64,000 nt of DNA from Vicugna vicugna (GCA_013265495.1 MU058221.1:2914001-2978000); one strand, 5' to 3'. Shown: positions 1 through 64,000, counted from the first letter of the stretch. A program made the numbers and translations. Notes: a model not told the origin generated them from the letters alone.

Positions 1-52
1 CTGAACTATTATGCTGTACACCAGAAATTGACACATCGTACCTTAAAAAAAA
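1..52 (+). mobile_element. L1 3' tail fragment (camelid-type), cut by window edge
   Basis: ttatgctgtacaccagaaattgacacat...A-tail; the same motif recurs in the other L1 tails in this window. Confidence 0.8.
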
Positions 53-304
53 GTGCACGGGGAGAACTCGCTGTCCCTGACTCCGGGCACTGTCTGATGC
101 TACAAGGCTTAACGCGTCATCCAGGAGAGAAGCGGCCTAGGATTCAGCCGCGGTTGACTCGTCTTCCGACGTTGCTCACTGTACGAGACTTATCGGTACA
201 CATACGAGATGCAGAGTTCAGTTTTCTGAGGCGAGGCTGAAATTCCCGAACGGCGTGACCTTCTGCACTGGGCAAAACACGCTCACGTGCTTGTCCCACT
301 GATT

Positions 305-365
305 CTTCACACCCCTTTGAAAGGTCAGCTTATTTAACCCCATTTACAGATGGAAATACTGAGAG
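305..365 (-). mobile_element. MIR SINE core fragment
   Basis: ccccatttacagatggaaatactgagagg resembles the antisense MIR core. Confidence 0.6.
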
Positions 366-1162
366 GTGGATGGAAGGACTGTAAAAGCCCCAGTATGACA
401 TGGTCTACAAAAGGCTGTGTCTGGAAGAAAAGAGGCCTTTAACTTCAAAGTCGAACTGGATGCCATTCAAGGTATAAAGTAGTTACTTAGAAACTGAAAA
501 TCCCGGGGAACACCTTATTTTCATTAGTATGACCCCCCCAAGAAAACTTCACCTTTTTATCCCTGCAGTTCAATAGAATTGTGACCACACAGTCCCCCTT
601 GTCCTATTTGAAAAAAGCAAGAGGTGAGGGGAAGGGAGGCAGGACCTTAACACGGATCCAGCTGGCCACGTTTCAGATACCCACAGTGGGCTCACTTCCG
701 CTGCAAACAACTCTTCTCTCATGATGTTACTTCTGTCTTTAAGACATTTCGTCAGTTTTGCCTCCTGCATCAGAGCCTCACCGCCCTCCCTGGCCTGCGA
801 GGTTACCCTAAGCGTCTTCCCTCCTGCCTGTCACCGTTGGATCTCAACACACATCCTCCTGAAGTCAGACCACTTCTCGTGCCATCACTTCCTTCTGCCC
901 GACCCATGCCTGTCTCCCTCCACTCAAGTCGTGCCCACACTTCGTGGTCCTGCGGACACTCCCCTTGCCCTGCTCCCAAAGAATCCCACTGCTCCCAGCC
1001 TCAGGGACACCTTCCTTTTCCCAAACTGTTACCGACGTGTATTGGTTTGCAATCAATTTAGGGGAAGGGATAGATTTTCCAAGTGCTTGGCAGCTTGCTA
1101 CACGCAATGCAATTGCACAAAACACATCTCGGCTGTTTGCAGGCAGAGAAATGAGGAGGGAC

Positions 1163-1463
1163 CACCTGCTGCAGGTCTAAGCCTTTGTTTCTTCATCCAG
1201 GAGACCATTAACCAACTCTGCGTATGGCTCTGGGCCCTGAGTGAAGGAAAGCGCCAAGAGGAGATTCCTGAGGGCCCCAGTGTCAAACATATTATGCATT
1301 TGCAATCACAGAAGAATGTATGAGAACTCTCTTCCAAGGTGCAAAACACTCGTTCTTCACCTGCCGAGAGAGAGCACCGCCTACGTATTTCTTGGGTTAG
1401 GTTTCAGATTTCCCATTGAGATGGATTCTATGGGAGATCCTAGAGGCTGAAAATAGAAAACTG
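1163..1463 (+). repeat. 301-bp inverted repeat, arm 1 (donor copy)
   Basis: Reverse complement of 3707-4007; ORF translations 1241..1450(+) and 3720..3929(-) are identical. Confidence 0.97.
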
Positions 1464-1532
1464 GGATTGTCTCCCGAGCACCTGAGGCCGAAGGGAAGGG
1501 TAACCACTTTGTGTGACTGGAGTGCAAATGAA

Positions 1533-1544
1533 GGGAAATTCCCC
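1533..1544. promoter_or_regulatory. Candidate NF-kB site GGGAAATTCCCC
   Basis: Exact match to the kB consensus GGGRNWYYCC on both strands; motif only. Confidence 0.35.
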
Positions 1545-2243
1545 TGGAGCTGTCTGGGGTGTGGGCCTGGCCTCCGCTCTGCCCTGCAGCATCTCCCAGG
1601 AGCTGCTCTGGAGAGCTGTCTTGAAATAACTTGGAAGCAGCTCCCAGTTTGGGTCAGCTCTATCGGGAAGACAGACAGGAAGAGAAACAGCCGTGGAGCT
1701 GAATGGGTTACTGAATTAGGAATTTGGAAAGGGGTCGGGGATGGGCAAGGCAGAAAAAGGGCTGTTTCTTAAAGGAGGGAGCAGAAGATCCGGAGCAGGG
1801 CTGAGGATGGTCTTTGTGCCAGGGCTGCCGGCTGCCGGCTGACTTCTTTGCTGATGGAAGGATGGCTGTCAGTAAGCCCATCTCAGGCACTGCAGATAAA
1901 GCCATGAACCACGGTGTTGCTCGCAGGCCAGGGAAGGCTTTGCTGGGGGTGAGCCAGACGGGTGGGAAGGGAAAATGACGGGAAGCCAAGAACTCTCAAA
2001 TGAGGAAGCAGCCTCAAGCCAACAAAACCAGACCTCACTCTGTAAGGGCAAAGGTGACAGGGGGATGACCAGCCACTCCACACATTATAATTCACAACTA
2101 CTGTGTCCCACGCGGGGTTTGTCAGATGCTGGGACAAATACGGTGAGTTGACGAGACCATGAGACCCCGCTCTCCCAGGAATTCATGTCTGAGGGAGGCC
2201 TGAGTAGGAAAGGATTGAGAGATTAGTCCAGAGATCCAGAGGG

Positions 2244-2272
<29 letters not shown>
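2244..2272 (+). repeat. A29 tract flanked by a 7-bp direct repeat (ccagagg)
   Basis: ccagagg(2236-2242) g A29 ccagagg(2273-2279). Confidence 0.85.
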
Positions 2273-2274
<2 letters not shown>

Positions 2275-2463
2275 AGAGGTCTGAAGAGATGCCCTGTTTG
2301 TCTCTACAACTTGATGCTGAATGCGGAATGCCTTGAGAGTAGGTAGGCACACCCAGGTGCCTTTGTTCCAAGCCCTTCTTGACTCCTTGAACCGCTGAGT
2401 TTCCTGAAATGCTTTCCGTTACCGAAAGCACTTGGGTTTGCAACGCCTGCACGGACCCTAGTG

Positions 2464-2575
2464 TTACGGGTGGGGAAACTGAGGATGCGAGAGGTTAAGG
2501 GATTTACGTCTGTTTCCACACCACGCAGAGGCCGGACGAGGAGCTGGGCTTCCTGACTCCGAGTCGAGCACACAC
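2464..2575 (-). mobile_element. MIR SINE fragment
   Basis: ttacgggtggggaaactgagg...agaggttaag...cctgactcc matches the antisense MIR core. Confidence 0.6.
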
Positions 2576-3555
2576 GCCAGGCTGTCTGAGTTCTGCGAGA
2601 CCACGGAGAGTGGGCTGAGTCCCCTTTGACTCTCCTGTCTGAGTTTCAGAGCAAAGCATGGCTGCCGTCTACTGCACTGGTCACTCAATGGCCCTCCTCC
2701 TGCGTCGGCCACTTCTTTTCCCCTTTTCCCAGGTGACTCAGACGAGCAGTCTCAGACAGGCTTTAGAATGTTGGGAGCAAACCGAGATGGACAGCTCCAA
2801 AAATCAATTACTGTTTCAGCTCCACGGAAAAGTGGCAGCACGATGGTGACAGCTGCTCAGATCTGTTCCTTCTCCCCCACCCTGGAAATAAATTCTTATC
2901 CTGGCTCGGGTCCCGTCTGCTCTTTAGCCTTCATCTCTGGGTCATCGCCTTGATACAGACGAGGGAAACAGCCGCCCTTCCGCCCAACCTCATCACCCAG
3001 AAGCCGTCAGCACATAATGATTTTCAGTTGTAACTAACCGAGTTGAGAGCATTGTTTTAATTGTTATTGAATAACTGTAAATTATGCAGGGCCACAGAGA
3101 AGACAGGAGGCAATGGGGATGGGAATTGTACTTCTGTTCAGAGGCATAAATTTAGGACTATGGCAATTGTACTGTGACTCCAAAAACAGAATTTATGGTG
3201 TTTATATATATATATACTGGGAAAACTTCTAGACTAGACTGCATTTTCTTTCTAATAGTAGGTTTAGTTTGTTCTCTATAGAAAAATGACAGGGCAATAA
3301 AAGAGGTCCTTGCTTTACGACACCAGAATATTTTAGATAAGACTCGGCACCGAAACTTCATTGGTTTTATGCTGGTAGAAACAGAGAGAAGAAATGGAAT
3401 GGTCGTGTCACAGCCCCCAACCAACTCAGTCATAGTCTGAGAAACAAAAAAGAGAAGAAACCAGGATACCATTGTGTTAGAAAAATCAACCAGCCTTTCC
3501 TTCATTCATTGTCTGCCATGTGCGAAACTCAGGGCCACATTCTTTGGGACATTCA

Positions 3556-4083
3556 TATTAGCTACTATATGTATATAGAGAGATATATATCCAGATAGAT
3601 AGATTGATAGATAGATAAAAAACAAATTTCTTCTGTGTAGCATGGGGAACTATATTCAATACCTTGTAATAAACTTTATGAAAAATAATGTGAAAATAAA
3701 TAGATGCAGTTTTCTATTTTCAGCCTCTAGGATCTCCCATAGAATCCATCTCAATGGGAAATCTGAAACCTAACCCAAGAAATACGTAGGCGGTGCTCTC
3801 TCTCGGCAGGTGAAGAACGAGTGTTTTGCACCTTGGAAGAGAGTTCTCATACATTCTTCTGTGATTGCAAATGCATAATATGTTTGACACTGGGGCCCTC
3901 AGGAATCTCCTCTTGGCGCTTTCCTTCACTCAGGGCCCAGAGCCATACGCAGAGTTGGTTAATGGTCTCCTGGATGAAGAAACAAAGGCTTAGACCTGCA
4001 GCAGGTGCATAATTAGGACATTGTGCTATATACCAGAAATTGACACATGGTAACTGACTACATTTCAATTAAAAAAAAAAAAA
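3556..4083 (+). mobile_element. L1 3' tail, interrupted by a 301-bp insertion
   Basis: aacaaatttcttctgtgtagcat...gaactatattcaat (3620-3706) and ggacattgtgctatataccagaaattgacac...poly(A) (4008-4083) align colinearly with the tail at 38200-38410. Confidence 0.9.
3707..4007 (-). repeat. 301-bp inverted repeat, arm 2 (inserted copy)
   Basis: Reverse complement of 1163-1463, sitting inside an L1 tail. Confidence 0.97.
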
Positions 4084-4841
4084 ACCCTGGTCCTGTACTG
4101 TATGTCATTTAGTTTGGAAAACAGAAGAGACGTTTTGAATCAAAGACTAGGTCATGTGGTTCAAACAAATTACATGACTCTGAAGAAGGGAAAGGCAAGG
4201 ATGAGTTGGAGCAATCCGGGAGAGTCTCTTGCACACGCTGGATGTGGAGAGAAGGTCTGAGCCTGTGGAGAGAAGCGGGGAAGGGATGGGGTCTCAGGAC
4301 ATGAGGTTGGTGCGAGATCACTGAGGTTGGAACAGTGGAAGGGACACCGAAGGGACTCCCTAGTCTGAAGCAGAGCGTCTCTGCTGGAATGTTGGTGACC
4401 GATGGCTGCCAGTCGCTGAAAGACAGAGCTGCTAAAGACTTGAGTCCTCATCCCGACTTCCCAATAGGGGTAACAGCCCCCTTTCAGGAACATAAAATAG
4501 GGCTGAAGAGGGAACCAGCGAGGTGGACTACTTCCCCACAAATCTGTCCGGCTGTCTGACTGATGACCTCTAAGGTCCTCTAACCAAGAGCCACACCTTT
4601 CCTTCCACCATAAGAAATGAGGTTTCAAATGCCAAGGAGCTGGACAGAGGGAACATTGGGATGGGCAGCCACTGAATGATAAGTGACCGATGGCCAAGGC
4701 TCTTCTGAGAAGACGGTTGGGTGAGCGGAGAGGCAAAGAGGGTGTGTGATGCCTGGAGATGACAGGGGAAGTGACACATTTTGGTGGTGTGGGTCGTGAA
4801 GAGTAAGAAAGGACACGCAAAGGGAGGCCTCCTGATGTCTC

Positions 4842-5035
4842 AGAGCAAGGCTCTGAGGTTCAGGTAGACCTGAGTTTAACTCCTGGCTGCCAACTTCTGG
4901 GGATCAGAAAGTACTCAGCTTTCAAACAAAGATGGCAAAATTTCTGTTAGATTAGAGAATTAGAGAGCATGTAAGGAAAACATTTGGTACAGTGCCTGGC
5001 CCCAACAGGCACTGAATAAATGGTAGTAATTATTA
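4842..5035 (+). mobile_element. MIR SINE
   Basis: agagcaaggctctgagg...agacctgagttt...cagtgcctggc...aataaatggtag matches the MIR head and tail. Confidence 0.65.
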
Positions 5036-5239
5036 ATCTAAAGAAAAATATAGGAACATCACAAAGGAACTTAACCAGCTTGACAATTTTGACAACATTA
5101 GCACTGATAAAAGAGGAACTGGGGCTCAGTTGAGAAATTACTGAAAGTCTCCTCTTATTCTTCACCTAATGCTTCCCAACTGGTGTGAAGTCACGTCAGG
5201 GCCTCGTACGCAGGGCTGTGAGATGCACCTGCTGTTTTT

Positions 5240-5660
5240 AATCTACCTAGAACCCATTTCCTTTTTTTTTTTTCGGTAACTGTGCCTCAGTCATCCTTCG
5301 AGAAAGCATCTCACTCTACGATTAGTTCACAGAGCTTGTGTGGAGTTGAGCCTAAGTCCCAGCAGCAGGGTGGGTTGTTGATTCAGGCATAAAAAGTCAG
5401 AATTGTCCATCCTCTGCACCCCCCCACAACTACTCTCCTACCCCCAGAAATTTAATTGTCACTCACCAATCAATCCAATCAGAGCAAGTCAAATGTCTTA
5501 CAACTACTGGGAAAAGAAGCTGTCTTTCTACGGGGCTCGCGGTGGGAACAGGCGGAAAGCTGAGCGCCGGCTACCTAATGCGAAGAACCTGCCAGAACGA
5601 AGCCACCCAGAGGACAGCAGAGACGAGAGCGACGAGAGAGGAAGGGTCCTGATGTGAGCA
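5240..5660 (+). mobile_element. Old MaLR LTR (MLT1J/K-like)
   Basis: ccaatcagag...gaagccacccagaggacagcagag...gagagag...gtcctgatg motif series. Confidence 0.45.
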
Positions 5661-5699
5661 AAGCAAATGGGCCGGGCTCATCTGAGGGCTCTGGGTATC

Positions 5700-5868
5700 A
5701 ACTTCACTCAAATCTTTCAGAAAACTCTATGAGAACGTCACCAGTCATATCTCCATTTTAGAGGAAAGTCAAACAGTGACTCACTGAGAGACTAAGTTGC
5801 TTCGAGTTACACAGCAAGGAGGTACCAGTTCTGGGATTTAATCCCAGGCCATCTGGCTTCAGAGCTTG
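5700..5868 (-). mobile_element. MIR SINE
   Basis: aactctatgag...ccattttagaggaa...ttacacagc...gggatttaatcccaggccatctggcttcagagc. Confidence 0.65.
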
Positions 5869-8800
5869 CCTCGATCCGTGCTGTGCTGTCTTTTCAAGTG
5901 ATGTTTCAGTTTCTGGGTTCCCTGTACTTTTCAGCTATGCAGCCAACACATTTGCTTTTTGTGCTAAGCCAGGAGGATTCTGCCACCGGCGCTCAAAGGA
6001 GCGCCAAGGGGTTCACTTGCACACTCAGCGCACGCCCCGCCCTCCCCAGGGTCCCAGTCCTAGCCCAGACCCTTCTTTTCAGCTGCGGAGATCACAGCCC
6101 AAACGTACAGACTTTCATTCAGTCCTCCGCATTCTGGGACGAACATGTGTTTCAATCTTATTTCCAGTCCTCCTCTCCAAAAATTTCCTCCTGGCTGCTT
6201 GTTACCGATCTCTCAAGCCTGCAGCTGAGCTCAGTACCTCCTGCAAGTCCATTGACACCTCTGATCCCATCTCGTTAGGGGAGAAGTCTAAAGCAGTATT
6301 TTACAATTTCTAGAAAAATCCATCTCTGCTTCAAAAAGTGTCGTACCCTCCTCCACTTTGTTTTTTCTCCTCTTGCCAATGGGAGTGAGTCTGCAGCCTT
6401 CTCCCCCTACCCCAGTGTTCCTTGTTAGCCTTCAGGCAGTACTGAAATATTTCAAACAGGGTTTCCTTGGAGCCATTTCCTCCTCCCTTCTCTCTTCGCC
6501 CCTGGTCCAAGGCGTTCAGCTGTGCTCCCAGCTCTGGGGGGTGGTTTGGATGCATCAAACTGAAATCTCTGGGACTGAGATTTCTTGAGTGTTCATGGCT
6601 CTCCAATTGACCGCATGGATTTGTTTGAGACTTTGTCCTGCCTCAGAGGGATGGAATCTGTTAGCTACGGACACCTGAACTGCCTTCCCACCCTGTGTGC
6701 CCTAAATTGACCCCCAAATCCTGGAAGGCTGAGCTTGTCCGCTGAGGTGCTGGTTATACCACTGCCAGGCGCTTCAGCCTCACTTGCAGATGGCTTGTCC
6801 ATTCCTTGCGGAGCCGATTCCATGATTTCCCCAAACAGATCAGCAAACATGCAAACTTCGACCACAGAACACCTTACAACTCCAGAGGATCGGACAACAG
6901 GCTGAGGAAGAAACAAATGCAACAACCCAAGAGTGTGTCATAGGGAAGACCTGGCTGTCCCGCACCCTGTTTCCGGGGAGCAACGGCTGCTGTTTCAGGT
7001 GACCGAGGAGGAGCACATTGGATCACCGCGACACCGGAATGGGACTTCTGCACAAGGCAGAGCAGAAGTCCACCGTGAACGCGACCCCCCTCCCCGAGGA
7101 TGAGCTACGGCAAGTTCCCTGCATCTTAGCAGTAGTGAGAGGCCCCCTGGGAAACTCAGTGGTGGCGAAGAGCCCAACGGTCACACCGCTGACTCTGCCC
7201 TTTGGTGGCGCCCACTGGACCACAGAGCCTCAGGTCAACAGTAGCTTGAGATGAAGACCAGAAGGCCCAGGGCTAGCTACTCGGTTCCAACTCCGGAGCC
7301 TACAAAGTGCTTGCAATTCTGGGGGAAAACGTGTAGAGTTAAGAATAGAACATATCCTCCCCCTTAGCATCCGCGGAACATAGGTCACTCATTTCTCCAG
7401 TGGGGGTCCTGTAACAGAGGGACTGCGCCTTTAGGCATTGCTTGAACAACCCTAACACACCAATGGGACTTTGTCTTGAACTCATGTCACAAGAATGGAA
7501 AGAGAACTTACGTATCTTGAATGTTTCCACTCTACCCTGAGTCATGAGTCTTAAAAAGAAGTATATATTTCTTTTCATTTCAAAGATTTCTGTTGAGCTG
7601 GTCAGTTGCATTCTGTTGACTGTGAACTAGTTAATCAAATTTTCTAGTTCCCTGGTTCCATCACCAGAAGAAAAGTGATTTGTTTCTTTTCAGGTCGCTG
7701 CGTAAATAAATGTCCAGCCTCTTTCTGGGAACATCACTGCTTCATGCCATTTGGAGCTCTTGCCCCCAGCTGCACTGCCGCTTCCTGTCCAGTGGCCTTA
7801 TCCCTTTTCCCAGGGGCTTGGCCATCTCCAGGCACAGAGCTGCCGATTCAACAGTGATGCGTGTAGTTTCTGTTTTACTTCGTGATGTGGAAGTCACAAT
7901 ACATTCCACTCTTCCTGACTGTTATTTCTTTGATCCAAATATCCTGCTGGGATCTTTTAACTGTATGTTAATTCATCTCAGATCCAAACTCCCAGGACTT
8001 AGTGACAGGGCAGCCTTTTTGTTCTCCATAGAATGGGGACCGTCACCTATCTGCACCTGTGACTTAGATAATTAAGTAACTGAATGTTCCTTTCTGAGAA
8101 CACCTTACCGAGTCTCTTGATGTCTCCCCTCCGTTCCTCCTGAGTTACAATCTAAGTTCAGCCCTAGGAAAGAACTGTAGTTGCTTGGAGAGAAACAGAG
8201 TATAATTCCTGGGCTCTTTTGGACAAGAGTTTGCCAGGTTTACAAGCCCTATAATAAAGCATGTTATTTACCCACCTCATCTGATTAGAATATAGCGAGC
8301 GAAGGGAATGAAAAACTTATATGGAAGCCTAAATGCCATCGAGTTTATGATTTCCTCCGCAGGAAGAGAGTTAATCATTGGAAGAGACTCCTACTGTCTC
8401 TAGTGTGCATTAGAACCAAGGTTAGACTTCCTTAGGTCAAGAATAACTTTGAAAAAAGCACGGGCGTCACTCTTATTTCCTCACTTTGGGAATTTAATGA
8501 AGAACATTAAAAAATATAAAACATAGACGAGTTAGCTTCACTTCCCGCCAATTTTTTTCTAGTGATAAGCAATAATTGTACAGCTTATGTACAACCGATT
8601 GTGTCCCATTTCTTCTAAACATGTGGTTTGTCTTCTCTTTTTATCATAATGGGTGACTCCAGACAATTTGCAGTGCTTTGGGAGAGGGCTCAACCAAAAC
8701 TTTGGTTTGGGTTGGTTTCAACCCAAAACTGTTTGCAACTACAAAGGAAGGAGCAACGGGCAGAGGCAGAAACAAACATGCTTAACAACAGCAGCGAAAA

Positions 8801-8959
8801 CAAAGCAAGATGTGTTCTGTGAAGTAAATGCTCTCAAGTTCAAGTCTTTCAGCGTCACCCATTTTTAAAAATCAGTGCGTTCAAATGCCCAGAGACCCTA
8901 GTCCCTCCACTCAGCACATCTTCACCTCCTGTCCTGTTTGCTCTCAGTGCGTGGAGGAA

Positions 8960-10050
8960 CACTTTCAACTTGACTTACCTTCTGTCTCGCTAATCCTCTC
9001 TTCAGCTGTATCCAGCCTGTTACCCAGTCCATCTACTGAGTTCTTAATTTAAGCTATTTTGTTTTCCAGTTGCAGAGTTAACTTCTATTCCATTCATTTT
9101 TTACAGATTCTAGTTCTTGCAAGAAAGTCTAAATGTTGGCCATCTATTATTTTTGAACATATTAGTCAAGATTAATTAAAATATGTCTCTAATAACACTA
9201 ATATCTGGGTTAACTAAGTTTCAGTTTCTGTTATTTGTTTTTTTTTCTCCCTCTTGGTCTATTTTTGGTAATTAATTTTATTGAATGTTGAATTTTATAT
9301 ATACATAAAATTCAATATATATAAATAAAAATATAAAATTTTACATATATATAAAATTGTAGTGCCTCAAGATGGTCTTAGTTTTTCTCCAGAGGGGCTT
9401 CATCCTGTCCTCTGGCAGGCAGCAGAGGGGCAGATCACCTTGCTGGAGTCAGGGACTTGAAATGCTCTGCAGTGTTTGTAAGACTTGTTACAATACTGTT
9501 TCTGCGGCATTTCTCAGGGACAGCCCTGCAGAGACACAAACTGAGAGCCTGCACTGTTACCTAGGGGTCTCCCTCTTTGCGGGCCCTGAGCCTCATTCCT
9601 GTCTCCCTGGATCTAAAAGACGGGAGGAACCTCCGCTCTGACACTCGGCCACTTTCTTCTCGGCTTCCGCAAAGCCCTGCAGGCCAGTTTCCTGAGGGGA
9701 CCCTGCGCCTCGTGTTAGGCTCGCTTCTTTGCGTCTCCCTCCCGCTGGGACCCGGATCCTTCAGTCCCGCCTGCTTTGGTGACCTTGACCATCAGTCTTC
9801 ACTTCTCAGCCCTGTGAGTTGTCCTAAAGCTCTGTTGGCTTCTCTGTGTCTCAGTAACTACTTTCTGCCTGGCTGGCCGGCCACTCTCCTCACGCCAAAA
9901 ATGAGCGAAGGCCCAGAAGAAAAAAAGCAGCCCTGTGATAACATTCCCTTCTCTCCGGGTCCTAGGCCGTCAAGTCCTGGCTGCCTCAGAGGCTCTCTGA
10001 GGCCTTTGGCCAGGTTTCTCTTAAATTTAATCTGGCTTCTATGGTTGACT
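8960..10050 (-). mobile_element. Ancient L1M 5'/ORF1 region remnant
   Basis: ctaatcctctcttcagctgtatccagcctgtt...ccatctactgagttcttaattt is typical antisense old L1 ORF1. Confidence 0.55.
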
Positions 10051-10264
10051 TTGGTTGGATAATTGACCTGCCACAAGTTTCTCATGACAGCCAGCGTTGA
10101 AGCCTCTTCATGGAATTCAGAAATACAGTTTGCAAAAGGAGTCAGAAAACAAGTGTTCACTTCCCAGGTATCCAATTATTTTGACCAAGACGATGTCTTT
10201 CAATTACAAGCTCAAATACCCCGGCTGCTTTAGCATATTGGCAAAAACCTTTTGCATAATTTTC

Positions 10265-10395
10265 CTTTTATTTATTTTTGAGGGGAGAGGTAACTAGGTT
10301 ATCTATTTATTTATTTATAATAGAGGTAATGGAGATTGACCCAAGAGCTCGTGCACACTAAGCACGTGCTCTACCGCTGAGCCACACCCTCCCCC
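10265..10395 (-). mobile_element. vic-1-type tRNA-derived camelid SINE
   Basis: The reverse strand reads ggggagggtgtggctcagcggtagagcacgtgcttag...; 17-bp TSD ccttttgca(t/c)aattttc at 10248-10264 and 10398-10414. Confidence 0.9.
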
Positions 10396-11407
10396 ATCCT
10401 TTTGCACAATTTTCATACCTTGAAACAGGAACTTCCCTGTTGCCATTTCTCCTGAGTGGGGGATGATATTTTCTGTCTCCTTGGGTTTCCCAGCCTCACC
10501 CGTCTTTCAGTGTCTTTCATTGTGTTTTGCAGAACCTAAAATGTTAATAATGATTATATGTAAAGTGCCTTTAGGGTCAAAATAAAGTTTATCACTTCAA
10601 TATTCCTACACGTAACAAATTTCCTCGGCAGAATTTATCACAGCTTTTAATACACTATTTTGAATAGTGATAAAATTCAAAACTTAAACGACCAAGGGAT
10701 CCTTTTTCACAAAGTGTCTTGAAGGATAAGCATGGTACGGAAAAGCTTTGGGAGACATATTCTTAAACACAATCTAATATTACCAGTTTATGGACTAGGT
10801 TACCTTGAAAAGTAGCAAGGTTTCGAAATAGTCCTTAAACACATAGAGTGCCACTTCAGTTTTCAAACCTTTGAGAAGTAGGACTATTTACCACTGAGTG
10901 AATTTTTGTAGTAAATTTTTACTTTTAAATTAAATAACTCATTTATATGCATTGCTTCTCAAATAGTAAGACTTCAAGAGATGTTAGTTTCCTTTAGTTC
11001 GTAACTTCCCTTGAACCATGCAAAACCCTCTGTGAAGTAAATGATATCTGTATTTTAAATATGAATGGATTCAGGCTACAAGAAGTTAAATAACTTTTCA
11101 AGGTGTTAGAAATATTAAGTGACAGTGTTGGTATTTGACTGAATATTACCTACTTTTAAAATAAATGCATGAATAACCTGCCTCCCACAATGCCAGACTG
11201 AGGAGGACTGGAAAAGGGCAAAGGGAAAACGGTGAGGTAGGTTTGGGAAAACAGGCATTGAGAATGTCATTATTTTATATCTTAGTATGTTAGAGGTAAA
11301 AATGTGATGGCGATCAGATCTCTCAACTAGTATTTTTAGTTACGCATGAGGTAGACAATTCTGGGAAAGAGGAGTATATATCTTGATGGTAAGAATGCAT
11401 CATGATA

Positions 11408-11655
11408 AGGAGGGTAGCGTGGGAAGGGATAAACTGGGAGTTTGAGATTTGCAGATACTGACTGGTATGTATAAAGTAGGTAAACAAGTTTATACTGTAT
11501 AGCACAGGGGAAATGATATTCAATATCTTGCAGTAGCTTATGGTGAAAAGAATATGAAAATGAATATATGTATGTCCATGGTTGATTGAAGCATTGTGCT
11601 GTGCACCAGAATTTGACACAACGTTGTAAGCTGACTACACCTCAATTTAAAAGAA
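11408..11655 (+). mobile_element. L1 3' tail (5'-truncated)
   Basis: gggaagggataaactgggagtttgagatttgcagatact...A-tail; TSD approximately aagaatgcatcatgata / aaaatacatcatgata. Confidence 0.9.
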
Positions 11656-12599
11656 AATACATCATGATACATTATAGCTAATACTTTAAAGGTACTTATT
11701 TTATGTATAAGACTCTGTTCTAAACGATTTACACATACACATTAATTCAGTTAATTTAAAAGTCATTCAGATGATGTTAGTAATAATTACAACCTGCAGG
11801 AACCGCTATCAATTATTGGATATTTATTTTGTGGTAAGCCAGGCTTTGTAGGGGCACTGCCTGTTTTAATCCTAACAGTGAATGAATAGAAACTGATTTT
11901 TTGTTTCATGATGAAAATGAGGCATAGGCAGTTAAGTGGGGGTCTCAGCGTAACCTGATTAGTGATCCTGACCCAGACGGTATAAAACAAAGCTAGGGTT
12001 TTTAATCACCATGCTAGACTTGAGTTAAACCTTGAGAACTGTGTTAATGGGGAACAGAATCTGTGAAACACCACTTAAATTCTATGCCTTTTTCTGTTTC
12101 CTCATTTGAAGTTCCATAAAAGATTGATGACCAGCACCTAAGCAATTATACTGTTTTGTATGATTGTTACGGTGAGGTAATAAATGTTATGGGACCCAGA
12201 CAGGATTAATCATATGAAAATAGTAAAATCACATCCCAAAAGCAGGTTTCTGCAATTTTTTACTCTGGCAAAATTGCATCTAAAATCCTCAAAGATAATA
12301 AATGTAATTAATTTCTAACATTGGTAAGCATGGGATTCAGTTGAGAATGGCAAGTTGGGAGGAGAAAAATAAGTGTGTAGTCACAGGAATGACAGCACAG
12401 TGCTCTTTGCATTTGAAGTGTCCTGTTCCCTCATCAACACCCTCTACCACCTCCAACTGGCTTAGGGAAGAGGATAATGCTTTTGCTAAGAATCTCAGTA
12501 ATCCTCAAGAAGTGATCAGGTCAGAGCTTCAGCTATATCTTTGTGTAGCTAAGAGCAGATATTAAGAGACTCCATAAATGCACAAACACAAGACAAGGT

Positions 12600-13031
12600 T
12601 GCTCTTCAAAAATAGATCTCAGGGAAGTTAGTGTTAGATTTTGTTCTTGTTCCCAGTTCCCACTGCCCTCCCTGGGAGAAGATTATACGCATCCGCCAGG
12701 GGCTGTGTGACTTGCAGTGCTTTTCTGTGGCATGAGTGTATGTGTATGTCCCCATCCCACTGATGCTGAGCATGGTGGTCTGACATGCTTTGATCAACAA
12801 AATATGAATGTATATGATAAGTGAAAACTCTGTGGTTCAACAATTCACCCATGGGAATGCATTTCACTGGTAGGACCCACTCCTCCTGCCTGAATCTCAA
12901 AATAAAGATAGCACATGAAACACAATGGCATGGAATTGACATATAATGTGAATAAGAAACAAACCTCTTGTTGAAAGTCATCGTGATTATGTTGTTACTG
13001 CAGCAAAACCTGACAAAAGCTGACTGATACG
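12600..13031 (+). mobile_element. Old MaLR LTR (MLT1I/J-like)
   Basis: 3' end aaacctcttgttg...gttgttactgcagcaaaacct...gctgactgatac. Confidence 0.5.
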
Positions 13032-14453
13032 AAATTACCTTATATAAAAATCCATACTGATTTTCTTATTTAGAGTGATATTTTAATTACTTAATTTGAA
13101 AGAACAGTTACCATTTGGTTAAAAAAAATTTTTAAATCAAACAAGGCTAATTTTGGATGCTTCTAGGATTCTCTTCAGGGAATTGATTAAAAGGTTAACA
13201 CAAATTTAGTAATTGTTTCTAGGGATATCAGCTCACAATTGCAAATGTTGGATATCATTGTAAGTTGATGTTTTGAAAGATTTTAAAGACCACTATAAAC
13301 AGCAGTATATTAGTGATGGCTTTGAAAAAAGTAAGAAGTTATTCCCACAAAATTAATGAGATAAATAGCAGTAACTGTGTATCATGAAGCAGTTACTTCT
13401 CACTTAGAACATTTTTTAGTGAAAAAAATTCCAGTTCAGATTACAAAAAAAAAAGAATCTCAAACAACTTAGAAAGCAGGGAATATATTATATTCTAGGT
13501 ATCTGTTAAAATGATTCAAAAATTAACTCTAAAAACTATACTAATATTGAAAATGCATGTGAAAAATTAGAATATTTTCATGAAATGTGAATAAAACAAT
13601 TTCTAAATGAGTACATTAGTGTTCGTATTATGTGAGTTTAAATATGTATACATAACTATATTAACAAATTAAATATTGTAAACAGACTGGCATATTTTCA
13701 TCCATGTCTGTAAAATTTTTCTGTAAGAGACATGGGTGATGAAGTTTTACTTGGGAAATAAAAATAAGCTAGTACTGCGAGATATATGATACCCAAGAGA
13801 AACAATATACGGCTTGGTTAAGGGACTCTTTCATTCTTAGCAGCACGGAATCTTTGATAATGCTAGTGTTGCTATTTCATAATGCAATACTTGGCTCTTT
13901 TAAAGGCCTCTTTTAGATGAGAAATGAGTATATCTTATTTTCTATAACACACCTTCCCTCTTTCTGAGACTGGGCCATTTTCATCCTTTATGTTTATTTT
14001 CTGACTCCTTAATGTGCTCAACTTATCGACTATAGCTTTGATTGTACTAGTTTTAAAACCTAAAGTTTCCTCTTGCGTGGTGGGAGATGCATGCGTATGT
14101 GTGTGTGTACGTAGAGGGGCTGGCTGGGCCTGAGTGAGTCTGGACTAAGATTTTATTTCTTGACAAATCAGCAATTTATGCTGATGCAGACATTTGTAAA
14201 TGACCTTCTTCTATAGGACTTGGAGTACCAGCACCCACCTTGGATTGTCTAGGTTGACTGAGGTTAAAGGAAGTATATTTTTAGGGAAATATGATTGATC
14301 ACAGAACAAAATCAACACTTTGAGGTAAAATATGGAATTTTCTGAAAAATGGTTAAAGATTTAAAATGTTCAGACATAAGGACAGAGTGGAACACTTAAA
14401 AACCAGGTTGAGCCCATTTTGATATACTTTATGAATGGTTTACCTTATTGGGC

Positions 14454-14905
14454 TGTAGCAGATTAAATATGGCCACAAATGCTTTCATTCTTTTCCCAGT
14501 GAGTATGAAATCTGTAGTCCCTGCTGTGAGTCTGGTGTAGCCTGTGATTGCTCTGACCTGTGGAATACGGCAGACATGGTTCTGCAAAGAGTGCTCAATC
14601 TAGGACTTAAGAGACTGGCAGCTTCCACTTTGTCTCTTGGCAGCTTGACATGGAGGCAGCCAACTGCCTTGTAAAACTCTTGAGATTGCTGTGCTGTGAA
14701 GAAGCTCAAGCTCTGCATGTACAGAAACGCCAGACTAGATTCCAGCTCTTCTAGCCATCCTAGTCCAGGTGCCAAACATATGACTGAAGAACATATGTTC
14801 ATGTGACTCCCGTCTCAGCTGCCATCTGACTACAAACATATGAGGAACCCCAAGCAAGGATCCCCCTGCTGAGTCCATGAACTCTAGACGTTGGAGACAT
14901 AATAA
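14454..14905 (+). mobile_element. MaLR LTR (MLT1G/H-like)
   Basis: tgtagcagattaaatatggccacaaat...taagagactggcagcttccacttt...gccatctgactacaa. Confidence 0.7.
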
Positions 14906-15032
14906 CCAACTCAATGAGAAACGTAAGTAATCACCATGTTGCTTAATCTAGGAACCTGGGAATCATACTTGACTCTTCCCTGACTCAGACTGCCCACAAT
15001 GTATTCAAATCTCAATGCCTGTGCATAACAGG

Positions 15033-15177
15033 ATATATATTTATATTTATACTTCTATATATGTTATGTGCATATATATACATACATGTATGTGTATGTG
15101 TGTGTGTGTATATGTATATGCATTATATATATATACATATATACATATGTGTGTGTGTATATATATATACATATATA
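15033..15177. repeat. Compound (TA)/(TG)/(CATA) microsatellite
   Basis: Directly visible. Confidence 0.9.
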
Positions 15178-16029
15178 GAATAGATGGAACTTTGAAGTAT
15201 GTCTCTAGGAAGCAGATGATATAGTTTCACACATTTGAAAATCATTTATGTTGCTGAGATGAAACCAGAATCTATATTTCCTGTAGATGTATCCTACAAA
15301 TGTTTTTTTTTATGTTTAAAGCATATTCTGAAGCCCAGAATATCACCATTCAAAACCCAAACCATTTTTCAAGAAATACATATGAAACCAGATACATTCA
15401 AAGATAACAAGAGGTTTGGGGTGGCTTGTTATGGATAATTAGACAAACTAAACAGGACGCTTTTACCTGGGGCTGTAGTAGGAATCATAATTAGCATAGA
15501 AGATTAAGCATATCTTCTCTTACGTTGTCTTTTCATTCTGTTTTACCTAAAACCTTCCTAACTACACAAATAAAATTTTGTGTGGTAGTGTTGTCAGAAG
15601 AAGTTGTTAGAAGACACACATTCAGCTACCTGTACGCTTCCCACTCTGGCGCCATATGCATTTCTCGAAAAATGGTTTGGATTCAAGGCTCCAGTCTGTG
15701 ACCAGGGCGCACAACCTGAATTTGTGGGCCTTATTAACATTGCACTTAAATGAGAGCTGTAAAATTGTAGTTATCCTGCGTTACAGAAACATATGTCATA
15801 ATGGAACTCCAAGCTCCAGCCTAGCCCTTAAACACATAGACGTTTGCAGGATGCATCCTGATGTGACTAATTATGTGGCTTCACTTAAGCAACATGAAAG
15901 ACCTCTGAACTGGTCAAACTGTATCTCATCTAGTCTTGAGATACAGGTCAGAGTTCCATTTATTCACCATATATACGTCCACAGGCACACACACAATACG
16001 TTGGGGCACTAAGAGCTGAAGAAGCGCGT

Positions 16030-16620
16030 GGTGGGCAGGGAGGGTGAGGGAAAGATGAAGTATGATTTCCAAAGCCCTGGCTTAAGCAACAGGAGAATTG
16101 TTTGCACCGTTGACCAAATCACAAAACACCAGAGATTAGTACATCTGGTGAGTAGAGAGATAATAAATTCAGTTCTGACGTATTGAACTTCCGATGCCTG
16201 CGTCTAAGACGGGATGTCATGTAAATAGCCGGCATTATCCGTGTCTGGAACGTGTAGGTTTGGAAGCTTTCAGTCGTCAGCCGCCTGATGGTAACTGAGG
16301 TCATAAGAGAGATGAGATGAGTGGGATGTTACAGAATTCCTAAGATAGAGTCTCAAGGAGCCTGAGTGGCAGTGGGAAACCGGCCAACTAAATTAAATAT
16401 GCATGGTTACAGAGATAGGGAGAAAATCCGGAGTGCTGCCTGTCAGAATTAGCGGGAGAAGAGGTCCTCTAGGAGGATGACATGGTTGATAACGTCAAAT
16501 ATTGTCACGTCAAGCAAATACATAAATGAAGAGTACCTGTTGGATTTAACTACGTAAAGCTCATAATGACTGTGATGGCAACAGTTTTTGCAGAAAAATG
16601 ACACAAATCCAGGTAAGAGT
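16030..16620 (-). mobile_element. L2 LINE remnant
   Basis: ttcagttctgacgtattgaac...gatgtcatgtaaatag...gtcgtcagc...gatggta...; tggatttaac motifs of antisense L2. Confidence 0.55.
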
Positions 16621-18709
16621 TGAAGAGTTTATAGACTATAATGAATTTCAAGCAGAGACTATAAATGATTCTCTATGAAATGCAGACTGTGAAAAGAAAT
16701 CAAGATAGGGGAGGTATCTGGTGGGGGTATCTTACGTTATTTTGTGTTGGTTGGCATGTTAATTTCGAACCCTTTCTTGGTCTTATAACTTGCTGGCTTT
16801 ATGTAAGGTGCGAAACACCCAGCCGTGTATTGTGGGCACAAAAGAATAACACAAATAATCTTTTAAAAACTGTATGTTTGTTCCAATGAGAACGAAAATA
16901 TTCTTAAGAATTGGAACTTAAGTTCACTCTCTTGAGGATTTCCTAGGTCATTACTCACATGCTGCTTGTCATAATCTGTCCACTCCTCTTACCTCCCTGG
17001 AGCTACAGCCAGACCTACTCCATCAGTCTTGCAATCTGACGTTTTCCACTGGAGATAACTGTGCCCCTAACCTTGACAATGGTGATCAGGCAGCTTATTC
17101 ATATGACAGCCTTTCTCATTCTCCTCCCCCGTTTTCCATGGCTTCTGCACGCCAGTAGTCTAGCAAAAGAAGGAATCTAATACAGGTTATGTGTGTATGT
17201 ATTTTGACATTTTTACACTGTCATTTTCTCTCTTCAAAAATGGCAGTTCAGAATTTTGCCGTTAATTAGTATGAATTTTATTAATTTGTGGTTTCCAGAA
17301 ATCAGGATATAAATTTTTCATGGTCAAAACTTTTTTTTTTTTTTACCTCTCTCAATATTCAGGATTTGTTTGAGAGTATCAGTAGTGACTTTAGGTTTGG
17401 CAATTACTTCAGTAATCAAACATAACTTTTCTGGATTTGAAAATGTAAATGAAATGAACATGAGTGGACACCTCCTCTGTGCTGTATCCCGTACTGTGGT
17501 CCTTGAGTCTTTAATGACCACTAGTGGCGATGTTTATTTTAAACTTACTCTTTCTGCTGTAGGTGTAAAATAAAAGCCGTATGACTTAATTCTTCTTAGT
17601 GTTAGTAATGTCATAAAAAAGCAGAAAGGAACTCAATTTACGAAAGCTTGTATTTTAATGGCATCGTTACAAAAGATATTCAGCACACTGCTTCCCACTT
17701 TAGAGCTTTTACAATCGTGGTGTTTCACACTCCTACAATAAATTATGTTGATTATGTGTCTCCCTTCTTTTGCAGATCTATTGGTCACAAATTTTATTTC
17801 TTGGCTGCAATCATTTGATATAAAATTATTTTGTAGATGTTTATGGCATGCTTATCAAATTAGCATTTAAATATTTGTTATAGTTTTATGATGCAAAATT
17901 GGACCTATGATGATTTATTATACTATAACCCTACAAGAAAGTTTCAATTCTTTCTGGTTGTGTGATGGATAGTTCCCTGGAGTATATGCTGGAAAAATAA
18001 TAATATTCATCAAACTTGTATAGAGAAGGGAACTTTTAGAAAATCCTCATAGTCACCAGTGCTGACTCAAATTATTCATAATAATTTCTCTTAAGTATGT
18101 ATTTCCATAAAAATCTTACATATGACTCCCTTTGACCGCAAACTCAAAGCAAAGGATAGAATTCTAAATAAATTACAATCCCATTCAAATTTAAACAAAT
18201 ATATTAATGTGACGTCTGAGATTATTCTTCTGAAACTGAATTGGTGATTTTTAATTTACTAATAGAAATGTATTTGCATATTCTATATTTTGCTTGAGAC
18301 TTACTTGGCTATTTCGATCTAGAACATCATGGACCAGCAACTAAATCATTTTCATTATTGTTATTGCTTCTTTAAAGGTTATCAACTGTTTTATTTTTAA
18401 TCAAAAATTCATCACATTGATTGTCAATTTACTGTTGTATCAAAATATGGCATGGTCATAAACACTATTTTAATAGAAAATTACATATTGTCTAATTACC
18501 TCTAAACTCTTTGCAGAATAAATTATTTTATTGGAAAAAGTCTGCTTTATCATTTTGGTTAAGATTTGTTATTGCTTTTCATTGGGCAGAGTTATTACAG
18601 TTAGTTACTTTTTTTATGTTTTATATGCTTCAAGTTTTTCTTAGGAATGACTGTCAAAATTATCAAACGCCCTTTTAACATCTAACAGTGGTGTTTGTGT
18701 GTGTGTGTG

Positions 18710-19930
18710 TGAATGTGTTTCTAAGTAACTGTATCACATGTTTAAATTCAGATCCATGCTGTCACCACCACAATCAAGGGATACGAGTGTTCCGTCGCCC
18801 CAAAGGTCCCCTTTCTGCTTGTTACTCCTCTATAGTTGCACCCATCCTTACTCCTGTGAGCCTGGAAAACACGAATCTGCTTTCCATCTCTACAATTTTG
18901 CTATTTAAAAACATTATGTACAGGCAGGTCTCATTTGACTGTGCTTTGTTTTGTTACACTTTGCAGACATTGTATTTTCCTGCAAACTGAAGGTTTTTGT
19001 CAACCCTGCATTGAGCCAATGTTATTGATGCCAGTTTTTTCAATAGCATTTGCTCACTTCATGTCTCTGTGTCACATTTTGATAATTCTAGCACTATTAC
19101 AAGTTTTTTCATTATTATGATATTTGTTATGGCGATTTGTAATCAGTAATCTTTGAAGTTACTACTTCAGAAATACTATGACTTGCTGAAGGTTCAGATG
19201 ATGGTTAGCCATTTTTAGCCACAAAGTATTTTTTTAATGCTTTAATGGCATAATGCTATTGCACACTTAGTAGACTACAGAATAGTGTAAACACAACTTT
19301 TATATGCACTGGGAAACCACACAATCTGTGTGACTCACTTTATTTCAATATTTGCTTTATTCTGGTGTTCTGGAACCAAACCTGCAATATCTCCACAGTA
19401 TGCCTATAAATGCAATTATATAGTATACAATTTTTTGAGATTTTTTTTCCACTCAGCATAACACTCCTGAGCTCCATCCAGGCAGTTAAAGTGTATCAGT
19501 ACGTTAGTTACTCGGGTTCATTGTACAGATATGCCCCAGTTTGTTCAACCATTCCCCTACAACTAAGGGCACTTGAACAGTTTCCACATTTTAACAATTT
19601 TATAAATAAAGTTTTACAAATAAACTGCATTGTTTACAGGTTTTTGTCAAATTTTCATTAACCTGCAATAAACGGTCGAGGAATATGATCACTGAGTTAC
19701 GTGGTAAATGTATGTTTTCTTTTATAAGAAATTTCCAAACAATTTTCTGAAGCAGCTATATCATTTTACATCAACAAGTCAGTCTCTTAACATCCTCACT
19801 GGCATTTGGTATTGTCACTATTTCCTATTTTATCTGTTTTAATAGGTGTGTAGTGATACATCATCACAGTTTCAAATTTATATTCCCTGAATGGCAAAAG
19901 ATGTTAAATGCTGTATACTGTTATAACTTG
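18710..19930 (-). mobile_element. Old L1M (L1MB/ME-like) 3' end, split by a Tigger1 derivative
   Basis: caccaccacaatcaag...aatctgctttccatctctacaattttg and ttccactcagcataacactcctgag...ctggcatttggtattgtca flank the Tigger element. Confidence 0.7.
18921..19406 (+). mobile_element. Tigger1 internal-deletion derivative (Tigger1a-like, TcMar DNA transposon)
   Basis: TA|caggca...tatgcct(a)|TA termini; the Tigger1 left end (gctcacttcatgtctctgtgtcacattttg) is fused to the right end (ctgaaggttcagatgatggttagc...gactcactttatt). Confidence 0.9.
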
Positions 19931-19962
19931 TGTATATTGTGACTTATAACACTTGTTGATAT

Positions 19963-20460
19963 TGTTGAACACATCAAAATGTGACAAGAAAACTCGATAA
20001 AGCAAAACCATTTATTTAAGCTCACTGCAGTCAGGGAGAAGACCACTTAGTAAAGATGTAGCAGAGTTTCAGAAGAAAGACATCGGAAGTGGGTTAAGTA
20101 TAGGACTTTGGTGTGTGGGCTCCAGTGGTTTAAGGTAGATCTTTCAAGGTGGAGGGCGGATTGGAATCAGGCACAACACAAGATACAATAGCTTTGGATT
20201 GGTAGAGATAGGAAAGTAAGTGCCTTGAGGCAAGTCTGGTAAATAAAATGTTGTTTAACAAGTAAACTGCCCAGGTCAGCAGACCCTGTCTTTGATAAAT
20301 AGTTCTGAGAGAATTTTCTAGGGAAACAGTGAAATAATTTATTGGTTTACAGTCTTATCTTTCCTGGGCCAAATTTTTCTGGACGAAATGGGTGAGTTAT
20401 GGTGGCATAGGTAGGCTGGTCTTACCTAAGTCACGGTGACACAGATGATCTCAGTGCTCA
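19963..20460 (-). mobile_element. Solo LTR, MER76-like (ERVL)
   Basis: TG...CA termini; the reverse strand starts tgagcactgagatcatctgtgtcac; minus-strand AATAAA near 20012. Confidence 0.45.
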
Positions 20461-21139
20461 ATAATGAATTATATTATAAATCTCCTGACATTTTAACTGT
20501 TATTTGAATCTGTGGAATAAACTACTTGTCCACAAACATTTTACTCTTTATGAATTATTAGATTGTAGTTTTGAAAATGTAATTGGACTTATTGCTTATA
20601 TATTCATAAAAGCAACGGATCTCATAAATGCAACTGGTTTGATAGTTTTCTTTATTTGTACTGTTGTTTTGTCAGGTTTCAGTATTAAACTGGCTTCAAA
20701 AGATGAGCTAAGTTCTTAAACTTCTGAACATTCTGGTAGATTTTAAATACCTTTGCAATTGTCCAGTCTTTAGAGGTTAGATGAACTTCATCTATAAACC
20801 CGTCTGGTCATTGTGCCTTTTTCCAGAGGAGATCTTCATTTGCCTTTCGGTTTTCTTCAATGGCAGTGATCTGGTCGATTGTCCTACGTCTTCTAGGACA
20901 CATTTCTTGTTCTTGTTTCTTTCTCCTTTGTTTATACGTGTCCTTGACTCCTTCATGGTATGTGTCCTCACACTTGCTCCCTTTTCTCCCATCATAACCT
21001 GATTTTAGGACGGGCACAATTACCATCCTGATGAGAATACACAAAGTCAGGCAGTGCACGGTTGATTTCTTGTGTCTACAAACTGTTGGCTGCATAAAAA
21101 GTGGATGATATGATTAAATTCTCTAAACCTGTATTTTTG

Positions 21140-21538
21140 TCATTAGTAAATGTAATCCATGCACCCAGACCATGCTTTCAGCACTGAAGGACCCCTCCCC
21201 TCATTTGACAGTGGTGCATAGCTGAGTCCCTTTGCAGGAGTCACCCTCAGTCATAGGAACTCCCTGGCCCTGGGAGTGGTCAGTATGCAGATACAAAGTC
21301 CGGTCCCTCTGATGTAATCCAGGATGAATTTGAAGAGTAACCTCAGCTCTGGAGCACCCACACCATCCTGCTGGGATCAGTTGAAGCTTCTGCTGTAAAT
21401 GTCTTAAAATTCAACTTTTCTCTTGACCACTCCAGCTCCTCTCACCTGCTCACAGGAATCGTTCCTAGGAACATGCACCAGTGAACTCTTGTGGCAAATC
21501 TCATCAGAACGTGTCCTGGCTTACCCCTACCTAAACCA
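21140..21538 (+). mobile_element. LTR16-like ERVL LTR nested in a MIR
   Basis: tttcagcactgaagg...ctcagctctggagc...gcaaatctcatcaga...cctaa; MIR halves at about 21110-21150 and 21545-21600. Confidence 0.55.
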
Positions 21539-23334
21539 GTAAAGTTTAGTGATAATAGGAATAATGCCTGTCTCTTAGAGTTGTTGTGAGCATTTGTAGC
21601 ATTAACATTTAAGAAATGTCATTATTTTATAATGAGATGTTTAAAAAGGACCTTCTCCTTACTCCGGTTTTTGGCTAAAAGACACAAAGCTCAGGATCAG
21701 CTTGGTGAGCCGGGACATTTTGGCATATTTTAAAGATAAGTGCTGGACACACCATGTAGAACTTACAAGATACCGGAACTGGTTCTGCCTTCCTCTGTCA
21801 CAACCAGGAAACTCCAGCCTATGGAAAACGCCAGAGTTACAGACTGTTAGATTTTTTGAAATGAGTTTGTACAAATATAGATGTATTTGGCTTCCCTCCC
21901 TGTCCTCTACTCTGAGCACACACACGAGACTCGAGGGGACCGTGGTGAAAGAGATTTGGGGAACGCTTCCACAGGCCCCAAGAGTTTGAGGGTGGACTTG
22001 AACAAAGACACTGGGACCCACTTCGTCCCCAGAGACTGCTGAAGAAAGGAAGCAGGCTGGGACTGCCCGGGATGGCAGGCCACGGAAAGAGCACACAGTG
22101 ATGGGTAAGCATCACGGCTACCATTTGCCAGGCAAAGAGGCATTTGTTACCAATGGGGAGGTAATAACTCCTACAGAGCACTTGTGTGCCCGCCCAACGC
22201 AGTGGCTCGCCTGGATGAGTGGAGATTTATAGTAGGAGCCCGTGGGTGGTGGTACAAATATATTCAGGACGTAGAGATGAAGCTTGCAAGGGTTTGGCTA
22301 AAAATTTGCAATACTTCTTCAAGGAATTAACAATGTGGAAGATGGCGTCAGAAGAAATTTCCAAAGATAGTACAAACACACTCATGAAAGCCGTTAGCCT
22401 CATGAAAGATAGATGTTCGCCACGGAAGAAATTATCAACAGATGGATTATAATGACTCTATTTCCTCACATCCTTCTTCCTGGGATGTAATCCTGGAAGA
22501 CATGATAACAGAAGCATGAGAAGAGTGTACCCATATCTGCAAATCATTTGATGTTACTCCTATCAAAAGTGGCATCTAATTCACTGCAGATTTTTTTCCA
22601 TGTTGAGACGTCCCATCCTTTCCCTGCGGGGATTCTGGACAGATTCCTCCCTTTTTCCTAGGCCTGCAGAGTGCTGGGAACAACAGCCTCACAGACCTGA
22701 GGGTCCCGGGCCAGGCCTACATCTCTTGGGGCTCGACTCAGCCCGCCACCCGGGCAGCCCGGGGAGCGGGTTCCAAACAGGCCACATGAGTGGAAGGTGC
22801 TCGGCCACTTGTGTTTACTCTTAACTCCCCTTCATAATCATCCGCCTCACTTGCTGTATTTTCTACAATGTTGATTTCCCTTCTATTACTAATATTATTA
22901 CACTTTGGCTGTGGCATTTTTTTTCTTTCCTTAGTGTCTTTCCATAACTAGGCCATTTTTATTTATTATGGTAATGGCTTCTCTTATCTGCCACGTTTCC
23001 CTGCTTTACATTAGCTGCATTTTATTTTAATTTCTTTAAGATCACAAATAGAGTGATGCCTCAGGTAATGCTGATACGTGGGCTAAACCGTTTCCAAACA
23101 TAAGCAATTCCCATATCCCTTGCCTGCCTTGTTCAAATTTTCCTTTCATTTCATAGACTCCTCAGTTTCAATTTCTTTTTTTATCTGTAACAGAAAGAGG
23201 TCTGAGACCTTTCCTTTTGCCTTGAATTGTAGCTAAGGCTCAAAGCTGCAATAAAGAGAAAAGCAGTAGCACATTCCAAATGGGGATTCTAGACCCATCT
23301 CCGCAGGGCTGGCTCACCTGGCTTGGTGGGCACA

Positions 23335-23956
23335 CCCTGAGGGGGTCCCTGACATGTTACGCCCAAGCATATATCTCCCTGCTCTTCAGGCTGGTGGAGC
23401 CCACACTTGTTTCTCACCAGTACAACACGGCAAAGTGATGGGATGTCATCCCCTTGAGTAGATTATGTGAGATGTCAAAGGGACGGAATGCCCTTTACAT
23501 GTGTTATGTCAAAGTGTGTGCAGTGCCACTTCTAAGGCTGCATCCTAACCACCTGCAGAAAGACAGTGTTCTCCTAGTCTCACCAAGACAAACAACAAGA
23601 GAGCTGCTAGGAGGAGGGTTACGTGTCAGCGAGCTGCGGGTGGCCTCTAGCACCTGATGACAGCCTCCAGCCTGAGGCCAGTAAGAAGCTGGGGGGCTCA
23701 GTCACACAGCTGCAAGGAAATAAATTCTGCCAACGGTCCGCGTGGGCGTGGAAGCAGAGTCTTTTCCAATGGAAGCTCCAGATTACAACACAGCCTCGTC
23801 AGCCTCTTGACTGTAGTCATGTGAAACCCTGTGCCAAGGAGCTGTCAGCCATACCTGGGCACCTGACCCATAGGAAAGTGTGAGACAGCAAGCGTGTATT
23901 GTGTTAAGCCACCACATTCCTGGCAGCTCATTACACGGTAATAAAAAGTTGATACA
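23335..23956 (+). mobile_element. MaLR LTR (MLT1E-like)
   Basis: ggcaaagtgatgggatgtca...gtggcctctag...cagctgcaaggaaataaattctgccaac...ttaagccac...gataca. Confidence 0.8.
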
Positions 23957-24257
23957 GCTATTAAGTGTTCTTTGCCAGTTACTCAGTCATCCATCTCCAA
24001 CCATCCATATATAGATAAGGAGGAGGCCAGGAGCCAGAGGGAAGTATTGAGATACCGTGACATAACACTAGCTGTGGGCATAAGCTTTGGACTTTATCTT
24101 CCTCCTCTTTACAGTGAAGGAGAGAATTGTTCCAATGTCAACCTGTTCAAGTGAGGAGTGTGCCAGGGAACTGGGGGTTTCTGGAAGAATGGAATACTGG
24201 CATCTCTTGTCTGCAGGCCTGCTGAAGAAATGAACCTAATTAGCCCACCCTGTGGTG

Positions 24258-24307
24258 AAAACCAAAACCAAAACCAAAACCAAACCAAAAAAACAAACAA
24301 ACAAAAC
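24258..24307. repeat. (AAAACC)n/(AAAC)n simple repeat
   Basis: Directly visible. Confidence 0.85.
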
Positions 24308-25104
24308 CTTCTTGGGAGAACCTTTCATGTATCCCTGGAATTTAGAGAAATACATGAACAAAATGACTCTTTTGCCCTTGCTTATGAAAGTCTGGCTTCT
24401 GGCTACAACGGCTCAGGAAGAAGGGTTTTGGGAGAGGAATCATTAGCACCACACCACCTGTCAACCATTCGGCAAGGCAAGAACCTCGGTTTTCACTAGA
24501 GGTTATCCATTACTTAGTCATCTTGAAGATTACTCAACCCAAGATGGCGGTTGGCTGGCCAAGACGAAGGGAACTGAATGGTAAGAGGCTATGAGCTACA
24601 TTATTAAGAGCAGAATTTATGTGGTGACTGTGTGGGGTCACTCAGAAAACTCATCCTCAAGTCAGTAACTTGACTGGGGCTACCATTTTCACAGTTACCC
24701 TACGGAGAAGTCAAGTCAAGCCAGCACTTCTCACAAGCCCACGGCTGCTGTCCCAGAACCTCCTTGATTCTTGTTCAATAAAAGGGCTCCAAACAGTGTG
24801 AGATCGAGCTCACTTCCCAAAACACCGTTGTCTTAATTTCTACAACAGTGTGTTCATTTTTAGGAAAGGGAGTTGTAAGTTAGTCCATGATGACTTCTCT
24901 GTCAGTTTGTTCCCACGTGCTCTAGAGGTTGTCACAATTCCTGTTTATAAAAGAAAACATTGATGAGTATTTCCCTCTCTGATTTTCCCCTTTAGATTTT
25001 ACTGAATTTTGGGTTTTTTTGTGTAGGCTAATGGGTTCTGTGTAGACAATGATTGTAAAACACAGACTTTGGGGCTTCTAAGGGAACTTCAAGATCTTCT
25101 AGTC

Positions 25105-25216
25105 CAGTGGTTTCTTTGGCTAAAAATCTAAATACTTAAGGCAGATGTCATAAATCTGTTTTTTTCACAGAGTCCTAGGTGCTTCTAATGCACAGAGAAT
25201 TTTGGAAATGACTGGG
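25105..25216. mobile_element. MER5-like hAT MITE remnant
   Basis: cagtggtttct...taggtgcttctaatgcacag...ggaaatgactg. Confidence 0.4.
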
Positions 25217-25676
25217 CTGCTCTTACTTTTCAAGTGCTTGAATGACTGATTGACAAGAGGTGTACATATTCAATTATACCTCAATCTGTAGCAGAGTGAA
25301 ATGAGCAGGATTTGGGTTTGGATTTGATCCTGCGTCTCGCAGGATTCCATTCCTTCCTGTAGTCTTTCTTTGAAACTTCATGTACGTAAAATAAATGATG
25401 GCTGGAATTTATTTTTCATTTTAATTTCAACTGCGTCTTCATCTCTGGGCTGCAGTCTAGGTCGCTTTGAGTCAATTTCTTTTTCTCCTCTTAGGCGTCA
25501 CCGAGTTCAGATTGTTTTCTGCCCATCCAGAAGACGTCTCTCCCAGGATGTTATAGAGGAAGACGGACTATTCATGGAGGATTAGCTGGGTTTTAGAAAT
25601 GATGTGGGGCTGCAGGGTGTAAAGGCAACAGAGATCCACATCCTGGATGGCTAGTCCATCTATTGCAACTGCTGAC

Positions 25677-25740
25677 ATTATTATTTACTATTATTATTGT
25701 TATTATTATCATTGTCATTATCATTATCATTATTATTACT
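25677..25740. repeat. (TAT)/(TCATTA) simple repeat
   Basis: Directly visible. Confidence 0.85.
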
Positions 25741-26237
25741 TTTCTGTTCACAAATGTGCAGCCAAAGCATCAAGGTCAGAGACAACTATTTTTGAATCCT
25801 CTGCTTTTGTTATCAGCAAGATTGATTAACAGTGCCTCCCACTCTGTGCAGTATTTTTAAGGGAAGCAGAGGTGATTGGATGGTTATGCAGAAGTCCCTG
25901 AAGAATCAGACAAAGTCAGGGGAAGCCAACGACTAATGAAAATGTAACACTGATTGTTTTCACCTAATTAACCTCTGAGACGCTCCAGCGCCTGGTCAAA
26001 ATGCGAAATTGGTAAAAAACAAAAAAACAAAAAAAACCTCTTTTCCCAGCTCTTCTTACTTTCTCTTTATTTGCACTTTACCGCCAGGAACTGAGGGATT
26101 GGTCCTTTTTTAAATCACCTAGTATTCATGCTAGCCCTTCTTCCCTCAAGTGTAAGCAAAATTCTGTCTTACCCAACATTTGACTTGATTAATGGATGGC
26201 CCTGTTCCTCAGAATCAGTTATTGGAATATGATTTTA

Positions 26238-26342
26238 TTTTTTATTATTATTATTGTCTTTAAAATGGAGGTGCTGGGGACTGAACCCTGGACCTCGTGC
26301 ATGCTGAGCATGTGCTCTACCACTGAGCCGTTCCCCACCCCC
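26238..26342 (-). mobile_element. vic-1-type camelid SINE
   Basis: atggaggtgctggggactgaaccctggacctcgtgcatgctgagcatgtgctctaccactgagc; TSD approximately gaatatgattttta / ggatgtgattttta. Confidence 0.9.
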
Positions 26343-27179
26343 AGGATGTGATTTTTAGATATGAGACTTTTCTAACTTTATATGTATTTCATCCCTGAGC
26401 CTATGCAGAGAATGTGGGACCACCCTGGTTTGGGGCAACTTTTGGAATTCAGTGAGTTGCCCTGTGCCTCATCAAAGATCAGGCTATTTTGTTTAATTGT
26501 TACTCAAATTCAGACCAATAATTTATTTCTCCCTCAAAGCAGAAGTTTCCTTTAGAATTATAAGGGAAACAGTGCCATTCTCATGCTAATGAGCCCGTAT
26601 GAACATAACACCCCAAAGGTGAATGGTGACTGCAAAATCGGTAAACCTCTGAATAATTCAAAGGGCTCTGTTTCAGAGCCTAAAATTTTGGGGGCGATTA
26701 TTTGCTAATATGTCTGCAGCTCTTTACAGCTTACAAAGGGCTTTCAAATACAGGATTTTATTTAAGGTTCATCACAGACATGACGATGAGGTCTGTGGTC
26801 ATTATTTTGTAAAGGAAGTCATGGCACTCAGAGCTGAAGGTGGTGACGCTGGTCTCTGATCCAGGTCTTCTGCCCCCAGTGCGTTGACTCCCCCATTTCA
26901 CGGACCACCCAACCACCTGCTGCTATGACGTACGTGCTACACAATATAGCACATGTTTCCAACATTACAGCCGCACAGGAACGCGGAGAATGTATCCGAC
27001 TGGCAGCGAAGTGCACACGATACTGAACATAAAACCCCGGACTAGGAAGTGAAAAAACAGATGCGTCACACGACCTGGCTTCCACCTTCTACTCGCTCCG
27101 TGGCCTTGGGTAGGTTGCTTAGACGTTTCCGAAGTTCACTTCTCTTTGCCAGAGACACTGACGACTCCTGGCGGGCCAC

Positions 27180-27712
27180 GGTTTCAGGTTCCTATTGTGA
27201 TGTAACAAAACACCCCAACCTTGAAAGAACAACGGTGTGTGACTCATTATGATCCTGCTGTGGGGACGCCGAGCAGAGTTCAGCAGGGAGGTTCTTCTGC
27301 CGCCCGGGGCATTGGCTGGGGTCATTTTCTTGGCTGTATGTAGTTAGAAGCTGGGTTGCGCTGACAGGTCCAAGAAAGCCCCCCTACCATGTTTGGCACC
27401 TCAGTGCTCCTCCACGTGGTCGCTGTCTGCATCTCCGTCCCTTCTGTGTACTGTGTCATCATTCAAAGGCCCTCCCCAGGCTTCTATTCACTGTGTGTCT
27501 CATTTCCAGGGGAGAGGAAAAGGAAGGTGTCTGATTCCTGAAGGCTGTCCTGAAATCGGCACACATCACTTCCTCTGTGTTGTGTTGGCCGAGCCAAGTC
27601 TCTAGGCCAGCCCAGATCCAAAGGAAGGAAAAACAGATTTCACCTTCTGATGGATGGAACAGTAGGCATGTAGGGCAGGGAAGATATTAATAGCTCTTAA
27701 ATTTGGAAACTG
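27180..27712 (-). mobile_element. MaLR LTR (MLT1H/I-like)
   Basis: ctattgtgatgtaacaaaacacccc...ggccagcccagatccaaagg...tttggaaac. Confidence 0.65.
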
Positions 27713-30019
27713 TATCTCAGAAAGAGACTAAAGTTTACAGCTTTTTCCCAAACACAAATAATTATTAGGGACTTGTTATGAAAGAACTGTTCTATGCTGT
27801 GAGCGTAGACAAACACACAGAGAAGCATTTAATTATAAACTTCAGTAAGAGCTATGAAGGAAACTAGCGTGCTAAAACACAGTGGACTGACTTAGATGGC
27901 TGGGTCAGGAGAAGCATCCGAGCAAGGGACATTTGTGTCGAGAGCCGGAGCCCGGGTTGCCGTTAGCCATGTGAAAAGAAATGGAAAGGAAACATTCCAG
28001 GCAGAGGCCACAGCACATGGGATGACCCTGAGGTGTGTTCCAAGCACGGAAGTGTGGCGTGCAAATGATTCAGGGGAGGCAGGCCAGACCGCGCTGTTCC
28101 CACTGTGGGAGCGGTCCTCATTTCATCCAGATGTTGAGAGCCAGCTCAGTCAGAGGTGTTCCCCATGCAACCACGCTGGGGCACGGCTGAATGTGACTGA
28201 ACAGGAGAAAGCTCCAAGAGATTCTGGTTTCTTTCTTTTGGTTAAGAATGTTCCCACAGTCACAGACAGGTGTGTGTGGGCAGGAAGGGGAAGGAAAAAG
28301 ATTCAAAGATAGAGATTCAGGAACTTATTTTTATAATACAAGCTCATCTCTGCTTCCTGGGCATCTACCTTTTCTAACGGTATTACACTTAGGACTCTGA
28401 CATCATAAATGAACCTGGGATCTTACCTGCAAATTCAATCCACGCTAGGCTGGTAAACATAAGATCACGCAAATTAATGTTTTAATTGAGTGGACAAAGT
28501 CCAAAACGCCTGCCACTTAAATTTTAATTATGCATGCAGAACAAAGACTGTGTTCCAAATGTGATGTTTCTTCCCCCTCAAGAAAGCAAAGCTCAAAACT
28601 AAATGATAAATTCCACATCAAGCAGTTAGAATGGACTCTAAACCATCACAGATCTTGGATATCTCTGCTTGGTGCAGGAAGAATAAAGTGAAAAAGATAC
28701 ACTGCCTCCTGATAGAGAAGAATAATCTGCTAGACAGCAATTTGCCCGAATCCGCCACCTCCTTGCTGCGTATTTATTGCGTGCCCAGCCCCACGCAGCA
28801 CACTTAAGCAGGAGACACAGAAATGTATGATGCTGTGGAACGCGGTCTTTCTGACTGTCCAGGAGCAGCCTAACCAAGAAGGCAAAGTGGCAAAACAATG
28901 CAGCATGAAAAATATCAAAACCAGCTTTACTGCCAAAAAGTTCTTGAAATTCAGAGGTAAATCCTTTATGTGTGAAAAGAAATAAGTGTGATTAGATCCT
29001 TTGAAGCTGAAAAGTAGCCGCTACAGCCACACACCGTGACAGCATCCGTTCTCTTCTTTCTTCCATCTGTGGTTTTGGGTGTAAACCCAGAAAAACCAGT
29101 CTGTGTCTTACGTATTTATGGCTCAGTGATCAGGCGAGCTGGGACGTTCGCTCAGTCCATCACAGCCCTCATCCTTGGGAAGCAGGGATGCAGACTCAGC
29201 CTCAGACCCCAAGAATTAGCGATGAGCACGTGGGAGCCACAGAGAGATGGACTCCATACTGAGGAACCCAAGATCGGAGAGGTGGAAAAAAGATTACCCG
29301 AAGCCTTTGCATGCCTTGCTTAATTTTTAAATTTTTATTTACCCGTAGCAATCCAGCTGATAAGACGGCTGCCACCCCTCGGATGATTCGGGTCGTTCAG
29401 TCAATACCTGCTTGCACTGACGCTGGTGAGAGGGACGGCCAAACACCCCGAAGGATACCCTGAGAATACCCTCTCGCCCTGAGAATCCATGACACTCACT
29501 TCTTACAAGAATCACTTCCAGTCCCAGACCTGACCGATTCCTCCAAGTCGAAACCGGTGATCATTTAGTGAGTGGAGTAAGTGAAGTGTATTAGCCGGAG
29601 TGGAGAGTTTAGAGCAAAAACTGAAAGAAAGGAAGAAAAGAAAAGAAAGGATAGATGGAGGTATGGATGGGTGGAAGGAAAGACGGAAGGAAAAACAAAG
29701 TGAGTTCAATTCCCAGCCACATGATAAAGGACACCCACGGGTTCCCCGCTCAGTGTACTCACATGGACCTAGAAACCTAGTTTATAACCATAGCAGCCCA
29801 TACAGTTACATGCCTTAAAAGCAACGTGTAATTTCAGCTGGACTGGATCCTGTCTAAAGGCAGATTGCATGTGATACTCAACTGTGTATTGGCAGTTCCT
29901 AGAGCAGTCCTGGGATTTCTGGTTAAAGAAATTTCGAGTCTCCTAAATAAACATGGCAGGAATGAGGGAGAGCTGGGTGCCGGGTCTTTGTGTCGGCTTT
30001 AATAAGAGATCACAAGGGT

Positions 30020-30136
30020 GGGGGAGGGTAACAGCTCAGCGGTAGAGCACATGCTTAGCATCCAAGAGGTCCTGGGTTCCATCCCCAGCACCTCCACTGG
30101 AAAACAAAAACAAAAACAAAAACAAACAAGAAAAAA
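30020..30136 (+). mobile_element. vic-1-type camelid SINE
   Basis: ggggagggtaacagctcagcggtagagcacatgcttagcatccaagaggtcctgggttccatccccagcacctcca with tRNA-like A/B boxes, A-rich tail and TSD containing tcacaag. Confidence 0.92.
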
Positions 30137-31833
30137 GTCACAAGAGCAGTGGAAGAAAAACAAGAGAAGCATATGGTGATTCCAATACATACATATTTTC
30201 TTCTGTTTGCCTGTGCAACGAGAGAGAGCAAATGCTAGAACTAGGATTACAGAGGTAAGTTTGACAATTTCCAGGGAGAGAATTGGAAAATGTTAAGCCT
30301 GTGTTCTGTTCGGCGTTCAACAATGCCCAGGAGTAGCAGCTTCGTTGCTCTTGACATTTTTCTATATTCTTTCTTAATTAGTTTTTTTTTCATACCTTCC
30401 CTGGAAGGCAAGATCAGACTATCAGCAGTTATCCACAATACAGCAGTGAGATGATCTGTATAAACTAAGACGGACACGTGCAGACTTACTCTGAGAAGTG
30501 TCACGTCGAAGTACGTGTTAAACACGACTTCTTAAAATAATTCAAGGCGTACACGTATCATGTGTGCTGACAGTTCAATTTTCATCTTGATGTGGCACTT
30601 CATAATTTACAAAGCACTGCGGATGCTGCTGGGGTCGCCGCATGGAGACACCTCTCTTTATGATCTCTGTGAAAGCAAGCTTACATTCTCCCAGTCAGGA
30701 ACTGGGGGAACGCAGGTTTGTTCCAGACAAATGAGAGTGGTCAGCTGTGTCCCTCTGCTCAGAGCCAGAGAAGGTGACTGAGCTGTCTGATGGTGACAAA
30801 GGATTGTCATAGCAGATTAGGTTCACTGAGGATTCCCACGTCACAAAGTTTTATTATTTTATTAATAATGGTTATTATTTTATTATCAAATGTTATTTAT
30901 CATAAAATGATATTATTAATTTAGTGGTTATTAAATATTATTATTACTATTAACATGCTCATCTCCCTGTCAGCCCCACTGACAAACGAGTCTTAGTGGA
31001 TACAAAAATACGCCCTTAAAGCAAAAGATAAAGTTCCTTTCTAAGAGTCAGACAACCGAGTTTCAGCTCAGAATGGGAGAAATCAGTCAAATGAAAGAAT
31101 CCCTTTGGCTAAGAGACTTGGAACATAACCAAGTCCAATGAATGTGACCAGGACATACATTCAAGCGGAACCTCACTACAGCAAGCGGTAACCTAGTCAA
31201 TACCATTCACACCTTCCCTTCCTTCCTTTATGCAGATTTTTTTATTGATCACATTTTTCAGTGACAGGGATCACACTCTTCAGGGACAGAGGTACAAAGA
31301 CAATTCAGACACAGCCTTTAAGGATTCCTAAGATAGCAGGAGATCCGTATGTAGAAACATACCATGACAGTGCCTTGTGAGAAGTGTTACAACAGAGACA
31401 TTTGCCATGTGCAGGTCACACAGAGAAAGAAAGGGACGCTGTCTAGGACCAAAGGCTTACAGAGGGACTTATAGAGAAGGTTCCGTCTGAGCTGGTTCTT
31501 CAAGACTGAGCGTGGCGGGAACCAACATAGTGGGAAGGGGTACTGACAATGCCTTATGACGCCACTTTCCAGACCTCACTCATTTTCAACATGACAAGAG
31601 TAATTTAGACCTGGTTCTGCTGTCTGAGCTGACGGGAGGTCTCAGAGATGCTGATTAGGTAGGAAAGGTAGTCGTCATGAAAACTGACCACAGAAAAGTG
31701 AGTTCTGATTTGGGTCTCAGGGACGATCAGGTGCACTGAGACTTATGGCATGAGAAAAAGGTTAAATGATGACAAAAAAGAAGGTTGCCATGGAAAATCT
31801 TAGACGTAGCTTGAACATGAAGGTGCTATGTAC

Positions 31834-31934
31834 TTTTTTAATTGAAGTACCATCAGTTACAATGTGTCAGTTTCTGGTGTGCAGCACGATGTCCCAGGCG
31901 TGCACATACATACATACGTTCGTTTTCATATTCT
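31834..31934 (-). mobile_element. Very short L1 3' tail
   Basis: ttttttaattgaagta...tacaatgtgtcagtttctggtgtgcagcac; TSD aaggtgctat at 31820-31829 and 31936-31945. Confidence 0.88.
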
Positions 31935-33586
31935 AAAGGTGCTATTTTTACACAATGTTAATGAAATGTAGCAGGTGTACTCGAAGTACCATTGATTAGG
32001 GAACATTCAGGGTTTGGAAAGCAGCAAGAGACGTAAGATGGTGCTGTGCAGGGAGCTGTATAGGTACTGTTGAATTTCATAATGAGCGGATATTCAAGGC
32101 TCCCTTTGGAGCCCAGAGGTATGTGAGATACGAACATTCCGCCCCCTCCAGATCTAGTGCCTTACAGATCATGACAGTCTTTGAAAGGCTGGGATCGGCA
32201 GCTCGGTATACGAAATGATTAGTCCTTTTTGCAGGTGGGGAAAAAAAAGAGAAAGGAGTATTTTTAAAAGAACAGAATGTGTGTGAAAGATTAGGGAGTG
32301 TTTTGGAGACACGAGTCTGTGACTGACGGAAGAAATATCGCTGAGTACTTTGGGACAGTGGGAGACAAGGCATGTAGCAAAGATGCAAAGGTTGTCACGA
32401 AAGGACTAAGGGGAGGAGGTGCAGCACAAAGAGCTGGCTCTGGCACCTTTGTGGAGGGCTGGGCAAGGAGGAGAGATGGCTCGGATAAAGAGACTTTAGT
32501 GTGGCAAATATTTGCAGAAATGTTTAGACCCGTCCCAGATTAAGGGAATGGACAAGAGATGTCGAGGCACCCAGAGACTACGGTTTACTGCCCACAGGGA
32601 GGGGAAAGAGGAGGAGATAATTACACAGGACCCCGATGAGAGATGGAGCTGCAGGTGGAAGGGCTTGTGACAGGAATGCTGGTGGTGGTGGTGAGGTTTG
32701 GCACCAAAGCAGGGAGGAACAGGATTAAAACACCCCAAACTTTCTCTCTCCCCGTGCCCCGGTCTCCTGCTGATGCCTCCCGTTGCTGAAGCTAACACGA
32801 AACTAACCAGAAGGGCTGTCCAGGTGACTTTTCCTGTCGATACCAGCCTCCTGGGGCACAGAGCCAATTGGAGAAGAGCATGAAAGGGAAGGGCCAGTGG
32901 CAAACGAAGACTAACAAGCACAACATACTAGGAAGGAAAACAGTTGGCTGACTTTTCTATAGACAAAAAGACATTTCATCCACAATCTTCCAAATCCTAT
33001 AGTTCTGTTTTTGCTTTTTTCCTCCCCAAGTAGTGTTTTAATAAATCAGCATGGCTTTTTGGATTTCTGGATAGCCCGGGGTCTAGTTAGACTGTGCAAG
33101 ACACAAGGACAACCTATTTCCTGCTGCCAATAAATATATTTATAACTGGCTCATCCATTGTCTTCTTTAAGATCGGTTAGCACAAGTCATTCTTCAAGAA
33201 CCTGGTCAGCTCTGGGTATGCTTTCAAACTAAAGACATGTTCCTTGAGAGTGGTGGCTCCAGCAAATTAATAAACACTTATAAGTACCTAGTTAAATCAT
33301 AATTTTCTACAAAGTAAAATCATGACTCTCATGCAAATATAAAATGAACGCATGGAATTAATGCGGTAATCAGTAAGATATTGAGAGCAGTCAAAATGAG
33401 AATTTCAAGAACTTGGTATGCATTAGCAATTTAATGGAGGAACATTAGGGAAGAAAAAACAACTGGACTTGATATAAAATGGTTTAAAGTCCTAGAGAAT
33501 AATAAACCACAGTATTAAAGGCTTTATTTTCTACCAGGAGAAAAAGTACTTGCAGCTTTACTGAACTAGAAGCGACAAGTTAAACA

Positions 33587-33728
33587 TCTTGTAGTGACCT
33601 ACAATGAGCAAGAATATGAAAACAAATGTATGTATGATTGAAACGTTATGCTGCACACCAGACATTGACACCTTGTAACTGACTATACTCCAGTAAGTAA
33701 TAATAATAATAATACAGTTAAAAAAAAT
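33587..33728 (+). mobile_element. Short L1 3' tail
   Basis: atcttgtagtgacctacaatg...ttatgctgcacaccagacattgacac; TSD approximately aagcgacaagtt / aagctacaagtg. Confidence 0.85.
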
Positions 33729-34899
33729 ACAAGCTACAAGTGAACCTCGGCCTTACAGAGCTGTAAATAGCACGGCCAAGAGAGCGTCTATCAAATACGA
33801 AGCCCAACTCTGCCCTGAGAATGCATCCAATGTTCTCTTTCGCCTGTTTCCACGTTTCAGACACTTTTCCTTAGAACCTATTTAAGAATCCACCAAGCTT
33901 CCTTCTCAGATTTCTCTGTTTTTAGAAATCCTTTTAGGAGAATGAAGTCATTACAGTCACAGAGGAATTCTGGTTGCCTGAGGGTGGCGAGTTCCAGATC
34001 ACATTCTGGAGAAAACAACTAAAGAAATGAGAGAGCGGAGAGAGGGGAGGGAGACACTGCGTCCCAGACAGACACGTTACTCTCTATTCTGTGTTAAATC
34101 GTTTTATTTTGCTTCGGTAAGGGTTACAGACATTTCACATTTTAAGTCAGGCAGCGTTCTCCCACTGAATTGGTCTGATCTTTGTTTAAGTATCTGTGTT
34201 TTCACTCCTTCAGCCTGGGACTTGGAATACGTCAGGGCCTTCAGAATCTTACGTTGGCAATAGACCTGGGTGTTCAGGGTTCCTTTAGTCTTTTATGTTA
34301 TTAATTAGGTGCTTCCTTTTGCTTCCTTGGAAGCCAGGATCAGCTGTTCCTCGGATCTTTCTCTAACTCACATTCTGATTCTCTTTGGCCCACGTGTGAA
34401 CCAGAGAATCGTCCACGTCGGTCTGCAGGCATTTGACAGACTAGGCAGGACTTCCGTCCTGGATTTCTGCTGCCTGTACTTTCCTGTTGCTTCCTACAGC
34501 ACGGTCAGTACCATGCAGTTTAGCTGACCTAGAGTTCCTCTTGGAAGGGAGGGCTACCTTGCACTTTTCATTTAAGTCCAAAAAAAACAAAAAAAAAACC
34601 CCAAAAAACAAAAAACACTGCCCCCGGGATACCGGTGCGATGCCTTCCGGGGTCAGAGTAGGTCTCATTTGTACTTGTCTGAGCTGGAGACCAGCCGTTT
34701 CTGGTTCTCAGAGCAGACTCTGAGAAGGTGCTCATGAGGAAGAAAGCATCCTGGGAAGAATTTAAAGGAAGCTGGAATTTACCCTCAACAGCAGACTTGG
34801 CTTATGAACGAGGGACCAAAACTGAATCCTGTAAGAACATCTTAAAACCCACCTTTTTGTTTTCCCAGAAAATAATGCCCAGTGATGATTTAGTGCATC

Positions 34900-36260
34900 A
34901 AGAGACAGATAAATAGAGCAACCTCCAAAGTTCAGAAATAGGAAAAATATAGGAATTTTGTATATGATAAAGTTAGTATTTGAAAGCATATGTGGAAGAT
35001 GGATGATTAATAAAGTTAACTAGCTAGAAATATCCTTTCTTAACAGTTTATACAAAAAATAAATTCCAAGCGTGTTAAAGACTTAAATGTGAAAAATAAA
35101 ACTTTAAATACAAGAAGAAACTCCGGAAAAATTTTCTTACATTGAATGGGAAAGTTCGTTTCAATTACAGAGTGAAATAGCGGTTATGGAAGGAAAAAAA
35201 CATGATTTTGATTAGACAATTCTAAAACTACTCTACCTAACAAAAACACCAGAAAAATAAATAAAATAAAACGTTTCAATTCACATAAGAGGAAATGGAT
35301 GAACTTAACAGGTAAACGTGTTCTATGAATCAATAAGAGCTCATAACGATCACCCAAGTTAAAATGGCCAAAAGAGTTAAATCAGAGGAATGTAGACATA
35401 AAGGTCCCTTAAGAAGGTGCAAATAGACTCAAACCCATTCAAAATTAGATAAATATAAGTTAAAACTATATTATTATTATTTTTAAAGCTTTGTTTACCC
35501 TTTTAAAAATATTTTAATTTATTATTTTGTTGTTAGGTAATTAGGTTTACTTACTCTCGGAGGAGGCGCTGGGGACTGAACCCAGGACCTCATGCATGCT
35601 AGGCATGTGCTCTACCACTTGAGCTAGACCCTCCCTCCAAAATTATATTATTTTTTATTAGCAAATATTAAAATGTTTGAAAACACATTGTGTTGCTGAG
35701 TGTATGGAAGATGGGCACTTCTGTCTGTTTTCTTGGGAGTCTGAAATGGTGCTGTATTTATAGAAATGATTTGGCAGTGTCTATGAAAATTTGATGCAGA
35801 AGCAGTAATTCCACTTCTAGGAATCTGTTCCATGTTGATCCTTGCATAAATATGTGCATATATTCCTTGCAGCATTATTTGTGACAGCACAGCATAAAAG
35901 CGTTCTAAATATGAGGACTGATTAAATAAGTTGTGGAACATCCTGGAAGAGCTCGCTTTAAAAAAGAGCGAGGGAATTCATCAGACATGGATTTAGAACA
36001 ATCTTCAGAATGTATGCAAAGTGACAAACGCAAAGTACAGAAGAGTATGTTGTGTCTTGGCTAAAAAAAGGGGAAAAAATAAATACAGATGTTCACTTGT
36101 CTACATGCAGAGAACGTCTCTGCGCAAAGACATGAGAATCTGACTCCAGTGGTGGCTTCTGGAGAAGGAAACTCAGTTGCTGGGAGATTCAGTTGAAAGA
36201 CTGACTTTGTATTTTATACCTTCTAGGACCTTTGGCTATGAGATTATGTATCAGCTCAAA
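34900..36260 (+). mobile_element. Ancient L1ME ORF2-end/3' remnant
   Basis: acaaaaaataaattccaag...ttaaagacttaaatgtgaaaa; gcagtaattccacttctaggaatct; tgcagcattatttgt. Confidence 0.6.
35480..35638 (-). mobile_element. vic-1-type camelid SINE
   Basis: ggaggcgctggggactgaacccaggacctcatgcatgctaggcatgtgctctaccac; TSD aaaa(c/t)tatattatt. Confidence 0.9.
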
Positions 36261-37781
36261 CCAAAAATAAAAAATAAAAAAAAAATAGAGGATTTATTTT
36301 AAACATTTCAAATGACTGTGTGGAGATTTATCATTCTATCTGTCATGGAAGCAGGCGTCAAGGGGAAGAATAATATTTGAAGTCTAGAGGAACAAGGTAG
36401 CTGGCTAGGTAACTACCAGTTCGGAGTCGAGCCAGAAAACTGAACAAAAAGGAAGTTTAAGAGCTAAATCAAGGAATACCAACTGTCTGCTCCAGCGTCA
36501 AGCCAACCTTATTTTAGGCAGCGTACATGGCTGTCGCCAGGGTGACTCAGCCTGTCTTGGCAATTTGAAAATCATTTTAATAATCCCCTTAAACTTTAAG
36601 GCACTGAAATCAATAGCGTTTACTGTATCCGATTAATCTGTTCCCACTCACCATCTACTAGCACAGATGTTTTTCAACCGATTTTAGCAGTGGATCTTTT
36701 TTTTTTAAATAAAATATTGTGTGGCATCTTAGTACCTATATAAATAAAATGAAGTTGTTCTGCGTACTCAACGACTCTCAATTTCTAAGACCTAGTTCAA
36801 GTCTGCTTTATCTAATGAAGCTTGAGGGGATGGAGGTGGGGGAGGTGAAGAGTAGGGACCAAAGGGTTAATTACTTGCAATCAACTACACCTCCCTTACG
36901 TGTGGGGTCATGAGAGTCCATCAGCTTGTTTGACATGGGAGCATTGACATACGTAAGTCTAATCGTGCTATGACTGTTAGTCTTACCATGCAGGAATTGT
37001 GACTGACACTCTTTCAAGTTCTTTACCACAACAGAGGTGTGGAGAGGGTCTGGTCTAAATGTTCTTGCAAAATTGAATCTATGTAAATAACTGCTTATTT
37101 TGCATTCATTTTTAAACATTTTTAAATGCTTTAGAGTTTTTTTTTTCTTTTAATCTTTCTGTTTGAATTCTTGCTACTTTACATCAAGGCATTTAGTAAA
37201 CATCATGAGGTTTGGCTCAGTAGTTTCCACATTTTTTATACATAGAGTCTTTCCTGAGATCATTTTCAAAATGCACAAGCTGGTTTCTGCTTCCCACAGT
37301 GCAGGGCAGTGGGCGCTCTGAAGAGCGCTCTTGATTACAGCAAACTATGAAGGTTGAGAAAGTATTTAAACAATGCGTGTAAATTCATCACTGAGCCGAC
37401 AAGGAAGCAAGACTTTTGCAGAGGTCAAGGTGAAGGGAAAGGAAGGACTCGAGGAAGTGAGCTCCCAGACTGGCTTTCCCCTTGTCACCCTGAGCTTCCA
37501 TTTCCGTAGCTGCATAAAGTACCAGAGCCTGGAGGTAACTAACACTGATGCAAACCTAGTAGGAAACAGTTGCGAAAGCCCAGCATAAGGCAGAAGAGTA
37601 ATACAACTGCAAATATTAAGTGGACTGTAAGAAAATTAGCTTTACGTAGACTTGCAGAGTTGGAGGAGGGGGTAGAAGAAGTTGCAACATCCCTTACATA
37701 GCTTTATGGTCTGAAAATATGGTACCAACGAATGTTGTCCAAAAATGGTCAGAAGATAACTTATTTGAAAGTGATCTAGGC

Positions 37782-38300
37782 AGATGCACCCCAGTGTTCA
37801 AAGCAGCACTGTTACAACAGCCAAGACATGGACGCAACCTAAATGCCCATCGACAGATGACTGGATAAAGAGGCTGTGGTCTATTTATACAATGGAATAC
37901 TACTCAGCCATAAAAAAGAATGAAGTAATGCCATTTGCAGCAACATGGATGTTCCTGGAGATCGTCATTCTAAGTGAAGTAAGCCAGAAAGAGAAAGAAA
38001 AATACCGTATGATATCACTTATATGTAGAATCTAAAAAAAAAAAAGAAAGAAAGAAAAGAAAAAAGATAACACTAATGAACTCATCTACAAAAGAAAGAT
38101 ATTTGTAGACATCATAAACAATCTTCTGTGTGGAGAGGAATAAATTTGGGAGTTAGTTTGAGATTTGCAAATTTTTACCACTTATATATAAAAATAGATA
38201 AAAAAACAAATTTCTTCTGTGTAGCATAGGGAACTATAGTCAATATCTTGTAATAACCTTTAATAAAAAGAATATAAAAATGAACATATGTATAAAAATG

Positions 38301-38341
<41 letters not shown>

Positions 38342-38430
38342 CTGGGACATTATGCTGTATACCAGAAACTGACACATTGTAATGGACTATCCTTCAATAA
38401 AAAAATAAATAAGTTAAAAAAATAAAGAAA
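37782..38430 (+). mobile_element. Lineage-specific L1, ORF2 C-terminus plus 3' UTR
   Basis: ORF 37784..38035 reads QPKCPSTDDWIK...MEYYSAIKKNEVMPFAATWM (L1 ORF2 C-terminus); perfect 15-bp TSD gaaagtgatctaggc at 37767-37781 and 38431-38445. Confidence 0.95.
38303..38340. repeat. (CA)19 microsatellite within the L1 tail
   Basis: Directly visible. Confidence 0.95.
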
Positions 38431-39499
38431 GAAAGTGATCTAGGCTGCTAGTAACCACAGATAACCAACAGAAACAAATGAAATTCCTTTTAGAAGGAAC
38501 AGGATCCAATAGAAATATCAAAGAAGTTCCATAGACAGTTTTCAAGGAACATAAACTCAGAATTTAAAAAAGAATCACAACACAGAAGCAAGGAACCATG
38601 AGCGTAATTGGAGGAAAGTTAAAAAGACAGTACAGTTAACTGTGCAATGATACCATGTATTTAATGTATCCAATGGAGACTTGCAAACAAGAATATACAT
38701 TGCACATCAAGGAATCAGAGATGTTTGATGGAAACAGACTGTAATTTAATTTTGGTGGAGATTGATGACTGAATATACTTGTCAGAAGCTTGCTGAATTG
38801 TACACCTACGTGAATGAATATTACTGTTTTTAAACTGAAACTCAAAAACTTGACTTAATGAAATAATTACCATCTATAAAGATCTTTGAAAAAGGAAACT
38901 GTGGGACACAGTTAAAGTGATCATTAGAGGGACGCTTACCGTTTTAAATGCCTCTAGTTGTAAAGAAGAAAGGCTGAAAATAAAAGCTCTAAAACATTAA
39001 CTTTAGACAATAGGAAATAAAACAAAATTGTCTAAAGAGAAAAGAAATAAGAGAATCGATGCTTACTGAATAGAATAGGAAACAAATATTCCAACAAGGA
39101 GATAAAAGTTGATTTTGGGGGAGGGGAGACGAATTAATTATTAATTGTTTTTAACTAATTATATATAATTATTTCTAACTAATTATACTAATTATAATTA
39201 ATTATTCAGTAGCCTTAATAGCAAGTTACCATCAGAACTTGTTTGGAAACTATTCAGTCAGTGAATGACGGCTGCCTCCATAACTTGCTTCTGAAAGCCA
39301 GCCCAGCAGCCACGGTCGCACTCTGAGAGCCAGGCTCCCACAGCTAGCAGCTAGCCAGTCATGGGACACTTGCATCTCCGTGACAGCGGCAATCCTCAAA
39401 CTCCGTGCTTGCCGAATCCTACATCCATGCTCTTTGGCTTGCTCAGAGAGATGGTCATAAATAAAGCTCTTTCAGATATTCAGTCATAGTTCTTTCATA

Positions 39500-41340
39500 T
39501 CAGATGCACACTAATCTCACTGTGGTCCCACAGAAGCATCCTCTTCTTCCTGTGTTTTCTAAGTGGTACCAAAATCTACACTGTCTTCCAAGCAGGAAAT
39601 CTGGGTTTCATACTGAACACTTGTCTCTCTCGACTTCATCTGAATCAGTTCTACCTCTTAAAAAATGCCTCTAGTCAGAAGCATAACCTTAGCTCCTGAA
39701 GCACCTGGACAGCTTTTGAAACTGCTCATGCTGCAGTGTAAACTTCGATTTAAACAGTCTAGGGCAAAGGTGTGTGTGCGCACGGGGCACCAGGATAGTT
39801 CAAATTTCCTTGGGTGCTTTAATGTGAAGCCAAAGTGGAGAACCAGGCACTGCCCCATCTGTCTGTTCACCTCCGTTATCACCTCGCATCAGGCCCCCAC
39901 AATTTCTCCCATGGATTACTAAAATCATTTTTAAGACCAGTTAGGCTCCTGGTCTCCAGGATGACTCACTTCAAATTCATTCTTTGCACAGCTGCATCGT
40001 AACTGTAGACACACAACCTTTCTCTGTTTATTAAAAAAAAAATCTCTCCACGACAGCCCATTAGTACAGGGTAAAGTCTAAGCTCTTATAACAAGTCCTG
40101 CGGCATCTTCTACCATATGCTCCTGTCTGACGATGCCTGGCTTCATCTCCTGTCTCTTGGCTTTTCAGTATAATCTAGCATCATTGAAAATGTTACTGTC
40201 TTATTTTTTTATTGACATATAGTCAGTTCCAATGTGTCAGTTTCTGGTGAACATAATGTTTCAGTCATCCCTATATATACATGTATTTGTTTCCATATGC
40301 TTTTTCATTATAAGTTACTACAAGATATTGAATATAGTTCCCTGTGCTATATTGAAGAAATTTATTTTTTATCTATTTTATACACAGTAGTTAGTATTCT
40401 CGAACTCCCAATTTATTCCTTCCCACCTTCTTTCCCCCTGGTAACCATAAGTTTGTTTTCTATGTCTGTGAGCCTCTTTCTGTTTCATAGATAAGTTCAT
40501 TAGTGTTTTCTTTTTTCTTCTCTTTTCTTTCTTTTTTTTTTAGATTCCAAACTGAGTGATATCATATGGCATTTTTCTTTCTCTTTCTGGCTTAATCCAC
40601 TTAGAATGACAATCTCCAGTTCCATCCATACTGCTGCAAATGGCATTGTTTTATTCTTTTTTATTGCAAAGTAGTATTCCACTGTATAAACAGACCACAG
40701 CTTCTTTGTCCAGTCATCTGTCAATGGACATTTAGGTTGTTTCCATGTCTTGGCTATTGTAAATAGTGCTGCTATGAAGATTGGGGTGCATGTATCTTTT
40801 TGAATTGAGGTTCCCTCTGGATATATGCTCAGGATTGGGGTCACTGGATCATACAGTAAATCAATTTTAAGTTTTTTGAGGAATCTATATACTATTTTCC
40901 TTAACAGCTACATTCCATACCAACAAGATTTCCACTGACAGTGTAGGAGGGTTCCTTTTTCTGTACACCTTCTCCAGCAGTTTTTGCTGTGGGAAAATGT
41001 TACTGTCTTATACACACATGGTTGTGCTTCTCTTCTGTCGAGACTGACTTTTTCCATCTCGTCAGCTGGCTAGCAATCCAGTTAGATTTATGTACTAGTT
41101 TATAAGACAGTCAGATGCTCTGTCTCCAGGATGCCGTCTTGGACTCTCCGAGGCAGGGTGCTGGTCTTCCTTACGCTCTCGTAACGTCCAAACTTACCTT
41201 CCTTATTCCCTGTAGCGTGTCTTATCATGTCCCTCATGTTTTCACCTCTTGCAGTAGGCTCTAAGTTCCTTGAGTCCACTCAGGGTTTGGTTCAACCCTT
41301 GACATAGTTTGGACTGATGGGAAGCACACTAATACATAAA
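39500..41340 (+). mobile_element. L2 remnant hosting a younger L1 (40205-40992) and a MER5-like piece (about 39660-39850)
   Basis: ccaagcaggaaatctgggt...cctggtctccagg...ggtaaagtctaagctctt...gtaggctctaagttccttgag motifs. Confidence 0.5.
40205..40992 (-). mobile_element. Lineage-specific L1, ORF2 C-terminus plus 3' UTR
   Basis: ORF 40500..40844(-) reads KDTCTPIFIAALFTIAKTWKQPKCP; perfect 19-bp TSD gaaaatgttactgtcttat at 40186-40204 and 40993-41011. Confidence 0.95.
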
Positions 41341-43291
41341 AACGAACATTTGTGCTCCACTTGCTCATAACAGCCATGCACACGTACGCAAAATGGTAAT
41401 AGAGTTGGACAAATGCAACAGTAGCCATATGAACACACATGAATAGAGGACAACAGAAACACAGCGGAGGAAGCAATTCACTCCGCGGAGTGTGGAAGGG
41501 ACGGGGCGGGGGAGGCGCTTGGGTTAGGAGAGCATCCTCCATCACCATCAAGAATTCCTTGATGCAACTGCCAGTAAAACATACGTAAGTTTCAGCAGCC
41601 CCAAAGAATCTTAGTGGCAGCTCCTTTTACTCGGCACCAGGATTCCTTTGCTTTCTCGAGTATCAGTGGTAGTCACCACATTTTCATTTCACGCACAGAG
41701 ACTCTGCTAGGAAACTTCCAAGTGGCAATTTACGGTAATGATGCCTGGTTACAATGCCTTGCACATGGTGACTTCTGCATAATATAGTACTTTCTCTGGC
41801 CTCGCCGAGGGAGCCGTCATAGAGCCATACATGGCACTGCTTGACTGTGTGGGCCACCATGTGAGCAGGGAGCGGAGAATGGGCTCTTTGCAATTTTTTT
41901 TTCCTGCCACGAGGTTGCCATTAGCATTGAACTCCCCTCTCCATTATGTACTTCTAAGCTTTCAGCAGCCCTAGTCACCAAGCACCTGAGCTTCCAAAAC
42001 TCCTAATGAAACGACCAAGACACAGAAGTCAAGACGTCTGGAGAATCAGTGGGTGACAGCGACATGTGCCTGGCACACTTCTGTTTCTCCTTCGAACACT
42101 TCCTCTTGCTCACAGATTCACTGCAGAAGCGTTCGCGTCAACTGGACTTTCTCTCTTGCTCTAACACACTGGAAATGCAATGTCTAGCAGCAGATTCATT
42201 ATCACAAAAATTAAGATGCGGCCAAACAATTTAGTTGTCTCGTGGGGTTCATTACAAAGTGACTCTACAGAAACCGTGTGAGAAATGGAAGCGGAGGGTC
42301 TACAGCACTGCATTTTCAAAGCATATTTGCTTTAAATCAGCTCCCTGGGGAGAATTTTCAATTTAAGAGCTATATTCACACTTTTAGGTCAGCAGGGTCA
42401 TATGTAGCACGCTGAGCAGTTCCTTTCTCACTAATTTTCTCCCGTCAGTGTTTCCTTATTGGCCTAAATGTGCTCATGCACTCGTCCAAAGCTTTTATTA
42501 ACATGTACTTGGAAATTCTGTTATTTTTCTTCATCATGGAATGTTTTACTTTTCTCAGATTAGTTCTTTTCCTCTGCAGGAAAGCTTTCTTTCCTTCCTC
42601 TCCACCTTTATTTTTTGATGTAATCGAACTCCAAAGAGGAAATTCAAGCTTCTCATTCTGGTCCATGAATGTCTGCAAACCACGAGATTGCCCTGTGCAT
42701 CAACAGGCAAGGGAAACCTACTATTTAGACACTTTTTAATGGTAAGTCTTTGGCGGTCACAGAAGAATGATCTCATTATCCCCAGTGGAGAGTAAATAGT
42801 AGTTAGAAACTGCCAGCCAGGGATATTTGAAAAGATGATGCCGAATTAAGTGAATGATGAGATTAAAACCATTTTTAAGCCCTTTTCAGTCATCTTAGAC
42901 TGCTGCTATGAAATTATTCCACATCATTTTTATCTTTACTGGAAATCTCACTTCATAGGTAAGATAGCACCCCTATTCTAAAGAGGGGAGACATGGAAAC
43001 CTATAGGTGGGTAATTCATATCTCCCCAACACTCCACCTGAAAAGGTCGATGGGGCTACTGGGAAAGCATCTCAATTTGCTGCTTTAATTCTCCCTGGCC
43101 AGTCCAAATATGGGTAAACATTTAGGAAAAAACAGAATTCTAATGTCTACCTTCAAGTACTGTGGTTTTATTAGTTTAAAGGCTAATATGTAGTAATAAG
43201 AAACTTTAAAATAGTTCATTGACTTAAGAAATTAGAGTTCATTTCCAGTTCATTTGACAGTCCAGGGTATGTGTTGCAAATTAGTATATAT

Positions 43292-43293
<2 letters not shown>

Positions 43294-43327
<34 letters not shown>
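43294..43327. repeat. (GT)17 microsatellite
   Basis: Directly visible. Confidence 0.95.
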
Positions 43328-43329
<2 letters not shown>

Positions 43330-44991
43330 CTGCTCACTTAGTCATTTAAGGGCCCTGATGAAAGCTCTGGCATCTTCAGCACATGGTTTGCCCAACAGGC
43401 TGGCTCTCCCAGAAGAGACATACATCACTTCAACTTTCATCGCATGGGCTAGAACTTACTCATAAAGCCACTGAAAACTTAAAGGGGGCAAAGAAATGAA
43501 GTTCAGTTGTGTAGGTAGGGAAAAATACTAGGGGAGGATTTTGTGGCTAGCTAGCTTTTTAGTTATGATTCCTGCTGATATTTTGAGAGGAATCCCTTGC
43601 GTAGAAGAAAAGCCCAACCTTTGTGGGGCAAGTATGCGGCAGCGGGGACCACTGTCAACCAGCAGGACACATGGGCCAGGGGAGGTCTTCTCAGGGCTCT
43701 GATGAAAAACCCTTTACATTCAGGATATACGAAATGATGTTTCAACTGGACACTTAATGATATTTTAACTGACCAGATTTTTTAAAACCTCTTGCTGTGG
43801 TGTGACATATACATTGTTTATTCCTTCTAAGCATGAGTTTCCTATTCACAAGAATATGCAAAACAGATCGCTGACAACCAACTCATGTCCATTTGAAGAA
43901 GCAGCTAATTCCACGTGTACAGAGTTTGGTACAGAAGGAAGGCACAAAAAAGTGATACTTTGCTTTTTCAGTCTTTTGGACCAAAACATTTTAAGTTCTC
44001 CTGGCCTCTGTGTTTTGCCTTTGCTGTTTTTCTCCTTGACTGACTCTATCTCACATTTCAATGTTTGACCAGAAACCTGTATTCTACCCACCATTCTAAG
44101 AAATAACCTCAAAGACCACCTCCCCCTTGAAGCCTCCCCAGATTCTCTCCTCTGGAGTCTCCCTCCCATTGTTACATTTTGTTTGTAACACTGATGATGT
44201 TATCATTTCTTAACTGAAATTGGAGTTGTTTTTAAGCTCCTTTTTATCTTCCGAAATACAAAATAACTCTTACAGTTCTCACCAAGATGTTTCCTTGAGG
44301 ATGTGCAACTTGGGTTGATCCTGGAAGAACAGAATTATTTAGGTGAGGGATGTAGATCTAACAAGAACACAAGGGGCCAAAAATGTGGTATTAAAATTAA
44401 AAAAATTTTAATGGGAATTGAGAGAATAATGCTGATAATCCATTATCAATGAGCAGTCATCACTGCCAGTCATTGAACAAATGCTCTCTGCTGTGAGCGA
44501 GCCCTTAGGGAGTACCCACATAGGGTTGCCAAAGATGTGTGGTCTGTTTTGAAGAGGTTTCTATGATGTAATTTTTTTTATTATTATCGTGGAAGAGAAT
44601 TTGCACTACTCCATTCGCATTCACATTCTCTCCCTAGAGATTAAATCAACACGCTTGAGCATCGACTGATTTGTGATGAGAATCTCATTCCTGGCCATGA
44701 ATTTTATATCGATTACTGAACCCACTCAGAAGCAAACCCCAGTCTCGTGGTCCTTTTCTAGCATTCTCTCTCCATTAAAAAGAGAACGTTAATTTTTGGC
44801 TCTGTGCCCAGGTCCCTGTACCCATGGGGCCTTATATAGATGTTCCAGAGTAAAATGTTACTCCAAAGGACAAGCTTAACTTATTTGCTAAAATGTTAGG
44901 TAATTTTAAATACTAGTTTTACATTAAAGTCCAGATACAGTATGAAGTAGTAAGTTACAATAGTATATATCTTAGAAAGAACATCGGAGCT

Positions 44992-45257
44992 CAAGGCGGT
45001 GGGAAGGGATGAACTGGGAATTCGAGATTTGCAGATACTAACTAATATATATATAAAACAGATGAACAAGTTTATACTGTACAGCACAGGGAACTATATT
45101 CAGTGCCTTGTAGTAACTCATGGTGAAAAAGAACATGAAAACGAATAATACGTATGTTCATGCATGACTGAAGCATTGTGCTGTGCACCAGAAATTCACA
45201 CAATATTGTAAACAAGACTATGCTTGAATTAAAAAAATATGTAAAATATAGCAAAAT
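44992..45257 (+). mobile_element. L1 3' tail (5'-truncated)
   Basis: gggaagggatgaactgggaattcgagatttgcagatact...; TSD approximately agaacatcggagct / agaacgtcagagtt. Confidence 0.9.
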
Positions 45258-46237
45258 AGAACGTCAGAGTTTAGAGAAACTGTACACTTACACTGGCTGT
45301 TTCGTCTTCCTTCTCAAGAGTCTTAGGTTACAAATCAACTCTTTGTTGCTCTTAGGAATTCTTTTCCTAGAAGAATTTGAGAGTCTCTGTTTCAGTCAAC
45401 TGTTGGATCATTAGGTCAATGAGAGTCGCATTTAGCCTTGTTCCCTCCAGTCGTCTGAAGGTCAAGATGAAGTGTGTTTCCTCTGCTGGCACCGTGTAGA
45501 GTGATGGGAACAGACCGGTTAATTAGTTGTGGCTCTGGGATCATGGGTTGAGGGATTTGGCCTCTATGTGGACATACTCTAAACTGCTGAACATGTCATC
45601 CTGGGCCAGTTGGGTCAAGCCTGCTCACAACTCCACTTCTGACTAGAATTTTAAGACTCTCTTTGTTTGACTTCAATTGCCTTTCCCAAAACATCTGCAG
45701 GAGGCACTCTGAAAGTATCTTCTGTGGCTCGATCCTTCAGAAAACCAGCGTCAGAAACTCAGGTCGAGATCTCTTGTAACATCAAGCCCCATTGATCCAC
45801 CAAAGCCCCATGTGCAAGGATTTAACGCTATTTTTGATGCTGTTCCATTAGGTAAATGTTGTATAGAGACAACCCTCCATCAAACTTGAGACGCGAGATG
45901 GATGGAGTCAGTGGCACCTTCTTATCCTTGCCCATGTTCTTTCATTATTTGGATGATGTCTACCTTCCAATTTTCCGAATTAAGGAGTGTTTATTTCCTA
46001 AGGGCAACCTGGTGAGTTCTGACTGCGCTGCTCTGGCCACCGCTGGGCTTTCCCCAGTACTGGCATCCAGTGGGCTCTTCCAGAAGCCCTTACCATAAAC
46101 AGCAATCAGAAAATCAACAGCAAACGTAGAATTTGACTCTGCCCCTACCCGGAAGACAAGCTTCATGTAGAGGAGGGTAGCTGGTGGCTGCTTTTGCAAT
46201 GCTCGGCATACCCACTTGTGATTTTGGAAACAGACAC

Positions 46238-46420
46238 TATAGCGTGGTGGTTAAACATGTGCTCTTTAATATTAAACAGGACCAGGCTTAACTTTATCCC
46301 ATGACACTTCATAAAAGTTTAATTTGGGACAAATTACTTAAGTAAACCAAGTTTTCTCCTCTGGAAAGTGGGTGCAATGAGAGCGCTGATCTTACAAACT
46401 TGTTTTCATCAAGTGAGCCC
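46238..46420 (+). mobile_element. MIR SINE
   Basis: tatagcgtggtggttaaacatgtgctct...tttgggacaaattactt...gttttctcctctggaaagtggg. Confidence 0.65.
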
Positions 46421-48560
46421 ACATTTGCATGACTCTTCGCTACAGTCTTAGTACCAATATTATGTTAGTGATCTGTTTCCAGATACTTTTTGTTTCCTTG
46501 ACTTTCCATCTATTTCTTTTTCATAGGCCTAAATTTTGAAATGCTCATTCTGGAAATTTTTACCTCCAGGTTCTGAAACTCTGTTGTGCAGCCCAGCTGG
46601 GAACCCTGCACACCAATTGTGGCCACTGGACACTTCTGTGCCTTCAGATTTGTTTAGCTATCCTGATTCTAACATCAACTTCATTCCATAATGCAGAACA
46701 CACTATTTTTTTTCCTCCATATAAACTGTTCTCTATTTTTCTCTCTCATCAGCACACTAGCTCAGCCATTTTATTCATGGTGTGACTTTGGTCCTGGGTC
46801 TCTCCTTAATTATGCTGCTCTGTCACTGTACGCCACCAGTGCCAACTCCTAGACTATGAGGCCCTTCTCTGGCAGTCCAGGGGTTCCTGGCTTCTTTACG
46901 CCTTCTTCTCTTTCTTGAGACTAGAACACCACATCTCAACAGGAGGAAAAATAACACCTGACTTACAGCCATGAGCTTTTCAACTTCCACTGGCAGTCTT
47001 CAGGACAGAGATTTTCGTCTTTCTTGGCACGTCTTGAACTGGGTTTTTTTCCTGCATCTAGATTAGAATCCATAAGCCTTTCTTCTCTTCAAAGTTGACT
47101 GATTCAATATTGGTCTGATGGATGAAAACTAAGGCAAGAAATCTGGCGGTTCAACACCATATTTGCTAGCTGGTTCCTAAGAAGTCTTATTCAGAAATTT
47201 CTTTTTACGTTTGGGAAAACTCGGGGTTGATCTTAGAGGGACAAGAACAGCACAGAGATTGAGGGGATAGTCCCTACTTATAGCACAAATAAAATAATTT
47301 TATAGCCTAGCCCTTGATAATTACCCGGCATAAACATCTGTTAAACACTTGCTGCTTTCAGAGACTGCTCCAGCACGTAAGTCACTGACAAAGGATGTCA
47401 ACAGTTAGATGAATGGAGACTCTTCAAGAGGAAATGGCACACTCAGGGCCAATGACAGCTGTAGGTAGAATAATTTCTTGTGATGTGAGGGCTAGAAGGA
47501 ACTTCCCTCATATGCCTACTTAGATACCCACCCTACTCCACTTGAGCATACAGCATATTTCAAGTTCAATTGCTTGGAATGTGTTTCTTCCAATCAAGGC
47601 TCTCCCCTTTTCAGGTTACATGTAGTATTGAAAGGAGCAGTGTACGGCTTGCACCACTCTGAGGCCTTTCTGACCTGTGAGTGAATCGCTCCTGGGCTCC
47701 CCGGTCTGGTGGTCGGCTGAAAGCAGGGAGGGGCAGGCAGAGAGAAGAAGGACACTTACATGTGAGTAGAAAGGTGAGCAGGGCAGGAGGGAACGGGGAT
47801 GCACTGGGGGTAAACCAGGCCTACTTCCCCGTTTGGATGGCCCCTCTTCTACATAGTCACGGGGGAAGTGGCACGATTTGCCCATGTGTCAATTTGGGAG
47901 CTGTCATCTATTAGAGAATTTCAGGTAGGGGAAGGGGAGAGTTTATGATAGTCCGACGGGTTGAGTCTCATCTCAGTGAAGATGCCAAAACATTCACCGA
48001 AACATTCTCATTCCCCTGGCCTTTATTTGACTCTGTGTTTCCCTCTGTCTTCCGGGTACAGGTCCCTAACTTGCACCACACAAGCGCAAGGTAGAACATT
48101 CTGAGTCTCAGTGCCAGGTTAGTTCTGCCAGATGGTTGGACCATCAGTCAGGACCCAGTCAGGCGACAGAAACCACACGTATGATTTCAGTGGAGGGAAT
48201 GTAATATAAAGAATTCTTAACCAGGCAGATAGTTGTTAACTGGGTAACTGAAAAGGCAGCAGGGGGACACCTAAGGTATCGAGGAGGTAGCAGCTGCAGG
48301 AAACCCCGTCCATCACTAAGGGCGAGATAACACAGGGAAGATGCTAGCATCATTAAAACTTACAAGCTTAATAGCTGAAACTCAGACAACGGGGGATGGG
48401 GCGCTGCTCGGCTGGGGCTGGCACCTCCGATCTTGGAGAAGGGACCTCATGAGGCTGGGACTCAGATCTCTGAGAAGGACACACTGGCCTGCTCTTGCTA
48501 CTGTCCCTGAGGTGAGCACAGTGAAGCTGAATAGGTAGTGTTAGAAAAATTGCAAACTGA

Positions 48561-50378
48561 CTTTTCATCAAAAAAAGCCTAGGACCTGACGTCTTCACAG
48601 GTGAATTCTACCAAGCACGTAAAGAATTGGTACCAGCCCTTCTCAAATTCTTCTAAAAGTCTAAAGAGAAGGGAACACTCTGCTCAAACTCATTTTATGA
48701 GGCCAGCATTACTGTCATACCAAGTCAGAAAGGGACACTACAAGAAAAGAAGATTCAGGCCAATATCCCTAATGAACACAGATGCAAAAATCTTGAACAA
48801 ATAGTAGCAAATAAAATTCAACACCACTTTAAAAGGGTTACATAACACAGTCAAGTGGGACATCTCTGGGATGCACACGCAAGGCAATAAATATGATGCA
48901 GCACATTGACAAATGAATGATAAAATTATATGATCATCTCAACTAGTGTAGAAAAAAGAGTTTGACAAAATTCAGCACTACTTCGTGATAAAAACTCTCA
49001 ACAATTAACTATAGAAAGATGTTCCCCAACACAATAAAGACCACATGTGATAAATCCACAACTAACATCAGACTCAATGGTGAAAAGGGGAAAGTTTTTC
49101 CCTGAAGATCACATAGAACACAAGCATGCTCACTCTCTCTGTTTCTAATCACTATAATACTGGAAGCCTGGCCAGAGCAATTAGCCAAGAAGAAACAACA
49201 AGACATCCAAATTAGAAAGGAAGACGTCAAATTGTCCGTTTGCAGATGGTATGATCTCGTATACAGAAAATCCTAATGACTTCACCCCCCCAAAAAAAAA
49301 CTATTAGAAATAAGAAATGAATTGTAAAGCTGTAGGATACGAAATTAACGTACAAAAATCAGTTGCCTTTCTATACATTAGCACAGATTATCCCCCCCAA
49401 CCCCCCCAGAAAAAGCAGTCCCATCTACAATAGCATTAACAAAAATAATGTTTTGGGATAAGTTTATCAAGGAGATGAAAGCTGTACACTTAAAACTGTA
49501 AATCTGATGAAAGAAGTTGAAGACAAATAAATGGAAAGGTATCCCGTGTTCATGGATTAGAAGAAGTCATATTAAAATTTCCATCCTACCGAAGGAACTG
49601 AATAGACCTTTTTTTCCAAAGAAGACATACTAATGGCCAACGGGTCCATGGAAAAGTGCTCAGTATTACTAATTATTAGGGAAGTGCAAATCAAAACCAC
49701 AATGAGATGCCACCTTATGCCTGTAAGAATGGCTATCATCAGGACGACAACAGCTAGCAAGCGTTGGCAAGGATATAGAGAAAAGGTGGGGATGTCAACG
49801 GACACAGCCATGATGGAATACGGTATGAAAGTTCCACAAGAAATTAAAACTAGAACTGCCAGATGATTGAGCAATCCTACTATTGGATACACACCCAAAG
49901 GAAGTGAAATAGGATCTCAAAGAGATGCCTTCACTCTGATGTTCACTGCAGCATTATTCACAGTAGCCAAGACATGGAGACAGCCCAGGTTTCCCTTGAT
50001 GGGTACATGAGTAAGGGACATTTATTTCTATAGAATTATTATATTATTTAGCCATGAGAAAGAAGGGAGTCTTGCCTTCTATGAGAGTATGTGTCAGTAT
50101 GGAGAACAGTATACTAAGTAAGGCAGACAAAGACAAATACTGCACAATATCCCATTTAAGTAGTATCTAAATAAAAATCAAACACATAGTAACAGAGGAT
50201 AGAATAATGGTCACCAGGGACTGGGATGGGGAAGATGGGGAGATGTTGGTCAAAGGAAACAAAGCTGAAGTTATGTAGGTTGAAGTCTGGAGAGCTAATG
50301 GATTGGCATAATGACTACACTTAATAATATTGTATTATTACACTGGAAGTATGTGGAGAGTGATTTCAGATGCACCTG

Positions 50379-50413
<35 letters not shown>

Positions 50414-50543
50414 AGCATCCAGGTAAAATGATGATACGTTAATTAGTAATCATTTCACTATGTGTATCGAACAATCATATTATGTAACTTTAGTATAGTC
50501 GCTATTTTATTAAAATACATAAATAGATGAAAAAAATTTAAAA
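48561..50543 (+). mobile_element. L1MA8/9-like LINE: ORF2 RT region to 3' UTR, internally deleted
   Basis: RPISLMNTDAKILNK (L1 RT), [16 protein letters not shown] (C-terminal domain) and an L1MA-type 3' UTR; TSD containing tgcaaactga at about 48551-48560 and 50550-50559. Confidence 0.9.
50380..50411. repeat. (CA)16 microsatellite in the L1 3' UTR
   Basis: Directly visible. Confidence 0.95.
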
Positions 50544-51610
50544 GAATCCTGCAAACTGAGTTCATTTGCTATGATGGGAAAGAACTGGTGATGAACCATT
50601 GCTGGGTTAAAATGACAGGGACAGAAAACAAAGAATCAAACAGAGAAAAGCAAGTCCCTTCCTCTCCCAGCTCTGAACCCTCCTGTTGGTACAGTCTACC
50701 CGAGAGCCAGCTGCCAAAGCAGAGATGCGGCTGCAGAATTCCAGCTGAGAGATAACAGAGGTCATCTCTTATCATAATTGACTCACAGGGATCAACTCCA
50801 GAGCCTCCTACGTCCCACAGTTCAGCTGACCAGCACTTGATGCAGGCACAGAGCAGATGCGAAAAAATGATATGATTCTAATTAAAGCATCGTTTAAAAC
50901 ATGTTCTTAACACCAAGTTTACGTGCTCTCATTCATTTTCCAAAATATTATTCACAGTGTGTGAGTGAGATTCAAGGTGAACTCAAGGAAGAGCCAGCTG
51001 TATGCACAAAGGATTAAAATCTACATCGTCCTACAACACTAAGAGCATTCATTAATTATGCACTCTGATGTTCAGGGGAAAATGCCTGGACTGGATACGT
51101 TGAATTGCACCATGAAAATGGCGGTGCTGTGGACGTCAGGGTTCATTTCAGAGGCATTCTGCACAGATTTGTTTCCACACAGTGTTGTATTGAATTCCCT
51201 TGTCCTTGTGGTATAATCTGCCTTAGAGAGAGAAGTAGAGCTAAATGACCTTTTAGGCTTTTCCTCAAGTCCAGTAATTATTTTTCTGTACCTTAGAGCA
51301 CACCTAGGAAACGCTCCCAAGTAATTAGCCCGCACTGGTTATTTCAAGTCGTTATCAAATCCTTGAAATGGGCCATGGAAAGCCCATTTCACTTTCTCCA
51401 TTTTGTTGCGAAAACACTGAATCAAGGGGCCAGAACAATGCCTAAAACTGACAGGTGGTCAGTAAGTTTTGTTAACTGATGAGTGAACGAATGGACGGAT
51501 GGAAGGGTGGATGGATGGAAGGAAGAGTAAGTGTGAAGAAGCACTTCTCATGATTCTTTGTGGAGCTTGTGAGAACTGTTTCCATATCTCACTGACGAAC
51601 TGAAAGATTG

Positions 51611-52281
51611 TGTGATGGATGATTTTTTGTGTGTCACCTTGACTGGGCCACGGATAGGGTGCCCAGATACTTGATTAAAGACTATCCTTTCGTTTCCGTG
51701 AGGGTATTTTGGGGTGAGATTAACATTAAAATCCTTGGAGGGAGCAGACTGATAAAGCTGATTGCCTTCCCTGACGTGGGTGGGTCTCACCCAACCAGCT
51801 GAAGGCCTGAAGAGACCAAAAAGGCTGACCCTTTCCTGAGCAAGACAGAATTCCTCCCGCCTGCCTGCCTTCAAACTGAGACGCTGGCTTTCTCATGCCT
51901 TTGGGCTGGAAGAGAAATATTGGTTCTTTCGGTGTCTCACCTGCTGGTCTTCAGGTGGGAGCTATCCTCTTGGTGATCCCACTGCTCAGGCTTTTGGGCT
52001 GAGCCTGGAACTACGCCACTGAGTCTCCTGGGTGCCATCTTGCGAACTCACTCTGCAGACCCTGGGACGTGTCAGCCTCCGTCATCCTGTGAGATCATTC
52101 CTTGTAATCACCCGGTCTCTCTTTCTCACTCTCTTTCTGTCTGTTCCTCTCTCCTCCCCCAACTTTATCTATGTAGATAGACAGATAGATGTTCATAGAC
52201 ACACGTATACACACACACATATGTGCACATTACATTGCTCATGTCTGTCAGTTCTGCTTCTCTGGAGAACTCTGACTAGCA
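51611..52281 (+). mobile_element. MLT2B-type ERVL solo LTR
   Basis: tgtgatgg...tgtgtcaccttgactgggccac...gtgcccagata...gagattaacatt...tctctggagaactctgactagca. Confidence 0.9.
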
Positions 52282-52429
52282 TGAATAGTGACTCAAATAA
52301 ATAAACCAGGGAGACGAAATAGAGACTGATGGCCTCCTGGCTTCCCAGTTTGAACGTGCAATCTGTATGCTTCCTTTCTGCTTTGATGCCACGTTGTCAC
52401 AGCCACCATTACTACCAGGTGGCATTTAT

Positions 52430-52760
52430 CGTTCACTAGCTGCCAAAAGGATGCTGTCTGTTTTTTTCCCATTTTATCTCATTCTTCGCTTTTGACAATT
52501 TTTTTTAGGGAAAAAACTTAAAGCTGAGGGAATAATAACCTGCCTAACCTTACAAGGTTAATAAAAGGCAAACCCTACATTCAAATCCATGGTCTTCTGA
52601 TTTTTAAATTTGCATTCTTAACCAGTTTGGGCTCCCACATTAGCTCACTGGGTGTCCTTGGAAAATTTTTTCTTATTCTACATGTGTGATTTCCTTATTT
52701 TTTGTAAAAAGAGGGCATTAAATATGATGATCTTCGCTGCCTTCGTCCAGCTCTGACAGT
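52430..52760. mobile_element. Two adjacent MIR fragments in opposite orientation
   Basis: aaaacttaaagctgag...ttcaaatccatggtcttctga (-) then ctgggtgtccttggaaaa...ttccttattttttgtaaaa (+). Confidence 0.45.
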
Positions 52761-53819
52761 TTGTGATGGGCGTAATCCTTAAGAAGCAGATAAAAGGAAC
52801 AGAGTAGCCCAGTGGGGTCAGGGCCAGACAAGCACCGTGCCAAGCCCCACCTCCGCACCTGGTTAGCGTCCCCGCGGTGGTATGGCAGCGGTGACAGACC
52901 CTCTCGCAGGGCAGGGTGGAGACCCTTTGGCTACCCTAAAGGATTGCGCCTACTGGTCCTCGGTGGCTCTTGTCCCCATCAGTTCTGAAGTGTTAAACTA
53001 GGTCAGCAGATAAAATGTGAAGTTAGAAATTCATATTTTATTCTTTGCACTTTCTCTCTGCCCTCTGAATACCCCATGGCTTCCTAACATCCTTTTCAAT
53101 CTCTGGGTCCTCCTTTCCTACCCCATCGGCACCCAAAGGTCACTGACTTCTGAATATCATTCCAGGTGCTTCGCTGCTCCTGGTCTCTTGCTTCTGAACC
53201 CACACATTCTTCATCTTATTTGTGATTTCCCCAGGACTGTAAAGACAAATCCGACAGGCTAAGCAGGTTTTTCCAAAGAGTATGTACACCGATTATTAAA
53301 TTTGTTTTCCCCAAGAAAAAGAAGGTTCTGTCACCAGACAACTTTAAAAGAGACTAAATTAAACCTGCCTGCATTTGTTTCCTTATTGCAGAACTTCTCA
53401 AAGCCCTGAAAGTGCAAACGTGTCTAATTAAACTTCAAGAGGAGAACTGAGATAGATATCGTACTCTGGTTTTACTCAGGAGCCCTCTTTTCTCAAAGTA
53501 ACCTGAAGGAGCGAAGTACCATGGAGCACGTTTTGGAAAACGGTAAATTACAGGGTTCCCGTCAGGTGCCTAACTCGGTACGTGCACCTTTCCAAAACAC
53601 ACAGTGAAGTAGAAGCTTTCTTTAGAGCGTGGGGATAAGGTACCATGACTCCATACAGGAGAGCAGTCCATGAGGTTACCCGCTGTATTTTTTCCCACAC
53701 CTTCACGCATGGCAAAGATAAGGGAAAAAAAATTTTCTGAGTGTACTTCATTTTTACCTTCATTCTATGAGTGTATCTCCCCCCTCATCTTCACCATGAA
53801 TGTTAAGCTTTCCATTTTT

Positions 53820-54040
53820 TTGTATATATATTTTTATTGAAGTGTAGTCAGTTTACAATGTTGTGTGAGTTTCTGGTGGACAGCACAATGCTTCAATCAT
53901 ACATGAACATACCTATATTCATTTTCATATTCTTTTCACCATAAGTTACCGCAAGATATTGAATATAGTTCCCTGTGCTACGCAGTATGAACTTGTTGTT
54001 TACCTATCTTATAAATATTAGTATCTGCAAATCTCAAACT
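53820..54040 (-). mobile_element. L1 3' tail
   Basis: ttttattgaagtgtagtcagtttacaatgttgtg...atagttccctgtgcta...atctgcaaatctcaaact. Confidence 0.9.
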
Positions 54041-54049
54041 AAGCATTTG

Positions 54050-54640
54050 AATTTTGTCAATGTAACAGGTAAAAAAAAAACTCATGATAGTTTTCTTACA
54101 CGTTTATTAAGAGATTAAACATCTTTCATTTTTACGTTATTTACTATAAGCTGTATATACATATTATTTCTTTCCTTTACTGCTGTGTCTGGTGTGGTTT
54201 TCTTGTTGTTTTTATTCATTAAACTCTAAAATTTACCCACAATTTATTTTGGTTTTAGATGCGAGACAATAATCCGTTTTTTTCTCCAGGTGGCTACCAA
54301 ATTATCTCAATAAGAAATAATATATTATCCATATTGTCCTGACTAAAATCCAGCATATTTTGGGGCATTACTTCTAGATTTTCCAGTTGCACTGATGAGT
54401 TGGTCTGTTCATGTACCAGTATTACAGTGCCTCAATTATTTTAGCTCTGATTATATTTTGATATATTAATTTTCTAAGTTGTATTTATTTATAGTCATAT
54501 GAACTTCAGAATCATTTTCCAGTTACCAAAAATTACTGGCATTTTTATTTGGATTACATATATTTTTAGAATAATTTAGAGCTGATTGACACATTTGGAA
54601 TATCAAATCTTTTTATGCAAGAACAGAGTTATGTCAAATA
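54050..54640 (-). mobile_element. Ancient L1ME ORF2 remnant
   Basis: catgtaccagtattacagtgcctcaattatttt...catatgaacttcagaatca...ggcatttttatttggattaca. Confidence 0.55.
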
Positions 54641-55947
54641 ATAAAATTTTCATGATCAACATTTAAAAAAAAGTATTATTTGGCTTTTGCATGAAGCTTT
54701 TGCAAATTATAAATTAGTTACAAGCCTGACCTATACAAAGGTTCATGTAAATATTTGTACCAAAATTATCATCATAGTTGGAATTATTGTTTCTATCATA
54801 ATTTCTTGGATTACTTGGAGTTTGGTCTTAACCCAGATCTTGTTTTCATGGTTTATTTTTTAACGTTCCTGACCAACTATTTAACCAATAGATTATTTTC
54901 CGTAGATAGAAACTTACCTATAGAGAAAGGCGTGTCTTTAATAAAAGGGACAACTGTGGAAAATTCACGTATAAAGAGCAAATTAAAAATCATTACAAAC
55001 AAAACAAACAATTGAGAGATAGTTGATTATAATGGAAATTTGACTTGTAAAAATGTGAATCCCCGAAACCAGGACATGTTGGAGGCTTTTGGTTGGAATT
55101 TTAATCTTTGATTAATCCTAATTGATTACGAATGGCATCGAAAGGAAGTGAAATTGATTCTAAATGAAATAATGATTAATGTAATCTTAATCTGCTTATC
55201 TAATTAGAGCCAAACTCTTAATATTTGGTAATAGTTTTAAAGTTTCTGGGACATTGTCCAGTGTTGATCTGTTCATTAGCTGATAGATAAACTGATAGAT
55301 AGAAACTAAAATCTTTATTCTCCACTGGAGTCGTGCTCGATGGAGGGCAACAAACAAAATTCCTGACTGCTGAGATGTTGGGATGAGACTAAATATGCAC
55401 CAGAGGGAGGTCTGGCACCTGTGGGTTTAGCTCCCGGCAAAAAGTATTTCATATGCTCGGCCCATACGTGCTTGCTGGCTTGGGTGCATAAGACTTAACA
55501 CCCTCATAGCACCCTTGATGGCAACTTCTTTAATGACTGGTGTGGCACATCCATTGTTGGAGTTAGCCATAACCCGGTTCATTTTTCCTTTTCCTTTTCT
55601 GGATTCTGAACATGCTGAGAAGAGCAAAGAGTAAAACAGCTAAGATATTAAGATCAGTTTTACTCATGAAAAAGTATAAGGAAGAAGCATCTTGGTGTGA
55701 AAATCGTATGGATCATTTAATTGAACCCCAGGAAAAGTAGATTTTTCAAAGGACACAAAGGCTCCCAAAGACCACTGATGAGACTGGCCCTGAAGAAGAA
55801 GCCAGAAAGATTCCCTTTCTGAGGTTAACTCCTCCCAGTAAGAAGAAAGACTGAACTTCAGTAAGCATGCCAAATCATATTCGCCAACCTTTCCAGTCAG
55901 AAATATCTTCCACCTCCCCAAAGGTGAAGTGACTAAATGAACAGAGG

Positions 55948-56900
55948 TATATTTCAAAGAGCTCATACAACTCAATATCAAAAAGACAAACAACCAAAAC
56001 AAAAAATGGGCCAAAGATCTAAACAGATATTTCTCCAAAGAAGACATACAGATGGCCAATAGGCACATGAAGGTATGCTCAACCTTGCTAATTATTAGAG
56101 AAATGCAAATCAAAGTTATAATGAGATATCACTTCAAACCAGTCAGAATGGCCACCATCAAAAAGTCTACAAATAATAAATGCTGGAGAATGTGTAAAAG
56201 AAAGGGAACCCTCCTACACTGTTGGTGAGAATGTAATTTGGTGCAACTATGAAAACCACATGGAGGTTCCTCAAAAAACTAAAAATAGATGTACCATATG
56301 ATTCAGCCATCCCACCCCTAGGCATATATCCACAAAAGATAAAAACTCTAACTCAAAAAGATACATGTGCTCTGATGTTCATAGCAGCACTGTTTACAGT
56401 AGCCACAACATGGACACAACCTAAATGTCCATCAAGAGATGAATGGATAAAGAAGACGTGGTGTATATATAAACAATGGAATATTATTCAGCCATAAAAA
56501 ATGAAATAATGCCATTTGCAGTAGCATGGATGGAGCTAGAGATTATCATACTAAATGAAGTAAGTCAGACAGAGAAAGACAAGTATATTTTATCACTTAT
56601 ACATAGAACCTAAAAAACAGTACAAATGAACTTACAGAAACAAACTCAGACATAGACAACAAACTTATGGTTACCAAAGGGGAGGGGGAGATATAGTTAG
56701 GAGGATGGGATTAACAGATACATACCACCATATACAAAATAGATAAACAACAAGGATTTACTGTACAGCAGAGGGAACTACACACAACATTATTAATACC
56801 TATAATGAAAAAGAATCAAAAGAAAAGAATAACCTAATCACTTTGCTGCACAACTGAAACTAATACAATATTGTAAATCAACTATACTTCAGTTAAACAA
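55948..56900 (+). mobile_element. L1 ORF2 C-terminus plus 3' UTR (artiodactyl-type)
   Basis: [24 protein letters not shown]...QPKCPSRDEWIKK in ORF 56249..56497; ends ttgtaaatcaactatacttca. Confidence 0.92.
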
Positions 56901-57346
56901 TAATGTTTCTTCTATTTAGTTATGTATACAAGTTATGGATTGTTTTTGATGTCAAAAGCATACAACAGTAGGAATAAATCCATAACTAGAAGGAAAGGAA
57001 TTGATGAAATACTTAATTTGGACCAGACTCTTTAGCCGCCAGGCTCTGACCCGAGCAAGCGACAGATGTAGAGTGAGTGTGCTGTTGTGGTGCACGTCTG
57101 GGTGCGGGATGTACATCCTCACGTCCCAAAGTACATGCATTTATAGCTTTTCTGTTATCTTATTGATAACCTCTGATGCTGCTTCCTCTTTCAGCATTGC
57201 TTAACTAAATATAATCCTCTAATTATTTACATTATAGTTCCAACAGATACATTATTAAACATCACAGAGTGAAAAACTAGAAGATGAGAAGAGCCTTTCG
57301 CCACTTTTGTCGCAATAGGGATTTTTGGTAACCTGAAACTTAGCGT

Positions 57347-57570
57347 CTTTTTTTTTTTTTAATTGACGTACAGCTGATTTACAATGTTGTGTTAATTTCT
57401 GGTGCACAGCATAGTGATTCAGTTATACATATATCTGTATGTATTCCTTTTCATATTCTTTTTCATTGTAGGGCATTACAGAATATTAAATATAGTTCCC
57501 TGTGCTGTACGGTACGACTTTGTTGTTTATCTGTTTTATATACAGTTGTTAGTGTCTGCAGATACTAGGT
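57347..57570 (-). mobile_element. L1 3' tail
   Basis: Poly(T) then aattgacgtacagctgatttacaatgttgtg...atagttccctgtgctgtac. Confidence 0.88.
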
Positions 57571-58012
57571 TCTTGTTCTTAAATGCAAGGTCAACATTCT
57601 TCCGGTTTCTGCACGCTTGAGTCAGGGTTTGAAGACGCCTGGCTGAGAATGGTTTACGGCGTCTGGGGATTCCCTTCAGCTCCAGTTGTAAGGCTCCACT
57701 TTCAATCAGTCAGCTCGGGGAACATTCTCTGCTCAAGTTTCCCTGGCACCGTTCTGTCCAGGTTTGTGAGGCTTGCGGGTAACTGCGCAGGTGCAAAGTG
57801 AAGTTAGAGGATTCGTTACTGTGGCTGCGAGAAATAAAGTCAATTGGTCATAAAATCACAGGTAACTTGGTTTTCCTCTGTGCCTCTCACATCCATCCAG
57901 TTTGTCTAGTTTACCTGGGACAACTGCCACAAAATGTCTCTAGTTTTCTCACGTGAAGGTTGAAGCTTGTGCACAGGATTCTACTGTGAATCCTTGTATA
58001 GTGAAAAGACTA

Positions 58013-58216
58013 AAAAACACATTTCTACTGTACAGCACAAGCAAATATACTCAATATCTTGTAGTAACCTATAATGAAAAGACTATGAAAAGGAATATGT
58101 GCATTATATATATGACTGAAGCATTAGGCGATACAACAGAAATGGACACAATGTTGTAAACTGACTCTACTTCAGTAAAATAAATAAACTGATAAGTAGA
58201 TTTTTAAAAAAAGAAA
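58013..58216 (+). mobile_element. L1 3' tail
   Basis: ctactgtacagcac...tcaatatcttgtagtaacctataatg; TSD gaaaagacta at 58003-58012 and 58217-58226. Confidence 0.88.
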
Positions 58217-58249
58217 GAAAAGACTACAAGAAGAAGACTCCGATGGGTG

Positions 58250-58360
58250 CAGTGTGAATCCCAGCCCACCGCAAGCCCTGCCGTGTGTATGAGGTGACCT
58301 TCAGCCAATCACGGCCCCTTCGTGGGGTCAGCTTCCTCGTCTATAACATGAAAGGGTCAA
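58250..58360 (+). mobile_element. MIR fragment
   Basis: gtgtgaatcccagc...gtgaccttcagccaatcac...tcagcttcctcgtctataacatg. Confidence 0.5.
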
Positions 58361-59184
58361 AGAGCACCTTTATGAGCATTTCCACCACCGAGGCTAATAA
58401 TACATTTCTTCCGATAGAGTCAACATCTTGATTTCTGATTTGTTTATTTTTACTTTTTAAAGAACGATTTACATGGTTTCTCATTACTGAATATAAAACG
58501 TGGTCCTTCAGAGACAGAAAAAGAAATTCCACCGTAATTACTGTTTACCTGCTGTGGGGGCAGGGAGAAAAGAAAAGCATTTGTAAGAATTCCAAGAGAG
58601 TGAGCAGTTTTGTTTGCATCTTCCTTTTCTTCCTCCTCCTCCATCTCTTCCTCCTCCATCATGACTCGATGTCTAAAAACCTGGAAATGGTGTCAGTCTT
58701 TCCCTGTCTTGGAAATTTCTTACTTACCATGCACTTGTTAAATTCATCGAGGTCTTTGCTATTTTGACAAGAGATATTTAGGCTGCTCGCCAGAGTACTC
58801 GCCAGAGTACACAAATGACAACTTTAGGCAGGTTTACAGCTTCTTCGTGGAAGGACAACATCTTTTGATGGTACTTTGGGAGACAGAGGCTGTGCTTCTA
58901 CCATGGTTCTTAATGATGCTGACAGTGTAAAAGGGGCCACAGAAAGTTCACCACTGCTCCTAACCCTGGCGTGTGCCACACCTGGCTGTCTGGCTGAAGT
59001 AAGATCCATTAGCTGGAGGAGGTCATCCTTCTTGAAGTCCTTGAAGTCTGCCTCTACAAAATACCTCATTACAGCACTTCAGGGTAGGACTCTGAGTGCC
59101 AGAAGACAGGGAAGTTGGGCCAGGGAGTCACACTTAATTTGGAAATGTCTTCCTGTGTTGAGAATGTTGTCTAATCATTGTACC

Positions 59185-59447
59185 GAGGGGGAAAGGAGTG
59201 GGAAGAATAAATTGGGAGTTTGAGATTTGCAGATACTGACTATTATATATAAAACTGATAAATAACAAGTTTCTACTGTATAGCACAGCAAACTATATTC
59301 AATTGTTTTATAGTAACATAAAATGAAAAAGAATCTGAAAAGGAATATATGCATGTGTATGTATGACTGAAACATGATGCTGTACACTGGAAATTGACAC
59401 AACACTGTAAACTGACTATCCTTCAATAAAAAAGAATGCAAAAAAAA
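59185..59447 (+). mobile_element. L1 3' tail (5'-truncated)
   Basis: gggggaaaggagtgggaagaataaattgggagtttgagatttgcagatactg...cttcaataaaaa. Confidence 0.9.
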
Positions 59448-60630
59448 TTTTGATTGGAAAGTACTCATGCTGCTTAACACACAGGGCCAGAAATCCCAAA
59501 TGCACTGCGAAGTCCAGGCCAGTCCCATATATCAAAGAACAGCCCTGCTCGCCGTGCCCAGGAACACCTGCTTTAAGAGATCTTGAACATGGTCATTTAG
59601 GTTTACTGGATCTTGACATTGTACCTCAGTGACTATGTTGGCTTGCCTTGAGGAAACTTGGCATTAACCCTAATGAAAAAAGATGCCTTTAGATTTCCTG
59701 TCAGTCTCTCTTTTTTTCCTTCAAAATAATCCCAATGTCTTTGATCGTTGAAGCAACATTGGGAGAGTAGATGGACCCATTCACATCTCCAGGACGTGAC
59801 CAAGGAACCCAGCACCTCCCACATGGCCACCAGGTGAAGTCCTCTCACTTCAGTGCTGTCAAACTGGCCACCTTGCAGAATTCACACAGTGCGGCATAAG
59901 AGATTGAAATATAGCCTGTTCATTTCATGGGTTCTTTACAAGCATCATTGCAGAGATACGTAAAGATGAATCAAGCATAAAGGCGGTGGAGTCTGACCTT
60001 TGCCATGTGCTGTTTCTATGCATGGCAGGGTGGTACTACCCACGTTGGGTGGCAAAGTCTCTGTGGCGCCCATCTCAGGTCTAATTAATCCATGAGAAAA
60101 TTCACCAATTTAGGTTCTTCCTGGATTGGCATCTAAATCAGGGTTTGGTTCATAGCAAAGAAATGACTCTCAATCTTTTAGACAGGAGGAACTTAACTCG
60201 AGGTTGTTACAGGTCAATAAAGCTAAGAAACCACACTGGCGACGGGACTTAGACATTATCAACTGGCAAAAAGCTGCCATGAACCCTAGAGCAAGAGGAC
60301 AACAGGGTCATCTGGTAAGAACTGGAGGGTGCTGATGATGACATCGGAGTACGGATGCTGGAGATGGAGGAAATGCAGCCAATTCCAGAACACGTCACGA
60401 GGGGGGGGGGGAAATGCCCCGACTTTGCCCTCTCCCAGGCTCTTTAATCTTGCACCATTGCCTCCTGTTCCATAATCAAACTTACCTGGAAACTAGAAGG
60501 AGGCAACTTGGAAGTATAATTTCCTGTGATACAGAGCTGAGCAGGGGAAGGCGAGGGTGGATAAAAGAGAGTATTGGCACGGTGTATAAAATAAGTGAGT
60601 GATTTCTTGGGCAATTTGAAGGAAAATCAC

Positions 60631-61090
60631 TGTGGTAAGCAAAAGAATGCTCCCCAGAGAGGTCCCTGTCCTAGTCCCCAGAAGATGTAAAGATGTCATC
60701 TTTAACGGCAAAAGGGACTTTGCAGACGTGATTAAGTTGAGGATCTCGAGATGGGGAGTTTACCCTGGACTATCCAGTTGGGCTCGGTAGAATCACTCGT
60801 GCCTTTTAAGAAGACAGGCGTGTCCACTCAGGAGGAGATTTGATGGTGGAAGCAGAGGATGGAGGGATGGGTTTAAAGACAGAGGCAAGGGCCACAGTTG
60901 AAGGAACGTAGGTGGCCTTTAGAAGCTTCCCTTTTCCAGTCAAGGAAGCAGGTTTTGCCCTTGAGCCTCCAGAAGGAATGTATCTCTGCAGACACCTTGA
61001 TGTTAGCTCATTAAACCCATTCAAGACTCCTGACCTCTAGCACTGTAAGATAATAAATTTGTATTGTTTTAAGCCGGTTTGTGGTAACCA
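60631..61090 (+). mobile_element. MaLR LTR (MLT1D-like)
   Basis: tgtggtaagc...ggcaaaagggactttgcagacgtgattaagtt...gagcctccagaaggaa...ctgtaagataataaatttgtattgttttaagcc. Confidence 0.9.
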
Positions 61091-62177
61091 AGTAAGTTTG
61101 CTCATTTCATCCTTTGGAAATGTGCTCTTTCCAAGAACTCCCTTCTGTCCCCCAGATGCATGTCCTTCACAGAGTCTGAAAATCCACCCTCTTTTACCTA
61201 TTTTTCCATTCCCTAGCAGGTATGAATGAAGGGTGTAGGGGATGCTCAGGCTGGGACACTTCATAAACGAATACTGAAGTCAAGTATTCACTGACTTGAC
61301 TTTTTTCTTTCACCCTGTAATTGAAGTGCATTTATTCTCCCCCCCCATCAATATAAAATAAAATAATTGCCCAATTAGCAAGAAATTATTTTGGGAACGA
61401 CTAATTTGAGCATCTGTTAAATCTGTACCTAACACTTTGCTCTGTCACCTGGAATTAAAAAAATTAAATGTCAAAAAAAGATGTGAGAAGGACTTGCCTT
61501 GACGAGGCCAGCATTTCCGAAGCAGATTGAAGCCGGAAGAAAATGACATTCTGCTCTGTCGAGACTGGTGTGATACGTGGCAAGGGGCAGGGGATCTACT
61601 TGGACAGCCCAGGATCCGAGTGAACCCAAAGAGCATGGCCGTGTTTCGCTCCCAAGCACTGCTCCGCAACCACGCCCGCGTGGTAAAGATGTGAAGCAGC
61701 TGCTGTCTCAGATTTGGGTGGTATCCGGGCTCTCAACTTCCTTCCTCCGGTCCTGATGACTGCTGATCCCAAGTGACAACGCCTAGCAAGTTTGCTGACA
61801 GCCTGGGCGTCATGATTAGGTGTGGAAAGTGGAAACACTGCTCTCTGTTTTCCTGCTAGCTTTGGGAAATGGGCAGTGACTAGACCTCTTCATTACAGAA
61901 AAAGAAAAAAAAAGTGGAACTGAGCTTGCTAACTGATGTTAAAGAGAGCAGGGATTCCTGTAAAACTTTTCGTTCTTTCATATAAGGGCAAAATGACTTC
62001 ATTGTATTCTTTTATTTACAGATTTAAGGGGCAAATAAACCTTCTCTGACTCCTTTTCTCCATCCCTGCACCTTTCTATCCCATTTTCCTCCAGACCTCT
62101 GGCAAAAAGAAAGCCCTTTGTTTCGTGTTTCTGAGAGTGGATTTTGCCTTCTCACTTCATCGTGGCTTTAAGGTTTT

Positions 62178-62682
62178 AGTTACCAGAGAGTAGGTTCTTG
62201 CCTTGTTGCAGAAAGAATTCAGAGATGAGACAAGAAGGTCAAGAAAGCAAAGCAAGGTTTATTATTAGGGGATAGTTGCTCTCAAGGGGAGAGCGGACAG
62301 ACTCCGGAGTAGCTGCATTGAGTTTCCCTGGCAAGTTGATTATATGGGCTGTGAAAATGTATGGATGGAATATTCGTTGAGGAGGGAGGGGGTTGGGGTC
62401 CTATTTCCTGATTCTCACCCCAGCTCCATCTTCCGGAGGGAAGGAGGCATTTTTGTCCTTATTTTGTCTTGATCGGAAGTATCATGGTGTTGGTGCGTGA
62501 TGGTTACTTCTTATTTGTAAGGTTAATTTTGGTATAATGAGCATTCCATGAGGCTCAAACTCCAAGAGAAGTTGTATCTTCTGCCATCTTGGGCCCAGTT
62601 GGTTCTGATCAGTTTATGTCTTATCCTCAATGGCTGTGTCATTCTTTTAACAGTTCTGCCCTGCCCCTAGCCTCCTATCTCA
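62178..62682 (-). mobile_element. ERV1-class solo LTR
   Basis: (a)gttacc...ctatctca termini with a 4-bp TTTT TSD (62174-77, 62683-86); minus-strand TATA-like motif near 62340 and AATAAA at 62258-62263. Confidence 0.75.
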
Positions 62683-62834
62683 TTTTGACCTTCAATCTCA
62701 TGTCAGTGATGATCCCCTCAGATACAGTTTGAATGAGATATAGCTTGTTTTTCTGGAGGTTTGATAAGGAATATGTTTGGAGATGATGTAGTTGGAAAGA
62801 ATAGTATTACACATAAGGACAAGACTCTCAATCT

Positions 62835-63155
62835 TTTTTTTAAAAAGTTTTAACATTTTTTTAATTGAGTTATAGTCATTTTATAATGTTGTGCCAAATT
62901 CCAGTGTAGAGCACAATTTTTCAGTTATACATGAACATGTATATATTCATTGTCACATTCTTTTTCACTATGAGCTACCACAGATCTTGTATATATTTCC
63001 CTGTGCTACACAGTATAATCCTGTTTATCTATTCTGCATATGCCTGTCAGTATCTACAAATTTTGAAATCCCAGTCTTTCCCTTCCCACCCTCCGCCCCC
63101 TTGGCAACCACAAGTTTGTATTCTATGTCTGTGAGTCTGTTTCTGTTTTGTCTTT
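62835..63155 (-). mobile_element. L1 3' tail
   Basis: ttttaattgagttatagtca...ccctgtgctacacag...ggcaaccacaagtttgtattctatgtctgtgagtctgtttctgtttt. Confidence 0.9.
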
Positions 63156-63174
63156 AAATTGTGGGTCCACAGCT

Positions 63175-63340
63175 GGCATTTCACTTCAGCCTCAGCTTCC
63201 TCATCTATATAATACAGACAATAATATCTGCGCTTAATTCATAGACCTAGTCTGTGAAATTAATGCTGAATTGGATGGAAAGTGCTTTAAACTTTACCTG
63301 GCACATAATGAATTCTTCATAGTTCCAGTTACGTTCAGTA
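63175..63340 (+). mobile_element. MIR SINE 3' half
   Basis: agcctcagcttcctcatctatataat...gaaagtgcttt...cctggcacataatg. Confidence 0.7.
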
Positions 63341-63529
63341 TTTTTATTCTTAAAGGACAGAAGCAATCAGAATGGAGGAGATGCGGGCATCAAGCACAGA
63401 TGTTGACTTTATAGGTTGATGAGGGGAAGTGTCTTCTGTTCCTTTGCCATTATGTCTGTTCTTTATCTTTAATCAGCCACTGCTCAGGGCTCAGAGCTTC
63501 TCTAATACAGTCTTTCCCTGGGTAGCAGA

Positions 63530-63655
63530 GTGGGCTCGGAATGGTTGCATGAGACTAGAATTCTAGGCAGTACCTACTATCCTACGATTTAGGTGTAAGA
63601 CTTTGGGCAAATTACGTCCCCTTAGGACTTCACTTTTCTTCATTATAAACAAATT
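63530..63655 (+). mobile_element. MIR fragment
   Basis: gagactagaattctagg...actttgggcaaattac...cttcacttttcttcattataaa. Confidence 0.5.
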
Positions 63656-64000
63656 CTAGCATTTTTTGACTTCAGAAGTATATTAAGTCTGGACAATAGA
63701 AATCTAAACATGATTTCTTTTCTTTATTTAATTTCTAGGCAAATAGTTAAAGGTTTCATTTTATTAACAGATGTAACAGGCCAAGTTCTGTTAAGTAATT
63801 CAATTGATTTTTTTTTCTTCTTAGTTGTTCAATGGTGCTATTGAATTGCAATATTGACTGCTTTTTTTTTTTTTTGGATCATTTGGATGCTCAATGCCAG
63901 TGATTAACTTTATTTATTCTATAACATTTCCTCCAGGGAAATATCTTTTAATAGCAGCTCTAATCTACATGACCTTGGATATGGTGATATAAATTTAGAA

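Follow-up and report, generated by a model that had tools for sequence, protein, structure and literature searches.

The window, by which we mean the whole 64,000-nt stretch of vicuna DNA that was analysed, contains a 301-nt segment (1163-1463) and, inside an older LINE-1 (L1) 3' tail, its reversed copy (3707-4007). Read from one assembly, this arrangement is quite probably the product of one event, a young germline inverted duplication (non-tandem and on the opposite strand) made by replicative template switching. The geometry behind this reading is simple: the segment stands reversed within the older tail, with 2-nt microhomologies at its ends and without the marks of TPRT or of a transposon.

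The two arms and the host L1 tail

The arms, i.e., the donor or source copy (1163-1463, + strand; 47% GC, six CpG) and the inserted copy (3707-4007, - strand), are both 301 nt long and are separated by a spacer of 2,243 nt (1464-3706). In a direct comparison, they are exact reverse complements (0/301 mismatches), and the match ends sharply, with 0 bases of further extension either inwards or outwards. The perfect 301-bp inverted duplication reported in an initial annotation of this DNA is thus borne out by exact alignment, with no longer match. The arms are the sole exact repeat of at least 40 nt, in either orientation, in the 64,000 nt of the window, which contains 0 ambiguous bases (N). A word-7 BLAST search of the arm against the window returned the two copies and one 13-nt chance match; it revealed no third, older copy of the arm in these 64 kb. 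The donor site itself (1163-1463) shows no target duplication, no poly(A) signal, and no terminal inverted repeat (TIR) beyond 2 nt. The window has no homologue spanning the ends of this copy, and we regard it as the native source by parsimony.

The inserted copy is embedded in a LINE-1 3' tail on the + strand. The 5' part of the tail lies at 3556-3706 and can be aligned to its siblings from ~3592-3611 on, and its 3' part lies at 4008-4084, including a 14-nt poly(A) (4071-4084). This host repeat has about a dozen dispersed siblings in the window. The left half is 86.6% identical to 38194-38290 over 97 nt (host positions 3611-3706) and 81.4% identical to 40376-40280. The right half is 82.4% identical to 38345-38412 over 68 nt (4016-4083) and 85.4% identical to 40248-40201 over 48 nt (4032-4079). 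The identities of the remaining sibling matches of the two halves range between 71.9% and 86.1%. Both halves thus match a common set of siblings in the same order and on a single strand, i.e., they are collinear. Two of the sibling tails are immediately preceded by reading frames with a match to the C-terminus of the human LINE-1 ORF2p, one at 37775-38032 (+ strand, E-value 2e-25) and the other at 40503-40907 (- strand, E-value 2e-36 in a PDB search). This identifies the host as an L1 3' tail, and the continuity of that tail identifies 3707-4007 as the insert. Because the two halves are collinear on one strand, the spacer must be in its ancestral orientation relative to 4008 onwards. Hence, the splitting of a diverged L1 3' tail, which had also been claimed, is confirmed by the collinearity of its halves with the same siblings and by the ORF2p frames that adjoin these.

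After in silico removal of the insert, the host tail can be aligned with its siblings over its whole length. The empty site proposed earlier is recovered to this extent, but close to the junction, the rejoined tail lacks ~10 nt that most siblings have, a shortfall that is shared by the sibling at 33575. TGCA is also present at the corresponding position of the copy at 44995, in support of a clean join of the putative empty site. A small loss (~10 nt) may also have occurred at the insertion, and this would weaken the microhomology reading given below. We found no TSD of at least 7 nt for the host L1 within 3401-3600. In the sibling tail that is closest to the host, an (AC)19.5 run (38302-38340) occupies the same internal position as the insert does in the host. 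The middle of this type of L1 tail seems to be mutation-prone.

The insertion is young relative to its host, with a loose bound on its age, and it may be polymorphic or fixed. The divergence between the host and its nearest sibling is 13-18%. With assumed substitution rates of 2.2-1.0e-9 per site per year, 0 differences in 301 nt correspond to a 95% upper bound of ~2.3-5 My. With a divergence of 0.4%, arms of this length would still be identical in 30% of cases, and with 1% in 5% of cases; 0.4-1% is the most that the word shares of the sequencing runs (see below) would imply. The insert was previously described as recent. This holds when its 0/301 differences are set against the divergence of the host, whereas its absolute age is constrained only to less than the above bound.

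Junctions and donor ends

Both junctions read TGCA. At the left one (3705-3708), CA is common to the donor and the host, and at the right one (4006-4009), TG is common to both, which agrees with the 2-bp microhomology noted on each side in the initial annotation. Alternatively, the insert may be taken to comprise a core of 297 nt and a duplication of 4 nt instead of 301 nt with two 2-nt microhomologies. To put this in perspective, we kept the host site fixed and took random 301-nt donors: microhomology of at least 2 nt at both ends was present in 204 of 7,050 local donors and in 1,554 of 62,050 donors across the window (~2.5-3% by chance). The double microhomology is therefore suggestive rather than strong when measured against chance.

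The marks of L1 TPRT or of a class 1 TSIP would be a TSD of at least 5 nt, a poly(A) tail with its signal, and a TTTT/A target. At the insert, the longest duplication is 4 nt and the site is not TTTT/A, while the insert contains neither AATAAA nor ATTAAA and has a longest A run of 3-4. These observations uphold two earlier claims, namely the absence of a poly(A) tail and of a long TSD, and an origin other than L1 TPRT. The terminal inverted repeats of the 301-nt unit are only 2 nt long, and the flanks hold no target duplication outside 1163-4007. A DNA transposon or MITE is at odds with the 2-nt TIR and with the absence of a TSD at the donor site. Two other readings of these ends were rejected: the reading of TG...CA as an LTR fails because the donor flanks are without these bases, and a restriction-ligation chimera at TGCA fails because neither donor end is in TGCA.

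The junction reading of the initial annotation captured the microhomologies but overlooked two features of the donor ends. One is a direct, in-register match between the host end (3691-3706, + strand) and the donor end (1448-1463, + strand), with 12 of 16 positions identical. It includes an unbroken 8-nt match, TGAAAATA (3691-3698 and 1448-1455). In the inserted product, the left junction thereby becomes the centre of an imperfect palindrome (3691-3722), with a predicted folding energy of -3.2 kcal/mol. Among random donors, scored by the best of eight end/orientation comparisons each, an in-register run of at least 8 was found in 7 of 7,050 local donors and 240 of 62,050 donors across the window, and an in-register match of at least 12/16 in 7 of 7,050 and 95 of 62,050, respectively (0.1-0.4%). 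The TG within the 12/16 match overlaps the junction microhomology, and the two are thus not independent. The other seven of the eight end pairs have at most 7/16 in-register matches, and their local alignments score at most 6.5, compared with 8 for this pair.

The second feature is a 6-bp perfect inverted repeat (1164-1176) situated one base inside the other donor end and copied to 3994-4006. It folds as a 5-bp stem with a 3-nt loop (-2.8 kcal/mol), and a hairpin arm of at least 6 within 3 nt of the boundary occurs at 0.9% of 9,000 positions. Because the direct match and the hairpin were both noticed before testing, the probabilities given for them are flattered, perhaps 5- to 10-fold. Together, the two features favour a biochemical origin of the insertion and suggest how the donor was chosen.

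A putative mechanism and its relation to known events

In the route that we infer, a growing 3' end would have stalled or broken at the TGCA that lies midway along the L1 tail, where the sequence is AT-rich. This end would then have primed via CA on the top strand at 1462-1463, with either its own nascent strand or the lagging-strand template serving as the template, and would have copied backwards to 1163. Less securely, it would then have been released just past the small hairpin and have re-primed on the original template through TG. Such re-priming would explain why TGCA is present twice. The event is of type 3-2-1-4 in the notation of PMC7954356, or 3-2-4-1 if the microhomologies are used. 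A mirror route that starts from the right-hand end yields an identical product and is indistinguishable from this one. A double-strand break is not required, because a template switch at a fork has the same outcome. Hence, of the earlier proposal that a break was patched from the opposite strand, the template 2.2 kb away is retained but the necessity of a break is not. In a possible but less favoured variant, the host end is copied by snap-back and then primes on the donor through 8 nt. The insert would then be expected to begin with 8 nt of host type, but these are donor-type at 4/4 of the positions that differ from the host, and the variant would therefore require an extra correction step.

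A more speculative step concerns the choice of the donor end. The direct 12/16 match could let the host end pair briefly, and in register, with the donor duplex, after which its unpaired terminal CA would switch to the displaced strand; this would account for the end that was chosen. Since a direct match is unable to prime an inverted copy, this pairing requires an extra strand switch. We put forward only as a tentative proposal, with the chances against it, that the donor was picked by a short direct repeat, the 3' end invading via the 16-nt match and its last bases making a U-turn onto the displaced strand. It is a similarly doubtful suggestion that this invasion and U-turn would give an inverted rather than a tandem copy. 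Such a rule for the donor is not stated in the titles and abstract openings returned by our full-text searches of the open-access literature.

We compared the event with published classes on the basis of passages from each source. In the passages on human inversions from the 1000 Genomes SV sets, inverted duplications account for 54% of 229 validated sites, are nearly all shorter than 1 kb, lie no more than 5 kb from the other copy, and are not typically linked to retrotransposition (Sudmant 2015, PMC4617611). They are also the commonest class in PMC12350158 (277/733, median 284 bp), where most have 1-15 bp of microhomology and a replicative origin is suggested. In one human genome, Table 2 of PMC5829575 gives 21 opposite-strand non-tandem duplications and six more with a deletion. 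The vicuna insert resembles these events in length (301 nt, i.e., <1 kb and close to the median of 284), in its inverted orientation, and in its distance from the other copy (2,243 nt, within 5 kb). The source is kept and the copy is inserted into an otherwise continuous L1, with the proviso of the ~10 nt shortfall, whose age is uncertain. Each junction has 2 nt of microhomology, without long homology, as judged against a reconstructed empty site, and retrotransposition marks are absent. The camelid case differs from these human sites in that it is known from one assembly and has no allele frequency, whereas the human ones were validated. In the passages compared, the accounts of human inverted duplications mention no direct microhomeology by which the host end would match the donor end in register.

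In the passages of these population studies (PMC4617611, PMC12350158), inverted duplications are the commonest inversion-type class, which makes the insertion an ordinary event. At 21-277 events per 2-Gb genome, a range for which the middle value of 100 is a guess, the chance of at least one event in 89 windows like this one is 6-55%. Finding one inverted duplication is therefore unsurprising.

Events of the same signature have been described at shorter range. In the passages compared, MMB-TI is reported among germline variants (PMC8421209), and 3-2-1-4 is one of the two majority patterns that give a single inverted repeat (PMC7954356). These events share with ours an insertion that is near to and inverted relative to its template, flanks with microhomology, and a single inverted repeat. 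Unlike ours, with a template 2.2 kb away and 301 nt long, those covered by the surveys have templates within ~100 nt. Distance also matters for the mechanisms initially suggested, which were template switching or synthesis-dependent end joining. The local, inverted template fits this proposal in general, but SD-MMEJ (of the polymerase theta type) uses, according to the passages of PMC5728401, template repeats within ~30 nt of the break. A 301-nt copy of a template located 2,243-2,544 nt from the break does not fit this distance, and we rejected SD-MMEJ. Finally, the passages of PMC6902434 report microhomeology, in the priming orientation, at about a third of replicative join-points. The vicuna match (75% over 16 nt, for a threshold of 70% and 5 nt) is likewise placed at a join-point with microhomology. 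In the model of that study, the primer anneals through the imperfect match in the same orientation as the junction, whereas the vicuna match is direct and cannot prime an inverted copy.

Alternative explanations and wider meaning

The second arm might be an assembly or library artefact, in which gap-closing, polishing, or a chimeric read pasted nearby sequence, reversed, into an AT-rich spot of the L1. We consider this unlikely, even if the perfect identity of the arms would be expected from it and 301 nt is a common short-read length. The (AC)19.5 run that a sibling carries at the corresponding place also makes a microsatellite gap conceivable in the host. However, the sequence resumes at the same L1 position that it left and overlaps by only 2 nt, and overlap or k-mer assemblers do not make out-and-back joins with overlaps this short. 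The direct 12/16 match and the hairpin are located exactly at the ends, where assembly software could make no use of them, and the window has neither N nor a second perfect duplicate. We also searched sequencing runs for words of the region. Among the 24 runs listed, 19 hold 0.73-0.88 of 841 words sampled from 500-9000; the region-bearing runs belong to seven studies and three closely related organism labels. The region 500-9000 is thus present in closely related animals. The share of words reaches at most 0.88 in these 19 runs, and none of the runs listed resembles the assembled animal, which would be compatible with an artefact, but the junction words amount to 60 of the 8,471 (0.7%) of the query, and the share of 0.88 therefore carries no information on the junctions. 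Metagenome contigs, a collection that need not contain host DNA, returned 0 matches to a unique 22-nt word from the flank.

We find the other explanations much less credible. A mobile or dispersed element (MITE-like or multicopy), of which both copies in the window would be insertions, is very improbable: the unit does begin with CA and end with TG, as do the ends of many DDE transposons, but its TIR is only 2 nt, and the copy at 1163-1463 has no exact target duplication and no poly(A) or signal. There are only two copies in the 64-kb window, no look-alike of the 301-nt unit among the other DNA windows surveyed, and no Rfam match (0) within the 900-1800 region around the donor. Little more can be said for an RNA-templated patch (a class 2 TSIP or endonuclease-independent L1 repair), in which cDNA of a local transcript would have filled a break in the L1 tail, and we judge it just as implausible. 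In the passages of PMC5110952, class 2 TSIPs lack a TSD of at least 5 nt and a poly(A), and have microhomology at their junctions, as the vicuna insert does. They are also defined there by distant donors, whereas the vicuna donor is local (2.2 kb away) and inverted. The insert bears no splice or poly(A) mark, no gene was identified, and none of 30 hand-picked ORFs, 25 of them taken from 129 ORFs, matches Pfam. This last blank is weak, because two frames that match L1 ORF2p were among the 30. Finally, the arm-spacer-inverted arm geometry fits in outline two further scenarios, namely an inversion of the 2.2-kb spacer whose staggered breaks left the arms as scars, and a 2.8-kb element with the arms as its terminal repeats. 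Both are ruled out by the L1 tail, which continues, collinear and on one strand, from the spacer (to 3706) past the second arm (from 4008); there is also no target duplication outside 1163-4007. We give them almost no weight.

The inverted duplication is most likely a mutation scar without function. In principle, a perfect 301-bp inverted repeat could flip the 2.2-kb spacer, and it could yield double-stranded RNA if the region is transcribed. If the insertion is real and polymorphic, it could readily be typed by PCR as a marker of camelid lineages. Taken singly, the event is of little consequence: mammalian genomes commonly contain small local inverted duplications, and this one occupies an old repeat in whose vicinity no gene was identified. 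Its wider value lies in the anatomy of the junctions, since a direct in-register microhomeology that proved recurrent would reveal how templates are selected. The signature of an invasion followed by a U-turn would be an imperfect palindrome centred on one junction even though the template is kilobases away. If general, this would provide a testable rule of donor selection for a class of small inversion-type variants that is both the most frequent and the least well explained.

The rest of the window contains a few other features. Within the spacer, 2236-2279 comprises a 29-A run (2244-2272) and one G between 7-nt direct repeats (2236-2242 and 2273-2279), and it resembles a recent retroposition insert that consists of poly(A) only and is bounded by its target duplication. 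The spacer also has a 27-nt inverted pair (1691-1717 and 2801-2827) with 78% complementarity, which is probably due to chance. The start of the window (8-52) is the end of another L1 tail, of which 8-43 is 86% identical to 4020-4055. Further remnants of the C-terminal part of L1 ORF2 were recognised, by eye and by BLAST comparison with the two ORF2p-matching regions above, at 49606-49863, 55941-56225, and 56237-56494. The frames at 58828-59220 and 28734-28982 are exon-like by eye and have no Pfam match. Four related short repeats (10323-10404, 26239-26343, 30011-30122, and 35562-35635; 78-90% identity) resemble a tRNA-derived SINE, perhaps the camelid SINE named Vic-1.
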